Shown: piece by piece, positions 1 to 64,000 of the stretch
Position numbering within the stretch: position 1 is the first letter of the stretch
How the letters are laid out: each line of letters opens with the position of its first letter
Source: Acidimicrobiia bacterium
GTDB taxonomy: Bacteria; Actinomycetota; Acidimicrobiia; Spongiisociales; ZC4RG35
NCBI GenBank assembly: GCA_965203555.1
Contig: CBDBCY010000002.1
Coordinates: 99,185 to 163,184, forward strand
Reading direction: 5' to 3'
DNA length: 64,000 nucleotides
Program-made: the position numbers and the translations under genes
Notes under the pieces: model-generated
Told to the model about the DNA's origin: nothing
Database searches by the model: none
What the model saw: only the letters and a program-made list of their open reading frames with translations

Positions 1-723
1 CGGGGCGCCGACGCCAAGAATCGGTTTGTCCAGGCCAATCTCCGCCTGGTGGTACACAATGCCCGTCGCTATCAGGGAGTAAGAGGGATCGATTTTCTCG
101 ATTTGGTTCAGGAGGGCAACCTGGGTCTCATCCGCGCGGTGGAGAAGTTCGACTGGCGCAAAGGCTTCAAGTTCTCCACATACGCCACCTGGTGGATCAA
201 GCAGGCCATCACCCGCGCCATCGCCGACAAGTCCCGCACCGTGCGAATCCCCGCTCACCTTCATGACACCTTGGCCAAGGTTCGACTGGCGCAGGGGATT
301 TTGAAGGGAAAGCTCGGGCGTATGCCTAATCCCGAAGAGATCTCTGAAGAGACGGGCATCCGTATCGACCACGTGGAACAGGCGTTGGTTCTTTCCGACA
401 CCGTCTCCCTGGAGGAGCCGGTGGGAGAGGACGGAGCGCAGCGGGGGGATTTCATAGAAGACGGTGACGCCGAGGATCCGGAGGCGATCGCCGAGGCGAC
501 CAGCGTGGCTATCGCGATGCGCAATTCCATCAAGAAACTCCCCGACCGGGAGAGAAAGATCATGGAGTTGCGGTACGGGTTGGAAGACGGAATCCCCAAG
601 GGCCTGGACGAGATCGGCAGTCACTTCCAGTTGACCCGCGAGAGGATCCGCCAGTTGGAGAAGCTGGCCTTGTGCAGGTTGCGACATCCCTCCTACGGGA
701 TTCGCCAGCAGGATCTCATCTAA
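1..723 (+). CDS. RNA polymerase sigma70 factor, RpoD/SigA-SigB family (5' end outside window)
   Basis: Frame is open from base 1 ([18 protein letters not shown]). Region 2 [34 protein letters not shown]; region 4 [10 protein letters not shown]. Confidence 0.95.
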
Positions 724-771
724 GAAAGCCCCATTGCCTTACGTCTAGCCTCTAAGGTACAGGGGCGGGCA

Positions 772-2196
772 ATGATGACTTTCGGAAGAGACCGCGAGGC
801 CGCTTTAGTGAAGGGCCTCGACACGTTTTTCGTGAAGGGTCTGTTCGGACGGGACGCCCGGGGCCGCCTGGGAGCAGGCATTCTGCTCCTGATGGGGATG
901 ATGATTTTGTGGGCCGGTCCGGCATTCGGCCAGTCATCGGAAACGGTTGACGCCAGGTTGCGTTACCAGAACGAGGAGGGAGAACGGGTGCCGGTGGAGG
1001 GAGCGATGCTGTCCGTCACCACCTTGGAGGGGTCTGAGATAGGTTCGGGAGTCACTGACGCGGACGGGGTCTTCTCGGTGCCGGTTCCCCAACCGGCTGT
1101 GTACCTGGTGAGCATCGATGCCGGCACCCTCCCCGCCGGAATCCGGTTGCGGGAACCGGAGCGGGTCACCGTGGAAGTGGAAGTGCTGGAGGGCAGGGCG
1201 GGAAGAGCCATATTCTCCCTGATCAGCGGTGAGGTGACGGTCGTGGAGGAAGGCGGTGGAATCTCCCTGCGACGGGTGGCGCAACTCACCACCGAGGGGA
1301 TAAAACTGGGTTTGTTTCTGGGTATGGCCGCTATTGGCCTGTCACTGGTTTTCGGAACCACCGGGCTGGTCAACTTTGCCCACGGCGAGATGGTCACGTG
1401 GGGCATGCTGTCCGCCTACTTCTTCAACTTTTACGGTCTGGCCGGGATGTTCGGCTTCATGACCGGCTGGTGGCCGCCGTTCGGTCAAGGGATGAACCTC
1501 GTCCTGGCGGCTGTCATGGCGGTAATAATCGGAGGCGTCACCGGCTACCTGATGGACAGATGGATTTTCCGCCCGCTGCGCACCCGTGGCGTCAGCCTCA
1601 TCGCGCAGATGGTGGTAACCATCGGGCTTGCGATTCTGGCTCGGTACATTTTTCTCTTCATTTTCGGGGGGAATCTGCGGTTTTTCAGGGACTATTCGGC
1701 TCAGAGCGCTCTGCAAATCTGGATTATCGAGATCACGCCCAAGGACCTGATAACGGTGGTTCTCTCCGTGTTGATCCTGATCGGGGTGGGATCGTTCCTC
1801 CAGCGGACCCAGACCGGCAAGGCCATGCGGGCGGTGGCGGACAACCGCGACCTGGCCGAGTCGTCTGGGATCGATGTTCAACGGGTTATCAAGATCGTCT
1901 GGATAGGAGCGGGTTCTCTGGCCGCACTGGGCGGGGTGTTTATCGGGCTGGCCGAGCAGTTGAGTTGGCTGATCGGTTTCAGGATGCTGCTTTTGATCTT
2001 CGCCGGAGTGGTCCTGGGCGGGTTGGGCACTGCCTACGGGGCCCTGCTGGGGTGCCTGCTGGTGGGGATCGGCATCCAACTCTCCACCCTTTTCATCCCC
2101 GTCGAGTTGAAGAACATCGGCGCGTTGGTGGTGCTGGCCCTGGTGTTGGTGGTACGACCCCAGGGCATCTTGGGCAGGAGGGAGAGGTTCGGGTAG
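772..2196 (+). CDS. livH: Branched-chain amino acid ABC permease (LivH-like) with N-terminal extracytoplasmic domain; start uncertain
   Basis: GLSLVFGTTGLVNFAHGE, GKAMRAVADNRDLAESSGI, RPQGILG. Confidence 0.9.
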   Translation: MMTFGRDREAALVKGLDTFFVKGLFGRDARGRLGAGILLLMGMMILWAGPAFGQSSETVDARLRYQNEEGERVPVEGAMLSVTTLEGSEIGSGVTDADGVFSVPVPQPAVYLVSIDAGTLPAGIRLREPERVTVEVEVLEGRAGRAIFSLISGEVTVVEEGGGISLRRVAQLTTEGIKLGLFLGMAAIGLSLVFGTTGLVNFAHGEMVTWGMLSAYFFNFYGLAGMFGFMTGWWPPFGQGMNLVLAAVMAVIIGGVTGYLMDRWIFRPLRTRGVSLIAQMVVTIGLAILARYIFLFIFGGNLRFFRDYSAQSALQIWIIEITPKDLITVVLSVLILIGVGSFLQRTQTGKAMRAVADNRDLAESSGIDVQRVIKIVWIGAGSLAALGGVFIGLAEQLSWLIGFRMLLLIFAGVVLGGLGTAYGALLGCLLVGIGIQLSTLFIPVELKNIGALVVLALVLVVRPQGILGRRERFG

Positions 2197-2198
2197 CT

Positions 2199-3209
2199 AT
2201 GACCGTGGCAGCGATCGACTGGGGTTTCATAGTCATCCAAACGGTGGAGACGTCGTTGGGCTTGGAGGCGGCGGTCTACGCCCTGGCGGCGGTGGGGCTC
2301 AATGTCCACTTCGGGTACGCCGGATTGCTGAACTTCGGGCAGGTTGGTTTCGTAGCGATGGGCGCCTACGGAATGGGTTTGTCGGTGACGCTTTGGAATC
2401 TGAATCCGTGGCTGGCAGTGCTGGTGGGGATGGGATTCGCCACCCTTTTCGCTCTCGTTCTGGGCGTTCCCACCCTCCGTTTGCGGGGGGACTACCTGGC
2501 AATCGTCACCATCGCCGCCGCCGAGATAGTCCGCCTGTTCGCCCGATCGACCACTCTGGGCGACATCACCCGCGGCGCCGAGGGTCTCCACGCTTTCATC
2601 GGACCCTTCCGCGAGTTGAGTCCCTTCGATCCCGGCGCCGAATACGGGATCGGGCCTTTCCAGGTGGGCGGCAATCAGTTCTTCGCCATCGTGCTGGGAT
2701 GGGGGGTGACGGCCGTCTGCCTGGTGGTTATCTGGCAGTTGATGCGCAGTCCGTGGGGGAGAGTGGTGAAGGCCATCCGCGAAGACGAGGACGCCGCCCG
2801 GGCGCTGGGGAAGAACGCCTACTGGTACAAGCTCCAGGCTCTGATTCTGGGCGGTGTGATCGGGGGCCTGGCCGGGATGGTGCAGGCCGTCGGAAAAGCC
2901 ACCATCCAGCCCGACTCGTTCGTGCCGGCCTACACGTTCTTCTTCTGGACGGTCCTGATCCTGGGCGGGGTGGGCCGTATCTGGTCGCCGGTAGTGGGCG
3001 CCATGCTCTTTTGGGCGATGCTCACTTTCTTCCAGGGGACCCTCACGGCTCTGGTGACCGAAGGTCTTATTCCCACCGCGTTCATGGACCCGACCCAGGT
3101 GAACCAGATCCGCTTTATGCTGGTGGGAGTGGGCCTGGCTTTGCTGATGGTCTTCCGACCACAGGGCATCTTCGGATCGAGAGAGGAGATGATGCTGGAT
3201 GTCCGGTAG
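2199..3209 (+). CDS. livM: Branched-chain amino acid ABC permease (LivM-like)
   Basis: GLNVHFGYAGLLNFGQ, LRLRGDYLAIVT, WGRVVKAIREDE; ATG 2199 follows the livH stop. Confidence 0.9.
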   Translation: MTVAAIDWGFIVIQTVETSLGLEAAVYALAAVGLNVHFGYAGLLNFGQVGFVAMGAYGMGLSVTLWNLNPWLAVLVGMGFATLFALVLGVPTLRLRGDYLAIVTIAAAEIVRLFARSTTLGDITRGAEGLHAFIGPFRELSPFDPGAEYGIGPFQVGGNQFFAIVLGWGVTAVCLVVIWQLMRSPWGRVVKAIREDEDAARALGKNAYWYKLQALILGGVIGGLAGMVQAVGKATIQPDSFVPAYTFFFWTVLILGGVGRIWSPVVGAMLFWAMLTFFQGTLTALVTEGLIPTAFMDPTQVNQIRFMLVGVGLALLMVFRPQGIFGSREEMMLDVR

Positions 3210-4125
3210 CAATCTCCTTTCACGCCTCTTGGAAAGGATCAGGCGTCCCGAAGAGTTCGAACCCGATTTGGGATGGGTTCTGGACGAGTCCCGCAGCAAG
3301 TGGATGGAGGAGAATGTTTCGGGGGTCACCAAACCCGATCCCGCCCTGGTGATCAAGGGCCTGCGCCGGGCCTTCGGGGGCCTCATGGCGGTGGATGTGG
3401 ATCATCTGGAAATCCAACGGGGAGTCATAACCGCGCTGATAGGTCCCAACGGGGCGGGCAAGACCACTTTCTTCAATCTGCTCACCGGATTCGACCGCCC
3501 CGATTCGGGGTCGGTGCTCTTCGACGGACGGGACATCAAACGGTTGCGCTCACATGAACGAGCCCGGAGGGGAATGGTACGCACCTTTCAACTCACCAAG
3601 GCGCTCACCAAGCTCTCGGTGTTGGAGAACATGAAGTTGGGCGCCAAGGGCCAGATCGGGGAGGGATTCGCCCGCTCGCTGTACCCACCACTCTGGCGGG
3701 CCCAGGAGAAAGCCATCGAAGAGCGGGCCATGGAACTCCTGGAGAGATTCTCGCTGGCTCACATGGCCTCCGAATACGCGGGCACCCTCTCGGGCGGCCA
3801 GCGCAAGCTCCTGGAGATGGCCAGGGCGCTGATGTCACGGCCGGCGGTCGTGATGCTGGACGAACCGGTGGCGGGGGTCAATCCGGCTCTCACTCAATCT
3901 CTGCTGGAGCATGTCAGAAGATTGCCCATCGAGGGCATGACGGTGATTTTTGTGGAACATGACATGGACGTGGTTTGGGACATCTCCGACTGGGTGGTGG
4001 TAATGGCGGAGGGGAAGGTGATCGCCGAGGGCTTGGCGGAGGACATTGGAAAGAACCGGGCCGTGATCGATGCCTATCTCGGCTCGGGGCAGGGGATCGA
4101 GGACTCCGGGGAGGAATCTCAGTGA
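3199..4125 (+). CDS. livG: ABC transporter ATP-binding protein (LivG-like)
   Basis: GPNGAGKTT, LSGGQRK, VMLDEP, VIDAYLG. Confidence 0.92.
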   Translation: MSGSNLLSRLLERIRRPEEFEPDLGWVLDESRSKWMEENVSGVTKPDPALVIKGLRRAFGGLMAVDVDHLEIQRGVITALIGPNGAGKTTFFNLLTGFDRPDSGSVLFDGRDIKRLRSHERARRGMVRTFQLTKALTKLSVLENMKLGAKGQIGEGFARSLYPPLWRAQEKAIEERAMELLERFSLAHMASEYAGTLSGGQRKLLEMARALMSRPAVVMLDEPVAGVNPALTQSLLEHVRRLPIEGMTVIFVEHDMDVVWDISDWVVVMAEGKVIAEGLAEDIGKNRAVIDAYLGSGQGIEDSGEESQ

Positions 4126-4868
4126 GCGCGCCGGCCGCTGCCGACCGGCCGCTCGTGGAGTTGCGTCAACTGGTGGCCGGCTACCTGCCCGGGGTTGATA
4201 TTCTGAGAAAGGTCGATCTTGCCCTGTATGCGGGGGAGATGATCGGGATCATCGGTCCGAACGGCGCCGGCAAGTCCACCTTGCTGAAGGCCCTGTTCGG
4301 CCTCTTGGAGGTGCGTTCGGGTGATGTGGTTTTCAAGGGGGAATCCATCACCGGCCTGCGGGCTCATGAATTGGTGGCCAGGGGAGTGGGGTACGTGCCG
4401 CAACTCGACAACGTGTTCTCTGCGCTGACAGTGATGGAAAACCTGGAGATGGGGGCGTATCTGGCGCCGCACGCCACCACCGAACGGATGGAGAGGGTGG
4501 TGGAGTTGTTCCCGAGGTTGGGGGAGCGACTCGGTCAGCGGGCCGGGCTCCTGTCGGGCGGTGAGCGGCAGATGCTGGCCATGGGACGGGCCTTGATGAT
4601 GAATCCCGAAGTGCTGCTGTTGGACGAGCCGTCGGCGGGACTTTCTCCGGTGCTCCAGGATCAGGTGTTCGCCCGGGCCAGGGATATCAACCGATCGGGA
4701 GTGGCGGTGATCATGGTGGAGCAGAACGCCCGACGGTGCCTGCAGATCTGCCACCGGGGTTACGTGCTGGACCACGGCCGCAATGCCTACACCGGGACCG
4801 GGCAGAGTCTGCTCAATGACCCGAAGGTGATCGAGCTTTACCTGGGCACCCTGGCCCGGGGCGACTGA
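4122..4868 (+). CDS. livF: ABC transporter ATP-binding protein (LivF-like)
   Basis: GPNGAGKST, LSGGERQMLA, LLLDEPS, VEQNA; GTG overlaps livG stop. Confidence 0.92.
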   Translation: MSAPAAADRPLVELRQLVAGYLPGVDILRKVDLALYAGEMIGIIGPNGAGKSTLLKALFGLLEVRSGDVVFKGESITGLRAHELVARGVGYVPQLDNVFSALTVMENLEMGAYLAPHATTERMERVVELFPRLGERLGQRAGLLSGGERQMLAMGRALMMNPEVLLLDEPSAGLSPVLQDQVFARARDINRSGVAVIMVEQNARRCLQICHRGYVLDHGRNAYTGTGQSLLNDPKVIELYLGTLARGD

Positions 4869-4893
4869 GCGCCCGGAATACTCGATCGAGAAA

Positions 4894-4919
4894 GTGGGGG
4901 CCGGTTGCCCGGCCCCCAC
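4894..4919 (-). terminator. Intrinsic terminator hairpin between convergent genes
   Basis: gtgggggccgg-ttgc-ccggcccccac perfect 11-bp stem with a short T run on the minus strand. Confidence 0.7.
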
Positions 4920-4940
4920 CGGCAATTGGCGGTACGGGAG

Positions 4941-6266
4941 TTACCCGGCGGCGAAGACGTACTCGTCGAGTGAGGTGTCGGGTGTGTCGCCCCCGCTGTA
5001 GGTGGCGATGCGGAAGCTGGCTGCGGCGGGTTCGCCGGCTTCCACGAATTCGTAGGGTCCGCCGACGCCGTCGTAGTCGGGATCGCCGCCGCTTCCGATG
5101 ATGTCCCTGCACTCCGCGAAGCTGGTGCACTTGGCGCCGCCCCGGGTCACGTCGTTGATCTCCGCCGCGATCTCCACCGGGTCGTCCGAGTTGGCGACCA
5201 GGGCGGCCAACGCCACGATCACGATCGCGTCGTAGGTCTCCGCGCCATAGGCATAGATCTGTTGCAGACCACCCTCGTAGGCGCTGTCCAGCCGGTCGGT
5301 GAAGTCCGAGATCGAACTCAGGTCCACCGAAGGTTCGGTGCCGCGCATTCCCGTGATGATCGAAGGATCGGAAAGCTCGGCGCCGATACCGCCGATGTTT
5401 CCGTCGACACCGTACACGTTGGTGGCGGAGGTGGCGCCGATGCCCCGCTCGTGCATGGTGGTCAAGATGGTGGCGGACTCCTGGAAGCCGATCACCACGA
5501 CCGCGTCGGGATTCGCCCCCGCCAGTTGATCGACCTCGGCGTCGAAGTTGTCGGTGCCGGGCGCATAGGCGATGAACGGATCAACCGTACCCCCCAGGCT
5601 CTCGAAGTTCTCCATGAACGAATCGGCCAGACCTTGCCCGTAGGACTCCTGGCGATAGATCACACCGGCGATCTCGTTGCCCTCCGAAGCCACCAGGTCC
5701 GCCAGGACCTTGCCCTGCAACAGGTCGGAAGGGGCGGTACGGAAGTACAGGCCGTTGTCGTCGTAGGTGGTGAAGTCCGGTGAGGTGTTGGCCGGGGAGA
5801 AGTGAATCACGTTGTTGCCGGTGATCTTGTCGATCACCAGCTTGGAGACGGCCGAACTGGCCGCTCCGATGATGGCGTCCACCTCCAGGGCCAGCAGGCG
5901 GTCGACCTCGGGGTTGGCGATGTCCTGGTTGGTGTCGCCCGAGTCGCCCTCGTGCAACACCATGTCATTGCCGAATACTCCGCCCGCCGCGTTGATATCG
6001 GCGGCGGCCAGCCGGGCGCCCGCCACTACCGCCGGACCCAGGAAGGCCAAATCACCGGTGACCGGCAACAAGGTTCCGATCACCAATTGGCCGTCGGCAG
6101 CCGCTTGTTGCGGAGCATCCTCGGTTGCAGCAGCAGTGGTGGCCGGAGCGGCGGTGGTTGGTGCAACATCGTCTTCTTCAGTGTCTCTGTCACCGCAGGC
6201 TGCTGCAACCAGGGTCAATACTGACACGATGGCGAACAGTTTCAGATTTTTCTTGGTTCTGTACAT
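4941..6266 (-). CDS. ABC transporter substrate-binding lipoprotein (LivJ/LivK-like)
   Basis: Lipobox VAAACG, IGTLLPVTGDLAFLG, YFRTAPSD. Confidence 0.9.
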   Translation of the reverse strand: MYRTKKNLKLFAIVSVLTLVAAACGDRDTEEDDVAPTTAAPATTAAATEDAPQQAAADGQLVIGTLLPVTGDLAFLGPAVVAGARLAAADINAAGGVFGNDMVLHEGDSGDTNQDIANPEVDRLLALEVDAIIGAASSAVSKLVIDKITGNNVIHFSPANTSPDFTTYDDNGLYFRTAPSDLLQGKVLADLVASEGNEIAGVIYRQESYGQGLADSFMENFESLGGTVDPFIAYAPGTDNFDAEVDQLAGANPDAVVVIGFQESATILTTMHERGIGATSATNVYGVDGNIGGIGAELSDPSIITGMRGTEPSVDLSSISDFTDRLDSAYEGGLQQIYAYGAETYDAIVIVALAALVANSDDPVEIAAEINDVTRGGAKCTSFAECRDIIGSGGDPDYDGVGGPYEFVEAGEPAAASFRIATYSGGDTPDTSLDEYVFAAG

Positions 6267-6471
6267 CTAAGATCCGTCCTTTCTCCCGGCCGGCAATTCC
6301 TCCCGTGATAGAGGATGAGACGCTGGATCGAAGTTCTTGGCATTCCTCGACCGGGGATTCCAACCTGCAGAGTCATCCAGGCGATCTCATTGTAAGTGCC
6401 GGGTGAACCTTTTGCTGAGAGGAAAGCAATAAGAAATCCTAGCTTCAAGGACCCGCGGATAGCGGGAACGA

Positions 6472-8208
6472 TTACCTGACCAGGGCTATGACCGCTCCGG
6501 CCGCCACCGAGTCTCCCGGCTCGATGCGCAAGTCAACCACGTTGCCTTCTCTGCCGGCCGGCACCGCGTTCTCCATCTTCATGGCCTCCAGCACGCAGAC
6601 GGTGTCCTCCGCGTCCACCCGGTCGCCGACTTTTACGTTCACTTTGACGATGGTGCCCTGCATGGGAGCGGTGACGGCCCCGTCGGCGGCTACGACCGGT
6701 CCTCTGGCCGGTTTGGGAGGACGACGACGCACCTTGGCGGGCCGGTCTTCCTGGCCGACGTCGGGTTCCCAGTAGGAAACCACGAACCGTCGACCGCTTA
6801 TCTCCACGGTCATGTCCTGGCGGAGAACGCCCTCCTCTTCGGGTAGCGACCCCGCAACTTCCGGATCACCGGGCATGAGATCCACTTCGCTCTCCAGCCA
6901 ACCGGTGTGATGGCGGCCGGAGATGAAATCGGGGTGGTTCAACACCGCCCGGTGGACCGCAATGGTGGTGGGCACTCCGGTGATCTCGTACTCGTGCAAT
7001 GCCCGCTTGGCCCGGCCGATCGCCTGGGTGCGGGTGGGCGCCCACACCACCAGTTTGGCGAGCAGGTTGTCGTAGAAGCGGGGCACCGTGACGCCGGCGC
7101 TCACCCACCCGTCCACCCGCACTCCCGGACCGGCGGGTTCCCGGTAGCCGATGATGCGGCCCGGGGTGGGCATGTAGTTGTTGTACGGGTCCTCGGCGTT
7201 GATCCGCATCTCGATGGCGTGGCCGTCGGCTCGCAGACCGATGGCCGACGTGGGTCTTCCGGCGGCGATTCGAAGTTGCTCACGGACCAGGTCCACCCCG
7301 GTGACCATCTCGGTAACGGTGTGCTCCACCTGCAGACGGGTGTTCATCTCCAAAAAGTAGAAAGAGCCCGAAGAATCGGCGAGGAACTCCACGGTTCCGG
7401 CGTTGCGGTATTCACAGGTCCGGGCAATTCTGAGCGCAGCCTCTCCCAGTTCCCGGCTCTGGGCGAGGTTCAGGATGGCGGAAGGCGCCTCCTCGATTAG
7501 CTTTTGGTGGCGGCGTTGCACGGAGCAGTCCCGCTCTCCCAGATACACATAGTTGTGGTGGTCGTCCACCAGGATTTGCGCCTCGATGTGATGGACATCG
7601 GTCAGTTTCTTCTCCAGGTAGACCTCGGGACTGTTGAAGTAGGCGTCGGCCTCCCTCCGGGCGGACGCCAAAGCCTCCTGTATCTGCGAGGGACGGTCAA
7701 CGGTCCTCATGCCACGACCGCCACCGGCTCGGGACGCCTTGATCAGCACCGGATAGCCGAGTCGGTCGGCCACCGCCATGATCTCGGCCGGATCCTCCAA
7801 GGGCGATTCGGTTCCCGGCACCACCGGCACTCCCGCCTCGATCGCTATCTGGCGGGAGGCGACCTTGTCGCCCATGGCGGCGATGGCGGCGGGTGGCGGC
7901 CCCACCCATATAAGACCGGCGTCGGTCACCGCCTGGGCGAAGGCAGGGTTCTCCGACAGGAAGCCGTAGCCGGGATGGACCGCCTCTGCTTCTGTCTCGG
8001 CGGCCACGTCCAGGATCCGGTCGATGTTCAGGTAGGACTGCCCGGCGGGCGCCGGGCCGATGTTCCAGGCCTGATCGGCCAGTTGGGCGTGGTAGGCGTC
8101 CCGGTCGGGCTCGGAATAGACCGCAATGGTGCGAAGGCCCATCTCCCGGGCGGTGCGGATGATCCTGACCGCTATTTCGCCGCGGTTGGCTACCAACACG
8201 GATTTCAC
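6472..8208 (-). CDS. Acetyl/propionyl-CoA carboxylase alpha subunit (biotin carboxylase + BCCP)
   Basis: VLVANRGEIA, HPGYGFLSEN, ERDCSVQRRHQK, EMNTRLQVEH, biotinylation motif EAMKM. Confidence 0.97.
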   Translation of the reverse strand: MKSVLVANRGEIAVRIIRTAREMGLRTIAVYSEPDRDAYHAQLADQAWNIGPAPAGQSYLNIDRILDVAAETEAEAVHPGYGFLSENPAFAQAVTDAGLIWVGPPPAAIAAMGDKVASRQIAIEAGVPVVPGTESPLEDPAEIMAVADRLGYPVLIKASRAGGGRGMRTVDRPSQIQEALASARREADAYFNSPEVYLEKKLTDVHHIEAQILVDDHHNYVYLGERDCSVQRRHQKLIEEAPSAILNLAQSRELGEAALRIARTCEYRNAGTVEFLADSSGSFYFLEMNTRLQVEHTVTEMVTGVDLVREQLRIAAGRPTSAIGLRADGHAIEMRINAEDPYNNYMPTPGRIIGYREPAGPGVRVDGWVSAGVTVPRFYDNLLAKLVVWAPTRTQAIGRAKRALHEYEITGVPTTIAVHRAVLNHPDFISGRHHTGWLESEVDLMPGDPEVAGSLPEEEGVLRQDMTVEISGRRFVVSYWEPDVGQEDRPAKVRRRPPKPARGPVVAADGAVTAPMQGTIVKVNVKVGDRVDAEDTVCVLEAMKMENAVPAGREGNVVDLRIEPGDSVAAGAVIALVR

Positions 8209-9752
8209 AATGGGATGTTTCCATGTTTCTTGCTCGGAAGGGCTTCCCGTTTGCTCCGCAGCATCTCCAAGGCCGAGATGAGGTGTGGGCGGGTTTCTCG
8301 GGGCTCGATGACCGAATCCACCAAACCCAGTTCGGCTGCCTTGTAGGGATTGTTGAACTCGTCTTCGTACTCCGCTATCAATTCGAGCCGGCGATGTTCG
8401 GGATCGGGGGCTTGGGCGATGTCCCGGCGAAAGATGACGTTCACCGCGCCGGACGCCCCCATCACCGCGATTTCGGCCGAAGGCCAGGCAAAGACCACGT
8501 CGGCCCGGATACCGCGGGCGTTCATCACCAGGTAGGCGCCCCCGTAGGCCTTGCGGGTGATGACGGAAACCCGCGGGACCGTGGCTTCGCAGTAGGCGTA
8601 CAGGAGCTTGGCGCCGTGGCGAATGATCCCGTTGTGCTCCTGGTCGACTCCCGGAAGGACCCCGGGAACATCCACGAAAGTGACGAGAGGGATGTTGAAG
8701 GCGTCGCAGAATCTGACGAACCGGGCGCCTTTCTGGGCAGCGTCGATATCCAAGGTTCCGGCCAGAACCGAGGGCTGGTTGGCCACCACTCCCACCGTGT
8801 GGCCGTCCAGTCGCCCCAGTCCCACCAGCAGGTTGCGAGCCCAGTGCTCATGCACCTGGAAGAAGTCGCCGTCGTCGAGCACTGTCTCGATGAGAGCGGT
8901 CATGTCGTACGGCTGGTTGGAGGAGTCCGGAATGATCTGGTCCAGCAGATCGTCGGTGCGGGTGGGCAGGTCGGTGGGGCCGAAGTAGGCGGGCAGTTCC
9001 AGGTTGTTCTGGGGGAGGAAGGAGAGGAGGTAACGGACCCCGTCGAGTGCCAGGGCGTCCTCGGAGAAAACGAAATGCACCACGCCGGAGGTGGAGGCGT
9101 GGACCATCGCCCCGCCCAACTCTTCGAAAGTGACGTCCTCTCCGGTTACCGCCTTGATCACGTCGGGACCGGTGATGAAGAGGTGGCTGGTCTCGCTTAC
9201 CTGGATCACGAAATCGGTGAGGGCCGGTGAGTACACGGCGCCGCCGGCGCAGGGTCCCATGATCACCGAGATCTGGGGTATCACTCCCGAGGCGCGGACG
9301 TTTCGCTCGAAGATCCTTCCGTAACCGTCCAGGGACGCCACTCCCTCCTGGATGCGGGCGCCTCCGGAGTCCTTCAGCCCGATCAGCGGGGCGCCGGCCT
9401 GCAGCGCCATGTCGGTTATCTTGCAGATCTTGTCGGCCACCGCCACTCCCAGGCTTCCCCCGAAAGTGGTGAAATCCTCGGCAAAGACGAACACCGTGCG
9501 CCCGTCCACCTTGCCCCACCCGGTCACCACCGCATCGCCCAGGGGCCGCCGGTTCTCCACCCCGAAGCCACGGCCCGAATGGCGTACGAAAGCGTCGACT
9601 TCGCAAAAGGTGTCCCGGTCCAAGAGGTGAGCGATACGCTCCCGGGCGGTGAGCTTGCCCCGCTCGTGCTGTCGGTCGATGGCTCGGCGGTCGGCTGCCA
9701 GGGCCTGTCCTCGCATCTTGCGAAGGTTTTCAATTCGTTGTTCGGTACCCAA
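8205..9752 (-). CDS. pccB: Acyl-CoA carboxylase beta (carboxyltransferase) subunit
   Basis: GKLTARERI, DSGGARIQEG, GPCAGGAVYSP, KKHGNIPL. Confidence 0.95.
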   Translation of the reverse strand: MGTEQRIENLRKMRGQALAADRRAIDRQHERGKLTARERIAHLLDRDTFCEVDAFVRHSGRGFGVENRRPLGDAVVTGWGKVDGRTVFVFAEDFTTFGGSLGVAVADKICKITDMALQAGAPLIGLKDSGGARIQEGVASLDGYGRIFERNVRASGVIPQISVIMGPCAGGAVYSPALTDFVIQVSETSHLFITGPDVIKAVTGEDVTFEELGGAMVHASTSGVVHFVFSEDALALDGVRYLLSFLPQNNLELPAYFGPTDLPTRTDDLLDQIIPDSSNQPYDMTALIETVLDDGDFFQVHEHWARNLLVGLGRLDGHTVGVVANQPSVLAGTLDIDAAQKGARFVRFCDAFNIPLVTFVDVPGVLPGVDQEHNGIIRHGAKLLYAYCEATVPRVSVITRKAYGGAYLVMNARGIRADVVFAWPSAEIAVMGASGAVNVIFRRDIAQAPDPEHRRLELIAEYEDEFNNPYKAAELGLVDSVIEPRETRPHLISALEMLRSKREALPSKKHGNIPL

Positions 9753-9805
9753 CCCTTTGACCTCTTGGATAAGCTCTCTCGTACTTGGACTTGGGGTAAA
9801 CCGCT

Positions 9806-10486
9806 TTGGCTACACCATATTGTTTGATTCGGTTGTCCGTCACGTCTTCCACGCAGGACGACGCCCGCCGAGCTTACCGGGGAAGGCCGGTAGTCGTGGT
9901 AGCGGACCGCCAGGAGCACGGCAGGGGAAGACGTGACCGGGAATGGATCAGCGCTCCCGGAGCATTGGCTGTATCGGTGGCGTGCGAGCCGCGATGGGAC
10001 AGGCGCCGGTGGGGACTGCTGCCTCTGATGGCCGGCTGGCAGGCCGCCAGGGTCCTGGGCGCCCGGGTTGTCCTCAAATGGCCCAATGACCTGTTGGTCG
10101 GAGATGACAAAGTGGGTGGAATTCTGGTGGAGGCGAAGGGTTCCGTGGTGGTGGCGGGGTGCGGTTTCAATCTGTGGTGGCCCGATGCTCCCGAGGGAAT
10201 GGCCGGCCTGGACGACCGACCTCCGGGATCCTTGCGGCGGGACGAGATTGCCCACGCCTGGGCGGGGGGTCTGGTGGAATCCGCCCTGGACCCCGGGGGT
10301 GGGTCCTTTTCACTGGACGACTACCGCCGCCGTTGCGTCACCATGGGCCGGTGGATCAGTTGGGCCGACGGCGGGGCCGGACGGGCGGTTGACATCGACC
10401 CCGAAGGCGCCCTGGTGGTTGAAAGCCCCTCCGGGCGGAGAAAACTACGTTCTGAGGAGGTGTTTCACGTTCGGGCCCGCCGGTGA
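9806..10486 (+). CDS. birA: Biotin--[acetyl-CoA-carboxylase] ligase
   Basis: QEHGRGRRDREW, LKWPNDL, KVGGILVE; divergent from the carboxylase genes. Confidence 0.92.
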   Translation: MATPYCLIRLSVTSSTQDDARRAYRGRPVVVVADRQEHGRGRRDREWISAPGALAVSVACEPRWDRRRWGLLPLMAGWQAARVLGARVVLKWPNDLLVGDDKVGGILVEAKGSVVVAGCGFNLWWPDAPEGMAGLDDRPPGSLRRDEIAHAWAGGLVESALDPGGGSFSLDDYRRRCVTMGRWISWADGGAGRAVDIDPEGALVVESPSGRRKLRSEEVFHVRARR

Positions 10487-10492
10487 CGGGAT

Positions 10493-11236
10493 CTAACCGG
10501 TCTCCTCGACCTCGGGGCCGGGAAGGCCGGCGGTGAAGAAGGCGGCGAGACGAGCCAGTGCGTCCTGCGCAGCCCCTTCGTTGTAGTTGGGGTGGTTTTC
10601 GTTGACGAAGCCGCGCCCCACGCCCTCGTACAGCAACCACTGTCCGTGCGGGTTGCTGCCTTGCGCGGCATCCACCGAAGCCGCAGGGATGGCGTCGTCA
10701 TCGGCGGCGTAGATGCCCAGCACCGGACCGCCGAGACGCTCCAGCTGTCCGGCGACCGGATAGCGGCGATGGTCATCGCCGTCCAGGGGAGCGTACAGCA
10801 CCGCGGCGGGACCCACCCACCTTCGCAAGGCCGCGGCCAACAGGGCCAGTCTGCCTCCGGACTCGATTCCGAGCACTCCCACCGGTTCGGTCAATGCCCA
10901 GTGCAGATCATCGTCGGCCAGGAAGCGTCGAGTCTCGTCGAGTTGCGCCAGCACGTCGATGTCGGTATCCGACGGACCCGTTCCGTTGTGAAAGCGGCCA
11001 TGGCGATCAGACGCCAAATTGAGGGCCAGGACCGCGATTCCCCTCCGGGCCAGGAACCGGGCCACGCTCTTGATGTGGGAGGAAACCGGCCCCGCGTCTC
11101 TGATGATCAGTACCACCGGAAACCGGCCCACGGCATCGGGTCGGGCCAGATAATCGGATCGGTAAGAGCTTGCGGCCGGCGTGGAGTAGGTACCGTACAT
11201 AACCGGGTATGTCCCCTCGTGGGGCAAGACAGCCAA
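10493..11236 (-). CDS. Dienelactone hydrolase family protein (catalytic residues atypical)
   Basis: YLARPD..GRFPVVL, VGVLGIESGG, PVLGIYAADD, YEGVGRGF..YNEGAAQDA. Confidence 0.8.
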   Translation of the reverse strand: MAVLPHEGTYPVMYGTYSTPAASSYRSDYLARPDAVGRFPVVLIIRDAGPVSSHIKSVARFLARRGIAVLALNLASDRHGRFHNGTGPSDTDIDVLAQLDETRRFLADDDLHWALTEPVGVLGIESGGRLALLAAALRRWVGPAAVLYAPLDGDDHRRYPVAGQLERLGGPVLGIYAADDDAIPAASVDAAQGSNPHGQWLLYEGVGRGFVNENHPNYNEGAAQDALARLAAFFTAGLPGPEVEETG

Positions 11237-11360
11237 AGCTATCCCTCCTGGGTTGGCATCAATTCGAAAGGGTAGCGGCCCCGAAGGTCAGCTATTTTCA
11301 CACCATGACGTTGGAAACCCATACTTGTTGTCCCATGGCATCCATCGGCGGAGCGCCGCT

Positions 11361-12269
11361 GTGACCGGTCGGCGGGCGGTGGTGACCGGCGGGGCTGGCT
11401 TTGTCGGATCCCACCTTTGCGAGGCCCTGGCCGACCGGGGATGGGAGGTCGTCTCGCTGGACGACCTCTCCACCGGCCGCGCCTCGAACCTGGAACGGGC
11501 GCGGGCGAAGGGGGTGAGGGCGGAGCAGGTGGATATCACCGACCCCGGGTTGCAGGAGGTGATGGCCGCTGCCGCTCCTCGAGTGGTTTTCCACCTGGCG
11601 GCCGTCTCGTCGGTGCAGCTGTGCGAATCAGCCCCGCACAGGTGCGGGGAAGTGAATGTGGGGGGGACCGCCGGGGTCCTGGAGAGCGCGGTGCGCAGCG
11701 GGGCGGAGAAGGTGGTGAACATCTCCTCTCTGGCCGTGTACGGCGCCTCGCCGGAGTCGGCGGGGTCCTCCTACGGGCTGAGCAAGCTTGCCGCCGAGGA
11801 GCATGTCCGCAGGCGGGCGACTTCGGCGGGGATCGATTGGATCACCCTCCGCCCCGCCAACGTGTACGGACCGCGGCAGCGCGGCGACGGAGAGTCGGCG
11901 GTGGTCGCCACCTGGTTCGGAAGCATGGCCGACGGCGAACCCTTGTTCCTGGACGGCGACGGCCGCCAGACCAGGGACTTTCTCTTCGTCACCGACGCGG
12001 TGGATGCAATCGTGGCCGCGGCCGAGCGAGGCAGTGGTATTGCTCTCGACGTGGGAGGGGGGGTGGAGACTTCTTTGCTCTCTCTCCTCCGCAACATGAG
12101 GGAAACGACCGGCTGGGCCGGCGTCGCCCGGCGGCGCCCGGCCAGACCGGGTGACATCCGCCGTTCGGTGGTGGATCCCCGTCCCGCCCACACCGCCCTG
12201 GGATGGAAAGCCCGAGTCGATCTGGCCACCGGTCTTCGCCGAACCTGGGAGTGGGCAATCGGTTATTAG
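11361..12269 (+). CDS. NAD-dependent epimerase/dehydratase (UDP-glucose 4-epimerase-like); start approximate
   Basis: VTGGAGFVGSH, YGLSK, NVYGPRQ, GDGRQTRDF. Confidence 0.92.
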   Translation: MTGRRAVVTGGAGFVGSHLCEALADRGWEVVSLDDLSTGRASNLERARAKGVRAEQVDITDPGLQEVMAAAAPRVVFHLAAVSSVQLCESAPHRCGEVNVGGTAGVLESAVRSGAEKVVNISSLAVYGASPESAGSSYGLSKLAAEEHVRRRATSAGIDWITLRPANVYGPRQRGDGESAVVATWFGSMADGEPLFLDGDGRQTRDFLFVTDAVDAIVAAAERGSGIALDVGGGVETSLLSLLRNMRETTGWAGVARRRPARPGDIRRSVVDPRPAHTALGWKARVDLATGLRRTWEWAIGY

Positions 12270-13489
12270 GCCTTCGCTCCGCGCCTTCTCGCACCTTCGG
12301 CGCATACCTACCGGATCATCCCATAATCTCCATCCTCTCAAGACAGAAACCTCCGGGAGAACCAAGGGGTTCATGGCTGTTCTATAGGTTGTGTAGTTAT
12401 TGAGTAAAATCACTCAATAAGCGCATCGGATTTCTGTACCCTGGTGAGGAGTGAGCCGATTTTCGCTTCGCTCTCAGGTAGCGGAGCTGCTGATCGAGAC
12501 CTTCTCCCCCGCCGAGCTTTACGCTCCGAGCACTGGCTTACTTCGGGCTAGTCTTCGAAACGATGAGCGGGGGCGCCTTACGAGCGGGTCCGAGAGTTCA
12601 TCTGTGGCGGCCCGCCAGGCCTTGTCCTATGCCGTCATGGACGCCCTCCGGAGCGCTGTACGTGGCGGTGGATGACCTTCCCGAAACGGATGAGAGCTAT
12701 TTCGCGCCCTGGCCAATCCCGTGATGCCATTTCTTGCCGACCCTGTTCAGGCTTCGCATGCACCTTCTGGCAGCCGTGCCCGGAACGCATGCTCTGGCAC
12801 TCGGTGGCCGCCCGTGATGGAACAGGCCTTGACGCTCTACTACTGCTTTCCCCTGGGCCGGTGGGTGGCGAGGAAACCCGTGAGTGCCGTGATATGTGGT
12901 TTCGACAGTCGACCCGGGCCAGCGGTACTCGATACCCTGCTCCGATGCGTGGTGGTCCTGGGTTCCTGCTCAACTTTGTTGAACACCTGCAGGCAGGCTT
13001 GCCAACCAGACCACACCCCCGCCCTCCGGTCGGCGACGGTTCGAGCCGACTCCCCAGGAATTGCACACATTGCCTCGAAATCCGGAGACTCGAACCCGAC
13101 GAAAAGCGCAAAATATCGGGTTCGATTTGTGATCAACGGTACATCAAACTTCGGCGGCTACCTCACGGGGGCTTCGCATCCCGGGCGTACGACCCGCCAA
13201 ACCGGTGAGAATTCCATCAGAATACTGTGATCGTCTGGCTTTGGTGCGAGCCCAGTCATTGTAGCGCCCGACGTGCTGTCGCCCACCACCCCGAGGTGCA
13301 ACGCCAGCTTAAACGTCGCTTCCGCTGGCCGGTGTCCTCGTCAACGGACCCGAACCGCTAGGTCCGTGCTCGACCAGATTTGTTCGCTGTCGGCCCCCAG
13401 CCCGATCCAGTCGCGAGTCACCTCGACAAAGCCGACAGATCCTCCCGCTCTTATTGGGGACTCCATATCTGCTGGTAGGAGTGGCTGTC

Positions 13490-14690
13490 TTCTGCGATTA
13501 TTCGTTGGTTGGTCCCGTCAGCGTCGATCACCCATACGCCTGATGAGCCGGTCCAGTAGGCGATTTTGGTGCTGTCGGGTGACCAGAGCAGATCAGAGAC
13601 AGAGACGTAGTGTTGGGCGGGATGCATTGGGGTGAGTGGTTGTTTGTTGGTCTCCGTCGGCGTCTACCACCCATAACGCATCGCTGGCTTGGTCCAGGCG
13701 ATCTTGGTGCTGTCGGGTGACCACCGCGGAGTGATTAGCGCTTTCGGTGACTTGTTGTTGGTTGGTCCGGGTCGGCGTCAGCGATCCATAACTCGTTCTG
13801 TCCGTAGGCGATCTTGGTGCTGTCGGGTGACCACCACGGGGCGATGTTGTGATGAATGTCGTCGTGGAGTTGTTGTTGGTTGGTGCCGTCTGCGCTCATC
13901 ACCCATAGCGCGCCGCCGGTTTTGTGGTAGGCGATCTTGGTGCTGTCGGGCGACCACCGCAGACTTGTACCGCTGAAGAGTTCGCCGAGTTGTCGTTTGT
14001 TGGTCCCGTCGGCGTCCGCCACCCACATCACCTGCCCCGATGTCCTGTCGCTGCGGCTGGTGTAGGCGATTCTGGTGCCGTCGGAAGACCACCGCGGAGA
14101 ATAGGCGCTCTCGCCCAGTTGCCGTTGGTTGGTCCCGTCGGATTTCAGCGATCCATAACTCGCCGTCGCTGGTGAAATAGGCGACTTTGGCGCTGTCGGG
14201 TGACCACAGCAGTCTGTAACCCTTGTTGCGGTACATGAGTTGTTGTTGGTTGGTCCCCTCGGCGTCCGCCAGTTCCACAAGGAACGGTCGTTGGTCCGAT
14301 AGGCGATTCTGGAGCTGGTTCGGTGACCACACGAAGTGGTACCTGTCGAGGAAGAAGATGGAGTCGATTCGGCCGAGGCGTTGTTGGTTGGTGCCGTCTG
14401 CTCCTATCACCCATAACTCGTCGTCGAAGGTTTTGTAAGCGATCCTGGTGCCGTCGGGAGACCACTTGTGATAAGAGCCGTCTTCGACGAGGCGTTGGTT
14501 GTGGGTGCCGTCCACGTTTGCCACCCACAATCCGTCCCTGGCACCGAAGGCGATTCTGCGTGCCGTTCGGATGACCACCGTAAGTTGGCTCCACTGTCGT
14601 GTAGGGAAGATTGTTGGTACCGTCCGCGTCCGCCACCCACACTCCAGGGTTGGGGGAGACGGCCAGCGGCGATGCGTTGTGTGCGCAGGC
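13490..14690 (-). pseudogene. Degraded TolB-like/PD40 beta-propeller repeat protein
   Basis: About 9 units of WSPDSTKIAY...LWV..ADGTNQQQL spread over several frames. Confidence 0.8.
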
Positions 14691-15129
14691 GTCCTCGTGG
14701 CCGTAGTCATCGACGAGGGATATTCGACACTCCGAGGAGACAGCCCGATCCTGTGACGGACTTGGACACGGGTCAGGGAAGTCCTGCACAGGAGATCAGC
14801 ACCCGATTTCTTCTCAAGGGACGCGTTGGCCGAACCCGAAGCTGTTCCTGCGGCGATCCCGCGGGTGAGGGGTTGTTCCGTATCCCGTCCTATCGGCAGA
14901 CTTGGCCAAGATCCGGTCGGGCCGCGTACCTGGAACACGAGCTTCCGTCCGATCCGCCGGGATGACCCATCGGCCCGTAGAGGACGGCCGTGATGACCAG
15001 TTCCCGGCTGACGGTCGGGTGGTCAACCCCCGAACTCCGTGGCGCTGACCGCCTGGCTGGCTATTCCACGGTCGGCCCGCGCCTGCTAATCGACGCCGAT
15101 CCGAGTAGGTGTGGGCCTGTGACGGAAGG

Positions 15130-15400
15130 ACATCAGCGGTCATGACCAAGACCGTCGCTTCCGCCTGGAACTCCGCTCGACAACTGGCGGGATCATACGC
15201 TCGGCACAGGAATGTGACCATTTCTAGCGGGTATCAGGTCGCGATCCCGAAGCGGACGTCGCCCACGAGTTCCGTTAGCGAAGGGTCGGCGGCCATGGGA
15301 TACCTTCTCGGCAACCCTTCTCCCGGGAATGATCCTCAAAGTCATCGGACCGTCTGCTCGAAAACCGGTGGTGGACACCGCCACGCGGCAAGCGGATGGT
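15130..15400 (-). pseudogene. Degraded SLH-like domain remnant
   Basis: MVTFLCRAY resembles the SLH end motif (TRAEMxxFLxR); upstream frames broken. Confidence 0.35.
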
Positions 15401-15739
15401 CGAAGGCTGGCCGGAATACCGAACACGCCGACCTAACCGATCACGGAATCGCTCATAAGACCCTGGGCCCGAGCCTGCTATGCCATCGGAGGACCTGTTG
15501 GGAAAACAAGGAATGGGTGAGGTCTGGATGCCCTCGAGCCACTTCAAGCATCGCAAGTATCCCCGCCGGGAAGTTGACGGCACAGAGGCCACAGCCAAGT
15601 CTGGAAAATCGAGCCAAGCCGGTCACCGCTCGCCTCGTGCGGGCTCAGATGCTGGCCGACATCGATGGAGATTCGTTCCTCCGAGGAGATCCAGTCCCGT
15701 CCGGTATCATGGAAGTATGGATCGCGGTCAAGGGAAGGA

Positions 15740-18261
15740 ACGTGATCGGGAGTTTCTGGATCGTTCTGGAGCCCGAGCTCTCTCGGGAGAGTCATCCGGC
15801 CAGCAGTTGGCGGAAGGCTGCTTCGCCGCTGCGGATTGAGACCGGAAAACTGAATTATCCGCTTCCTATTCCATCGTGTCCATCTCTCGAGCAGGGCAGT
15901 GAGTTCGCGATAGGGGTATGGCCGCTCGACTCCTTGGCGCCCTAGGAGCCGATCCCGAAGATGCTGACCTCCCGGTCACCGTCTCTACGAGTGACGGCCC
16001 TGGATGACCGGTCATTCCCGGAGGACGGGCGGGCCCGGAAGAACCCCGCTGTGTGATTCAAATACGATAGCCATGGTCTGGCTCGGCCCCGCATTCAAAA
16101 GCGAGATCATCCTCAAGTGGCCTGCTAGAACCCGACAATCCCGACGACTCCGGCCTCCTAGCTTTCTTTCGCAAAGGTTCTGCACTACGGAGGCCATCCC
16201 GCCGATCCTGGGGCTCGGTATGAACAGGCAATCGATCCGGCTATGATACACGCACCTTTCAAGGGCTTCGGTGCTCCGAGACGCTTACCCGCGCTGGAAG
16301 ACTCCCCGAATCAGGCGAGGAAGGACTGACCTCTGTTCAGCTCGTCGCAGCGCTGCCGTTGCATGCGATGACGGCTCGCGAATCAACTCGTAGCGAGTTT
16401 CATCGGCCAGGAGGCTTCTCAGGTCCGTGGTCAGCCCGAGGACATGATTACGAGCGACCAACGGATCGACAACGCTTAGAGCCGCACCTACGGAAGAAAG
16501 TTCAGCTAACGCCACTCGCGGCAGAGCTGGGATGGTCTGCCTTCCTAGTGCACAGGAAGTACAGAGCTGCGGAACGTGACGACCTGTCTCCCCAGCTAGA
16601 TCTCTGCACGAACGCCTGGCACCACCACTGGGATACCTCGGCCTCCCACCAGCCTCAATGCGATCGTTGAGGACGCGGAGAACGTCCCCGTGGGTGAGGA
16701 AGGAGGCGACCTCACAACGCCTATGCTCAACATCGCCCCCGGGGCCCACCGAAGCGCGGACACAGAGGCTGAGACCATTGGGCTACTGGAATCAGAGCCA
16801 AGCCTCGACCGCTCAGGCCGACCCTGGATGACCAGATGCGGGGAACGCTGCTGAGATTCCTTTACGCCCGACCAGGTCCCTCCCGACCGGGTATGGAAGT
16901 ATCCCCTGGCGCCCCGCAACAGAAAAAACCTGTTCGGGAGTTTCTGGATCTTCTGGAACCGTACTCTCCTCGAGAAGTCATCCGGCCAGCAGTTGGCGGA
17001 ACTGCTTGATGCGATGTGCGAAAACGCCGCCGCCATCGTTCTGGATCTCTTGAGGACTCAAGATTCGAGGCCACCTGCCGCCTCGACTCCTTGCCCGCGC
17101 CCTAGAGGCGATAGGAGATGACCTCGAGCACGGACCGTCTCTACAACTGGCTGGTCGCCACCGGTCATTCCCGGATAAGACTGGAGCCCGGAAGAAGCCG
17201 AAGTGTTGATGAAACACGAGCTTGGTTGGAGGCTCGGCCCCACATTCAAAAGGAGATCATCCTCACGTGGCTCGAACCGGACAATCCCGACGACTACTCG
17301 GCCTCCTATCCGCTTTCTTTCGCAAAGGTTCTGCACTACAGCAAGCCTCCCGCCGACCTGGGGCTCTGGTATCTTGAACAGGCAATCGGCCAACCTGGTC
17401 CGGATCACTGGGTTCCTGCACTTACACGGCCCATGAGACCTGCGAGAGGACTTATCACGCGTCGAAATCGGCACATCCGAACTCATCAGTGACATCATCA
17501 GGCAACTGAGCTCAATGGACTGATGCGCGAAACGCCTGCACGAGACATTGCGCGGATCTGGCAGGAAGAACCCCACGACTCGCGCCGTGGCGAGCGTCAG
17601 GTTGCTGTGGGCTTCAGGAAACCCAAAGAAGCTGTGTACCGCGACGCCTCCTATGGACCATCCGGGAGTCGAAGAAGTTCAACGGACTCTCACCAATCGG
17701 GAACCGGCAACCCGAGCCGACCTGGACCGGTCTCCTGTTGCTGCGATCAGTTTGAAGACGATCTCGGAACACATTCGCGGAGACAGCGCCAACTTGTGGC
17801 GTCAATTCTGGAACGAAGACTCCTACGGACGCCCCACCAACAGCAAACCGGAGGACTCATGCCGCGACGCCCTGCTCGAAGCCCTGAAGCAGCGGCTTCC
17901 CTCCAGGATCGATGTATCGCCGGAGGGCCGATATGCCGGAGGAAAGAGATCAGACATCCGGGCGACCTTCAACGGCTTCAACGTGCCGGTCGAGATCAAA
18001 AAGAACTCCCACCGCCATCTGTGGAGCGCCCTTCGCAACCAACTGATCAAGGGATACACTACCGACCCCTCCACCTCCGGATACGGGATATTCCTCGTCC
18101 TGTGGTTCAGCGCCACCCGGACCACACGACCGTTCCCCTCCGGCCCGCCACCAACCACCCCCCAGGAGTTGCGCCAACGCCTCGAAAACCAACTAGAACC
18201 CGACGGAAGGCGCAAGATATCGGTGATCGTGATCGATGTCACCAAACCTGGATCGGTTTGA
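15740..18261 (+). pseudogene. Degraded large defence-type protein with C-terminal PD-(D/E)XK nuclease-like domain (probably NACHT/STAND-associated)
   Basis: C-terminal frame LWRQFWNED..PEDSCRDALL..PEGRYAGGKRSDI..VPVEIKKNSH..LWSALRNQLI..GYGIFLVLWF; upstream fragmented and internally duplicated. Confidence 0.65.
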
Positions 18262-18506
18262 ACCCGGCCACTCCGATCGCCACGTCGGTCAGTCCGCGCC
18301 GGAAGGGGCGTCCGAAGGTGTCGGTGATCACCACGGCCGCGTCCACCCCGAACCGCTGCATCAGCCGGGCGCGGAGCTATCGGCGTGCGGAGCGGTCGGG
18401 CGTTCGGTGGTGGATCCCCGTCCCGCCCACACCGCTCTGGGATGGAAAGCCCGAGAGTCGATCTGGCCACCGGTCTTCACGCCGAACCTGGGAGTGGACA
18501 ATCGGT
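18250..18506 (+). repeat. Chimeric duplication: cofE internal fragment (copy of ~19647-19794) fused to epimerase 3' end (copy of ~12162-12263)
   Basis: Direct near-identical nucleotide matches with small insertions. Confidence 0.92.
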
Positions 18507-19437
18507 GCAATCCAGTGACTGGCTCTGTCACGTAAATCAGCTGTTGCGGGACCGTCGCCTCCGGAATAGGCTTGGCGAGTGCAAATCGATAGCCCACGCG
18601 GACGCCTTCTGTCAGCCAGCCACGCCAAGTCGGCCCGGTGCCTACGGTAACGCAGAAACCCATCGCCAGCCCACGCGGCAACTGAGCTAGGGCAACCATC
18701 GTTAGGGTAGACCACCCCGATTATCGCGAGTGCCGTACAAATGTTTCACAGCACGATCGTTCCGTTTGCATGCTTTGGGCATCGACTGCGGCGTTCTTGG
18801 TCATGATCATAGGATCGTGTCACATTCCCAAGTCGTTACGGAGACTTCCAATAGTTCCGCAGAAGCACGTCAGGAGAGCTATCAACATGCCTGCTGCAAG
18901 TGCCATGGCCTACGCCCGTCGGGAGGTGGGTTATCTATGAAGTAGCGGGGCGTGTTTGGTCTGCCGGTTGGGCCGCCTTCAGCCCGTTGTCAACTCTGGC
19001 GTGACACCCTTGGCCGCCAGTTCGAGGGGGTACTCCTTGATAGCATCCCGCATCGAGGCGTTCACGTCTCGCCAGGCTAAGGACAGAATGTCGTTGTCGC
19101 ACTCATCGCACGTTCGTGTTCTGATCAACTGCAATAGCCACATAACCACTGCCAGAGGCACGCGTGTTGCGCGCATCCCAGCACGAGCTCGACATACGGA
19201 TCCGACTTCTTCCAGCAGCGAGCATCGGCTTATGTTGCCAGCGCCTTTGACGAATACAGAGAGGATGATCCCTTTTCATATCCCCGGTACGAGGCTGTTG
19301 TGCTCGTTACCCGCTTTGAGGCCATGTGCCGTGTCCTTTCTCTCTATGGTTTGGGCGGTTTGATAAGTCTCTGTTTTACTTCGACACCTTACCAGATGTC
19401 AGAAGGAAACCGTCAGAGGAAATGCCGGGCGATGGGA

Positions 19438-20142
19438 TCAGCGGAACAGGTCTTCCGACGCTCCTCGGATCAGGTCGGTGGCGGCGCCTTCTTCTGTTGG
19501 CAGGGACAGGCCGCGGACCACCGCTGCCGGGATGCGTCGGGTCTTTCCCTTTACCAGGTCGGCGGCGGCGGCGATTTCATCGGCCACGGCCACCTCGGTC
19601 ACCTCCAGGGTCCGGTCGTGGTCATCGGTGACTCCTCGCAGATCCCGGATCGGTTTGAATCCGGCCACTCCGATCGCCACGTCGGTCAGTCCGCGCCGGA
19701 ACGGGCGTCCGAAGGTGTCGGTGATCACCACTGCCGCGTCCACCCCGAACCGCTGCATCAGCCGGGCGCGGAGCCGGCGTGCGGAGCGGTCGGGGTCGAG
19801 AGGCAGCAGCACGGCCCGGCAGGGTCCGGCGTTGGAGCGGTCCACTCCGGCGTTGGCGCAGATGAACCCGTGCCGGGTCTCGGTGATCAGCAGGTCTCCC
19901 CTGCGCCGCAGTATGGAGACGGCCTCCGATTCCACCAGGTGACGGTGGCTGTGGGGGCCGTCGTCTTCCAGTTCCACCACTCGTCCCTCTGCCTTGGAGA
20001 CGATCTTGTGGGTGACCACCACCACGTCGCCGTCCTCGAGGCCGACTCCCGATTCGACGAGGGCGTTCCCCACCAGGAGTGCCAGGTCATCCCCGGGGGT
20101 GATCTCCGCCAGCCCGGTAACGGGATGTATGGTGATCGTCAC
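19438..20142 (-). CDS. cofE: Coenzyme F420-0:L-glutamate ligase
   Basis: [56 protein letters not shown]; GTG overlaps cofD stop. Confidence 0.95.
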   Translation of the reverse strand: MTITIHPVTGLAEITPGDDLALLVGNALVESGVGLEDGDVVVVTHKIVSKAEGRVVELEDDGPHSHRHLVESEAVSILRRRGDLLITETRHGFICANAGVDRSNAGPCRAVLLPLDPDRSARRLRARLMQRFGVDAAVVITDTFGRPFRRGLTDVAIGVAGFKPIRDLRGVTDDHDRTLEVTEVAVADEIAAAADLVKGKTRRIPAAVVRGLSLPTEEGAATDLIRGASEDLFR

Positions 20143-21077
20143 AGCAACTCCAGCATCCAGGCGGCGAGCCTGGCGGCGGCGGCGGGTTCCTTGATTCTGG
20201 TGTCCGTCGCCCACGCGGTCACGCCTTGCGTCGCCAGCCGCGCCAGGTCGGCCCGGTCCCCCCGGTCCACCACCAGTCCGGTGAGCAGACCCGAGTAGGC
20301 CGCCGCCACCCCCCGGTTGCCGGGTGGGAGGCCCAGGTCGGCCATCACGTCGGCGGCGGGACCTTTCAGCGCCTTTCCTCCGAACAGGGGACTCACCGCG
20401 ATTACCTGTGCGGCTTCCTCCAGGGCGGGGCGGATGCCGGGCACCGCCAGGATCGGCCAGATGGAAAGAGGCGGATTGGAAGGGGCGATGATCACTGCCC
20501 GAGCGTTTCGGATCGCCTCCACCACTCCCGGGGCGGGAAGGGCCTGCTCGGCGCCGTCGAATCTGATCCGGGCTATCCGGTCGCGGTGTTGCCTGCGAAC
20601 GAAGTAGTCCTGGAAGTCGAGCCACTCCCCCGAGACAGTGCGCAACCTGGTGCGGAGAGGCTGGTCGGTGGCGGGAAGCAGGAGCATGTCGACCTCGAAG
20701 GCGCGGGCTATCCGCTCGGTCACCCAACTGAGGGATCGGCCCTGGCGAAGTTGCATGGTTCTGAACAGGTTGAGGGCCAGGTCCGAGTCGCCCAGCATGA
20801 AGGTGGTGTCGATCGGGAACCTCGACAGAGCGTCCATCACCCCCCAGGTTTCGTCAGCCCTGCCCCATCCTTGAGGTCCCTCCTGTTCGGCGAGGGTGTA
20901 GACCACCGTGTCCAGATCGGGAGACACGAACACTCCGTACACCCAGTCGTCGTCTCCGGTGTTCACCACCACCGTGGTCTTGCATTCCTTCAGACGGTCG
21001 AACCCCCGCGCCAACCTGGCGCCTCCCACTCCTCCGGACAGGAGCACCACGTCGGGTTGATGGTCGAGTGCCTTCAT
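20139..21077 (-). CDS. cofD: 2-phospho-L-lactate transferase
   Basis: LSGGVGGAR, VVNTGDD, SPDLDTVVY, FQDYFV, IIAPSNP, LKGPAA. Confidence 0.95.
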   Translation of the reverse strand: MKALDHQPDVVLLSGGVGGARLARGFDRLKECKTTVVVNTGDDDWVYGVFVSPDLDTVVYTLAEQEGPQGWGRADETWGVMDALSRFPIDTTFMLGDSDLALNLFRTMQLRQGRSLSWVTERIARAFEVDMLLLPATDQPLRTRLRTVSGEWLDFQDYFVRRQHRDRIARIRFDGAEQALPAPGVVEAIRNARAVIIAPSNPPLSIWPILAVPGIRPALEEAAQVIAVSPLFGGKALKGPAADVMADLGLPPGNRGVAAAYSGLLTGLVVDRGDRADLARLATQGVTAWATDTRIKEPAAAARLAAWMLELL

Positions 21078-21106
21078 AAACTGCGTCGTTTCCCTAGCAT
21101 TGTCGG

Positions 21107-23878
21107 TTGTTGATGGAGAGCGCAACTTCCGCTTCCGAACCCGTCGTACGCCCGGTCCGCACCCCGGGCGTGGCTGTGGTAATCATGGCAGAGGACGGGG
21201 AGTTCGGCCCGGCCGTGGAAGGGGTGGGGGAACAGGATCGCGACACCCGTTTAATAGTGGTCGGTAACGATCCCCGAACCAAGCGGAGGGCCGAGGAAGC
21301 GGGCATACTGCACCACGAGACGCTGGACCGGGCCATAAGGAGAATCCCCGCTGACATAGATTACGTTTGGATCCTGGCAGGTTGCGCCCAACCGCAGGCG
21401 GGGGCGCTGGCGGCCATGATGCAGGTGGCGGTCAATCACCAGGTTGCGTTGGTGGGATCGAAGATACTCTCCACCTTGGATCCGGAGCGACTCCTGTCGG
21501 TGGGAAGCGCCACCGATCTCTTCGGGGTTTCCTCTTCCGGTTTGGATGAATCCGAACTTGACTTTGCCCAGTACGATGTGATCCGGGAGGTGTCGAGTCT
21601 CTCCACCGTCTCCCTGCTGGCTCGTCGAAGGTTGCTGGCGGTACTGGGGGGATTCGACCAGTCCATTCCCGTGGTGTCCCAGGGCTTGGATTTCTGCCAG
21701 CGGGTGCGGCTCGCCGGTGGAAGGGTGGTGGTGGCCCCTTCCTCGAGGGTGCTCTATCCCCCCGACCTCTTTCCTCGTTACGGAGGCTGGAAGGCGAGGG
21801 CGGGCCGGATGCGGGCCATGTTCAAGGTCTATCGGATGGTGACGCTGGCTTGGGCGATTCCCCTCGATATCGCCATCAACCTGGTGGAGGGGTTGTTCAG
21901 CCTGGCAATGGGCAGACCGGGCCGTCTGGGGGGATTCCTGGCCGCGATGGCGTTGAGCATCGGGCGTTTTCCCTCCACCGTGTCAGCTCGGCTGCGGTCC
22001 CAGAAGACCCGGGTGGTGGGGGATGAGGACCTGTTCCGCTACCAGACCTCCGGTTCGGTGATCTTGCGGGATGTGGCTTCCGAGATCGGGGGAAAGCTCG
22101 GAGATTTCGGACCGGCGGAGAGGTCGTGGACGACGGCGATCTCATCCCGGCTGCGGCGGGGGGCCCCAGTGGCGGTCCTTGTGTCGTTGCTCTACCTGGC
22201 GGCGGCCTCCCGGAACCTGTGGTTTGCAGGTTTGCCGTCCACCGGCTTCACTCTCGCCGTGGGGAGCGATCCCGCGGGGGTTCTGTCCGCTTTTGCCGGA
22301 GGATGGAACGAGGCCGGCCTGGGGACCACCCTTCCTCCCCATCCGGTGGCGGCCCTGGCGTCCGGCCTGCACTGGCTGATGATGGAGTGGTCGGGGTCGC
22401 AGTTGCTATTGACTGCCCTGGCCCTGTGGGCGGCCCTGGTGGGATCGTCCCGGTTGTTTCGCGGCGCCGGTGTGGGGGGCGGGGCCTCCTATGTCGGGGC
22501 GGTCGTCTACGTATTGGGCGCCGCCACGGCCTCGGTGTTGTCGCAGGGTTACTGGCCGGCGGTGATCGCCCTGGGCGCTTTGCCGTGGTCGGTGGTGGCC
22601 GCGGTGCGATCATGGCCCGACCGCTGGCGGGACCGGATTGGCGACCTGGCCATGGTCGGCTTGGCATCGGCGGTGTTGGCGGCCGCCTCGCCGGTGGCGA
22701 CAGTCGTGCCGGTGGCGGTGGTCCTGCTGGGGTGGTTGTCCGGGGTGGGCTGGTCGGCTGGGGCAATTGCCAGGGTGACGGCGGGGGCGGCGGCCGGACT
22801 GTTGACGGTGAGTTCCTATCTGTGGGCAAACGACTTTGACGTCTGGTCTAATGGGCCTTCCCTGGAATGGGAGGCGGAGTGGGTGTTTTGGGCGGTGGTG
22901 GGTGTGGCCGCCATCTTTGTGATGTTGTTCGGGGGTCCTCGTCTGCGGGCCGCGTCCGGTCTGGGTCTGGCATTGTCGGGCGCCGGTTTGTGGGTGGGGG
23001 CCGTACATCTGTGGGAGGTGGCGGTCGCCGCCGCGGCTGCGGCTGCGATGGGATCCGGGTTGGTGGCCGCGGCTGCGGTCGGTTCGGGAAGCAGGAACAG
23101 CGAGGGCCGGAGTCGCTTGGGAGGTGTGCTGGCCCTTGCGTGTGGGGTGGCGGTGCTCGGCTTCACCCTTCCCGTCCTGGAGGGCGGCAGGGCGGGTCTG
23201 CCGGATGACCGATGGAGCAGCCGGTTGGACTTCGCTTCGAGCCTGTCCGATCCGGGGGAGGGAAGCCGGGTCCTGTTGATAGGTCCGAGGGGCTCGATGC
23301 CGGGAATGGAAAGGGAGGCGGAAGGGTTTTCCTACCGGCTCCTGAAGGCCGGACCGCCCACCCTGGAACAGGCGTGGCTGCCGCTGCCGGCTGTGGGGGA
23401 CCAGGCCCTGGACGAGGTCTTGCGGGGCCTTTCGGTATCCCGTTCCCTGCGTCCCGGTGAACTGCTGGCGCCGTTCGGAGTGAGGTGGATCGTCGTCTCC
23501 GAGGAGACCGGTTTCTCTCAGCGGCTCACCGCCCAGGTCGATCTTCGGGTGCTGGCCGCCTCGGAGGACGCCGTCGTCTACCAGAACCTGGCGGCCCTGC
23601 CCAGGGCCGACGGTCCCCTGATAGGCGCCTGGGACTCCGTGGCGCCCGGCCAGGTGGAGGGTCCTCGATTCCGGGGAAGAATCCGGATCGCAGACAATGC
23701 CCATCCCCGCTGGGGTCCGGATTGGTCGCAGCATTCATGGTGGAACACCGTCTCCGGCGCCGAAGGGGTGGGCCGCTTCACCCCCTATCCGATAGGAAGG
23801 GTTCTGGCCTGGGGGGGCGCGATCGCCACGGTCCTCATGGCCGGGCTGGTCTGGTGGGGGAGAGGGGCTTTCCGATGA
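21107..23878 (+). CDS. Glycosyltransferase family 2 protein with multi-TM C-terminal region
   Basis: Degenerate GT2 N-terminus (LGGFD..DFCQRVRLAGGRVVVAPSS) followed by many TM segments; usual neighbour of DUF5719. Confidence 0.8.
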   Translation: MLMESATSASEPVVRPVRTPGVAVVIMAEDGEFGPAVEGVGEQDRDTRLIVVGNDPRTKRRAEEAGILHHETLDRAIRRIPADIDYVWILAGCAQPQAGALAAMMQVAVNHQVALVGSKILSTLDPERLLSVGSATDLFGVSSSGLDESELDFAQYDVIREVSSLSTVSLLARRRLLAVLGGFDQSIPVVSQGLDFCQRVRLAGGRVVVAPSSRVLYPPDLFPRYGGWKARAGRMRAMFKVYRMVTLAWAIPLDIAINLVEGLFSLAMGRPGRLGGFLAAMALSIGRFPSTVSARLRSQKTRVVGDEDLFRYQTSGSVILRDVASEIGGKLGDFGPAERSWTTAISSRLRRGAPVAVLVSLLYLAAASRNLWFAGLPSTGFTLAVGSDPAGVLSAFAGGWNEAGLGTTLPPHPVAALASGLHWLMMEWSGSQLLLTALALWAALVGSSRLFRGAGVGGGASYVGAVVYVLGAATASVLSQGYWPAVIALGALPWSVVAAVRSWPDRWRDRIGDLAMVGLASAVLAAASPVATVVPVAVVLLGWLSGVGWSAGAIARVTAGAAAGLLTVSSYLWANDFDVWSNGPSLEWEAEWVFWAVVGVAAIFVMLFGGPRLRAASGLGLALSGAGLWVGAVHLWEVAVAAAAAAAMGSGLVAAAAVGSGSRNSEGRSRLGGVLALACGVAVLGFTLPVLEGGRAGLPDDRWSSRLDFASSLSDPGEGSRVLLIGPRGSMPGMEREAEGFSYRLLKAGPPTLEQAWLPLPAVGDQALDEVLRGLSVSRSLRPGELLAPFGVRWIVVSEETGFSQRLTAQVDLRVLAASEDAVVYQNLAALPRADGPLIGAWDSVAPGQVEGPRFRGRIRIADNAHPRWGPDWSQHSWWNTVSGAEGVGRFTPYPIGRVLAWGGAIATVLMAGLVWWGRGAFR

Positions 23879-25179
23879 GGGGAGTGGCGGTCGGGTTTCT
23901 GGGACTTGCGTTGGCGGTTCTGAGCTGGGCGGTCGCCGTTGAACCCCCCGCAGCCCCTCCCGTCTCGGAAACACCCCGGGTCCCGGCGCAGGAGCGGGCC
24001 GATCATCTGATTTGTCCGTTGACCGACTTCATCCGCTCCGATACCCAGGTGGCGCTTTTGGCCTCGCGGGGAGGAAGTGTGGATCTGTGGGAGGTGTCGG
24101 ATGGCAGGTGGATGTCCTACGGTGAGGCCGATCTGGGCGATACGGGAGGATGGATCGGCGAGGCGCCGCCCGGTTTGGGTGTACTGATCGCCGAAAGCGG
24201 GTCCGGATGGTCGGGGGCCGGATTGTTGAACACTTCCTCGCAGGCGATATCCGGCTGGATGTGCGGGGAATCATCGGACAGCCTGGTGGCCCTGGGCGGT
24301 TCCACCCTGGCCGAGGACCGTTTGGATTTGATTCTCTACAATCCCTACGTTTTGGATTCGTCCTCACGGTTGGAGATCATCAGCGAGCTGGGAGAGGACA
24401 CTCCTCCCAATTTGCAGGAGATCTTCGTGCCGGCCGGCAAGGCGGTAAAAGTCGATCTGGACGAGTCGTTGCGGTTGCGCAGGTTCCTGGGAGTACAGGT
24501 GCGATCTTCTCCTGGCCGGGTGGCTCTGTTGCTGCAGCAGGCCGGCGACGGAGAGACCGCCATGATCGAGGGCGTGGCGCCCCACACCGACTGGTGGTTG
24601 CCGGTCCCCGATCTGGGGCAGGCCGAGACCTACCTGCTCATGGCCTCCCCGTCCGGCTCTTCCTTCACCTACCGTCTTGACCTGATGACCGAGTCAGGCT
24701 CGATCATCGGGTTCGTCGAAGACCAGTTCCTTCCCGGCCAGCTGCTTTCGACACCCCTTTCGGAATTTCCCCTCGGCGTGACGGGAATCAGCGTTTCCGG
24801 CTCGGTTCCCCTGGTGGCCGGCCTGAGATTGGAGGGAGAGGGTCTTCTGGCCTCGGGACCCGGGGCGCGGGGGACGTCCCGGCGCTGGTTCCTGCCCGGC
24901 CCCGGCGATGACGAGGGCAGCCTCAACCTGGCGTGGCTGCTCAATCCCTCGGGTCTGCCCGTTTCGGCGTCGGTTTCGGCCGTCGCCGAGGGCGCCTTTT
25001 CCATCAGGGTGACCATTCCCCCCGAGTCGGTCCTGCCCTTTGAATTGGAGAGGCTCAGCGGACAGGCCGAGGATCTTCCCGGCTATCTGGTCGATGCCGA
25101 ACAGGAAATCGCCGTGGTGTGGACCTCCCGGCTGGATGGCGGCGCCGGCGCCTACGCGGCGGGCGCTCCGGTGGATTGA
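23875..25179 (+). CDS. DUF5719-like secreted/membrane protein
   Basis: N-terminal TM, repeated (L)xNP modules (LILYNP, WLLNP), GGST motif; ATG overlaps GT2 stop. Confidence 0.7.
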   Translation: MRGVAVGFLGLALAVLSWAVAVEPPAAPPVSETPRVPAQERADHLICPLTDFIRSDTQVALLASRGGSVDLWEVSDGRWMSYGEADLGDTGGWIGEAPPGLGVLIAESGSGWSGAGLLNTSSQAISGWMCGESSDSLVALGGSTLAEDRLDLILYNPYVLDSSSRLEIISELGEDTPPNLQEIFVPAGKAVKVDLDESLRLRRFLGVQVRSSPGRVALLLQQAGDGETAMIEGVAPHTDWWLPVPDLGQAETYLLMASPSGSSFTYRLDLMTESGSIIGFVEDQFLPGQLLSTPLSEFPLGVTGISVSGSVPLVAGLRLEGEGLLASGPGARGTSRRWFLPGPGDDEGSLNLAWLLNPSGLPVSASVSAVAEGAFSIRVTIPPESVLPFELERLSGQAEDLPGYLVDAEQEIAVVWTSRLDGGAGAYAAGAPVD

Positions 25180-26777
25180 TGGCGGCCGGCTTCCCTCGGT
25201 ACTCCGACGGTCTGCTGGGGATCGAAGAGAGAGAGCGCGCGGTCCTGCGGTGGGAGTCGGCCGGGTTGGTGGAGAAGTTGTGGGCCCGCCGGCCGTCGGT
25301 GTGGGGGCGGGCCGCATCTTCGGCGGGCCGGTGGCTGGGGTGGCTCGATCTCCCCGAGACCATGCTTGCTCGTCTCGCGCCGATCGCCGCAATGGCGGAG
25401 GAGGCGGTCTCCGAGGGGATAGAGGATGTGGTGCTGATGGGTATGGGCGGATCGAGCCTGGCGCCGGAGATGTTCTTTTCGGTGTTCGGCGCGGCGCCGG
25501 GCTATCCCCGGCTTTCGGTAATCGACTCCACCCATCCGGAGGCGCTGGTCACGCTCGACGGGCGCATTGACCCGTCCCGGACCCTCTTCGTGGTTTCCTC
25601 CAAGTCCGGGACCACCGTGGAGACTCTCTCGTTCTACCGGTACTTTTGGAAGCGGTGTTCGGGAGAGGGGAGACGATTCGCAGCCGTCACCGACAGGGGC
25701 ACCCCCTTGGACGACCTGGCGCGAGAAAGGGGATTCCGGGCGGTGTTCAACGCACCCGCCGACGTCGGGGGGCGATTCTCGGCTTTCAGTGCCTTCGGGA
25801 TGGTCCCCGCCGCCCTCATCGGGATCGACCTTCCCGCGCTGTTGGGCAGGGCGCGGGAGATGGCGAGGAGCGGCCGGGCCGATCCGGCGCAAAACCCGGC
25901 CGTGGGGCTGGGATTGACCCTGGGCGCGGCGGCGTTGTCGGGGATGGACAAGCTCACGCTTCACACCTCCCGAAGCCTCTCCGCTTTCCCTTCCTGGATG
26001 GAGCAACTGGTTGCCGAGAGTCTCGGCAAGGAGGGCCGTGGGATAATACCGGTGGCGGGCGAACCGGTTCTGCCTGCCGGCCGGTACGGGCGGGACCGGG
26101 TCGTGGCGATCTGGCAGGTAGCCGGTGACGACCCGGTGGTCGTTGCAGGCATGGGCGACATCCGTATCCGGTTGGCGGATCCTCTGGATCTGGGCGCCGA
26201 GTTGTTCCGGGCCGAGTTGGGGGTGGCGGCGGCCGGTGAGGTGCTGGGAGTCAACCCCTTCGATCAGCCCGACGTGGAACGGGCCAAGCGGCTGGCGTCC
26301 GAAGCGATGGGCCGACCGGGAGAAGTGGTCGGAGAGGACCTGGTGCCCGCCCAATCCTCCCGGGCGGGGGAGATGATCCGGCGGTTGGTGGAAGATTTGC
26401 GGCCCGGCGAGTATCTGGGCATCCAGGCCTACCTTCCTCCCGGGTCCGGGATCGACCGCAGCATCACGAGGCTGCGGCGGAGGGTGACCGAGTTGAGCGG
26501 AGCGGCCACCACCTTCGGGTACGGTCCCCGGTTTCTTCACTCCACCGGGCAGGTGCACAAGGGGGGGCCTCCCACCGGGGTGTTCCTTCAGATTGTGGAC
26601 CACCCCCGCCTGGACGTGCAGGTGCCCGGCGCCGGATACGGATTCGCCAAGTTGATCGCTGCCCAGGCGGAAGGTGACTACTTCGCCCTTCGAGAGGCGG
26701 GCCGCAGAGTGGTTCGTTTGTCGGTGGGTTCGGACAGGCTGGGCGGTTTGCAGGCGTTGGCGGAAGATTTGGCCTGA
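25179..26777 (+). CDS. pgi: Glucose-6-phosphate isomerase
   Basis: WLGWLDLP, GMGGSSLAPE, SSKSGTTVET, DVGGRFSA, EQLVAESLGK, NPFDQPDVE. Confidence 0.92.
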   Translation: MAAGFPRYSDGLLGIEERERAVLRWESAGLVEKLWARRPSVWGRAASSAGRWLGWLDLPETMLARLAPIAAMAEEAVSEGIEDVVLMGMGGSSLAPEMFFSVFGAAPGYPRLSVIDSTHPEALVTLDGRIDPSRTLFVVSSKSGTTVETLSFYRYFWKRCSGEGRRFAAVTDRGTPLDDLARERGFRAVFNAPADVGGRFSAFSAFGMVPAALIGIDLPALLGRAREMARSGRADPAQNPAVGLGLTLGAAALSGMDKLTLHTSRSLSAFPSWMEQLVAESLGKEGRGIIPVAGEPVLPAGRYGRDRVVAIWQVAGDDPVVVAGMGDIRIRLADPLDLGAELFRAELGVAAAGEVLGVNPFDQPDVERAKRLASEAMGRPGEVVGEDLVPAQSSRAGEMIRRLVEDLRPGEYLGIQAYLPPGSGIDRSITRLRRRVTELSGAATTFGYGPRFLHSTGQVHKGGPPTGVFLQIVDHPRLDVQVPGAGYGFAKLIAAQAEGDYFALREAGRRVVRLSVGSDRLGGLQALAEDLA

Positions 26778-26913
26778 GAGCCCCCATCAGGTTTGGGAAG
26801 AAAAAAGGAAACGAAAACGTTTAAAGTGTGTCATACTTAAAACAGAGGGGCCGAAGCCGAAGAGGAGAGGCCCCGAACGGAAGTAACGGCCCTAGCCAGA
26901 AGAGGAGCAAATT

Positions 26914-27060
26914 TTGAAGCACTACGTAGCACGGGAGATGGGATCGCCCTCCGTGCGTGCTTGGTCGATCCTTCCCTCCAGCCGTGTAGCGCTCCCGAGC
27001 GCGAAGCACGGTGCGGCGATTACCGCAAGAAAGGGCGCGCACCGCAAGCCTATGACCTGA
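26914..27060 (+). CDS. Putative 48-aa leader peptide (uORF) of the whiB7-like gene
   Basis: GAGGAG 6 nt before TTG 26914; open to TGA 27060; followed by a terminator. Confidence 0.5.
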   Translation: MKHYVAREMGSPSVRAWSILPSSRVALPSAKHGAAITARKGAHRKPMT

Positions 27061-27083
27061 CCAACGGACAACCATCGCTTGCG

Positions 27084-27107
27084 GAGCCGCCGGAAGGCGG
27101 CTCTTTT
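27084..27107 (+). terminator. Intrinsic terminator (candidate attenuator) upstream of the whiB7-like gene
   Basis: gagccgcc-ggaa-ggcggctc-tttt. Confidence 0.8.
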
Positions 27108-27121
27108 GCTTGGAGAATGAC

Positions 27122-27481
27122 ATGAATCAAAAAACCCGACTCGAAATCTTAAGACAAACCATGGAGACAAGCGGCGCCTGCTATGGCACGAGCGATACGC
27201 AGAGCTTCTTCACCAACGAGAGCAAGGCCGTGCAGCTGGCCCAGATGACCTGCGGAACCTGCCCGCTGGAGGCCCGGTCGGCTTGTCTCGAATACGCCTT
27301 GACCACCGGCATGGAATACGGGGTGTGGGGAGGCATACTCTTCTGGGACGGCGGCGCCTTCTACCGGAAGAGACCTCCGGGCCGTCCCAGGGCTGACGAA
27401 GCCTCCCTGCCGGTCGAAGCTTCGAGAGAAGAGCTGTGGGAATTGGTGCACAAGCTGTCACCCATGGAGAAGAGCGCCTGA
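27122..27481 (+). CDS. WhiB family regulator, WhiB7/WblC-like
   Basis: Four Cys (C..CGTC..C), GVWGG turn, AT-hook-like RKRPPGRPR. Confidence 0.85.
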   Translation: MNQKTRLEILRQTMETSGACYGTSDTQSFFTNESKAVQLAQMTCGTCPLEARSACLEYALTTGMEYGVWGGILFWDGGAFYRKRPPGRPRADEASLPVEASREELWELVHKLSPMEKSA

Positions 27482-27513
27482 TCCTCGAAAGGTCGTAATA
27501 TGAGGAGACGGCG

Positions 27514-27586
27514 GGGCGTTTAGCTCAGATGGGAGAGCGCTTCCCTTACAAGGAAGAGGTCGGCGGTTCGATTCCGTCAACGCCCA
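27514..27586 (+). tRNA. tRNA-Val(TAC)
   Basis: Acceptor gggcgtt/aacgccc, anticodon arm cttcc-cTTACAa-ggaag, T-loop GGTTCGATT. Confidence 0.97.
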
Positions 27587-27785
27587 CTGCGGCCGGTCTG
27601 CCATTTATTTGAAATGCCTTAGCGATTTAGGACGCTGAGGGGCCGATTTAGCCGTTTTTCCCCTGGTTTTGGGGGTCCCGGGCCGTTTCGGGGTGTTTAG
27701 GCCTAGCCGGTGGCCGGAGCCGACAGCGGGGTTGGTTGCTGTCGGTGTTGAGTCCCTGTTGCGAAGCTGTCGTGGCGGGGAGGAT

Positions 27786-28085
27786 TTAGAGGTATCTGGC
27801 GTGGAATACGTAGCACACCTCTCGTTCCTTTCGAAAATCTCGCCGGAAACCGACTTCCAACAAGCCACCATCATCGAGAATTCCGACAGCTATGGTAGGA
27901 CGGGCAACCATCTTCCCCCCACTGAAAATCACATCAAAACGGGATGTTTCTCCTCTGTGCCTGGTTACTTCGGACGGATGCAGGAACAGCAGGTACAAGA
28001 TGTCCCTCTCCGAAACGCCATGGTCAAAGACATCGGGATGATATGCCACCTTGGGATTCTCCGGCCAGTACATGAAAGGGGGCAC
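27786..28085 (-). CDS. Putative BrnT/RelE-like toxin
   Basis: HGVSERDI...LLEVG...VFHAR pattern. Confidence 0.55.
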   Translation of the reverse strand: MPPFMYWPENPKVAYHPDVFDHGVSERDILYLLFLHPSEVTRHRGETSRFDVIFSGGKMVARPTIAVGILDDGGLLEVGFRRDFRKEREVCYVFHARYL

Positions 28086-28100
28086 AGGTCCCCTTTGCCT

Positions 28101-28457
28101 CTACTCTTCCAGCAGGGGGACGGTTTTCTCTGGTCCGTCGTGATGCCGAAGAAAGTACTCCGCGTAGAAACGGTGCCGTAACTTCTGTTGTTCCCTCTGC
28201 TCCTCGGGAATGCCGCACTCTCTGATGATGTCATCCAATGTGACTGTGAGAATGTCAAACCATACGTCCCTGTCTTCGGTGTAATGTCCGACAGCGAACC
28301 GGGTGTCCCCTGGGGCGAAAGATCCGTTCTCCACGAGGTGATTGGAGTAAGCCTTCAGCATGTGATCCAGTTCTTCGCTCCATGTGCCATCGTATTGGTC
28401 TATGTGGGAAAGGCTCAACGCTGGGCGAGTCATTGAATCACAGACTACCAAACTCAT
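28101..28457 (-). CDS. Hypothetical protein, putative antitoxin; paralog of 36338..36682
   Basis: TLDDIIRECGIPEEQRE..RFY..VPLL shared with the paralog; upstream of the toxin-like gene. Confidence 0.6.
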   Translation of the reverse strand: MSLVVCDSMTRPALSLSHIDQYDGTWSEELDHMLKAYSNHLVENGSFAPGDTRFAVGHYTEDRDVWFDILTVTLDDIIRECGIPEEQREQQKLRHRFYAEYFLRHHDGPEKTVPLLEE

Positions 28458-28501
28458 CCTTCAACCACACCCAACACCCCATGGCGCCCAGCTCCGCTGG
28501 C

Positions 28502-28994
28502 TGTTGGCGATCACTGAAATTCCCCAGTCTCGATCACTGAAATTGCCCACCTGCTGGGAGCAAATACCTGTTGTTGGGTAGGGCTCTCTCCAAGCTAGGC
28601 GATTGCGACATGTCCTAGCTGTGGAGAGGAGCCCTACCCCCTTTATGTTGGTAATGGAGGAGTGCGTGGAAGTTCATGCTTTGAGGAGGCGGGGGTGGTC
28701 GCATGTCGGCTATTGCCCGTCATTTGGGAAGAGACCGGAAAACGATACGGGCGTATCTGTCGGACGGGCGAGTCCCGGGAGAGCGAGCCTGGGCGGGGTC
28801 GGATCTGTTTGATGAGTTCGAGGCGTATGTGCGGCAGCGGTTGTCTGATGATCCGCATGTGTGGGGGTCGGCGCTGTTCGACGAGGTGGTGGCTTTGGGC
28901 TATGAGCAGAGCTAATGCGACGTTCGTGCGGAAGGTCCGTCTTCGGGGTCTGCGGCCGTTGTGCGGCGCTTGTGCGGGTACCAGGGGCCGGGCC
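28502..28994 (+). mobile_element. Truncated IS21-family copy (left end + broken istA 5' part)
   Basis: TG-starting end with tandem gatcactgaaa repeats; inverted homolog of 31310-31797. Confidence 0.9.
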
Positions 28995-29575
28995 AGGGAC
29001 ATGCCCCTTTGCTTCTCCCCAGTCTATCCACGCTGCAGTTACATCATCCGTGGTCGGTTGCGTACCCCGGACGGGAGACTCTCCTGTTATGGAATCCAAG
29101 GCCACCACGAGTTTGGAGCGGCCTCTTTGCAACTCTCCCAGCATGTAAGGAATGGCAGGTTCGCCGAGCCCCAAAATCTGTTTGTATGCCCAGTGTCCAT
29201 ATATCTCGTCTGGGCAAGAGTGAATGAAGGTTTCTCTATCCCACACGTCGAACAGGTGGCGGAAGGTCATGCGTACCTCGACGGCATCGCTCGCAGGCTC
29301 TGGCTGTCTTCTCTTCGCTACAGAGCCGTGAGGTGCGGGTGCTGCTGGGGACACGGACGATCTCATAGTCTCGATTGTAAGTACCCGCCGCGTGTTCTGA
29401 TAGGAGTTGCTCTCGCCTCTTTGACCTTCTCGTCGTCACAAGGGAGCCCCCAAATGTGGAGCCTCATGTAGAGCCGCAGGTGAGGGGTGGTGGTCCACAG
29501 GCCACCAAGGTGATGACGATCATCGAAAGTACCCAGAGTCGATCAGCGAAAGTTCCCACCCTGGGTTGGGTGGTT

Positions 29576-30358
29576 TTAGGCTAGCAGGTCTCCTTTCGGT
29601 CGGTGTTTTCGGGCTTGGGCTTGGTAGCTTCTCAGGCGGTAGCTGTCGCCGGTGATGGTGAACACCACGCTTTTGTGGAGCAGCCGGTCGAGCATGGCGG
29701 CGGCGATGGTGTGGTCGGAGAAGATCTCTCCCCACGACGCGACACCGAGGTTGGTGGTGAGAATGATCGATCCTTTTCCGTACCGTCTGGAGATGACTTG
29801 GAACAGGGTGGCGGCGTCTTCTGCCGGCATGGGCAGATAGCCCAGTTCGTCGATGATCAACACTTTGGGGGTGTTGAAGAACCGCAACGTTTGGGCCCAT
29901 CGTCCTTGTAGGGCGGCTTTGCGGCACCGCGCCGCCAGGTCCGCAGCGGTGGTGTAGTACACCTTGTGACCGGTGTCTACCGCGGCGCGGCCGAGGATGA
30001 CCGCCAGCATGGTTTTGCCCACGCCGGGCGGTCCGATGAACAAAACGTTGGAGGCATCGGCCAGGTAGGCCCCGGTAACCAGCTCTCTTACCAGTTTCTC
30101 GTCGACGCTGGGTTGGGCGGTGAAGTCGAAGTCTTCCAGTTGCCATCTGGTGGGGAAGTTCGCCAGTTTGAGACGGGTTTCCCATCGCCGTTGTTCGGTG
30201 GTCTCGACTTCTACTCGAAGTAGACCTTCAAGGAACTCGGTGTGGCTTTCACGGTTGGTTCGTGCCTGTTCGAGGTGGGTGGGGAGCGCCTCGGCGGCGG
30301 CGGGTAGGTTGAGGTAGGCCAGATGGCCTCGCAGCTGTTGGTACACCGATTGGTTCAT
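29576..30358 (-). CDS. istB: IS21 helper ATPase IstB
   Basis: GPPGVGKT, LIIDELGY, ILTTN, AMLDRLLH, GDSYR. Confidence 0.97.
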   Translation of the reverse strand: MNQSVYQQLRGHLAYLNLPAAAEALPTHLEQARTNRESHTEFLEGLLRVEVETTEQRRWETRLKLANFPTRWQLEDFDFTAQPSVDEKLVRELVTGAYLADASNVLFIGPPGVGKTMLAVILGRAAVDTGHKVYYTTAADLAARCRKAALQGRWAQTLRFFNTPKVLIIDELGYLPMPAEDAATLFQVISRRYGKGSIILTTNLGVASWGEIFSDHTIAAAMLDRLLHKSVVFTITGDSYRLRSYQAQARKHRPKGDLLA

Positions 30359-31656
30359 CACAGCCCCGCTTTTCGGTTTTGTTGGTCGATGTGCCGCTGG
30401 TACACCTCCAGATCGATCACCGTTTCGGTGTACAGGTCTCCGATACCGGCGGCGATAGCCAAAGCCGCGTCTGATGGCGGACGGTTGGGTTTGGGTTTGC
30501 AGGGTGGTTTGGTGGTGAACTCGGCTAGGACCACGTTCTCCAAAGCGGCGGTGTGTTCGGGTAGCCGAACCACCCGTCCCATACCGCGGGGTGCCTGCTG
30601 GTGGGTGGCGACCAGCCGGCCACTGGCCGAGAACATGCTGATAGTGGGGTCACCGAGCCTCCATCGGACGGTGACCTGGGTTCCTATCACCCCTGGTGGC
30701 ACCGAGTATCGGTTACCGCGTACCGATACCAGCCCGTTGGATGTCACCCTGCGCTCCAAAGTCCCTTCTGCCGGGTAAGCCACCAGGGGCAGCTCGAGGA
30801 GAGGCTCGGTCTTGGCCAGCTCACCCACCGTGCTCTCACCCCGTGGGCGAAGATCGCCCACGGTCTGGCAGAATCTGTCCAGACTGTGCTGTGCTTCGGC
30901 GATGCTGGTCACCGCTGCGGTGCGCCACCACCGCTGAGAGACATAGTGGATGGCCTTTTCCACCACGCCTTTCCGTTGAGGACGGCGCGGTGGGCACGGG
31001 TCAACAACCACCCCATAATGTTTGGCTACCCCAACGAACGACGGCTGGATACGACCGGTGGCGGCGACCACGGTCGCCATCCGATCCACCCTCCACCGCC
31101 GCGGGGTACCCTCCAGTCGTCTCAACACCTGGTCAAGACCCTCCACCAAATGGGGTTGGTCCTGGCGGGACGTGATCCACGCCCGAAAAGCGCCCGAGTG
31201 CGACAGCACACCCACCAGCACATGAGCGGTGGCTCCCCACGGCGTGTCACGTAACTCCACCCAGTCCCACTGGCACTCCTCACCCGGTGGATGATCGATG
31301 ATCGCCGTGGCCCGGCCCCTGGTACCCGCACAGGCGCCACACAACGGCCGCAGGCCCCGAAGACGGACCTTCCGCACGAACGTCGGGTAGCTCTGCTCAT
31401 AGCCCAAAGCCACCACCTCGTCGAACAACGCCGACCCCCACACATGCGGATCATCAGACAACCGCTGCCGCACATACGCCTCGAACTCATCAAACAGATC
31501 CGCCCCCGCCCGGGCACGCTGACCGGGCACCCGATCGCCCGACAGATACGCTCGCACGGTACGGCGGCTCTTACCAACATGACGGGCGATAGCCGAGATC
31601 GACCACCCCCGCCTCCTCAAAGCATGAACTTCCACGCACTCCTCCAGTACCAACAT
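30358..31656 (-). CDS. istA: IS21 transposase IstA
   Basis: N-terminal HTH, PGEECQWDW, KGVVEK, GNRYSVP. Confidence 0.97.
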   Translation of the reverse strand: MLVLEECVEVHALRRRGWSISAIARHVGKSRRTVRAYLSGDRVPGQRARAGADLFDEFEAYVRQRLSDDPHVWGSALFDEVVALGYEQSYPTFVRKVRLRGLRPLCGACAGTRGRATAIIDHPPGEECQWDWVELRDTPWGATAHVLVGVLSHSGAFRAWITSRQDQPHLVEGLDQVLRRLEGTPRRWRVDRMATVVAATGRIQPSFVGVAKHYGVVVDPCPPRRPQRKGVVEKAIHYVSQRWWRTAAVTSIAEAQHSLDRFCQTVGDLRPRGESTVGELAKTEPLLELPLVAYPAEGTLERRVTSNGLVSVRGNRYSVPPGVIGTQVTVRWRLGDPTISMFSASGRLVATHQQAPRGMGRVVRLPEHTAALENVVLAEFTTKPPCKPKPNRPPSDAALAIAAGIGDLYTETVIDLEVYQRHIDQQNRKAGL

Positions 31657-32224
31657 AAAGGGCAGGGCTCCTCTCCACAGCTAGGAAATGTGACAATCCC
31701 TTAGCTTGGAGAGAGCCCTACCCAACAACGGGCATTTACCCCCAGGAGGTGGGAACTTTCAGTGATCGAGACTGGGAACTTTCAGTGATCGCCAACAAAG
31801 GCCAGGCTGTACGGTGGGTCTGGAATCATGTCAACATTGGTATCGTTGATGCCTCTATGCCTGAGAAAAAGCGGCGCCGACGGAATCGGGGGCAACGAAA
31901 CTCCTACAAGAGCAAGAGGTGGGAGGGGCGTGCGGGGCACATTGGCGGGAAGGGTAATGCGACGATGATCTGGGGTTCCGTCAGGGCACAGAAGCACCAG
32001 CAACCAACCGCTTCCTGGTACTCGTTGCTTGGTTCGGGTGCTGCTGGACGATCATAAGCCCTGGAATGTGAAGGCAGGGATGTGCTTCCACTAGGAGGCT
32101 GCTGATTTATTCGGGTTGGTGATGCTGGTGTTGGGGGGTGGGTTGTGGGATAATTCGGGGGATGTTGGGTAGTGAGCGTTTTGATCGGGATAGAGTTCCC
32201 CCGTTTTGGCGGACTGGTTTGGCC

Positions 32225-33223
32225 GAGGCGGTCCTGGTCGCCACGAAACGAACAACGCCTCATGCGGGGTCCCGGCCCGCCGCTCCGGTCCGGCATGTCA
32301 TACTCAACCGGCGCCCGGACACCGTAGCGGAAGCAGTCGAGACCGCCCGCGCCGTGACCCGCGCCGACCTGGCCATGTCCGCCGGGCTGCTCGCCGAGGG
32401 TGTCCTGCGACTGTCCCGCCACGAGGACCTGTCCGTCCCGATTGCCCGCCTGGCCGAACTGGGATTCCGCGGTCCCGTACACCGGGACATCACCGAGAAA
32501 GGCAAGGGGAAGCATCCTCGGGGGCCTTTCGATCTGGCCTTCCTCTCCGACCGTTCGGACCACACACGGGCGTCCTGGCCGATGCTGTGGTCCCACGATG
32601 GCCGCCTCGAGAGGGCGATGATCGTCGAGCCTGACTCCGAAGGACACCCGAGAGAGGGACAGAGAGACAGGGCGGTGCGGATGTGGAAAGGCTACGCCAA
32701 CCGCAACGGAGAGCGAATAGCCGGAGCGACACGCCTGCACATCAACACCGACTTCCGGCTGACCTCTCAGCCACTCGGTGCCTGCCTCACTCCCGTACCC
32801 GCCATAGGCGGCAGGGCATGGCCATCGTTCCAAGCCGCGGTCTGCGACGACGGCGAACAGGCCGCGCTGTGGGAAAAAACCCTGGCTCTGTGGATGAACT
32901 CCACCATCGGACTGGTCGGCAGGTGGTACATGTCCAACCGGCAACAAAGCGGCCGGGCCAACCTGACCGTCACGACCATAGGCAACATCCCCGTCGTCGA
33001 CTGCCGGGAACGATCCCCCGGGCAGTTCGAACAGGCCGGACAGGCTTTCGACACGCTGTCCGCCGCTACCCTCCTCCCGGCCAGCCACGCCCACCACGAC
33101 CCCACCCGCCAACAGGTCGACAGTGCCTTGTTGTGCGACGTTCTCGACCTGCCCGCCGAACTTCTCGACTCGCTGGCGACCCTGCGGGAACAATGGACAA
33201 ACGAGCCGTCGGTAAGAGGCTGA
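32225..33223 (+). pseudogene. C-terminal (target-recognition) part of a type IIG-like restriction-modification protein
   Basis: ALWMNSTIGL..RQQSGRA..IPVVD..LLPA..DPTRQQVDSAL; 5' part replaced by IS-end-like sequence. Confidence 0.6.
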
Positions 33224-33305
33224 CCAAAGGAGCACGGGTTTCGCATCTATAACCTTTATCATGAGTCGCATGTTTCGCCAGGCATACTGGAAGGGAACTA
33301 CTTAC

Positions 33306-33533
33306 ATGACGGGCTGGGAATCCTGCAAAGCGGTGGAACGCCACCCAGACATAGTGAGCGGCGCTTGGGTGTTCGAGGGCACCCGGGTGCCTATCCGTGC
33401 TTTGTTTGAGAACCTCAGAGACGGCGCTTCGTTGGAAGACTTCTTGGAGTGGTTTCCAGGGGTTGACGGTTGGAAGGCAGAGTCTGTTCTACGTCACGGG
33501 TTCGAGGCATTGCAAATAGCCGCTAGTTCGTGA
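33306..33533 (+). CDS. DUF433 antitoxin
   Basis: VSGAWVFEGTRVPIRALFENL..GASLEDFLEWFPGV. Confidence 0.9.
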   Translation: MTGWESCKAVERHPDIVSGAWVFEGTRVPIRALFENLRDGASLEDFLEWFPGVDGWKAESVLRHGFEALQIAASS

Positions 33534-33580
33534 AAGTCCTATTTGACCAAGGCACCCCCGCCCCCCTTCGCAGGTATCCC
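33530..33580 (+). pseudogene. Truncated DUF5615/PIN toxin
   Basis: GTG overlapping DUF433 stop reads MKVLFDQGTPAPLRRY, then homology ends. Confidence 0.75.
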
Positions 33581-33719
33581 GGCGGCATGTGTGACACGCT
33601 CCCGGAACCCCCTACAGCACCCCAGGTCAGAGGTGGTGGCAAACTGCCCACTGCGGGCAATCGGTGACTTATTTGAAATTTGTCAGCGATTGGGGAGCTG
33701 ACAGGCCGGTTTTGCCGAC

Positions 33720-33896
33720 TTCAACTTGATCTCAAAACGGCACGGCGGACGCACCAAACCAGCAGTCATAGCACGCATCCTGCAACGCCTCCTCGCCCTC
33801 ACCGCCGCAATCTGGCACAACCAAACCACCAACCGACCAGGACCAGCCCGCTCCCTCATCGCATACGACCACTAACCCCTTGGAACTAACCATCTA
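33720..33896 (+). mobile_element. IS982-like transposase 3' remnant with right end
   Basis: RHGGRT..ARILQRLLALTAAIWHN..RSLIAYDH* then ccccttggaactaaccatctag. Confidence 0.7.
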
Positions 33897-34063
33897 GTCC
33901 CCGGATCTGGCCCGGACCGGATACACCGGAAGAATGCCCCTATCGCACCGCCCTGCGGGGTAGCCGCTTCTTGAACCGGTCTCCGGTCGTTCTCGGACAG
34001 CGCGCCCATTTAGCCGACAGCACAGTAGAAGGCTTGCCGTCCGGGGCGTTGAAAGGTTCGCCT

Positions 34064-34882
34064 TCAGCGCTGTCTTCTCTGGTTGTGTTCCCGCCTCTGC
34101 CTGTCGAGTTCCCCGTCAGGGAAACTCTCCTTCCATACGGCAAGAGCCATCCTTATAGCATCGTCAACGACTCGGAACGCGTCATCGAAGGACACCGACG
34201 GTAGCTGGTCCTGCCAGACGAGGTACTGCCACTCCTTTTCTATTTCCCGCGTCCATTGCCGGTAGGTGCCCCGGATGTCGGCGGGGTGCGGGCGCCACCC
34301 GTATTGGCGGTCAGGATTGTCGGCATGCTCCGCATATATCGCCCATCCTTGATGTATGTCCACCCCCACCTCGATCATGCTCCAAAGGTCGTAATAATCC
34401 CGAGGCGCCCTTCTTCGAGAAAGGCAACTGAGCTTGTCAGCCATCACCGAGACCAATCCGTAGCAAAGTATGGGGGGCGCCTCGGGAACATCGGAATGGT
34501 TGGGAAGGATCGCCATGTATTGGAGAGGCACCCCATGCCTCGGGACAACAGTGGCATCAACCGCCATTTTGCCGCTGCACCCTCTGGAACTCCATTGGAT
34601 CAACAGCGTCGATCCTCCACGTCCGGGTGACAGGCCAAATTCGGCACCGCTGCTCTCCGCCGCCATATCAAGAGCGTCAACCATAGCCTTGACGAAGAAA
34701 TCCCATTGTCCCTCCCAGTCAAAGTCGAGGTCCTCCGAGAACCGAAAATAGGGCAGGGCGCAGACTCTGAGCATGGTCCCTCCCTTGAATGCCAGACGTG
34801 AGTCCCCTTGTTGGGCAAGGGCGGCCACAATGTGGTGCTGCAGGCGGTCTCGTTCCACTTGCTCTCGTTGCCGACCACTCAA
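34064..34882 (-). CDS. AbiEii/AbiGii nucleotidyltransferase toxin (type IV TA)
   Basis: FKGGTML, RFSEDLDF, ADKL..RRAPRDYYDL. Confidence 0.9.
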   Translation of the reverse strand: MSGRQREQVERDRLQHHIVAALAQQGDSRLAFKGGTMLRVCALPYFRFSEDLDFDWEGQWDFFVKAMVDALDMAAESSGAEFGLSPGRGGSTLLIQWSSRGCSGKMAVDATVVPRHGVPLQYMAILPNHSDVPEAPPILCYGLVSVMADKLSCLSRRRAPRDYYDLWSMIEVGVDIHQGWAIYAEHADNPDRQYGWRPHPADIRGTYRQWTREIEKEWQYLVWQDQLPSVSFDDAFRVVDDAIRMALAVWKESFPDGELDRQRREHNQRRQR

Positions 34883-35568
34883 TAGAGCAGGTCCTCCAAT
34901 ATCTGGTGGGGATGGTCTAGGCACCAGGTCACGCGGTACTTTTCGTCCAGGAAGGCAGGGGGAGTGTCGGGCTCGTCGTGAGGATATGCTCTAAGGCATA
35001 CCCATTCGGCATCCGAGGACGCGGGTGCCAAGTCCAGGAAATCCCGTCGCCAGTCCGGCAGGAACCCATCGGGTGCCGGGCGGAACACATCTCGGCAGTC
35101 ATCCATGGCCGCGGCGACCGACCCTAGGCGACGCAAGGATCCATTCAATCCCAGCGCCTCGGACACGCGCGTGACATTGTCCGAAGACACGGGCACCTGC
35201 CCGCAAAGAACGCGAGCGGCCATCAGCGCCGCGCCCGGAAGTCGGCATTCCGGAGCGAGGCTTTCCAGCAATGCTCGCTCCGGGCGGGATTTCAAGGTTG
35301 CACCGTCCCATGTGTCGGCAAAGAGAAACAGGGTGTCCTCCGACTCTTCGTGCGGTCTGACTCTGAGAGCATCGGCATCCTCGGCATCAACAGGTGGGCC
35401 GGAGACATGCAGGGCAAATCCCGACTTGATCGCCTCTCCCGTCATCGCCATTGCCGTGATGTGGCTGATCCGGTGTGGATCGGAGCCGAACAGTGGTTGC
35501 AGGCGGTCCTCGTAAGGCAGGAAGCATGCGGGATCAAAGAATTTCCGCGTAGGGATGACATCCATCAT
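34879..35568 (-). CDS. AbiEi-like antitoxin (divergent, no obvious N-terminal wHTH)
   Basis: ISHITA, PERALLE, LRRLG; stop overlaps AbiEii start. Confidence 0.6.
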   Translation of the reverse strand: MMDVIPTRKFFDPACFLPYEDRLQPLFGSDPHRISHITAMAMTGEAIKSGFALHVSGPPVDAEDADALRVRPHEESEDTLFLFADTWDGATLKSRPERALLESLAPECRLPGAALMAARVLCGQVPVSSDNVTRVSEALGLNGSLRRLGSVAAAMDDCRDVFRPAPDGFLPDWRRDFLDLAPASSDAEWVCLRAYPHDEPDTPPAFLDEKYRVTWCLDHPHQILEDLLY

Positions 35569-35584
35569 CAGATGGTTTTCATTC

Positions 35585-35741
35585 TAAGAACCAACCTCCA
35601 TCTCCTGAGTGTTGATATTCCGCCCGACATCACCGAAACCCGGCCAAAGGCACCCCGAAAGAGCTAAAAGGACCACATGATCGGGCCTAAATGGAACACA
35701 GGCCTGGTATGTGGAAACCCCAGACTTGTCGGACATGTGGG
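35585..35741 (+). mobile_element. IS 3'-end remnant (IS1634-like)
   Basis: Transposase-tail-like LHLLSVDIPP* followed by terminal-like tgtcggacatgtggg. Confidence 0.35.
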
Positions 35742-35768
35742 TGTGAATCCCCCCGGGTCTGTTGGCCT

Positions 35769-36055
35769 TTAGGAGGAGAGGTCGGTGGGGTATTCCCATC
35801 GTTTGAGTAGGTCAGGCCGCAGAATTGACGTTCTTAGGTTTTCGGTGAAGATCGCGATGACGCTGTCGACACCGGTGGCGGAGGGAGCTAGGACGGCCTG
35901 GAAGCGTTGCTCGTGCGCCGCTTCTCCGATCTCGTTTGTGAGTTGGTAGTCATCACGGATCAGGTCTTGTGTCTGAAGGCCGAGATTGCTGAGGATCGTA
36001 TCATCCGTCAGGTCCAGGACCCGGTTTAGATTGGCTTGGATTCTCCATACTTCAC
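35769..36055 (-). pseudogene. RES-domain toxin, 3' half
   Basis: VLDLTD..IGEAAHEQRFQAVLAPSA..IAIF. Confidence 0.8.
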
Positions 36056-36059
36056 GGGT

Positions 36060-36298
36060 GAATCGCACCGGCGTCGCCGCCATCAACCTGCGCAGGCTCA
36101 TCAACCTCGGACTGCACCCCACCAACACCGGATGGGCCACCAACCCCACCTAAAACCGGGGAACCCCACCAGAGAACAAGCAAACACTGGAGGACACCGG
36201 CCACCACCCCCAGAACCGGCGCGCCCACCGCTCCGCTCTTCGAGATCAAGCCCAGTGACCCACCACCACCCCAACACCAATACTCAGCAGCCTCCTAG
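36060..36298 (+). mobile_element. IS1182-like 3' remnant
   Basis: AAINLRRLINLGL* tail and end ctcagcagcctcctag. Confidence 0.55.
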
Positions 36299-36337
36299 GG
36301 TGCGTATGCTCGGCAGCAATGGCTACAATGAGCTTTT

Positions 36338-36682
36338 ATGGTGGTGAAACGTTCAGCTTCGTCTGTGTCCGATGCTATGAAAGAAGGCCTAATTCATAGG
36401 ATCAGGGAACGCAACAATCGGGTCTACCCTCCGGGCCGGGATTTGCGGGAAGATGTCGGAACGACACCGGATCCGTGGGTGTCTGTGCCGCATAAACAGA
36501 CGGGCGAACCTGTAGGTGTGAACTTGTTCACCGACACAATCGACGACATACTAGACAAGTGCGGATTCTCAGAAGACCAGAGAGAAACAGTATCTCGGTT
36601 TTACCGTTCCCATCTACTAGATCGTCTATCTAGCTGGGACATCGACGAAGTCCCCAACGGTATCCCCCTTTTAGCAGACTAG
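36338..36682 (+). CDS. Hypothetical protein, putative antitoxin; paralog of 28101..28457
   Basis: TIDDILDKCGFSEDQRE..RFY..IPLL. Confidence 0.6.
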   Translation: MVVKRSASSVSDAMKEGLIHRIRERNNRVYPPGRDLREDVGTTPDPWVSVPHKQTGEPVGVNLFTDTIDDILDKCGFSEDQRETVSRFYRSHLLDRLSSWDIDEVPNGIPLLAD

Positions 36683-37002
36683 CCTGATTGGCTGGCTTCG
36701 AGTCATTAGCCTTTGGTTGTGGCGTGCCTTGTTATTACCACCCATCCGACCCCATACTGAATGTTCTAACCGTGAAAGGCCCCGTGTTCTGGCCCGATCC
36801 TGACGATGTGTGGTTGGAGTTCAGTGATTCCGCTTCCAACTGGGGTGTCACAGAGGAGACGATACGTGCTGCGTTAGCAACAGACGTTTCGAAGTTGCTC
36901 ATACTCGAACCCAACCCTTCCCCTGATGCCGACAGCGAATACGGTACCTGTTTGACTTTGGCTGCTCTGGTCGTGGGACAAAACCACAAACTTGAGATAG
37001 GT

Positions 37003-38959
37003 CTGACCCGAATTTGGCGGGTGGTTTGGTGTTTTGCCTGGTCAGGGGGCATGCGTGTGGATGGTGTTTCCACTACATTCGGTGGTTTTGGACCCTTTTT
37101 AGGGTTGGGTGATGGTGGCTTTGTCCCAGGTGCGGGTATCGACTCCGATAGCGGCGAGGGTCCGGGTTTGGAGTGGGGTGCGTCGGGTGGTGAGTGTGAT
37201 CTGGTGCTTGTTTGCGGTCAGGTTCACCCGGCGGATACGGTTGAGCATCCTTAGTGCCCGGGCGGCGGTGAGGTGTTGGTGGTCGAGGTCGGGATCCCGT
37301 ACATCGGCTTGGGTGAGAGCGCGGGTGATGAGCGTTTCCATGAGGGCGGCGTAAACACAGACTGCCACGTGCCCGCGGACTCGTTGTTCGGTCCAGTGTC
37401 TTACCGGTCGTAGTCGTAGGAAGTCTTTGAGGACCCGGAACCTGTTTTCGACGTTTTGCAGTTGGTGGTAGGCGGCCACGACTTGGGTGGTGTCGGCTTG
37501 GGCGGGGGTGAGACTGGTGGTCAGCACGTAGCGACCCGCCAACAGCTTTTCGTAGGCATGGTTGTCTTCGTTGTAGTGGTAGAGAAAACGCCCCGGGCCG
37601 ATCTCCAGATCGAACAACCGGGCGACCCGCCCTGTGCCGAGGATTCTTTGGGCGGCTCTGCCGATCTTGGCGGGGTCTTTGACCCCACCCGCGCGGACGC
37701 GGCGTTCCAACGCCAACAGCCGGGTTTCGGCTGTTTGGATGATCTGGGCGGTGCGTTGGGTGTCCCGCCGAGCACGGGCGTCGGACTCGACCACGACGGT
37801 GCGGGTACCGTCTGCGAGGGTGATATCTGTGGCCCTGTTGCCGGGTTGGGGCAGATCGACCCATACCGTGTCCCGGTCGACAGCGGCCAGCGCTTGGGAG
37901 GTGATCCGGTCGCGGCGTAGCCTGGTGGCCAACAGGTGATCGTACCCGGCTTGGGCGACTGTTTCCAGGTTGGCGCCCGATATGAGACCCCGGTCCGCTA
38001 CTACACAGATCCGGCCCACCGCGAACCGTTTGGCCAGATCACCCAACACCTCTGATAGGGTGGACGCGTCGTTGGTGTTACCCGCGAACACATGATGGGC
38101 TATCGGGATCCCATCGGTGGTGCACAACAGACCGATCACTATCTGGGGTCGGTCCGGACGATGATCCCGCGAATATCCGAACACTCGAGACGGAAAACGC
38201 TGGGATGGTCGGGTGGAACCTTCGAAATAGGTGGACGTCAGGTCATAGCACACCAGCCGCAGGTTGAGGTTGGTCAAATCACATAACCGTCGATAAAGAT
38301 GCTCCTCGGTCTCTGATTTGACATCGGCTACGGCGTCCAGGGCCCGGTAGTACTGGTCAAGCGACGGCGCCGACCACCCGGCCGGCATGACCACGTCATC
38401 GGTTGTCCATTCGGGCAGGCGACGTTTGGAACAGGGATCCACCAGCCGGTTGGCCACTATCGCGAACACCGCATGCTCCAAAGCCCCAGCGCCTCGTCTT
38501 GTGCCTATTTGGGAGAAGAACCCGCCGAGACCCAGCTGGTCCCACACCGCTTCTGCGGCTGCTACGCCTCCTGCTGCCGGTGCCTGCTCGGCCGCTAACC
38601 CGTCGATATCGACGCGTTCTTTGTGCAGGTGGCGTTCCAACGCCGAAATGATGCGTCCCAGTTGTCCGGTATCGCGCAACGCGGTGACCTCTCCCAGGCG
38701 AAGAAGAGTCCGGTGACCGACTTTCGACCCTTTGCGTACCGATTCCACCAACGACAGGTACTCATACACCTTGTCGCCCCTCCGACGGCGGGTGGTCTTT
38801 ACGAACATATCCCACAATATTAGCAGACCGCACCCTATCCCACCAACACTATGTCGCCACTACATTAACCTACGGAACCAGTCCCTCACAACACAAAACC
38901 CCAGGTCAACACACCAATGACCGTCCACCCAACCCCCTGACCCGCCAAATTCCGGTCTG
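37003..38959 (-). mobile_element. IS1634-family insertion sequence
   Basis: 20-bp imperfect terminal IR ctgacccgaatttggcgggt / acccgccaaattccggtctg. Confidence 0.9.
37099..38811 (-). CDS. IS1634-family transposase
   Basis: YDLTSTYFEG, GYSRDHRPDRPQ, VADRG, VENRFRVLK..LRPVRH. Confidence 0.95.
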   Translation of the reverse strand, partial: DMFVKTTRRRRGDKVYEYLSLVESVRKGSKVGHRTLLRLGEVTALRDTGQLGRIISALERHLHKERVDIDGLAAEQAPAAGGVAAAEAVWDQLGLGGFFSQIGTRRGAGALEHAVFAIVANRLVDPCSKRRLPEWTTDDVVMPAGWSAPSLDQYYRALDAVADVKSETEEHLYRRLCDLTNLNLRLVCYDLTSTYFEGSTRPSQRFPSRVFGYSRDHRPDRPQIVIGLLCTTDGIPIAHHVFAGNTNDASTLSEVLGDLAKRFAVGRICVVADRGLISGANLETVAQAGYDHLLATRLRRDRITSQALAAVDRDTVWVDLPQPGNRATDITLADGTRTVVVESDARARRDTQRTAQIIQTAETRLLALERRVRAGGVKDPAKIGRAAQRILGTGRVARLFDLEIGPGRFLYHYNEDNHAYEKLLAGRYVLTTSLTPAQADTTQVVAAYHQLQNVENRFRVLKDFLRLRPVRHWTEQRVRGHVAVCVYAALMETLITRALTQADVRDPDLDHQHLTAARALRMLNRIRRVNLTANKHQITLTTRRTPLQTRTLAAIGVDTRTWDKATITQP

Positions 38960-39125
38960 AGACAGGACTTAAGCGTGGAGTGGCAGGAGTTCTGTGATGC
39001 TTTGGGTCTGGAAGTTCCTGGTTGCTTGGTCTTTCACGCCATGTACAAGCCGATTTGAAAGGGGAGCGGACACTTCTCACTTTCATGCAAGTCGGTCTGG
39101 TAGCTGCGCTCTAACTATTGTGCCC

Positions 39126-39509
39126 TCACGCGATGGTAGGGACATGCCCCTTTGCTTCTCCCCAGTCCATCCACGCTGCAGTTACATCATCCGTGGTCGG
39201 TTGCGTACCCCGGACGGGAGACTCTCCTGTTATGGAATCCAAGGCCACCACGAGTTTGGAGCGGCCTCTTTGCAACTCTCCCAGCATGTAAGGAATGGCA
39301 GGTTCGCCGAGCCCCAAAATCTGTTTGTATGCCCAGTGTCCATATATCTCGTCTGGGCAAGAGTGAATGAAGGTTTCTCTATCCCACACGTCGAACAGGT
39401 GGCGGAAGGTCATGCGTACCTCGACGGCATCGCTCGCAGGCTCTGGCTGTCTTCTCTTCGCTACAGAGCCGTGAGGTGCGGGTGCTGCTGGGGACACGGA
39501 CGATCTCAT
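39126..39509 (-). CDS. Conserved hypothetical protein (3'-truncated copy at 28995..29366)
   Basis: W.RET...H.AY.QI.GLG..AIP..L.EL...AL..ITG..P...AW..WG pattern; duplicated in the island. Confidence 0.7.
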   Translation of the reverse strand: MRSSVSPAAPAPHGSVAKRRQPEPASDAVEVRMTFRHLFDVWDRETFIHSCPDEIYGHWAYKQILGLGEPAIPYMLGELQRGRSKLVVALDSITGESPVRGTQPTTDDVTAAWMDWGEAKGHVPTIA

Positions 39510-39835
39510 AGTCTCGATTGTAAGTACCCGCCGCGTGTTCTGATAGGAGTTGCTCTCGCCTCTTTGACCTTCTCGTCGTCACAAGGGAGCCCCCAAATGT
39601 GGAGCCTCATGTAGAGCCGCAGGTGAGGGGTGGTGGTCCACAGGCCACCAAGGCCAGGCTGTACGGTGGGTCTGGAATCATGTCAACATTGGTATCGTTG
39701 ATGCCTCTATGCCTGAGAAAAAGCGGCGCCGACGGAATCGGGACGACGAAACTCCTACAGAGCAAGAGGTGGGAGGGGCGTGGGGGGCATAGAGGCGGGA
39801 AGGGTAATGCGACGATGATCTGGGGTCCCGTCTGT

Positions 39836-40100
39836 GTCATCACGGATCAGGTCTTGTGTCTGAAGGCCGAGATTGCTGAGGATCGTATCATCCGTCAGGT
39901 CCAGGACCGGCTGAAGCGCAGGGTAGGGTCGTGCAGAGATAGAGGACCGGAAAGCTATGAGGCGGGTTGTATCGACCTCCAAGGCGGCGGGCGCCCTCTC
40001 CGCTTTTGGGGCTACGCCCGGGAGCCTGGTGACGGTATCCTATAGCGTCGAGGGAGCGCTCACTAACTCGAGTGACGGATTTCGGATCAAACGAAGGCAC
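39836..40100 (-). pseudogene. RES-domain toxin, 5' half with internal deletion
   Basis: GYRH..SGEGARRLGGRYNPP..VLY; shares ~72 bp with 35949-36021. Confidence 0.85.
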
Positions 40101-40101
40101 C

Positions 40102-40437
40102 TCAGGTGGTGATGCCTTCAGCTAATGCCAGTAGAAGGTCGATGACCCGCTCATATTCCCCGCTTGCGACAAGGTCCAGCGGTTTCTTGTAGTCGAGATC
40201 TTGGTTAGGGGAACGCATCCAGAAGCGAGCGGCGTCGTCGTGCATAACGCTTCTCGCCAAGTCGACAACCGCCCGTAGCTCCAACAAGCGTTCTTCGGCC
40301 CGGCGACGCGGCTTGGTTTCCTGCGTTTGCCAGCGAATGACGCTTCGAGGATGAGTTGCGCTAACACGGGCAAGGTCAGCTGTGTCCACCACCGACCCCT
40401 CGTAGAGATGATTCAAGAGCAAAGCATGCGTGGCCAT
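40102..40437 (-). CDS. Xre/MbcA/ParS (DUF2384) antitoxin
   Basis: N-terminal HTH; ARFWMRSPNQDLDYKKPLDL..LAEG. Confidence 0.9.
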   Translation of the reverse strand: MATHALLLNHLYEGSVVDTADLARVSATHPRSVIRWQTQETKPRRRAEERLLELRAVVDLARSVMHDDAARFWMRSPNQDLDYKKPLDLVASGEYERVIDLLLALAEGITT

Positions 40438-40567
40438 TTTGCACTCGTCCTTCCAATGGCTAGTCTTATGTCGCGTCTATGGTATATTATATGTCAAGGG
40501 ATCGCTAAGGAGAGTCACTAACCCTGCATACGTACGCCATGCCGTTTTTTCCAGGTAAGAGGGCTTG

Positions 40568-40951
40568 CTACTTGGAGGCTAGAGATTCCTCGACAAGCCC
40601 GACAAACTTTTCGGCGATTCTCAAAGTGTCTTCAGCGTCCGCAACTGTCCAGTTGCGTCTTGCGTATCGGTACACAGCCTCGTTACGTCGATCGTGGAGA
40701 GTTTTCAGCACTCCTCTCCAAGACGGGTGAACGCATCCCCTGTCAACAGCCTCGTCAATGCCCGCTTGAACACTCCTGTGACTTTTCGATCTGGTCCCCA
40801 GGTGAAGAAGCAGCGCCTTTCCGGCATAGAAGACGGCGAAGTAACTGTCGTGGATGCTCTTTGGATATGACCCCTTTCCTATTTGCTCCCGAGAGTCGGA
40901 TAGGTCCCTGTGGCTGTATTCCATCAACGAAACGATGTCTCTTTCATGCAT
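40568..40951 (-). CDS. HEPN domain toxin
   Basis: SYFAVFYAGKALL..KSH, RNEAVY; overlaps MNT stop. Confidence 0.88.
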   Translation of the reverse strand: MHERDIVSLMEYSHRDLSDSREQIGKGSYPKSIHDSYFAVFYAGKALLLHLGTRSKSHRSVQAGIDEAVDRGCVHPSWRGVLKTLHDRRNEAVYRYARRNWTVADAEDTLRIAEKFVGLVEESLASK

Positions 40952-41339
40952 CGACACGTTGTCCTTCTCGTCTGACAAAGTAATGGAAGTCATCGTCGGC
41001 GTTTTCTAACTGTTCCCTGGTGGTGGGATGGCCGTCAATGAACACTCCCAAGGACCGCCTAATGGGATCTGCGACGGAACTCAACAGATCCAAATCTGAG
41101 GTAATCGGTCCCTCTCGATGCAGTACAGCCAGCAAGTCCACATCCGAGTCGGGGCGGTGGGTCTTGGTGGCACGCGAGCCGAAAATCCAGACTTGGAACA
41201 ACCTTTGTCCAAAAACTCTCCGATAGCCTTCGACGGCTTCTATGATGGCCGTCCGTACCGCATCTTCGGTTGGAGGTGGGTATTCAACCACTCTGTACCC
41301 GTCGTCGTCTATGTGGGACGCGTACGCTGGTTGGGCCAC
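40944..41339 (-). CDS. Minimal nucleotidyltransferase (MNT) antitoxin
   Basis: IFGSRA..RPDSDVDL. Confidence 0.9.
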   Translation of the reverse strand: MAQPAYASHIDDDGYRVVEYPPPTEDAVRTAIIEAVEGYRRVFGQRLFQVWIFGSRATKTHRPDSDVDLLAVLHREGPITSDLDLLSSVADPIRRSLGVFIDGHPTTREQLENADDDFHYFVRREGQRVDA

Positions 41340-41796
41340 AAGGGCTTCCTTCCGCTCCGGTTCGTTTGGGCTACAGACTAGTTGACTCTCCCCGGGACTC
41401 GTTTTCCTTTCGATCCCGTAGAACAGGGCGTGTGCGGAAAGGCGCCATGCCTATCAGGGTTCCTGCCGAACCGGCTCTCCGCGAGCCGTTGACCTGTGGT
41501 ATGTCTGTCTAATAATCTTGTAGAGTGCGGGCGCGGCGACGAGTGTATTGAGCAAGCACTGCGTGAACGCCCACCCGCCCACGGATTTAGCAGACACACC
41601 ACTGTGGGGATGCTGTTTCGGCGGTTCGATTCCGTCAACGCCCACAACTGTAGGTAGCGGTTCAGTTTGAGTCTACGAGTCGGATGATGTCGGCGTGAGC
41701 CCAAGGGTGGTCGGCAGGGTCTGCGGCCATGGTCGGGATTCCGCCCTTCAGCAACAGATGCGGACCGATCAAGCTGCAAACCATTTGAGTCGACCC

Positions 41797-42146
41797 CTAA
41801 AAGAACTGCAACAGGATCCCCACTGCTCCCAGCGTTGCCACCGCCAGCCAGGTCGTACGCGCCTGGCGCCGATGCAACTCGGCCATCTTCACCTCCAAGT
41901 CGGCCACCGCCAGATCGATCTTGGCGCTCAGGTCTGATCCCATTCGGTCGATCTTGGCGCTCAGGTCTGATCCCATTCGGTCGATCTTGGCGCTCAGGTT
42001 TGATCCCATTCGGTCGATTTTGGCGCCCAGGTCTGATCCCATTCGGTTGATCTTGTGCTCCAGGTCGGTTTTCAGTAGCATCAGGTCGCCTTGGTGGCGG
42101 GCCTTCCCGTCCAGTCATCCTCGGCAACCAACGCGCCTGCTGACAT
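41797..42146 (-). CDS. DUF1640-like coiled-coil protein with C-terminal TM; probable 1-bp frameshift near 42090
   Basis: RBS aggagg before ATG 42146; ATK[G]DL motif broken; (MGSDLSAKIDR)x4; hydrophobic tail. Confidence 0.65.
41915..42046. repeat. 33-bp tandem repeat x4 (coding)
   Basis: Unit tcgatcttggcgctcaggtctgatcccattcgg. Confidence 0.95.
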
Positions 42147-42574
42147 CACATTCCCTCCTTCGGGCCGTTCGCCATGTTCCCCCACGGACTCTTACACACA
42201 CCAGTATGGTCACCGGAGACCAAATAGACAACCCCCAATTCATCCCCACAAAAGGGGCGCCGCCCCGCCGGGAGTCGGGACCCCCGGTCGGGCGGCGACC
42301 CCCGAGGCCGGTGCTCTTCCAGGGTCCCGGCGGGAGTTCGACCTTGCAGAAAAGAGTAGAAGGCCCATGGTGTGGGGCCCCGGCAAACCGGACCATGCGT
42401 GGTGGCGGCGCTCTCTCTACGGGTGGGCGCGTAGAATTGATGGTTCGAGGCTGATGCGAGTGGCCGCTTCGCTTTTGGTTCCCATAGTTTGTGGCTTTTT
42501 GTTCCTATAATCCGCAGGACCGAACGTTGCCGGCGCCAAGGCGGTACCGGCACTCGAAAGTGTCGAGAATCTCC

Positions 42575-44902
42575 ATGACGATCTTCAAAAAATGGAAACG
42601 CCCGGTCGGGGTGCTGGTAGCCCTGTCTCTCCTCGCCGGCCTTCTGGTGGCCGTGCCCGGCAGCGCCCAGTCCACCGATCCGGAACCCAGCTACCCGGCG
42701 TCTTTCGAGGCCTGTCCCGAGGATGTGATACCCGGCGCCGATTTCGTCGACGTCCCGTCCCGTCATGACAACGCCGGCGACATCGACTGCATCGCCTACT
42801 ACGGGATCACCAAGGGCACCTCGGCCACCACCTATTCACCGGACGCCCCGGTGATCCGCGAGCACATGGCGCTGTTTCTGGTCAGGCTGGCCAGGCTGGT
42901 GGGCATAGACGTTCCCTCCGCCGGCAATACGCCCTTCACCGACATATCGGACCTGGATGCGGCTTCCCGGGAGGCCATCAGCCAGATATACCAGTTGGGG
43001 ATCACCATCGGCGCCACCGCCACCACCTATGCGCCGGCCCGGAACGTGAACCGGGGCGAGATGGCGCTGTTTCTCCAGAGGCTGATGGACCTGATGGACC
43101 CGGTGGCGGACGGGCGGACCGCCTTCGGCTACACGCCGGACGACGTCGACAGAAATGACGAGAACTTCGATATACTGTCACCCTTCCGCGACCTGGACAA
43201 CGTCACCCACTCCGTGAACGACGCGGTCACCCACCTGTACGAACTGGGGGTGGCCAGCGGGCTTTCCAGCCGCATCTACGGCCCCAACACCGACATGTCC
43301 CGCTCGGCGATGGCCGAGTTCATGGCCGCCATCCTGGACCACTCCAATCTGCGTCCCCAGGGGGTGATGGTCCAGGTGACGCCCACCCAGGGCAGGGAGG
43401 ACTTCGAGATCACGGTGATGATCTCGGTCCGCAGCGACACCTTCGCCCCTTCCGCCAACCGGGTGGTGGACTGGTTCTACACCGACGACCCGGACGGGGG
43501 GCTGGAGAGGAACGGCACCTGTGACGACGCCGTGATCCTGGGCCAGGGAGACTGCGTGTGGGACGATGACGACGACACCACCGGCCGGGACGACGGCAAT
43601 CTGTTCGTCGATTTCGACGCCACCCCGGGAGAGACCATGACCGTCTACGCCTGGATCGGTCGCCGGAACGGGGCCGTCTTCGACGACGACACCGTGGTCT
43701 TCTCCAAGGCCCAGGCAACCTCCGAGAAAGACGCCGACAGCCTGTTCGTGACCCACGACGTGCCCGTCAACGCCGCCCGGGTCGGGGGCGACGGCGCGTA
43801 CATAGTCGACTTGGATCGCCGCTCGTCGGTGGAGTTCACCATCGAACTCAGGGACGAGAACGGAGTCCGCCTGGAGAGAGAGGGGGTGGAGATAGATATC
43901 GAGGTGGAGAGCCGAGAGATAAGATTGGACGCCGACGAGACGACCAGCGGCAATGAGCCGACGCCGGATATCGACCTTGTGCTCATAGGCCGGGACTCGA
44001 CCGATGACAGCGTGGTGACAACCGACCGGAGAGGCCGGGCGGTCTTCGAGTTGGACGGCCCTTCCCGGAACGAGCGCCGGGACACCGTGACCATCGATTC
44101 CGACTGCTGCCCCAGCGAGAGGATCGAGATCGCCTGGAGCGAGAGCGACTCCATCCTGGTCTCCGCCAAGCCCGACTTCAAGCTGTATCAGCAGAGGAGC
44201 GGCACCAAGATCGAGTTCACCGTGGAATACGATCTGTTCGACCAGTACGGGGAGCCGCTGCGGGGCACCAGCGATCGCTACACGGGAAGGACCGGCACCG
44301 ACCTGACCGCCAAACTCGATTACACACTTTATAAAGCGCCGCGGCCCACTGGCCAGGGCACCGAATACGTGTTAGCTGCGTCTTCGCTAACGGCGGAAGA
44401 AGATGAGACGATGACCATCAGCCGCAGGAGTCTTACCTATGATGTGGACATCACGATCCCGGTTGCTGAACAGACGGGTAACGACTTCCTGGTGGTGGTC
44501 GAGCCCAAGATCTTCAGCGACCGAGGTACCAGTGCTGGCACCGATGACACCTTGGATCCGGGGGAGATCAGGTATGTGGCTTCGGAGAAGATAGTTGTGT
44601 GGATCGTGCGCGACGCCAACGACGAGAATGAATTCGAGCAACTCAAGGATCGTACATTGGGCGGGAGTATCCCCGCAGGCGTGACACTCGATGCCGTGGA
44701 GTTGTACGCCCCTGATCGCAAGTTCCGCACTTTCTTCACCCTGTGGAGCTACGGAAGCGCCGACCGTCTTCAGATCGCCGGTGGCGGTGACGACGTGAGC
44801 ATCGCCAAGTTCGAGGAGGAGTGGAGAGACCGGGTCAACGGCATGGAGGACATCGACGTGCTGATATACGGGTCCGGCTTCAGCTACATTCTGATCAGAT
44901 GA
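42575..44902 (+). CDS. SLH-domain surface protein (paralog 1)
   Basis: Signal peptide; three SLH-like repeats (GITKGTSATTYSP..REHMALFL; RGEMALFL; RSAMAEFM); acidic beta-rich C-terminus. Confidence 0.88.
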   Translation: MTIFKKWKRPVGVLVALSLLAGLLVAVPGSAQSTDPEPSYPASFEACPEDVIPGADFVDVPSRHDNAGDIDCIAYYGITKGTSATTYSPDAPVIREHMALFLVRLARLVGIDVPSAGNTPFTDISDLDAASREAISQIYQLGITIGATATTYAPARNVNRGEMALFLQRLMDLMDPVADGRTAFGYTPDDVDRNDENFDILSPFRDLDNVTHSVNDAVTHLYELGVASGLSSRIYGPNTDMSRSAMAEFMAAILDHSNLRPQGVMVQVTPTQGREDFEITVMISVRSDTFAPSANRVVDWFYTDDPDGGLERNGTCDDAVILGQGDCVWDDDDDTTGRDDGNLFVDFDATPGETMTVYAWIGRRNGAVFDDDTVVFSKAQATSEKDADSLFVTHDVPVNAARVGGDGAYIVDLDRRSSVEFTIELRDENGVRLEREGVEIDIEVESREIRLDADETTSGNEPTPDIDLVLIGRDSTDDSVVTTDRRGRAVFELDGPSRNERRDTVTIDSDCCPSERIEIAWSESDSILVSAKPDFKLYQQRSGTKIEFTVEYDLFDQYGEPLRGTSDRYTGRTGTDLTAKLDYTLYKAPRPTGQGTEYVLAASSLTAEEDETMTISRRSLTYDVDITIPVAEQTGNDFLVVVEPKIFSDRGTSAGTDDTLDPGEIRYVASEKIVVWIVRDANDENEFEQLKDRTLGGSIPAGVTLDAVELYAPDRKFRTFFTLWSYGSADRLQIAGGGDDVSIAKFEEEWRDRVNGMEDIDVLIYGSGFSYILIR

Positions 44903-45852
44903 CGGTCGTCGACGGGGTCTGCCCTTTGATGACCGACCCCGACGCCTGGGACGGCTGGATTGAGGGAGGGGTGGACATCGCGGTTCCCACCGTGGCCAAC
45001 TGGGAGGGCCCCGCCGAGACCCAGGATCTGCTTGAGCAATGGGACCGGTGGTTGACCGAAGACGATCGTTTGATCGCGGTCAATGAACCCTCCGACTTCG
45101 ACCAGTTCCCTCTTCCGAGAAGGCTGGGAGTGATCATCCACTTCCAGAACACCCTCCCCTTGGGAGACGATCTGGCCAACTACGAGCGGTTCCACCGACA
45201 GGGCCTGCGGATGGTCCAGGTCTGCTACAACCGGACCAACCTGGTGGGAGACGGATGCCTGGAGCCCGGGGACGGCCCGCTCACCCCGTTCGGCCGGGAG
45301 GTGATAAGGGAGATGAACCGGCTGGGGATGGTGGTCGACCTTTCCCACACCGGTCGCCGCACCACCTTCGACGCCATGCGCGCCTCCGCCTCGCCGCCGG
45401 TGTTCTCCCACTCCAACCCCCTGGCGCTGTGCAAGAATCGCCGCAACATCGACGACGAACAGATCCGAGCGGTGGCCGACCTGGGAGGTCTGGTTGGAGT
45501 AAACGCCTACCCGGCCTTCCTGAAACAGGGCGGCAAGGGCGCCACTGTCTCCGACTTGGTGGACCACGTCGACTACCTGGTCGACCTGATCGGACCCGAC
45601 CAGGTGGGGCTGGGGCTGGATTTCTGCTTTCTCAGCCCCGAGATCCACGCCGAGATGATCGCCTCGGGGGAGTGGAGCATCGAGGACTACCCCGACGATT
45701 CCGGAACCTACCCCATCGGCCTGGAGACGCCCGTCCAGATTCCCAACATCACCAACGAACTGATCAAGCGGGGCTATCCCTCCGACGCCATGGAGGCGAT
45801 CCTCGGCCACAACTGGATAGACCTCTTCCAAAGAGTCTGGAAAGCCCGCTGA
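44899..45852 (+). CDS. Membrane dipeptidase (peptidase M19)
   Basis: GLRMVQVCYN, EMNRLGMVVDLSH, SHSN..RNIDD, VGLGLDF. Confidence 0.92.
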   Translation: MTVVDGVCPLMTDPDAWDGWIEGGVDIAVPTVANWEGPAETQDLLEQWDRWLTEDDRLIAVNEPSDFDQFPLPRRLGVIIHFQNTLPLGDDLANYERFHRQGLRMVQVCYNRTNLVGDGCLEPGDGPLTPFGREVIREMNRLGMVVDLSHTGRRTTFDAMRASASPPVFSHSNPLALCKNRRNIDDEQIRAVADLGGLVGVNAYPAFLKQGGKGATVSDLVDHVDYLVDLIGPDQVGLGLDFCFLSPEIHAEMIASGEWSIEDYPDDSGTYPIGLETPVQIPNITNELIKRGYPSDAMEAILGHNWIDLFQRVWKAR

Positions 45853-46106
45853 TCCCGCCGGGGCCGTGTCGAGGGTGGGATTGTGGTTTGGGGGCGCACC
45901 TGTATTCCGCTGGTTCAGAGGTGGGGATGGGCAGCAGGTCGGGAGGTGGCGCCTCGCCCTTGTCTTCTATCCCTGGGGGTGTGCGCCCTTTGCAGAAGAG
46001 AGGGCCATCAGGGAGCACGGGACAGTAGCCCACCCCGGCGTGGCGGGCGATCAGCCCCAAGCACCTTCGTACAGGGCCCAGATCCAAGGTAATGGGGCGA
46101 GATACC

Positions 46107-47243
46107 ATGTCAATTGTGCTGGAACGTCTCTTGATCGAGAACTACAAATGCCTGGTTGACTTCGACCTGCGGCTGCAAGAGACCACGCTGCTTCTCGGAG
46201 CAAACGGATCCGGTAAGACAGCGGTATTGGATGTGGTTTATGGAATTCGCAGGCTGTTGGCGGGAGAAGTCAAAGTCACCGACCCCGTAGCATTTCCTCT
46301 ATCCACACTGACCCGTTGGCAGACCCATCGGCACCAACAATTCAAGCTCCAGGTGAGGGCGGGCAGCGAGAGCTTAACCTATTTGCTCCGAGTCGAACAC
46401 GATCCCGATATCGGTTCCCGGGTTGCCCGGGAGACGCTGAAGGGTGGGGACGGCACGGTGCTGTTCGACTTCGATATGGGAGAGGTGCAGTTGTACCGTG
46501 ACGATGGATCGGAGGGACCCGGGTATAAGACAGACTGGAGCGAGTCTGCTCTCGCACGTGTCGTTGAACAACCTGTCAACACACGGCTCACGGCCTTCCT
46601 GAACACCGTCCGCGACACCGTGGTCTGTACCATCCGGCCCTACGGCCTCCGTGCTGAGTCATCCCGAGCGGACCGACTCCTGGGGCGCTACGCCGACAAC
46701 TTTGTGGCATGGTATCGCAACGCCGTTCTGGAGAGCCCAGGTATGGCCCGCTCTCATGAAGAAGCTCTGCAACTTGTGATAGACGGCTTTGACAGTCTTC
46801 ACCTCAAACCGGTCGGCGTCGACACGCGAGAGTTGAGACTTCGCTTCGCCGACACAAACGGAAGTGGCAATAGCACCGAGCGTTACTGGCTCAGCTTCGA
46901 TGAACTCTCCGACGGGCAGCGGGCACTGGTGGTTCTTTACGGATTACTGCACCTGCGCGGCGGCGATGGTATCTCGATGTTCCTGGACGAGCCGGACAAC
47001 TGTGTGGCGCTTCCCGAGATCCAACCGTGGCTGTTGGCAATGCTCGAGTTGTGTGAGGAGACACCCTCCCAGGCCGTTATCTGTTCGCACCATCCAGAGA
47101 TGATCGACTACCTCGGGCCGAACTGCGGACTGATCCTGCGGCGCAACGCCTCCGGCGCCACCACCGCACGACCGGTCGGTCAGCAGGCGTCGCCGGGGGG
47201 CCTCAAGCTATCCGAGCTGGTGGCGCGGGGCTGGGATACGTGA
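46107..47243 (+). CDS. AAA_21/ABC-like ATPase
   Basis: IENYKCL, GANGSGKT, LSDGQR, FLDEPDN, SHHP. Confidence 0.9.
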   Translation: MSIVLERLLIENYKCLVDFDLRLQETTLLLGANGSGKTAVLDVVYGIRRLLAGEVKVTDPVAFPLSTLTRWQTHRHQQFKLQVRAGSESLTYLLRVEHDPDIGSRVARETLKGGDGTVLFDFDMGEVQLYRDDGSEGPGYKTDWSESALARVVEQPVNTRLTAFLNTVRDTVVCTIRPYGLRAESSRADRLLGRYADNFVAWYRNAVLESPGMARSHEEALQLVIDGFDSLHLKPVGVDTRELRLRFADTNGSGNSTERYWLSFDELSDGQRALVVLYGLLHLRGGDGISMFLDEPDNCVALPEIQPWLLAMLELCEETPSQAVICSHHPEMIDYLGPNCGLILRRNASGATTARPVGQQASPGGLKLSELVARGWDT

Positions 47244-47510
47244 GCAGGAATATCCGGGGAGTCCTGCTCTGCGAAGACCAGCAACACCAGGCGTTCGTTG
47301 TTCGTTTCCTCAAAAAGATGAGTTGGAACCCGCGAGATCTGCGAATCGAGCAGTCGCCGTCGGGTCGGGGATCGGCTGAGTATTTCGTACGGCAGCGATT
47401 CCCACGGGAGCTTCAATGGGTGCGCTCCAAGGGTGGGGAGCGGGTGTACCTGATCGTTTTGGTGGACGGCGACGCGTCCGGCGTGGTAGACACGAAGGCC
47501 TCGCTCAGCG
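47240..47510 (+). pseudogene. TOPRIM-like (DUF4276-like) ATPase partner, 3'-truncated
   Basis: LLCED, LIVLVDGD; GTG overlaps ATPase stop; runs into the convergent MBL stub. Confidence 0.65.
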
Positions 47511-47577
47511 ATTCTTCGCCGATCACAATGGCGCAATTGCCATGTGCGACATCCAAAATAAGCAATTCGGGACTCAC
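47508..47577 (-). pseudogene. MBL-fold (ComEC/Rec2-like) hydrolase, N-terminal stub
   Basis: ELLILDVAHGNCAIV; GTG overlaps receiver-gene stop. Confidence 0.65.
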
Positions 47578-48258
47578 ATTCTCTCCCACACTCCCGCTGG
47601 ATCCGGAGCCTGCTCGAAGTGCACGAGGAACAGGTCCTCGGCCAGTTCCGCATCGATATTGACCTTGGCGATCATCCACTCGACTCTCCTACTGCGTACG
47701 TTTTCCCTCAGGCCGTCGTCTTCGATCATGCTCAACGGTAATTCCACTGCACTGCTTGCATTCCACCCCGGGCACTATCGCCTCCATCCGGCCAAGACCC
47801 GGAGCATCGACCGATTTGATGTGAATCCCCGTTCTTCGTGGGATCCTCTGGATGGGGATGTCGCCTTCCAATTCTGCTTTGACAAGGGCGAAACCTTTGT
47901 TGATCAGGTAAGGATCGAGCATGTCCTTCCCGATCAACACCGGCACGTCAGCTCTGCAGGGCCTGATCGCTGACATTTCATCGTGGATGTATGAACTGAC
48001 AAGGAGTGAGGGCAACCGGAGAGAACGGAAAGCGCGACGCACCGCCTCGGCTCCACGGAACGGCGCATAGTTGGAGACAGAGAGCCGCTGATCGCAAATG
48101 AAGGCTTCGGTCTCCGCTTCCACCAGCCATGCGGACAGGACATCCAGGGAAGGCAGCGGCGCCTCTCGGGAAATCACATGGTGGCCGGCTTCCTCGAGCT
48201 CTCCTTGCAGCGTCCTCCGTTCATCGACGACATCGTCGACGATCGCGACCCGCATCAC
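47574..48258 (-). pseudogene. Receiver-domain protein with C-terminal extension; +1 frameshift at C4 run 47766-47769
   Basis: VAIVDD, ICDQRL; corrected frame VPGWNAS..MIAKVNIDAE..EDLF..FE. Confidence 0.8.
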
Positions 48259-50306
48259 TTCACTCCGAACAGTGGGAGTTTTACCACGAACTCTTCTCCC
48301 TTTTGGCCGATATCGGAGGCCAAATGGGCGCTGCCTCCCAGATCTGCCGCCTCGTCGCGAACGATGGTAAGGCCGATCCCGGTTCCACCGGGCGTCGTTG
48401 TCTGGCCGGGGCTCCAGATATCGGCTCTGCCGATGTTGCGGATTCCCGGACCGTTGTCCTTGACAGAAATCAGAAGGTGACCACCCGACTCCACTGTGCG
48501 TATCAGCAGTTCGCGGCCCTCGATCAGTTTGTCGGAATCCTGGAAAGCGCGGATTGCGTTGGTGATCAGGTTCGCCAGGATGGATTCCAACGATGCCGGC
48601 CGCCCCCAGATCTGCGGCGACGTGCCTACGTATTCCGTCTTCACTGTTACGTCGGAATTCTCCAGGAACGGAGCAAAGAGTTCGAGCACGCTGTCGATGA
48701 CCTGGTGTACTTTGAACACGCCGACCCTGCGTTTTTCGCGTTGCAGCAGAGTGAGCGGGATCCTGACGAAGCTTCGCAGAGCCTTGGTGGCTCGTCGCAG
48801 TAAACCGACTTGGCTTCCCAGGGAGTCGGCGTAGACGTCGCCAAGGGCTTGTTTGCCTCGGCGTTCGATAGCTCCTGCCAGTCGCTGAATACGAGTGAGG
48901 GGTCCGTCCGCCTCGTGGGCGAAGACGGATGCCGTCGTTCCGACGGTGCTGAGAGTGCGATACAACTGAAGGTCGCTCAGGATTGCCTGGCGCTCGCGAT
49001 GACCCTCCTGGTTGAGTTGGGCCAATGCCTCCTCCACGCCCTTGCGTTGGTTTTCCGGTACCCCGGCCACCGCTTCCTCCATGCCCTTGATGGCCTCCTC
49101 CAACCGTTCCTTACGCCGCACTCGTCGTTTTCTGCGTTTGCGGTCTCGTTCCTTGACGCGGCGGCGGGACATCCAATCGAGCGCGTCGCCGGCGAACGCT
49201 CGCAGTTCCGAGAAGGCGTCGTTCTCGACAAAACCGGACCTGTCGGTCTTTGCGAGGAGCATCTCCTCGGTGTCGTCCACAATGACCAGCCCGATGGAGT
49301 TGTTGGTCGATGGGCGCTCCTCGGGGCTTCGCACCCGTCGTAGATTCATCTCCAGCCAGTCATGGCCCCGGTCGCCGTAGGGATGTACGCGCAGACCTCA
49401 GTTATAGAGATGCACCCCTCCAACCTCGCGAAGCCAGTTTCGGACTTCCCCCACGGTAGCGGTTCTGTCGGCGAACGAAGCGTCGTTGAGAGTGAACTCC
49501 CAGAGTTCGAATGTTGCCGGGGGCGCCCGGTAAACGCCGGAGCGCCGCAGATCGTCGTGATCCGCTTTCCATTTCACATTCCCTCGACTATCCAATGCAG
49601 CGGCAGATCCCCGGCCATCTGTACCCAACTCGGCGCGGAGCCGGTGGCTGGCTTCGGTGAAGTACCCGCTTCTCACCAATTGCGCCAAGTCTCGGAAGTC
49701 ATCGCTGATCAACTCGGCGCTGAAACTTCGCTGCGACTCGAATGGATCGGCCAGGAGAATCAACGAGCGAGCCAGGCGTTTGGTGTCCATCCGTCCCAAA
49801 GGGCTCATCAGGTCACTAATGGCGATTGACGTCCCGAATGCTCCCGATGTGGGCCTTTTCTCGATCTCAAGAGCCACATCCTCCACCACTGGAACGTCAT
49901 CGAAGAGTCTCCAGTCGATCTCCATGCGATACTCGGTTCCCGGTTCATCCCGCGGCCTGGTCTCCAGGACAACTCTCCTCCCGAGCCTCAGCGCGGCGAG
50001 TCGGCCCAGTCCTTTTTCTCCCACCGGCAGCCTGCCCAGCCTCGTTCTCTCCCGCGGATCCTTCTCGGAGCGCCCGACCACCAGCCACCCGGCGCGGATC
50101 TGCTGAGCGGTCATGCCATCCCCGTCGTCGGAGACGATTACCTTCCCACCGTGTCGAGTCGTCTCCGACAGCGTCACCCGACACACGCGCGCATCGGCGT
50201 CGTACGCATTCTTCGCCAGTTCAATGATGCCCTGGTCAGGATGGGATACGAGTTCCTCGCCCAGCCTGGCGAGAATCGACGGCGCAAACCGGAGCGTCTC
50301 AGACAT
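48255..50306 (-). pseudogene. GHKL (MORC/HSP90-like) ATPase fused to a histidine kinase; one in-frame TGA at 49398-49400
   Basis: ELAKNAYDADA, DDGDGM, GEKGLGR; H-box FAHE, N-box NLITNA, DNGPGI, GTGIGL; both ORFs share a frame. Confidence 0.9.
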
Positions 50307-51639
50307 CAGCGGTTTCGTCCAGCCACGGCAGGCGGCTGATCGCTGATACGGTCAAATGCCTGGTGCGGATCTGTTGGTCCAACCAATCCCGGCTTCGGGG
50401 GTCGGCCAACACATCCATCAGGTTGTGGCATGAAGACTCGGCGCCGTTCTTGGGGGTTGCCACCAGCAGGTGGTTCTCAACCGCCACCGGACGGTCGCCG
50501 ACCACCAAAACACCGCCCGCCCGCCTTTTCTGACCAGGCCGGGATGTGCGACGGATCGCCACGAACGGAGGATCGAATGTCCGGCCGCTGAACCTCCTCC
50601 ACTCCCCGTCAGGATTGAACGATCCGGAAAGCGGTAGACGTCTCGGCCAAATGAACGGGTGCCGAGGCCCTGTTTCGGGGTCTCGGTGCGGCACGACCGT
50701 TCCGACACACACGTCGAAAAAGTCGCCAACCGAAGCTCCGTGATGTCGGGGCGTCCACTGCACGGGTTCGGCTCCGGAATCGGACTTGGTGCCGCGAAGG
50801 ATGAACACGTCAACATCGGTTTCTTCATCGAACACCCCACAGATGTCGATGTCCGAGATGTCCATCATCGACTCGATCAGGGAACGCCACTTCCCGTATC
50901 GAGTGCCCGACCGAAGGACGTCCGGGAGGATGGCGGTAATGGACACGCCCTTCGGCGCATATTCCAGAACCCGGATCAGAAAAACGGCCGCTTCGGAGAC
51001 ACGACCTCCGGCCCACGATGTTTCCTCGGGGACGTCCACATATCCGAACGGCGGATTGAGGACGATATGGCGGCTCCGGCTCGCCAGGCTCTTTTGGGAG
51101 CGGCCGTCGCCGACCACTACCCACGGGAACGCGTCCCGCGGCATGTCCCCGGGGGTGGCCTGTCCTGTTCGGTAGACCGCCGCCAAGAACAATCGCAGCC
51201 TGGCGGTCTCCACAAAGATCGGTTCAACATCGCACCCCAGAAGGCGTTTACCCCAGTGGTGGACAGTCGCTCCCAGGCTGTCGAAAACCGGAAGCCTCAT
51301 AGCGGATTCGATCAGCAGGTCGCCGGCGCCGCAGGCGGGATCGAAATAGACAACTTCTCCAGCGTCGTCGTGTGGCGGTGTTGGGATGGCTTTGGCCCGT
51401 ATCGCACTCGTAGTAAAGAAGGCGCCCTGTTCTCGACGCGTCTGCAGTTCCACCAGATTTCTGAGTTCAGCGGCGGCCTGGCCGTTTACGGCGTTCGACA
51501 GGGCTGCCATGTGGCTGTCCACCCCGTCATCCGCTATAGACGAAAGCAGTTCGCGAAGGTGAGAGGCGTATGTCCGGTAGTTGGTGATCATTACCTGTTC
51601 CGTGACGGGGAGGGCTTCTGGCGTTGAGTGCAAGAACAC
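50299..51639 (-). CDS. N6-adenine DNA methyltransferase (gamma class) with C-terminal TRD; start uncertain
   Basis: GAFFT, DPACGAGDLL, NPPF; stop overlaps kinase start. Confidence 0.92.
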   Translation of the reverse strand: MFLHSTPEALPVTEQVMITNYRTYASHLRELLSSIADDGVDSHMAALSNAVNGQAAAELRNLVELQTRREQGAFFTTSAIRAKAIPTPPHDDAGEVVYFDPACGAGDLLIESAMRLPVFDSLGATVHHWGKRLLGCDVEPIFVETARLRLFLAAVYRTGQATPGDMPRDAFPWVVVGDGRSQKSLASRSRHIVLNPPFGYVDVPEETSWAGGRVSEAAVFLIRVLEYAPKGVSITAILPDVLRSGTRYGKWRSLIESMMDISDIDICGVFDEETDVDVFILRGTKSDSGAEPVQWTPRHHGASVGDFFDVCVGTVVPHRDPETGPRHPFIWPRRLPLSGSFNPDGEWRRFSGRTFDPPFVAIRRTSRPGQKRRAGGVLVVGDRPVAVENHLLVATPKNGAESSCHNLMDVLADPRSRDWLDQQIRTRHLTVSAISRLPWLDETADV

Positions 51640-52153
51640 AGACCACCCTCATCCAACCATACCGCAGGCGGGCCGAACCACCATGGAATAGTCCCCGGCA
51701 ACGGCTCACGGCGGGTTTGGTCGAGAACTGAGGAGAGAGTGCCCATGTTCTGGGGCGTCTACGGGGTTGATCAATGCTGTCGACACAGCTACTGCCACGC
51801 AAGGCTTTCGGGGGACTCGGTGGCGTCTAGCTCCAGGGTCTCTACCGGGTCGACGACGCCTCAGCTCGCAGCTGGCCCGGGGTGTACCGGGTGAAGGGGG
51901 GAGGATCGGTCTTACGTGCTTCTCGTCGAAGATGTTCCTGGGGTCACCCGCGCCCTGCCTGGAATGCGACTTGCGGCAGTGAGGAAGATCGCTACTCTGC
52001 CCAAGAGACGAGGCCAATCCCTCGAGAGCAAGATGTAACGATTCGAGGGTTTGTTTGTCTTGGTGTATGTCGGGAGAGTTTGTGGCGTTTGTTGAGTTGC
52101 AGGCTCCCGGCCAAGGAAAGATTGCAATCTATTTAGAGGAGGTAAGCTTACTT

Positions 52154-54424
52154 ATGTTTGCTACTTTCAGCCGTATTCGGCGTCATGTAGCGGTGCTTTC
52201 GGCGCTTGCTTTGATGGCCAGTGTGCTGGTCGCGGTGCCTGCTGTTGCTGCTGATGACGATCCGAAGATGGACTACAAGGCGACTTTCGACGCCTGCGGT
52301 ATGGTGCCTTCGTCGGGCTTCGAGGATGTTCCGATGAGTCATGCCAACGCCGGTGACATCGACTGTATCGCCTATTACGGGATCACCAAGGGCACCTCGG
52401 CGACCACCTATTCGCCGTTGATGTCGGTGACCCGGGAGCACATGGCCCTGTTTTTGACCCGTCTGGCCGGCCTGGTCGGCATTGAGATGGCGTCCGATCC
52501 GGATGATGCGGGTTTCACCGATATCGGTGACCTGTCGATGGAGTCGCAGACGGCTGTGAATCAGTTGGCCGATCTGGGTATCACCATGGGTACTTCGGCT
52601 ACCACGTATTCGCCTGCCGATTCGGTGACTCGTGGTCAGATGGCGTTGTTCATCTCTCGGTTGATGGACAAGATGACCCCGATGATGGACGGGGATACGG
52701 CGTACGGGTACACGCCCGAAAAGGTGATAGACGTTGCTGACGGTGACGACGATGATGATCTGCCCGACAAGACGGTGATGTCGCCGTTCACCGATCTTGG
52801 CTCTGTGACCAAGTCTGCTTATGACGCGATCAGTGCGTTGTGGGAGTTGGGTGTTGCTTCGGGTATTTCTGACACGGCTTATGGTCCGTCGGCTCTGATC
52901 ACTCGTGCGTCGATGGCTGGTTTCATGGCCGCGGTGTTGGATCACTCCAACGCTCGGCCGGCCGGTGTGAGCATCCAGGCTTCCAAGACTGGGGGCTTCG
53001 GAGAGTTCGATTCCACGATCGCTGTGTCGTATCGGGATGAGATGTTCATGCCGATGGTCGATGTGTCCGTCAAGGTCTTCGACAGCATGACGGTTGGCGC
53101 GTTCAACGAGGACGGTGGCTGCTCGACGGCTTCTGAGTGTGCGTGGAGCGATGACGAGTCGTTGACCGACGCTTCGGGCAACATCTTCCAGGATGGTGAT
53201 ATCACCAACGGGAAGATGAACACCTACTACGCGTGGATGGGTGATTCTGACGCCGATGAGAACGACTTCGACGTCGACACGTCCACCCATGCGACGGTCA
53301 CTCTGTCTTCCACCACCGATGCTGTGGCACTGAAGGTCACTACTGACATCAACGAGAACTCCAGCAATAAGAACACGGTGGACATCGACGCCACAAGCAG
53401 TGTCACCCTCACCGCGCAGTTGGTCGACGGTGACGGCGAACCTGTGGCCAAGTCCGGTGTGGAGGTCAAGATCGGCGTCGCACAGGGCACCGCCACCCTG
53501 TATCCGGCGCCTGCTGCGATGAAGACCGATGATGACGGTATGGTGACCTATACCACATCCGGTCCGAAGTCCACCAAGGAGAACAACGATCCTGACCGGA
53601 TCGACACGATTACGTTCAGTTCCAATGTGGACGGCAGTACCGCCGATCCCCCCATTGCGCCTGCTACGGGTGCTGATACCGGAAATGGGACTGTTGCAGT
53701 AAGCGATAATGGTGAGACCGTGGTAGCCACGATCTTCTGGACGGACTCCGACCCGACGCTGGTCACGATTGACGCAGTCACCGACCCGGTGACTCGGGAA
53801 GCGCAGGGTTCCGGTAAGGGAAGCACTGATGACTACGCTTTCTTGAGCGGCCAGAACAAGGTGACCGTCCGATCCTCGGTGTCGTTCTACGACCAGTACG
53901 GCAACCCCGCCGGCAAGGGCAACTCGGTCCTGATCAGCATCGGGACCGGTGATGGCAGTTCCGACATAAGGACCGTGAGCAGCAGAGGCATGGCCAGGTG
54001 GACCCGCACCCTTGACGGGGAATTGGGCACCGCCGTACCCGTGACCTACGCACTCCAGGATGCCACAGGAACAGTGGCTACTCCTGTTGCGCTCACTGGC
54101 GCTCCAACCGTTACTGCCACCTCGGTGGTCCCGGTGAGACACGCCGATGACGACAGCACGGTCGCTGTCGCTGATGGTGCAATCACTGCGGTCTACGCCG
54201 ATGAGGACCGGTTCCGCATCACCGGTGCGCTGTACAGCTACGATGACGGCGACACCTTCATCAACGGCATCTCCGGCCACGATGACGAAGGCAAGCGGAT
54301 CACTCTTGATGGGTTCGAAGGACTGATCAAGCCAGGAACTGGCGGAACTGCGGGTACTGTCGAGATCGTGTTCTACGACGACGACGGTGTCAGCATCTTC
54401 CGCGTCAGCACTGTCGGTTCATAA
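52154..54424 (+). CDS. SLH-domain surface protein (paralog 2; strong RBS)
   Basis: GAGGAGGT RBS, signal peptide, 3 SLH-like repeats, own terminator. Confidence 0.92.
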   Translation: MFATFSRIRRHVAVLSALALMASVLVAVPAVAADDDPKMDYKATFDACGMVPSSGFEDVPMSHANAGDIDCIAYYGITKGTSATTYSPLMSVTREHMALFLTRLAGLVGIEMASDPDDAGFTDIGDLSMESQTAVNQLADLGITMGTSATTYSPADSVTRGQMALFISRLMDKMTPMMDGDTAYGYTPEKVIDVADGDDDDDLPDKTVMSPFTDLGSVTKSAYDAISALWELGVASGISDTAYGPSALITRASMAGFMAAVLDHSNARPAGVSIQASKTGGFGEFDSTIAVSYRDEMFMPMVDVSVKVFDSMTVGAFNEDGGCSTASECAWSDDESLTDASGNIFQDGDITNGKMNTYYAWMGDSDADENDFDVDTSTHATVTLSSTTDAVALKVTTDINENSSNKNTVDIDATSSVTLTAQLVDGDGEPVAKSGVEVKIGVAQGTATLYPAPAAMKTDDDGMVTYTTSGPKSTKENNDPDRIDTITFSSNVDGSTADPPIAPATGADTGNGTVAVSDNGETVVATIFWTDSDPTLVTIDAVTDPVTREAQGSGKGSTDDYAFLSGQNKVTVRSSVSFYDQYGNPAGKGNSVLISIGTGDGSSDIRTVSSRGMARWTRTLDGELGTAVPVTYALQDATGTVATPVALTGAPTVTATSVVPVRHADDDSTVAVADGAITAVYADEDRFRITGALYSYDDGDTFINGISGHDDEGKRITLDGFEGLIKPGTGGTAGTVEIVFYDDDGVSIFRVSTVGS

Positions 54425-54448
54425 ACAGTAAACGTTCGACTATCTGAA

Positions 54449-54472
54449 GGAGGCTCCCCCCGGGGAGCCTCC
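54449..54472 (+). terminator. Terminator hairpin after SLH paralog 2
   Basis: ggaggctccc..gggagcctcc. Confidence 0.75.
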
Positions 54473-54499
54473 CTCCCTTTAGCGACAGGTCAGGACATT

Positions 54500-56635
54500 G
54501 TGCTTCTCTCTTCAAGACGCCATACAGCGATAGTTACGGCCTTCTTGCTGGTGGCCGGTCTTGTGTTTGCTGCACCGGTCTCGGCTGTGGATGGTTCTTT
54601 TCCCTCGCCAAGCTATTTGGCTTCATTTGATGCTTGTGAAGACATACCGGCCTCCGACTTCGATGACCTGCCTGGTGATCAGTCTCAGGCGGACAACGTC
54701 AACTGCATCGCTTACTTCGGGATTACCAGGGGGACTTCGGCTACGACCTTCTCGCCCGCTGATCCGGTGACCCGCGAGCAGATGGCGTTGTTCCTGATCC
54801 GTCTGGCTGGCCGGGTCGGGATTGCCATTCCCTCTGCCGGCGACTTTGGATTCTCTGACATCGGCCACCTGAGCGCCGGATCCCGGGTTGCCATCAACCA
54901 GTTGGCAGGGCTGGGGATTACCAAGGGGACTTCGGCCACGACCTTCTCGCCCGCTGATCCGGTCCCCCGTTGGCAGATGGCGTTGTTCATCGCCCGGTTG
55001 ATGGACAAGATGGAACCTCCGGCCTACGGAGACTACCGATTCGGCTACACCCCGGCCGATGTGGTTGACACGTCCCTCAGGCCGGTGGATGCTCCATTCA
55101 CCGACTTGGATGGGGTTTTGAAGGACACGTTCGACACTATCAACCGGCTGTACGAATTGGGGGTCGTCGATGATGGAACAGGAGGGACTTACAGACCTTC
55201 GGTGGACATTACCCGCGCCACCATGGCCGATTTCATGGCTGCTGTGCTCGATCACTCCGGCCTACGCCCTGCGGGTCTGAACATCAAGGCCGCCAGGATC
55301 TCGGAATACGGACCCACCGAAGTCGTGTTGATGGTCTCCGTGCGAGATCCCGACTTCGGTCCGGTCGAAAGCCAGAGGGTAGATGTATTCAGCAGCGGGT
55401 TAGTGAGCGGGGGGCTGGACGAGGAAGGAGCCTGCATACCGGCGTTGGTGACCGGCGACTGCACCTGGAACGCCGATGACAGGGCCACCGACCAGGAGGG
55501 GAACATCTGGGTCACCTACCGGCTTGACGAAGGGGCTACTTCGGTGTACTACGCCTGGATCGGCGCTGGCCCCGGTACGCAGTTCGACGCCGACGAGGTG
55601 GACGAAGCCACCGTCGCGGTTACTTCCCAACCTGACGTGGCAGGGATCAGGGTCACCTCCGACGTTCGGGAACATGCTGACGGCAACAAGGTACACCTTG
55701 CCCGGACCAGGCGGGTGACTCTCACTCTCCAGGTGGTCGACCGGGACGACAGACCCTTATCCCGTCCAGGGTTCGACTTCGAGGTGGGCTTGGAGCAGCT
55801 TGTAGACGGCGCCCAGCGACTCAGGCACGGCGAAGTCCGACTGACCACCGATGAGGAGGGCAAGGCGACATTCAGGTTGGAGGGAGTCGAAGACCGAAGG
55901 GCTGACACCAATCAGACCACAGTCGATGAGGTGACCTTCAGTCATGTCGGTGAGGAAACCGGCGTTACCGATCTGTCTGATGTGGTTGTCGCCATAGAGT
56001 GGAGCGAGGAAGCTTCCCAGACCCACAAGGCTGTGGCAAGGGCACCCGACTATGTGATCATCAGGGATGACGGCGACGTTTCGATCAGGGCGTCCATCAC
56101 CCTGTACGACCAGTACGGGTTTGGTCATCGGACAGGCGCCGGTCAGCAGGTGGAGATGACCATCGGGGGACAGGACCTCTCCGCCTCAGTGAATGGGTCC
56201 GGCACCGGCACCCGAAGCGCCCGACTGCAACACGAAGAAGTCGGTTTCCCTGTGCCGGTGACCTTCATTGCAGACCCCGACGGTGACGGCGTCGATCTCC
56301 CGACCGGAGTCGATGATCCGCAAGAGGTCTACGTCCAACTGGTGACGGTGGCAACATCCAAGGACGCTGGTAACGACTTGGGAATCCACACCTTCTTCCC
56401 GAGACACAACCGCTTCACGACAGAAGTCGGCCGTGGCAACCCCGACGCCAATCTGCTCTTCTACTACAAACCTGGAGACAAGTTCAAGGCTGGGGACAGG
56501 CTTATCGCCATCGACGAGTTCGAAGAATTGCTCACCCCTTTCGAAGGCGATGAGAACTTGGCCAGGATCGACATCGTGACATACGACAGAGAAGGATCGA
56601 GCGAATTCAGGGTCACCAGGTCCGCCTCCGATTAG
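54500..56635 (+). CDS. SLH-domain surface protein (paralog 3)
   Basis: Signal peptide, 3 SLH-like repeats, shared YAWIG and LYDQYG motifs. Confidence 0.9.
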   Translation: MLLSSRRHTAIVTAFLLVAGLVFAAPVSAVDGSFPSPSYLASFDACEDIPASDFDDLPGDQSQADNVNCIAYFGITRGTSATTFSPADPVTREQMALFLIRLAGRVGIAIPSAGDFGFSDIGHLSAGSRVAINQLAGLGITKGTSATTFSPADPVPRWQMALFIARLMDKMEPPAYGDYRFGYTPADVVDTSLRPVDAPFTDLDGVLKDTFDTINRLYELGVVDDGTGGTYRPSVDITRATMADFMAAVLDHSGLRPAGLNIKAARISEYGPTEVVLMVSVRDPDFGPVESQRVDVFSSGLVSGGLDEEGACIPALVTGDCTWNADDRATDQEGNIWVTYRLDEGATSVYYAWIGAGPGTQFDADEVDEATVAVTSQPDVAGIRVTSDVREHADGNKVHLARTRRVTLTLQVVDRDDRPLSRPGFDFEVGLEQLVDGAQRLRHGEVRLTTDEEGKATFRLEGVEDRRADTNQTTVDEVTFSHVGEETGVTDLSDVVVAIEWSEEASQTHKAVARAPDYVIIRDDGDVSIRASITLYDQYGFGHRTGAGQQVEMTIGGQDLSASVNGSGTGTRSARLQHEEVGFPVPVTFIADPDGDGVDLPTGVDDPQEVYVQLVTVATSKDAGNDLGIHTFFPRHNRFTTEVGRGNPDANLLFYYKPGDKFKAGDRLIAIDEFEELLTPFEGDENLARIDIVTYDREGSSEFRVTRSASD

Positions 56636-56765
56636 CTGCCTCGGTCCCTGACCGGAGAAGCCGTCCGTCCCCACGGGGTAGGGGAAGTTGGAGGAGATTG
56701 CCTTTGGATAGCCTGGAGGTTGGGGATTTTCCAAACCCTTTGATAAAGAAAGATCTGGATTAAAG

Positions 56766-56796
56766 GAGAAGAGGCTCCCGGTAGGAGCCTCTTCTC
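56766..56796. terminator. Terminator between convergent SLH genes
   Basis: gagaagaggctcc-cggta-ggagcctcttctc, 13-bp stem. Confidence 0.85.
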
Positions 56797-56826
56797 GGTT
56801 TAGGTTGAACCTATTGGTCTTTAGGT

Positions 56827-59228
56827 TTAGGGTGATCCGTCGTCGGTGACTCTGAAGACACTAGTGCCGTCAGCGTTGTAGATCACCACTTCCACCTCAA
56901 CAGCGGCCTCTGCAGTCGTGGCGCCATTTGCAACGGTGTTGTGGTTGTTGTCCTGGTCCATCAACGTCTGGAACCTCTCCATGCTGACCGCGCGGCCCTC
57001 ACCTCCGGAGCCGGCGGTGCTGTCGATGAAGGTGTCGCCGTCGTCGTAGGAGAACACCAGCGTTGGGTCACCACCCGTTGCGCCTGCGAGGGCGAGGAAC
57101 TTGTTGTCCTTCACCATCAGGTGCGTCACGACATGTCCTCCAGTACTAGCAGAACTGGCGGGGTTCACAACATGAACACTGCCCGCTGCAGCACGGTACT
57201 GATGCCCGTCCGTCACGTTCGCCGGAGTGGTGTCGTCGTACACCGCGGAAAGGTCGGTCCAAAGTGTCGTACCGTCGGACTGGTAGATGTTGGTGGTCGG
57301 CTGGATACCGGCAGCGGTAGTGTCGCTGTCGATCTGGGCGCCCGCCGAGGTCAGCAGGTAGCCGTTTGCGTCTCTACTGTAGGCAATGACGCCTGCGTAG
57401 GAGACGGCTATCGGAGTACCTGCGGCGACATTAGCAGCGCCAGGCTTGCGCGACCAACGCGCGTAGCCTCTGCTGATCACATTCCTCGTGCCTGCGTTAC
57501 CGTCGCCCGTGCCAATCGTTATGGTGGCCGTCTGACCAGCGCGTGAGCGGTGGGAGTTACCGTACTGGTCCCACAGACGCACGATCGCATTGACCGACGG
57601 GTTCCCGTCCAACACGTAGGTGGGAGTCTCGAGGGTGGTCTTGGTGAGAACCGGGATCTCTTCGACCCAGTTAATGTCCTCCATCGCAGTCCTCTGCGTC
57701 GGATTTCCATTGGCGTCGAGTTCGGTGAACACGATGTCATCCATCCGAGAGTTGTTTCCACTGGTGTTTGTCGGTCCGGTAATCGTGAAGGACACTTGGC
57801 CCATGTCGTCGGTAACCAACTCGTCCTCATGGGTGTTGGTATAGGTACGACCGTCTGCTGGTCCCTGGTCATAACGGACACGGAACTTCACACCCGCACG
57901 TTCCACATTGGCATTCGCTTCCATGTTCCTCAACTGGACGGTGAAGGTCACACTACTGGTCGCACGCAGGTCAACCTTCTGACCGTTTTCGTCAGAGAAG
58001 GCATGCGTGTTGATGGTCGAACTGATACTCAGCATGTCCTGAGCATGCTTAGCGCTGGCCATGGCAGTCTGCGCGGTGAACTTGTCGGAATCGAACTTGT
58101 CGCCGTCGTCGTTGCCGATCCAGGCGTAGAACGTCCTGGTCTTACCGGCGGCCACGTCATGATCCATGATGAGGTTGCCGTCCACGTCGGTGGCGTCGTC
58201 GTTGTCATCCCACACACAGTCATCCTCAACAAAGTCTCCGCCGAGCACATCATCGGGGTCGGTGGCGAAGTTACAAGTGCCGTCATTGCGGAGAGCCTTG
58301 TCACCAGCAGTGCTGGAGAAGATATCAATAGCCTGATCCTCGACCGCTCCGAAACTGTCGGTCCGCATCGAAGCGACCACGGTGACACTCGTGTCGCCCC
58401 AACCGGTGCTAGGAGTGACCTGGATGCTCAAACCAGCCGGACGGGCATTGGAATGATCCAACACCGCAGCCATGAACCCGGCCATCGAAGCACGAGTGAT
58501 ATCGGCCCCGGAGCATAACTGGTGTCAGAAATGCCCGCAGCAACACCCAACTCGTACAACTGAGTGATCGCGTCGTACTCGTCCTTGGTCGCACGACCCA
58601 GATCGGTGAACGCCGACTTGACGTCGACTTTCTTGTCGTTGTCCGCCACATCAGAAGGCGTGTAGCCGTACTGGGTGGTGGTGCTCAAACCGATCGCTCC
58701 GTCAGCCTGCGGAGTCAAATGGTTCATCAACCGAGCGATGAACAAAGCCATCTGACCCCGGGTGACGTCGTCGTCAGGTGAATACGTGGTAGCAGAAGTG
58801 CCCATCGTGATACCCAGATCGGCCAACTGATTGATCGCGGTCTGCGACTCCATCGATAGGTCACCGGTGTCGGTGAAACCCGCATCATCCGGGTCCTCCG
58901 CGATGTCGATGCCCACCAGACCGGCCAAACGGGTCAGGAACAGGGCCATGTGCTCACGGGTGACCGACATCAACGGCGAATACGTGGTCGCCGAGGTGCC
59001 CTTGGTGATCCCGTAATAGGCGATACAGTCGATGTCACCCGCATTGGCATGACCCGAGGGAACATCCTCGAAGTCCGACGAGGGCGCCATACCGCAGGCA
59101 TCGAAAGTCGCCTTGTAGTCCGCCTTCGGATCAGCAGCAACAGCAGGCACCGCGACCAGCACACTGGCCATCAAAGCAAGCGCCAAAAGCACCGCTACCT
59201 GCCGCCGAAAACGGCTGAAAGTAAACAT
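56827..59228 (-). CDS. SLH-domain surface protein (paralog 4); -1 frameshift at C4 run 58506-58509
   Basis: 5' end nearly identical to paralog 2; adding one G restores YAPGADITRASMAGFMAAVLDHSN. Confidence 0.88.
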
Positions 59229-59481
59229 AAGTAAGCATATCGGACGGGCGTTTTCTTCGCTATTTTGTTCCTCGGCCGCCAGCAGACGCCGGGGATCCGA
59301 TCTTCGTCCCTCGAGAGCTGACGATCCCACCGACTCTGCTCTCAGCAGGAGCCCGGCCCTCGCCGGTCGGACCGGAATGCCGAAGGTCGGATCGGTTTGG
59401 CTCCCACAGAAGAATCACGACTTCGAACGGCAGGGATAGGCCAGATACTCCGCATTGTCCGAGCAATCTGGGTGGCTGCCA

Positions 59482-59958
59482 ATGCCCACAGTGTTTACTA
59501 TTTGGGTGGGAGCGACACCGGCTGGGGTGCCTATGGTTTTTCAAGCACGTAAATCTCTTACGGCGTCGGATTTGCCTGCGTTGATGTCCGATCCTTGTTC
59601 CAGGGGACCTTACAGAGTGCCGCTTGCGCAGTTTGTGATGGACTGGAACCGATCGGACGATCCCATTGGATTGATATTGTGCGAGCCGAACTATGACGGC
59701 GCAGATCCTTTGGTTATGCCGGCCATTGCCGTGGTTGTGCATGCGTTGGCAGTTCGAGATGGGGCGCCCGTGCCTGGATGGGTATGGCGACATCGGGCAG
59801 GAGGCGATGCAGCTCTCTTTGGGCACAACCTGAATTCGCGTATGGGAAGGTGGGTGCGCGCTCGCGCACCTGAAGCGTCTCTTTTCCATCGTGTGTTCTT
59901 CGACGCCAGCTTTCTCGATAAGGGAACTAGAAGGCAGTGGCAACCAAGGGTGTCCTAG
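59482..59958 (+). CDS. Putative antitoxin partner of the DUF6036-like NTase; start uncertain
   Basis: LAQFVMDWNR..AIAVVVHALAVRDGAPVPGW; overlaps NTase start; paralog at 61772..62143. Confidence 0.65.
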   Translation: MPTVFTIWVGATPAGVPMVFQARKSLTASDLPALMSDPCSRGPYRVPLAQFVMDWNRSDDPIGLILCEPNYDGADPLVMPAIAVVVHALAVRDGAPVPGWVWRHRAGGDAALFGHNLNSRMGRWVRARAPEASLFHRVFFDASFLDKGTRRQWQPRVS

Positions 59959-60503
59959 ACGCGGCCCAACTCCTTCGACTGTTTGACGAAGTAGACCGGG
60001 AATTGACGAGCGAAGTCAGCATCCTCATTGGTGGGGGAGCGTCGTTGGCGCTCCTGTGGGGTTCGCGGGGTACCTACGACGTGGATGTTGTGTCTGATGA
60101 CATGACGCCGGAATTGAGGGCGGCGGTAGCAAGAGTGGGCACCAGGGCGGGGATAAGCGAGGACTGGCTGAATGACGGAGCGAAAGGGTTCGCTCCTTAT
60201 CTACCTGCCGGCCCGGAGCTTGTCTTTGACGGGAGCAACCTTCGAGTATTCAGCGCAAACGCGCGGTATTTGCTGGCGATGAAACTGATGGCAGCTCGGG
60301 GAGAAGACGGCGAGGACATACAAGTGCTCATGGAGAAGGCTCGGATGTTTGCTGTTGAGGACCTCCTTGAGTTGGTCGAACACGCCTACCCGAATTCTGA
60401 GATCCCGGTGACCGTGCAATACCTTGCGGAGGATGTGGTCTGGCAATACCACCAACAGCATGGCCGCGATGATCGAGGTCCTGATCTTTCACTCGGTCGA
60501 TAA
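59937..60503 (+). CDS. DUF6036-like nucleotidyltransferase
   Basis: IGGGASL..RGTYDVD, DWLNDG, YLLAMKLMAAR..DGEDI. Confidence 0.85.
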   Translation: MATKGVLDAAQLLRLFDEVDRELTSEVSILIGGGASLALLWGSRGTYDVDVVSDDMTPELRAAVARVGTRAGISEDWLNDGAKGFAPYLPAGPELVFDGSNLRVFSANARYLLAMKLMAARGEDGEDIQVLMEKARMFAVEDLLELVEHAYPNSEIPVTVQYLAEDVVWQYHQQHGRDDRGPDLSLGR

Positions 60504-60736
60504 GGGTCTGCTGGTCCCCTCTGCTTGACGGGGACAGGTTATGTCCTCCATTACCAGACCTAAGCGGTCTGTCACAAGCCACCTAGGGGAGGTGACAACG
60601 ATCATCAGGCCGGAGGTGCTCTTTGCTCCGCCCAAAGTTTAGAAGGGGGGATGGGCACCACTACACAGTCCCATCGGGGTGGGGATTGAGAGGGCCAGAC
60701 TTCGGGTCTCCTGTTAGTCTGAAACCTAGTCGAACA

Positions 60737-61114
60737 ATGCAATCACGAACCGGCGTTGCCGTTGAATCCCCGCTTTATCGCCCTCCTTCTGAAGAAACCA
60801 TAGAGGCTGCCATTGACGAAGCCGTCGTTGGCTACCGTCGAGTGTTCGGTGAACGCTTGGCGCAGGTTTGGCTTTTCGGTTCCCGGGCAGTGGGAGACCA
60901 CCGGCCCGATTCCGATGTTGACCTGCTGGCGGTGCTCCGCGAAGAGGGTCCGATCGGTAGGGAACTGGATCTGTTGTATTCTGTGGCGGAACCTATACGA
61001 CTCGCCTACCGAGTGTACATTGATGGGCACCCCACCACTTTGCGAGAATTCCAGACAAGCGATGACGACTTCCACTTTTTCGTGAGAAGTGAGGGAAGGC
61101 GAGTGGATGCGTGA
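60737..61114 (+). CDS. MNT antitoxin (paralog of 40944..41339)
   Basis: LFGSRA..RPDSDVDL..IDGHPTT..DDDFH. Confidence 0.9.
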   Translation: MQSRTGVAVESPLYRPPSEETIEAAIDEAVVGYRRVFGERLAQVWLFGSRAVGDHRPDSDVDLLAVLREEGPIGRELDLLYSVAEPIRLAYRVYIDGHPTTLREFQTSDDDFHFFVRSEGRRVDA

Positions 61115-61260
61115 ATGATGTTGCCGCCCTGCAGGAACGCTACTCGCACAGTTTGGAGTGGGCTCGAAGGTTCGTTGAGATGGGCGAGTACGTTTTGGCG
61201 TTAGCGGAGAGGTTCACAGACGAAATGTTGCATGTCCTCAATGTCCCAAGGCGACAATAG
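61107..61260 (+). pseudogene. Internally deleted HEPN gene
   Basis: N-terminal piece (..VEMGEY) fused to C-terminal piece (VLALAERF..); same overlap geometry as the 40.9 kb pair. Confidence 0.55.
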
Positions 61261-61771
61261 ATGACCGGGACCGACACACCTGAGCAGGGACCGCCACTAT
61301 CGCAAAGACCGGGGGCGGCGCCTCCTACCATTCGCCTGGTTTGGTGACCCCCCGGGCGGCTGTGGCCGGATTAATGGCTGTAAAACTGCCTTCTGATCCG
61401 GCTGGCTTCCGGTCAAGCGACGGCCCGTCGCCACGACGCGGTGACCATGGCGAAAGTGCCCGAAGGAGGGATGTGACTTCAACAGGCACACTGATCGTCG
61501 AAGGTGATTGGCGGAACCTGCCATAAAGGACGACCTGATACCAATGTTCTGACCGGACTCCGCGATTGAGAGGTTGCACAAGGACCCGACCGTTGCGATC
61601 GAGAAGCAGCGTCGCACGCCGAGAGCCGAAAGGGTCAGGCTACGCGCCGGCGAGACTGTTGCGATTCTTCCGGGAACTGCCGGCGGCGAATTTCACGTCC
61701 ACATTGCAGGCAAGATTCGTTCTAGACTGCCGCCCATGGCATCTTCAGGGGAAAGGGTGGCGTCACGGGAA

Positions 61772-62143
61772 ATGAGTGCGGCGGAACTGCCTCCCCTGCT
61801 TGTTCACGAGTATGACAAGCGGGGTGGCTGGGTGGCTCTTGCCCAGTTTGCCCAGAACTGGAACCGCCGTCCTGATTCGCGCCGGTCTATGATGCGCGAT
61901 CCACTGCCGGCTGAAACGGATCCCAAGAGGGGGGCCGCCATCGCCGCAGTCGTCCATTCTCTCTGTATCCGAGACGGCATTCCCGTTCCTGACTGGGTCC
62001 TGACGTGGAGGTACGACACTCCCGTCACGCTGGCTGCAGGCATTGGCACTGATTCTCCTTTCGGGCGAGGCGTTCGGGTCTGCTCGCCTGCGGTGTGCGA
62101 GTATCACCGCATCTTTTTTGAGATCAGTTTCCGGGATCGCTAA
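61772..62143 (+). CDS. Orphan paralog of the DUF6036 partner protein
   Basis: LAQFAQNWNR..AIAAVVHSLCIRDGIPVPDW..HRIFF. Confidence 0.65.
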   Translation: MSAAELPPLLVHEYDKRGGWVALAQFAQNWNRRPDSRRSMMRDPLPAETDPKRGAAIAAVVHSLCIRDGIPVPDWVLTWRYDTPVTLAAGIGTDSPFGRGVRVCSPAVCEYHRIFFEISFRDR

Positions 62144-62258
62144 TGACCCGGGCGCTTGATAGGGACTATCTCAAGCAGGGCAACCACCACCAGAGCTTGC
62201 CAAGCGATGGATGACCGAGTCGAAGATTTCATCCACAAAGTGGTGGAGATGAGAGATA

Positions 62259-63900
62259 ATGAAACTGACTGACGATCCCCGATGGAGAGAAGCCTGCCAG
62301 CGAGTGGACCGTGCGGCTTCCCTGCTCGAGGAAGCGCGTCTCGGCGCCCAGGACGGCGTTTGGGAGGCGCGGGAGCGTTGGCGCAGGGTGTCCTGCAGAT
62401 GGTTGGAGGAAAGGGGAAGCACAGAAGATATCTCGGAAGCAGCACAGGCCTTTGTCGAGGCTGTGGAATCGGTAGTGCCTCCACAAGCCTTGAATCCCGT
62501 GTATCCCTTCAACGAACCGGGTGAGCCCGTCTTGTTGCACGCCGGGCTCCTGTCGGTGATACTGGAAGACCGATCTTCAGACCTGACCGTGGCTACAGAA
62601 GCAACAGGCGAGGGTCGGGTGTATTTCGAGTTTTCGCCCACTCCCCCGGGTGTCGTGGGAAACGGTTGTCGAGGGCACCGCTCCCGACCTACTGAAGGCG
62701 TTGCATCGGAGTACACGGGAAAGATTGGTGCCGCCGCAGTTCGGTGACCCTGGTCTCGCAGTGACACCTATTGCAGATGACGTGGCCGACCTGCCGGAAA
62801 TCGGCAGTCTCGGGGGGATGCGTTTCTATGGCATCTTGTTGTCATCTGAGCAACTGGGGAACTTCGATGGGCTCTCGGATGTACGGTTCCATCTGGTCAA
62901 CTGCCCGCTGGGACGCGGAACAGGTCTCGTTTTGCAAGAGTTGGAAAACGGTTCTTCATCCGGTCAGACCGCGAAGTTCCCCAAGTTCTGGCCGATGCCG
63001 CATCGGCTGACACTCCAGCAGGATGGTTGGAGGATCGATATCGACGCTCGTCGGGATTTTGCCGATACCTGGGAAAAGGTGCGCAAAACGGGGTCCTTCG
63101 TGTTCACCCATGCCGGCCGAATAGGAAGATTGGACGACTCCGCGTTCTCATTCGCGAGCGCAAGAGATCTCCTGACCGCATTGCATTGGTTCTTGTCCTT
63201 TGTGGTGGGCAGACGAGTGGGCGTCGCTCTGCCGGTTGGATTCGACGAGTCGGGCAATCCAACTTGCACAGAGTGGGGATCACCGATTGTTGACAGTGGT
63301 GTGTCGTCTTTTCAGTGGTATCACGAATCGATATCGATCGACCTGCCCTCCCTGTTCCGCGGATTCTACGGGGTTTGGAGTGATCGCTTCTGGAAAGACG
63401 TACTTTCACAGGTCATCGGTGCGTATACGTTCGCCAAGGACGGGCGAAATCAAGGCACTCTGACTCTCGCGCAGACTGCGCTTGAATCCCTGGCGTGGGC
63501 AGTGCTGGGGATCAGGAGGGGGCAACTATCGAGAAGTGCCTTCGATAACCTATCGGCAGCAGAGCGAATCCGAAGGCTATTGAACTGGGCCGGGCGTTCC
63601 AAACGACGTTCCCCCGAATCAATCTTACCTCGCCGCAAGAGCACAGGCTCTTGAAGACCACAAGGACGGCCCACAGGTAATGGTCTGGACCCGCAACAGG
63701 ATCGTCCATCCTGCCCGCTCTCCTTATAGGAACAGCATGATGCGAAAGATCTCGTTGGAAGCCAATTATCTGGCGCTTGGTACCTGGACCTGACCCTGTT
63801 GAGGCTATTCGACTATCAGGGTGAATACGTCAATTGGGCGAGGGGAATGGGAGGCGGCTCTCTGACAGAATGCATCGAACATGTACCCTGGGCAACCTAG
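62259..63900 (+). pseudogene. ApeA/YopA-like protein with C-terminal HEPN motif, at least 3 frameshifts
   Basis: VRFHLVN, FTHAG, FLSF..G, QTALE; shifted frame DGP..RNRIVHP (Rx4H) and YLDLTLLRLFDYQGEY..VPW*. Confidence 0.7.
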
Positions 63901-64000
63901 AAAAAAGAACCGCAACAAAGCCACCAGCCGTGCCGTCACTTCTCCCAGGGTTTGCTCTGCCACCTTGACACAGCTGAGGATCCGTTCCTCGTAGGTATGC

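Follow-up and report, generated by a model that had tools for sequence, protein, structure and literature searches.

What kind of system is encoded by the four coupled genes at 47508..51639 on the minus strand of the 64,000-nt window analyzed here (Acidimicrobiia bacterium, GCA_965203555.1 CBDBCY010000002.1:99185-163184), and is it still a working one? A preliminary description of this DNA had read them as a coupled operon of methylase, MORC-like kinase, receiver, and MBL hydrolase, in which the methylase marks self, the GHKL domain senses unmodified DNA, and phosphotransfer switches the MBL nuclease. The four genes and their overlapping junctions are present, with stop/start overlaps read at 50299-50306, 48255-48258, and 47574-47577, and all four recur in the same order in 38 of the 70 other-species loci judgeable on both flanks. 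The gene order and overlaps of the proposed operon thus stand, but its working state does not: the locus is now a pseudogene array, the decayed form of a widespread four-gene bacterial cassette consisting of a methylase, a MORC-like ATPase–histidine kinase fusion, a receiver, and a ComEC-type nuclease. The joint explanation that we prefer, which includes the mode of working proposed below and which we hold to be rather probable, takes the locus for the decayed remains of a defense cassette that is horizontally mobile and resembles restriction-modification systems, and the preliminary interpretation is to that extent partly supported.

The methylase (50299..51639, minus strand) is the sole whole gene of the window cassette. 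It encodes a gamma-class N6-adenine DNA methyltransferase of 446 aa in an open frame that appears intact, carries the motifs FDPACGAGD and NPPF in the order expected of the gamma class, matches PADLOC MTase_II (E 1.7e-9), and aligns in one piece with the methylases of the relatives L083 (65% identity) and L097 (75%). The kinase gene (48255..50306, minus strand) is a pseudogene of 683 codons with the architecture GHKL (MORC-like)–coiled coil–DHp–CA, and reads as two same-frame ORFs, 49398-50306 and 48255-49349, divided by one in-frame TGA at 49398-49400; when this codon is read through as X, the position holds Arg in 17/17 aligned homologs (alignment A1). Apart from the TGA, the window kinase retains every catalytic motif, the H, N, G1, and G2 boxes all being present. 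Pfam assigns the N-terminus to HATPase_c_3 (E 1.3e-15) and the C-terminus to HATPase_c (E 5.7e-16), and in searches against PDB profiles residues 437-680 match solved kinases of the DHp+CA type, ZraS among them (E 1.6e-25), while the closest solved relatives of the N-terminal GHKL domain are MORC3 (E 1.2e-4) and MutL (E 9e-4). No membrane segment was found in the kinase, the maximum 19-residue hydropathy being 1.2. Across 82 kinase ORFs, no other residue replaces N33, D60, G62, G64, K98, G99, or G101 of the GHKL motifs (N33, D60xGxG, GxKGxG; two to three rows gapped). The H-box His is present in 73 of these ORFs (5 gapped), and its four exceptions (Q, Y, Y, and R) all fall within an eight-member clade that has neither receiver nor MBL, which means that this His is lost only in a clade without a receiver. 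A BbrUII/HgiDII restriction enzyme (NF050001) was considered and rejected, its match scoring 72.9 bits where the cut-off is 550 and being limited to the N-terminal GHKL domain at residues 11-186.

The receiver gene (47574..48258, minus strand), also a pseudogene, encodes a REC domain followed by an OB-like barrel and carries a +1 frameshift in a four-G run (minus strand) at 47766-47769. Its frame extends over 47689-48258 and continues in another frame down to 47574; residues 1-166 of the L083 receiver align in one frame (62% identity) and residues 165-223 in another (54%). In the model of a homologous receiver, the REC fold takes up residues 1-125 (Foldseek E about 1e-6). D8, D9, and D56 do not vary in an alignment of 37 rows, and Response_reg matches are weak, occurring in 15 of the 37 receivers with a best E of 1.2e-4. 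The modeled C-terminal domain is a five-stranded barrel with its best structural matches among OB-type and cold-shock barrels, and we call it OB-like given middling scores, with Z below 8 (VIA, Z 6.2, rmsd 3.3 over 75 aligned residues; best Foldseek E 0.06, no match at E<=0.001; Atlas TM about 0.5). Trans_reg_C and other HTH families are absent from the 37 receivers. Receiver representatives at E<=1e-30 number 414, and the best 150 of these 414 are all 214-261 aa long.

What is left of the ComEC-type MBL hydrolase gene (47521..47577, minus strand) is about 19 of about 330 codons, matching only residues 5-23 of the L083 MBL (74% identity). The catalytic residues H54, D58, H59, D177, H202, and H203, which are invariant in the homologs (alignment A3), fall beyond the break in the window copy. 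The profile of the homologous MBL proteins has its best matches among ComEC/Rec2 MBL domains (E 2.3e-19) and matches Apyc1-type and RNase Z enzymes more weakly. Motifs, Pfam, and structural or profile matches bear out the domain assignments first made for the four genes, namely a gamma N6-methylase, a soluble MORC-like GHKL protein with a full kinase module, an HTH-less receiver, and a ComEC-like MBL.

The nonsense codon in the kinase, the frameshift in the receiver, and the deletion in the nuclease gene leave all three inactive in the window, and the surviving methylase is probably an orphan. The deletion breakpoint falls at about 47516-47521, where the remnant adjoins, convergently, a truncated HEC-01B-like gene (47240..47520, plus strand); the PADLOC match of the latter is weak (E 0.0071, with ORF residues 29-92 aligned to positions 27-91 of the 197-position model), and past about residue 95 its ORF simply reads the MBL start on the opposite strand. 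Next to it stands a HEC-01A-like AAA_21/AAA_15 ATPase gene (46092..47243, plus strand; PADLOC HEC-01A E 4.5e-21, Pfam AAA_21 E 1.2e-11), a candidate defense gene adjoining the cassette. Both decayed systems are contained in a strain-specific insert of 6.2 kb (45853..52054) between an M19 dipeptidase gene and an SLH-domain gene; in four cassette-less genomes of the same genus (G002, G003, G005, and G013), the M19 match and the next SLH-gene match are <100 bp apart, and cassette matches occur in only 2 of the 16 other genomes of the genus. A further genome of the genus, G008, has an independently decayed copy with a different set of lesions: the kinase frame is broken into five pieces, the MBL is missing its initial 109 residues, and the methylase can be aligned without a break.

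Intact relatives are numerous. Of 8000 scored candidates, 2180 proteins reached E<=1e-3, and we confirmed at least 544 species loci, of which the best-scoring 80 were kept, so that the counts given here do not describe a random sample. Receiver and MBL genes stand beside the kinase in 67 of the 75 judgeable loci among these 80, which confirms, together with the four-gene order noted above, that the genes co-occur widely, as a search for intact syntenic loci had been suggested to establish. Of 74 judgeable loci, 48 include an N6-methylase and 26 do not, so methylation-based self-marking is not general, and the claim that the methylase marks self fails as a rule; in the characterized Ambrosia system, too, AbrA methylation is reported not to have protected phage (bioRxiv 10.1101/2025.09.30.679545). 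The kinase tree is not congruent with phyla, and since it is rooted only at its midpoint, the reading that the methylase was lost is tentative. A four-gene copy is carried by a conjugative Burkholderia plasmid, and some Streptomyces loci have a PstI-like REase and no receiver.

Among characterized systems, Ambrosia (AbrR-AbrA-AbrB-AbrC-AbrD) of P. aeruginosa appears closest. Ambrosia is reported to protect P. aeruginosa PAO1 and to consist of an N6-adenine methylase (AbrA), a sensor histidine kinase/HSP90-like ATPase (AbrB), a REC-wHTH protein (AbrC), a type IV-like HNH endonuclease (AbrD), and a HipB-like XRE regulator (AbrR); AbrA methylation gave phage no protection, the authors favor transcriptional control, and the system is reported from Gammaproteobacteria only (van den Berg et al. 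2025, bioRxiv 10.1101/2025.09.30.679545). On that description, both systems join restriction-modification parts to two-component parts, with methylase, kinase/ATPase, REC, and nuclease in one cluster. They differ in the effector, a ComEC-type MBL in the cassette (no HNH was found) and an HNH enzyme in Ambrosia; in the receiver output, an OB-like barrel as opposed to a wHTH; in control, predicted to be by protein–protein contact in the cassette rather than transcriptional, as favored for Ambrosia; and in distribution, the MBL branch occurring in many phyla. A Klebsiella plasmid locus of Ambrosia-like composition (N6-MTase, GHKL-HK, REC-like, and HNH genes, with an HTH regulator nearby) has a kinase homologous to that of the cassette (tblastn E 2e-24) and a methylase with 37% identity to the window methylase over 387 aa (E 5e-88). 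Because of this methylase identity, methylase and kinase look like a shared chassis on which receiver and nuclease have been exchanged, and comparison with the Klebsiella locus suggests that the cassette is related to Ambrosia as a variant with another receiver and nuclease.

The preliminary description could name no characterized system of this composition. PADLOC v2.0.0 and NCBIfam system models indeed gave no match to the C-terminal half of the kinase, the receiver, or the MBL remnant, and PADLOC matches on the methylase and the GHKL half were limited to the generic families MTase_II, REase_II, and TmtA; but Ambrosia, as reported, shares the logic, and GHKL-HK/REC-like pairs had been reported before. 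These are the “two-component-system-like” pairs of HEF_HK and Response_reg_2 beside restriction-modification systems (Bellieny-Rabelo et al. 2021, PMC8011034), for which an origin of HEF_HK from paraMORCs is proposed in a text that emphasizes C5 methylases, HNH_2, and Vsr and in whose main part the words “lactamase” and “cyanobacteria” do not occur. As there described, these pairs resemble the cassette in having a soluble HATPase_c_3 + DHp + HATPase_c kinase, a divergent REC partner, and methylases or nucleases nearby. PF19191 (HEF_HK) matched 0 of 18 cassette kinases and PF19192 (Response_reg_2) 0 of 37 cassette receivers at E<=1. The prokaryotic MORC and paraMORC ATPases of restriction-modification operons (Iyer, Abhiman and Aravind 2008, PMC2292703) share, in that account, the N-terminal GHKL domain with intact ATP-binding motifs, linkage to methylases or nucleases, and a sporadic, laterally mobile distribution; the cassette differs in that its GHKL domain shares one polypeptide with a full histidine kinase and has a receiver as partner, and the main text of that study does not contain the words “receiver” and “lactamase.”

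The MBL protein shares SHxDxDH and PHHG-type motifs with the C-terminal MBL domain of ComEC/Rec2, whose structures 9vcb, 9vcf, 9ic4, and 30bt are its best profile matches (E 2.3e-19 to 2.6e-16). ComEC also has an OB fold. In the cassette, unlike ComEC, the OB-like barrel is located on the separate receiver protein; the MBL, about 330 aa long, is soluble and stands alone, carries a Cys/His-rich extension at its C-terminus, and has no competence channel. Detocs, too, puts a histidine kinase to use in defense rather than transcription, together with a receiver-domain effector, and is not known to include a methylase or a GHKL-MORC module; the cassette has no PNP effector and no buffer receiver, and PADLOC found no match to Detocs proteins in it. 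Classical two-component systems share the H-box His, the N, G1, and G2 boxes, and the receiver Asp with its acidic pair, but the cassette receiver has no HTH output domain.

How might an intact cassette work? It combines an N6-adenine methylase, a soluble dimeric sensor in which a basic coiled coil links a MORC/MutL-like GHKL ATPase to the DHp+CA kinase module, a REC-OB-like receiver, and a ComEC-type MBL nuclease. The GHKL half may watch DNA or an infection cue and trigger autophosphorylation of the conserved His, from which the phosphoryl group would pass to the receiver Asp; the receiver barrel would then dock on the MBL enzyme by its metal site and toggle the nuclease on or off post-translationally, without transcription, and the methylase, where present, may mark or exempt host DNA. 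The docking step was modeled on the L083 receiver–MBL pair, a 68%-identical relative, using our own alignments. The complex scored 0.82 in each of three runs, the best of three controls reaching 0.00, with contact agreement of at least 87% and partner pLDDT of at least 86; among 157 solved complexes 116 attain the mark of 0.82, as do 2 among 215 mismatched pairs, counts that hold only roughly because our own alignments were used for the model. Predicted contacts join receiver residues 126-229 to MBL residues 31-37, 57-70, 91-103, and 279-284, which would bring the barrel next to the MBL metal motif. The model and the OB-like C-terminal domain fit a relay with a non-transcriptional output onto the MBL. 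Methylase and kinase would be a conserved chassis, and receiver and effector an exchangeable cartridge, with MBL here, HNH in Ambrosia-type loci, and a receiver-less PstI-like REase in some Streptomyces. We offer, tentatively, the specific idea of a phosphorylation-gated nuclease with a MORC-like DNA-clamp ATPase as trigger, a direct REC-OB/ComEC-like MBL complex as relay output, and MBL, HNH, PIN, or REase cartridges swapped on the methylase–kinase chassis. In that reading, the REC-OB and MBL proteins would together reconstitute, as separate parts, the OB+MBL pairing that the DNA-uptake protein ComEC has, and the two decayed copies in one genus, each with its methylase spared, would be natural evidence of a costly or toxic nuclease arm.

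Three other explanations deserve weighing against a decayed defense cassette. It is very improbable that the window copy still functions, its TGA and frameshift being sequencing errors or recoding and its nuclease coming from elsewhere. The frameshift does lie in a four-G run, a typical site of long-read error, and the kinase motifs are complete except for the stop; both lesions could in principle be assembly errors. However, all four cassette genes end in TGA, which marks it as a stop in the source organism, and the MBL deletion, which fuses the remnant back-to-back with its truncated neighbor, could not be an assembly error. The differing lesions in the congener G008 also speak against function, and no second MBL of the cassette family was found in the assembly (95% complete), whose only other MBL-profile match is an 801-aa open frame elsewhere (putative ComEC). 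An ordinary transcriptional switch, in which the phosphorylated receiver induces the methylase and nuclease genes upon infection, is improbable, if less so. For Ambrosia, infection-induced cluster reporters and loss of defense in a D60A receiver mutant are reported (bioRxiv 10.1101/2025.09.30.679545), and an OB-like barrel could bind nucleic acid, hence an operator. The cassette receiver has this five-stranded barrel in place of an HTH, gives no BLASTP match with its REC-like counterpart in the Klebsiella locus of Ambrosia-like composition, and is encoded by a gene overlapping that of the MBL, with which it is modeled as a complex that passes its controls.

Somewhat less unlikely, though still not favored over a defense role, is that kinase, receiver, and MBL form a non-immune DNA-processing or signaling module (repair, competence, or nucleotide-signal turnover) that only occasionally has methylase neighbors. 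In cyanobacteria the methylase is missing in 21/21 judgeable loci, and many of these copies lie amid housekeeping genes (transketolase, aldolase, aconitase, EF-G, and ribosomal protein L10); the weaker MBL matches to Apyc1-type and RNase Z enzymes point the same way. Against this, the methylase is present in 48 of 53 judgeable loci outside cyanobacteria, occurrence is patchy and the position differs from locus to locus, cyanobacteria included, and some loci are plasmid-borne or lie amid defense genes, with TIR, SMODS, AAA_21, toxin–antitoxin genes, and integrases. In one kinase clade, a PstI-type restriction enzyme replaces receiver and MBL, and ComEC nuclease domains outrank Apyc1 as MBL matches by fifteen orders of magnitude in E-value.

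The cassette spans four successive minus-strand reading frames, running from 51639 down to 47413 of the window, and opens with a gamma-class N6-adenine methylase of 446 aa (50299-51639) that carries FDPACGAGD as motif I and NPPF as motif IV, matches the PADLOC model MTase_II at E 1.7e-9, and has no solved-structure relative by sequence at E<=0.1. The kinase follows on the same strand as two same-frame ORFs (49398-50306 and 48255-49349) split solely by a TGA at 49398-49400; read through that codon as X, the joined protein (P0001) has 683 residues. Pfam places HATPase_c_3 at residues 26-123 of the first ORF and HATPase_c at residues 251-360 of the second, or about 570-679 of the joined protein. 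Compared with solved structures, a profile of the kinase family matches DHp+CA kinases over 437-680 (ZraS, E 1.6e-25), and its N-terminal GHKL domain matches MORC3 (E 1.2e-4) and MutL (E 9e-4); no hydrophobic segment was found in the window kinase. The receiver gene, also on the minus strand, starts at 48258 and its tail ends at 47574, with a frame change near 47766-47769, at a run of four G. The MBL gene remnant on this strand begins at 47577 with a GVSPELLILDVAHGN-type start, and nothing more of the gene is left. The gene overlaps reported in the preliminary description (50299-50306, 48255-48258, and 47574-47577) are correct. A sigma-70 scan of 47100-52100 returned no promoter-like sites. 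Neither PADLOC nor NCBIfam names a system for the cassette, and assignment to the HgiDII family of classical Type II enzymes was rejected, as that match is confined to the GHKL domain.

The window copy is dead. When the kinase is aligned with 17 full-length homologs, its TGA falls within the invariant block HLYxRGLRVxPYGD, at a position that is Arg in every other sequence. Selenocysteine or another form of recoding at this codon was rejected, since TGA terminates all four cassette genes and is thus a stop in this organism. As a reference for the remaining damage we used the intact relative L083, a metagenome contig with the four genes in the same order and a kinase 68% identical to that of the window. 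Its receiver aligns with the window over residues 1-166 in one frame and 165-223 in another, and its MBL protein (330 aa) aligns over residues 5-23 alone. The sequence past residue 23 belongs to a convergent gene that has lost its 3' end and matches HEC-01B weakly, so one deletion took the ends of two convergent genes. The methylase, by comparison, aligns end to end with its relatives. The assembly of the window genome (3.4 Mb in 4 contigs, 95% complete) holds no second kinase of the cassette family, and its sole other MBL-profile match is an 801-aa open frame elsewhere, taken to be a putative ComEC. Being broken, the window copy serves only as a record of how such a cassette decays, and not as an experimental specimen.

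The cassette locus is an insert specific to this strain: four genomes of the same genus that lack the cassette have less than 100 bp between an M19 dipeptidase gene and the SLH-domain gene after it, and in the window genome 6.2 kb (45853-52054) lie between the two; no direct repeats were found at the ends of this insert. Paralogous SLH-domain surface-protein genes flank it on the plus strand (42491-44902, 52055-54424, and 54500-56635), and the order SLH-M19 dipeptidase-SLH is retained in four congeners. A HEC-01-like pair adjoins the cassette at 46092-47530 on the plus strand; its ATPase (AAA_21/AAA_15; PADLOC HEC-01A, E 4.5e-21) is apparently whole, and the partner gene is cut after about 95 codons by the deletion that took the MBL gene, so that two decayed defence candidates lie within one 6.2-kb insert.

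Among 16 other genomes of the genus, kinase matches occur in two, one of them a distant paralog with 28% identity. The other, in genome G008, belongs to a second decayed copy, with the kinase in five frame pieces, the receiver whole, the MBL protein without its first 109 residues, and the methylase aligned in one piece. Adjoining this decayed cassette (locus L097, G008:C24, 5739-10410) is a fragment at 3503-3748 that encodes only residues 261-342 of the M19 dipeptidase, and G008 has a full M19 gene at the end of another contig. Such duplication of a gene end is what integration would be expected to leave at its site. No repeat matching the duplicated M19 gene end of G008 was found in the window. 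The two copies from this genus add an order of decay: both keep the methylase and have lost the kinase and nuclease, with the receiver broken in the window and whole in G008. Damage is uncommon in the 80 loci from other species, where the kinase is split in three, the receiver is split in one, and the MBL gene is split or partial in two. One such decayed copy lies on a Nodosilinea chromosome (L078, 6123-14088), with a split kinase and an IS66-family transposase gene inside the MBL gene; another, in a Nostoc MAG (L047, 10263-10785), has a frameshifted and truncated MBL gene.

The cassette genes co-occur in many other species. Kinase relatives number 2180 at E<=1e-3 among 8000 scored candidates, and nearly all of the 120 matches listed are 674-708 aa long. 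A single-protein locus search of genomes returned only two distant kinases, and an alignment-based scan with one genome per species was needed; it confirmed at least 544 loci. The best 80 of these were kept and scanned in six frames with HMMs built in this analysis. Downstream, receiver and MBL are both present in 67 of the 75 loci with at least 1.8 kb of DNA, the receiver only in one, and neither in seven; upstream, an N6-methylase is present in 48 of the 74 loci with at least 1.5 kb and missing from 26. All four genes occur in 38 of the 70 loci judged on both sides. The methylase-less loci comprise 21 from cyanobacteria, four from Gammaproteobacteria, and one further record; no cyanobacterial locus among those judged upstream has the methylase, many cyanobacterial loci are flanked by housekeeping genes, and one of the methylase-less gammaproteobacterial loci, from Marinomonas, has a C5 methylase downstream. 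All seven loci without receiver and MBL are from Streptomycetaceae, and have an Eco57I-type methylase and a BsuBI/PstI-type restriction enzyme instead. The single receiver-only locus, in a Thiomargarita MAG (L067, 10093-11282), lacks the MBL gene, and a PIN-domain gene (Pfam PIN_3, E 1.6e-18) starts at the receiver stop; the effector may have been swapped here too, or the PIN-domain gene may belong to an unrelated toxin-antitoxin system. On a conjugative Burkholderia plasmid, all four cassette genes are present under generic annotation. Intact four-gene cassettes are also found in the environmental isolates Geomonas propionica (L014) and Deinococcus marmoris (L068), and a trio without the methylase in Anabaena azotica (L030).

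A quick maximum-likelihood tree of 76 kinases, rooted only at the midpoint, included 75 of the 80 loci (those under 600 aa were dropped) and the window kinase read with X. Phyla are intermixed in it. The methylase-less cyanobacterial rows form a single clade of 24 (support 96) beside a methylase-bearing Geomonas row, and the receiver-less Streptomyces rows form a single clade of eight (support 100) within four-gene Streptomyces rows. In 82 kinase ORFs, the N-terminal GHKL motifs show the consensus residue only, with two to three rows gapped. The phospho-accepting His is present in 73, gapped in five, and replaced in four (Q, Y, Y, and R). All four replacements fall in the receiver-less clade, in four of its eight members, where the GHKL motifs are unchanged. 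The His decays only in the absence of the receiver, a co-variation to be expected if its role is phosphotransfer to the cassette receiver. The receiver's acidic pair and acceptor Asp (D8, D9, and D56) are invariant in 37 receivers, and H54, D58, H59, D177, H202, and H203 are invariant in 36 MBL proteins, which also conserve a Cys/His-rich C-terminal stretch. The receiver-less Streptomycetaceae clade (L059, L062, L066, L069, L073, L075, L079, and L080) has its GHKL-kinase behind the methylase and restriction enzyme.

At E<=1e-30 the receiver family numbers 414 representatives; the uniform length of the best 150 (all 214-261 aa) indicates that a REC domain followed by a barrel is a stable architecture. 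In the receiver model (pLDDT 95), residues 1-125 have the REC fold (Foldseek E ~1e-6 to NtrX, DesR, and CheY). Because REC matches filled the Foldseek list of the whole receiver, the C-terminal domain was modelled alone (pLDDT 89.5; strand-strand-strand-helix-strand-strand). Foldseek gave this domain no match at E<=0.001, and OB folds head its list, with Teb1 OB-B (E 0.06) ahead of RMI, the RecG wedge, and Stn1. An all-against-all aligner returned cold-shock, EF-P, eIF5A, and DNA-ligase OB domains, the best with a middling Z of 6.2 (rmsd 3.3 over 75 aligned residues), and Atlas neighbours were S1, RecO_N, and HROB at TM ~0.5. With moderate confidence, then, the domain appears to be OB-like and not an HTH.

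The best match of the MBL profile is the ComEC/Rec2 MBL domain (E 2.3e-19), with other MBL enzymes far behind. We modelled the complex of the MBL protein and receiver of L083, each with its own alignment, and obtained 0.82 in each of three runs, against 0.00 for the best of three controls; this mark is reached by 116 of 157 solved complexes and two of 215 mismatched pairs, a calibration that is rough here since own alignments were used. Contacts agree at 87% or more between runs, with partner pLDDT of at least 86. Confident receiver contacts all lie within the barrel (126-229), and those of the MBL protein (31-37, 57-70, 91-103, and 279-284) flank the HxDxDH motif. The modelled interface includes receiver residues 142-147, 163-169, and 196-204 and MBL residues 61-70 and 91-103. 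The model, which is of the 68% relative and not of the window's broken genes, supports a predicted binding of the MBL protein by the receiver.

With its effector and its output both swapped, the cassette is related to a system validated in 2025 and to gene pairs noted in 2021. MORC-like and paraMORC GHKL ATPases were described in R-M operons, with DNA-looping roles proposed (Iyer et al. 2008; PMC2292703); receivers and lactamase-fold proteins do not occur in the main text of that study. Kinases with HATPase_c_3, HEF_HK, and HATPase_c were later reported beside Response_reg_2 proteins and R-M genes (Bellieny-Rabelo et al. 2021; PMC8011034). The HEF_HK Pfam model matches none of 18 cassette kinases and the Response_reg_2 model none of 37 cassette receivers, and MBL proteins, present in the cassette, go unmentioned in the main text of that article. 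Ambrosia, validated in Pseudomonas aeruginosa PAO1, combines an N6-methylase and an HNH nuclease with an HK/HSP90-like ATPase, a REC-wHTH protein, and an XRE regulator; none of the domains is dispensable, infection induces the cluster reporters, and AbrA methylation gives phage no protection (van den Berg et al. 2025; bioRxiv 10.1101/2025.09.30.679545).

The cassette differs from Ambrosia in effector and output, and was compared with it by way of a Klebsiella variicola plasmid locus that has the composition of Ambrosia. This locus encodes an N-6 methylase, a GHKL-HK whose annotation is in three pieces, a 168-aa REC-like protein, and a 224-aa protein that matches HNH weakly (E 3.4e-4), with an HTH regulator nearby. 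Its kinase was found by a cassette-family kinase (tblastn E 2e-24, 25% identity, 76% coverage), and its methylase is 37% identical to that of the window over 387 residues (E 5e-88), whereas its REC-like protein shows no BLASTP similarity to the cassette receiver. The methylase and kinase would thus form a chassis shared with HNH-type, Ambrosia-like loci, and the receiver and effector an exchanged cartridge. No description of the MBL branch was found in the literature searched, and subscription journals or the Ambrosia gene-cluster lists (Tables S1-S2) may hold one.

The analysis shows the order and conservation of the genes, their catalytic residues and folds, and their decay and mobility, and the complex model supports contact between the receiver and the MBL protein. 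In the mechanism proposed, the GHKL half would sense DNA or an infection cue, phosphotransfer would switch the nuclease, and the MBL protein would be the part that cuts DNA. The preliminary description also had the methylase mark self, and it may protect the host in this way; the 26 of 74 loci that lack it, and the failure of AbrA methylation to protect phage in the Ambrosia work, weaken this part of the proposal. Two-component phosphorelays are classically transcription switches. If the receiver instead holds a nuclease directly under a MORC-like ATPase sensor, this would be a new output logic in bacterial immunity, and the family would offer a way to find out by experiment what it is that prokaryotic MORC-like ATPases sense, which has been asked since 2008.

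A distant relative of the cassette lies on the Campylobacter armoricus plasmid NZ_CP044261 (L102, 5001-9451), with a 731-aa kinase (HATPase_c_3...HATPase_c), a 340-aa REC protein with a further C-terminal part, and a convergent C5 cytosine methylase; by kinase tblastn, it is found in 41 plasmid records of conjugative Campylobacter plasmids. On a Tepidiformaceae chromosome (L044, 885-6128 and 11787-13130), an intact cassette adjoins a 1012-aa ORF, an IS-like ORF, a second small methylase-like ORF, and an FRG-domain gene (from a Pfam scan of the FRG ORF alone), surroundings that look like a defence-island setting.

Follow-up and report, generated by a model that had tools for sequence, protein, structure and literature searches.

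Some pathogens alter their outer coat through DNA rearrangement. In Campylobacter fetus, Dworkin and Blaser reportedly traced S-layer variation to a single promoter of the sap genes and to an inversion that changes the expressed gene. The invertible element that carries the sap promoter is located between divergent genes, and switching is RecA-dependent. The sap homologs have in common a conserved 5' region with sharp limits, extending from a point before the ATG to ~0.5 kb inside the gene, and are variable in their 3' parts; their products bind LPS and possess no SLH repeats. The vsp locus of Mycoplasma bovis and the vsa locus of M. pulmonis are surface-lipoprotein loci of the vpma type, with an Xer1-type tyrosine recombinase and a single promoter. 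The slpA and slpB genes of Lactobacillus acidophilus are in opposite orientation, and we know of no tyrosine recombinase encoded at their locus.

The vpma locus of Mycoplasma agalactiae has a unique promoter, and the available text on it (PMC5634654) describes Xer1 inversions as well as a 38-bp homologous crossover. In L. acidophilus, inversion of a segment places the silent S-layer gene behind the active promoter, and 0.3% of chromosomes had that gene in the expression site (available part of PMC3666127). The tyrosine recombinase PsrA catalyses only one of the three inversions of pneumococcal hsdS, according to the accessible portion of PMC4948785. Gene-altering programmed inversions, in which inverted repeats within coding sequence exchange the variable part of a gene much as proposed below, rest on statistical enrichment only in the available text of Milman et al. 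2023 (PMC9881135); we found no SLH system described in that portion of the main paper.

Here, we analyzed a window of 64,000 nucleotides from the genome under study (G000), which belongs to a genus of uncultured Acidimicrobiia; all genomes compared were MAGs. Two SLH genes of this window, A and C, had been proposed to form a two-gene switch. This was not borne out, as they belong to a family with at least five copies in G000 and up to ~17 in relatives. We consider it fairly probable, from the sequences compared, that the pair belongs to a surface-variation system with one expression site, in which DNA inversion brings about the switch, probably by means of a recombinase acting at a short core together with homologous exchange.

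As far as the available vpma text allows the comparison, both systems have paralogous surface-protein genes in both orientations, one (here presumed) promoter, a gene for a tyrosine recombinase within the locus or next to it, a short conserved site 5' in every gene, and homologous exchange, independent of the recombinase, that uses short stretches of shared sequence and yields, or here would yield, chimeric genes. The differences from vpma are that a high-GC actinobacterium here has SLH-anchored beta-sandwich proteins in place of lipoproteins, that the core overlaps the start codon and ~500 nt of coding sequence are co-homogenised with it, that clusters reach ~17 copies with up to three recombinase genes, and that switching is, for the present system, a prediction. 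With sap, the family shares the bounded conserved 5' region and variable 3' parts, and the divergent layout with a promoter between two copies was found in the relative G007; in G000, however, the pair is convergent and the genome encodes a dedicated recombinase. The slpA/slpB locus differs, in its available description, by having two genes only and another anchoring domain, and hsdS loci, in theirs, hold 2-3 half-genes each, whereas whole-ectodomain cassettes are found here.

The convergent pair and the proposed expression site

Gene A (52154-54424, + strand) encodes 756 aa with a signal-peptide-like N-terminus, three SLH repeats (PF00395 in three stretches, E 2e-24) and a beta-sandwich array. 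In its AlphaFold model (pLDDT 84), the SLH part resembles 3pyw (TM 0.81) and the remainder resembles adhesin/MG-like beta-sandwich arrays. Gene C (56827-59228, - strand, ATG at 59228) converges on it, as the original prediction stated. Overlooked at that stage was a 1-nt deletion at the G4 run 58506-58509, which splits C into two frames (59228-58428 and 58485-56827); this frameshift could be genuine or a homopolymer sequencing error. The 3' part of C is 85% identical to its ortholog in G003, and its close relatives in a protein search are all full length (781-819 aa).

Also overlooked was gene B (54500-56635, + strand), which sits within the segment that any A/C inversion would flip. It encodes a class-2 SLH paralog of 711 aa (PF00395, E 7e-22; 37% identity to A) with its own N-terminus and no junction core, and its ortholog in G003 (92% identity) is also located directly 3' of an A-type gene. 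A GC-rich hairpin without a T tail (GAAGGAGGCTCCCC/GGGGAGCCTCCCTCC, 54447-54473, + strand) follows A, and in G003 the same hairpin is found 5' of the B ortholog. Between the ends of B and C, a hairpin of 13 pairs (56766-56796) is likely a two-way terminator, although terminator-like sites in the region are as frequent as expected by chance (5 found, 5.0 expected).

The predicted likeness of A and C held up on alignment. The perfect tracts of 55 bp (52201-52255 = 59184-59130) and 56 bp (52352-52407 = 59039-58984) were recovered, and inverted repeats pair 52162-52255 with 59130-59223 (94 nt, 96%) and 52246-52692 with 58699-59145 (447 nt, 86%). The similarity resumes, as had been noticed, in the third SLH repeat (52775-52979 against 58419-58622), where 52775-52888 pairs with 58509-58622 (78%) and 52898-52979 with 58419-58500 (88%), the longest exact match there being 14 bp. 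The homogenised 5' tract of A spans 52143-52692 on the + strand, with its partner at 58699-59239 on the opposite strand. Within this shared end of ~500 nt lie the codons for the signal peptide and for SLH wall-anchor repeats one and two. The 3' parts are strongly diverged (amino-acid identity ~31%, dS 1.49).

Only A has a strong ribosome-binding site (GAGGAGGT, 52136-52143), at whose position C has CGCCCGTCCGATAT. This site closes an expression-site leader (52034-52142, + strand) that also carries TGTAAC (52034-52039) and GTCTTG (52057-52062). The leader of A presumably holds a promoter, although a consensus sigma-70 scan of the leader strand found none; in an alignment of 10 leader-bearing copies from eight genomes, conservation was limited to ~-125 to the ATG. 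The leader occurs once in G000, at A, the only copy there with both leader and ribosome site. Copies D, E and F on contig C1, missed by the original prediction, have the same 5' end as A and C (84-85% over 754-868 nt); like C, they are leaderless, and D is degenerate. The ~118 nt upstream of C (59229-59346, - strand) are near-identical to the flank of E, and the promoter scan returned a single promoter-like site, ~226 nt upstream of C, at chance level (1 found, 2.3 expected). Across the genus, leader and Shine-Dalgarno (SD) sequence accompany 10 of 56 distinct starts, about one per cluster: one in each of seven clusters, two tandem copies in G005 and one inverted in G006 (contig C1).

The junction core and the Cre-like recombinase

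The similarity of A and C had been placed 8 bp before the ATG. The two genes are indeed alike from GCTTACTT-ATG, share TA at -11/-10 and differ at -9 (A in gene A, T in gene C). The family similarity starts at this junction core, T A a G c t t A C T T ATG TTT in A (52143-52159, + strand) and TATGCTTACTT ATG TTT in C (59223-59239, - strand), the latter without an upstream ribosome site. In all 58 gene starts examined (56 distinct, 11 genomes), the onset is exactly at -11. Information reaches 1.6-2.0 bits at -11, -10, -8, -7 and -5 and is at most 0.3 at -12 and -13; positions -4 to +6 were preset by the search pattern.

In line with the prediction, the Pfam matches of 22 ORFs at 37-64 kb of the window yielded no invertase and one DDE transposase. 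Of the two options left by the prediction, RecA or a trans-acting enzyme, the second gained a candidate: a Cre-like tyrosine recombinase encoded between D and E on contig C1 (79591-80586), outside the window and 3.3 kb from the nearest junction. RecA thus has a competitor, and the crossover may fall in the ~20-bp core instead of the long tracts. The protein carries PF00589 and PF02899. Its 17 PDB matches, led by one at E 5e-17, are without exception Cre or derivatives of Cre, and its H-x-x-R, W and Y positions line up with theirs. Cre of phage P1 is its closest solved relative (24% identity over 89% of the length), closer relatives (34-38%) are plasmid recombinases, and it falls far below the Xer family cut-offs (29 bits against 220), in contrast to the Xer1-type enzyme of vpma. 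It is one of three tyrosine recombinases in G000. Unlike in Cre/loxP, a search of the core for a 13-8-13 lox-like structure found none, and the role here would be chromosomal cassette inversion rather than plasmid dimer resolution.

The recombinase genes are linked to the clusters. Homologs (E<=1e-30) occur in 14 of 17 genomes of the genus and in 0 of 14 outside it, the three genomes without one including G005 (two contigs, 94% complete). Fifteen of 27 genes lie within 300 bp of a junction, usually at 80-300 bp, and four more lie within a cluster. Six of the 27 have no SLH copy in the fetched flank. This would fit an enzyme that serves, for example, island integration or dimer resolution while RecA-type crossover, as in sap, occurs at any point of the inverted 5' tracts of ~500 nt. 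This alternative is also favored by the perfect tracts of 55 and 56 bp, by the mosaicism at the 5' end of A (below) and by a core that is not clearly palindromic (inverted arms of 6-8 bp only). We nevertheless hold it unlikely, given the boundary at one nucleotide in 58/58 sites and the restriction of the recombinase to the family-bearing genus, close to junctions. Moreover, A/C dS is not flat but climbs steeply away from the core over the first 215 codons, from 0.04 (codons 0-33) to 0.24 (33-100), 0.61 (100-165) and then 1.04 up to codon 215; further 3', it is 0.39 in the third-SLH tract (codons 215-265) and 1.49 in the 3' part. Finally, in G006 a complete leader is reversed on a 146-bp segment flanked by perfect 20-bp inverted repeats (AGGAGATAAGTGAACTTATG), which are short for RecA, and one of the two repeats joins non-SLH DNA directly after the ATG.

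Evolution of 5' ends and 3' cassettes

The histories of the two gene parts were traced on trees of 44 of 50 copies. In the nt 1-480 tree, genome labels change 11 times, where 7 is the minimum and shuffled labels average 27.6 (none of 200 shuffles reached so low a count); in the 3' protein tree they change 24 times, against a shuffled average of 27.5. The first 100 nt are the most alike stretch in 5/5 genomes tested. These patterns show, as far as sequence comparison can, that the 5' ends evolve in concert within genomes and that the 3' cassettes are old types common to several species. Gene A itself is a case in point: its nt 0-540 match D, E and F of G000 at 85-97%, closer than A-type orthologs, and from nt 900 it matches the A-type orthologs, mostly at 82-92%, one window falling to 75% and 73%; the matches change over near nt 540, 720 and 780. 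Against the G003 ortholog, dS of A is 0.28 in the 3' part and 0.21-0.78 in the 5' part. The 5' end of A is a mosaic derived from E-type copies within G000. Such a mosaic is what homologous exchange predicts; a clean site-specific core swap would have carried A's own 5' end along.

It is improbable that there is no programmed switching, i.e., that this is an ordinary expanding SLH family in which each copy is self-expressed by leaderless or weak-SD initiation, the 5' likeness comes from incidental gene conversion and from selection acting on secretion and anchoring, A is live and C is a decaying pseudogene. The frameshift in C and the broken D agree with it, as do protein-level constraint on SLH anchors and the good conservation of B despite a weak SD. 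However, 5' dS between A and C is far below 3' dS (0.04-0.6 against 1.5), as the prediction required, and values of 0.04-0.24 over the first 100 codons, next to 1.5 in the 3' part, cannot be put down to protein constraint. The G000 core TATGCT (-11 to -6) also fits a TANNNT -10 box for a leaderless start, but the hexamer ends in A or G in most other genomes, so this reading is not conserved. Of 40 leaderless copies, 35 are intact, with ORFs of 690 aa or more. In 8/8 clusters, the leaderless copy closest to the leader gene points the opposite way (overall 25 inverted, 11 direct), and this excess suggests that a geometry suited to inversion has been selected for.

The homologous 125-nt leader is moreover found on unlike cassette types between species, as the proposed comparison of arrangements across relatives brought out. 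The A type is at the leader in G000 only; the C type is at the leader in G013a and two metagenome contigs, and leaderless in G000, G003 and G013b. Nine leader-bearing rows on the 3' tree gave eight changes, equal to shuffled labels. G000 and G003 have blocks of 4538 nt (87.7%) and 2511 nt (87.3%) in common, whose ends coincide with junctions. The 3'-to-3' neighbours are unlike in these two genomes, and 5' inversions alone are insufficient, so other rearrangements must also have occurred. In G006, blocks of 4569 nt (100%) and 11,692 nt (99.9%) are identical or nearly so to second copies, run junction to junction and have unlike flanks; with the reversed leader, they look like recent events, although the identical blocks could be assembly artefacts. 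Copying instead of flipping, in which a leaderless cassette or convergent pair enters the expression site by non-reciprocal gene conversion with the donor unchanged, as in Neisseria pilE/pilS, would suit this 11.7-kb duplication and the 4569-nt convergent pair, one copy of which lies beside leaderless flanks and the other beside the reversed-leader locus, but is very improbable in view of those possible artefacts, the excess of inverted copies and single cassettes (3' identity 30-50%) without a conserved 3' anchor for two-ended conversion.

A model for switching by inversion

Each family member consists of a start-codon core (from -11), a homogenised 5' end of ~500 nt and one of several old, highly divergent beta-sandwich ectodomains. 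In the model that we favor, recombination between the 5' ends of opposed copies would invert the intervening DNA, ~6-7 kb including B for A and C, and place another ectodomain behind the leader. The cluster-encoded recombinase would most likely catalyse exchange at the ~20-bp core, from which homologous exchange or gene conversion would extend into the first ~500 nt. We infer that the leader is the only promoter, that the leaderless copies are silent and that switching takes place within a population.

One expressed copy, inverted spares and 5' recombination, as originally predicted, fit the leader found only at A, the low 5' dS, the mosaic and the differing relatives. The predicted outcome of a long-tract crossover fared less well, since, as assembled, the frameshifted C would not deliver its C-terminal domain: crossover in the 56-bp or a 26-bp tract gives a 269-aa stub at the expression site, and only crossover in the third tract gives an intact hybrid of 805 aa. 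With one equipped gene and spare copies that share the same recombination-prone start, this bacterium can probably change its coat by DNA rearrangement.

Anatomy of the SLH locus

The G000 assembly of this Acidimicrobiia bacterium comprises 3.42 Mb in four contigs (C1 to C4) with ~62% G+C, and the window is the final 64 kb of contig C2. Gene A (52154-54424, + strand, 756 aa) and gene C (ATG at 59228, − strand) are convergent, and a third SLH gene, B (54500-56635, + strand), lies between them. Much of the original prediction was borne out here: A and C face each other, their upstream sequences align as random sequences would until similarity starts at GCTTACTT-ATG, the perfect runs of 55 bp (52201-52255) and 56 bp (52352-52407) sit exactly where they had been placed, and the ribosome site GAGGAGGT precedes A and is absent at C. 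A repeat finder returned A/C inverted repeats of 94 nt at 96% (52162-52255/59130-59223) and 447 nt at 86% (52246-52692/58699-59145), as well as two more tracts, at 78% and 88%, across the third SLH repeat.

The A/C pair is therefore real, but the two-gene view of the locus had missed B, a frameshift in C, and three further copies of the 5′ end on contig C1. C is split over two frames by a 1-nt deletion at the G4 run 58506-58509, which may be real or a homopolymer error. The C1 copies are D (C1:76278, + strand, broken), E (C1:83850, − strand, intact) and F, which is cut ~100 nt into its coding sequence, as C1 ends inside its conserved 5′ end. The core, a conserved stretch around the ATG that we also call the junction, was found four times in G000 (A, C, D, and E), and the leader, a conserved block of ~125 nt plus the ribosome site, once, at A (52034-52153). 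Rfam had no hit in 51000-60000, which means that the leader does not belong to the known RNA elements, and a consensus promoter/terminator scan of the region, uninformative for this lineage, stayed at chance level. The upstream flanks of C and E are near-identical over ~118 nt. The E frame is open for 113 codons 5′ of its ATG (fetched locus L047, 11424-11763, or C1:83851-84189) and the C frame for 34 codons; these open frames are probably due to chance, though they run through the shared flank.

The SLH wall-binding module consists of three tandem SLH repeats (PF00395). Three stretches matched this domain in A (E 2e-24), three in B (E 7e-22), and two in the 5′ ORF of C, where the third is cut by the frameshift. 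In an AlphaFold model of A (pLDDT 84, built from 59 sequences), the SLH trio resembles the SLH domain of Bacillus anthracis Sap (3pyw; TM 0.81, rmsd 3.0), and the rest is a string of beta-sandwiches, with adhesin extender repeats and macroglobulin-type domains as best matches. G000 also encodes a CsaB-family pyruvyl transferase (PF04230, C4:508834-509724, E 1e-31) and is thus predicted to be able to pyruvylate its secondary wall polymer. Taken together, the SLH repeats, the model and the CsaB-family gene indicate that these are surface proteins held to the wall by an anchor that stays the same, while the ectodomain varies.

Several features of the surroundings were recorded. Around the SLH genes there is an island of mobile and defense-type genes (37099-51639 and 59937-61114) coding for a DDE transposase, a HEPN protein, an Xre/MbcA-type antitoxin, an AAA/AbiEii-like ATPase, two HATPase proteins, and two nucleotidyltransferases. 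A Mu-type/rve transposase gene (L047 12728-14098) and a HicA toxin gene (L047 16079-16303) are found between E and F. A distant SLH paralog of 803 aa (42491-44902, + strand) is 39% identical to A and has no junction core; similar ones are located at C4:515764-517092 and C4:1175386-1175979. B belongs to a second class of SLH genes, which have their own N-terminus and no junction core and lie directly 3′ of a class-1 cassette (a gene copy with its own 3′ ectodomain type) on the same strand, once in G000 (54500-56635) and three times in the relative G003 (loci L029 and L027/L028). Because of this arrangement, cassettes may be two-gene units in which B depends on read-through from the expression site. 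Finally, C4 ends in 839 bp that recur at 96% identity where C2 starts. C3 (20.7 kb) is a 91-94% variant of C4:2095529-2116800, which indicates that the assembly holds strain variation.

A unique leader and concerted, mosaic 5′ ends

Strong matches to A were detected in all 17 genomes of the genus (G000 included), often in many-copy clusters with both orientations, and we compared the clusters of G000 and ten relatives. A search pattern that fixed positions −4 to +6 of the core and left the others free gave 58 gene starts, 56 of them distinct. Conservation among them sets in at −11, reading T A n G T n A A C T T ATG TTT, with none at −12 and −13, and the core extended from −11 to ~+9 at 58/58 sites. 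The leader and ribosome site were present at 10 of the 56 distinct starts: seven clusters have a single leader each, G005 has two on tandem duplicates, and contig C1 of G006 has one in reverse orientation. The leader is conserved between species from a TGTAAC block at ~−125, and each locus is predicted to have one expression site. Among the leaderless copies, 35/40 retain intact ORFs of at least 690 aa.

Single clusters contain paralogs in both orientations. Where a cluster has both a leader and one or more leaderless copies, the closest of these copies was inverted relative to the leader gene in 8/8 cases (seven convergent and one, in G007, divergent), and leaderless copies overall were inverted in 25 cases and direct in 11, counts that are not independent since the genomes are related. 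An integron reading of the clusters was dropped because the cassettes occur in both orientations with long spacers. The core could also be read as a −10 element for a leaderless start; this suits the TATGCT of G000, but most relatives have TATGTA or TATGTG, and it was not kept as the main explanation.

In each of the five genomes compared, identity between pairs of copies was 80-97% in the first 50 nt of the genes and ~19-50% upstream, the latter being alignment noise except for the shared C/E flank in G000; past the first 50 nt, identity falls and then rises again in the third SLH repeat. Between A and C, dS was 0.04 in codons 0-33, 0.24 in 33-100, 0.61 in 100-165, 1.04 in 165-215, 0.39 in 215-265, and 1.49 beyond. 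Between A and its G003 ortholog, it was 0.28 in the 3′ part and 0.21-0.78 in the 5′ part. A has a mosaic structure, with nt 0-540 nearest to D, E, and F of its own genome (85-97%) and nt 900 onward nearest to orthologs of the A type (mostly 82-92%, with 75% and 73% in one window of the comparison). C shows the same switch of affinity near nt 480. Trees were built from 44 of 50 copies, leaving out six with ORFs below 690 aa (among them C, D, and one leader copy). For nt 1-480, the tree required 11 changes of the genome label (minimum 7; shuffled mean 27.6), and the 3′ protein tree required 24 (shuffled mean 27.5). This contrast indicates that the 3′ cassettes are old types common to several species and that the 5′ ends have been homogenized per genome. 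One rival to recombination, namely that the 5′ ends are alike through protein-level constraint alone, had been recognized in the original prediction, which proposed dS as the test; with 5′ dS far below 3′ dS, together with the mosaic and tree patterns, this rival is excluded. With its polar rise away from the core, dS offers a clean example from nature of concerted evolution that is driven by recombination and limited to one gene module.

Reshuffled cassettes and linked recombinase genes

The cassettes are reshuffled with respect to the leader. When the nine leader-bearing rows were placed on the 3′ tree, eight changes were counted, equal to shuffled labels. G000 is the only genome with the A type at the leader; in the relatives G003, G013, and G006 this type is leaderless. 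The C type follows the leader in one cluster of G013 (G013a) and in two metagenome contigs, and is leaderless in G000, G003, and the other cluster (G013b). In these two contigs, the leader closely resembles that of G000 and the C type is intact across the point of the G000 frameshift. They were the only contigs found in a metagenome scan for leader plus core, and both are from another species, so that the scan gave no second assembly of the same species. When proteins were searched with the 3′ part of C, to find an intact copy or a hybrid from the same species, the best non-self match had 87% identity. The blocks in common between G000 and G003 end at junctions (an A-B unit of 4538 nt at 87.7% and a C block of 2511 nt at 87.3%), and the 3′-to-3′ neighbors are not the same in the two genomes, so deletions and duplications also shape the clusters. 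In G003, a 61-kb SLH cluster (L027-L030) is flanked by orthologs of two C4 segments, and in G000 only ~200 bp separate these segments (C4:1637120-1637326), which places the cluster at different chromosomal sites in the two genomes.

Recent events were apparent in G006. A complete leader is reversed on a 146-bp segment between perfect 20-bp inverted repeats (AGGAGATAAGTGAACTTATG; locus L057, 3834-4019), of which the right one is the start of an A-type gene and the left one joins non-SLH DNA right after the ATG, giving a 26-codon stub by an ilvC-like gene; this join places a breakpoint inside the core. Judged from its sequence, the segment looks like a promoter inverton in the off state. In addition, a 4569-nt convergent gene pair is present at two places 60 kb apart (100% identical) and a block of 11,692 nt occurs in two copies with 99.9% identity. 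Both duplicated blocks span junction to junction between unrelated flanks, with the proviso that all G006 copies are identical over their first ~45 nt and the true endpoints could sit slightly inside the genes; the blocks may also be assembly artefacts. On contig C5 of G006, the flanks of divergent neighbors form inverted repeats over at least 4.8 kb at 97.8%. The upstream flanks of divergent neighboring cassettes are likewise often inverted repeats of at least 45 nt in G003 and G013 (L027-L036), for example G003 9293−/12013+ and 33935−/35539+, and G013a 11357−/17299+ and 23096−/28778+.

A switch at A and C had been predicted to need RecA or a trans-acting enzyme, as the window encodes no invertase. 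The window indeed has none, and a trans-acting candidate does exist: of three tyrosine recombinase matches in G000, two are Xer-like and on C4, and the third is encoded between D and E (C1:79591-80586). The C1 protein has a catalytic domain (PF00589, 47.6 bits; cut-off 27.1) and a SAM-like N-terminal domain. The catalytic residues of tyrosine recombinases are R, K, H-x-x-R, W/H, and Y; in an alignment with Cre, the R of LLR, H-S-x-R, W, and Y are in register, and the alignment stops just short of the lysine. All 17 PDB matches were Cre or Cre derivatives (best E 5e-17). The C1 protein is 24% identical to P1 Cre and 34-38% identical to unnamed plasmid recombinases. By its catalytic domain, the C1 enzyme is predicted to be a Cre-like tyrosine recombinase. 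An assignment to XerC, XerD, or XerA was rejected, with best scores of 29.3 bits vs 220 (XerA) and 25.5 vs 329.6 (XerD) for the NCBIfam equivalog cut-offs.

Homologs of this recombinase (E ≤ 1e-30) were found in 14/17 genomes of the genus and in 0/14 outside it, tallies that include genome G021. We examined 27 recombinase genes, of which 15 have a junction within 300 bp, another 4 are inside a cluster, 2 are beside degraded SLH fragments, and 6 have no SLH copy in the fetched flank. Two subtypes are 82-86% and 66-70% identical to the G000 enzyme; genes of the latter are always oriented divergently to a cassette whose signal peptide is of another kind (ATGTTTACTACGCTTAAG...), and their flank is conserved between species. 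No serine invertase (PF00239) was detected in G000 or in three of the four relatives searched. The target of Cre has two 13-bp inverted arms and an 8-bp spacer. No lox-like 13-8-13 palindrome was found by eye around the core sites, where the only symmetry is GTAAAC/GTTTAC, of 6 bp or, in some genomes, 8 bp, with 5/8 retained in G000.

Proposed switching model and relation to known systems

Judging by sequence comparison, these loci may switch within living populations. Exchange between oppositely oriented 5′ ends would invert the intervening DNA, and a different ectodomain would be made; for A and C, the flipped segment would consist of B together with the 3′ parts of both genes. We favor a model in which the recombinase would act at the core, and branch migration or homologous repair would extend the exchange into the coding sequence. 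Such a model would account for a boundary at a fixed position, for dS values that climb steeply away from the core, and for the G006 repeats of 20 bp. From the mosaic structure of A, it is clear that homologous exchange contributes as well. It should be noted that, with C as assembled, a crossover in the long tracts would lead to a 269-aa stub, and only one in the third tract (longest exact match 14 bp) would give an intact 805-aa hybrid. The usable spares in this strain may therefore be E and F rather than C.

A broader reading, to which we give somewhat less than an even chance, is that the genus has a shufflon-like system of outer-surface cassettes in which one Cre-family recombinase and one core of ~20 bp, overlapping the ribosome-site spacer and start codon of every cassette, do three jobs. 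The enzyme would flip the 146-bp promoter element on and off, would swap whole ectodomain genes behind one promoter, and would set off gene conversion that spreads as a polar wave and maintains a uniform module for secretion and anchoring.

The original prediction took the sap genes of Campylobacter fetus as its model. There, the promoter is on an invertible element between divergent homologs, unlike in G000, where the leader gene and C are convergent, as in 7/8 clusters (G007 alone being divergent). The single-promoter inversion systems of mycoplasmas (vpma/vsp/vsa), like C. fetus sap, follow the same logic as the loci studied here. In the mycoplasma systems, each gene has a short, conserved site for recombination at its 5′ end, and both orientations occur within one population. 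Features in common are paralogs in both orientations, one expression site (here at the sequence level), and a recombinase in or beside the locus, as for the G000 gene between D and E and 19/27 homologs in or beside clusters. In M. agalactiae, Xer1-independent crossovers at 38 bp yield chimeric genes (PMC5634654), and the mosaic A resembles these chimeras in pointing to homologous exchange beside a recombinase. The logic also matches that of the slpA/slpB inversion of L. acidophilus (PMC3666127), and another study lists SLH proteins as enriched among predicted gene-altering inversions (PMC9881135). Our literature search found no description of such a system for Acidimicrobiia; some of the searches gave no paper with this name at all, the papers naming both Acidimicrobiia and sponges had no mention of SLH, and a search of an S-layer review (PMC4232325) gave no passage on gene inversion. 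What is new here is the lineage, the Cre-family enzyme, the core overlapping the start codon, and the co-homogenized anchor module.

The same switching logic is now seen in an uncultured genus of Acidimicrobiia. Long-read metagenomes are the source of G000 and its relatives, and counting the alternative junctions in them makes the model directly testable. If the system is active, it would supply a compact Cre-family recombinase with a short natural target, and the shufflon-like reading, if true, would make this a natural new recombinase/site pair. To our knowledge, programmed surface-protein variation is known almost entirely from pathogens and gut commensals; that same reading would extend it to a non-pathogenic, probably host-associated actinobacterium. 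In an active system, the outermost layer of the cell would change while the wall anchor stays constant, with phages, grazers, or host cells as the likely pressures.
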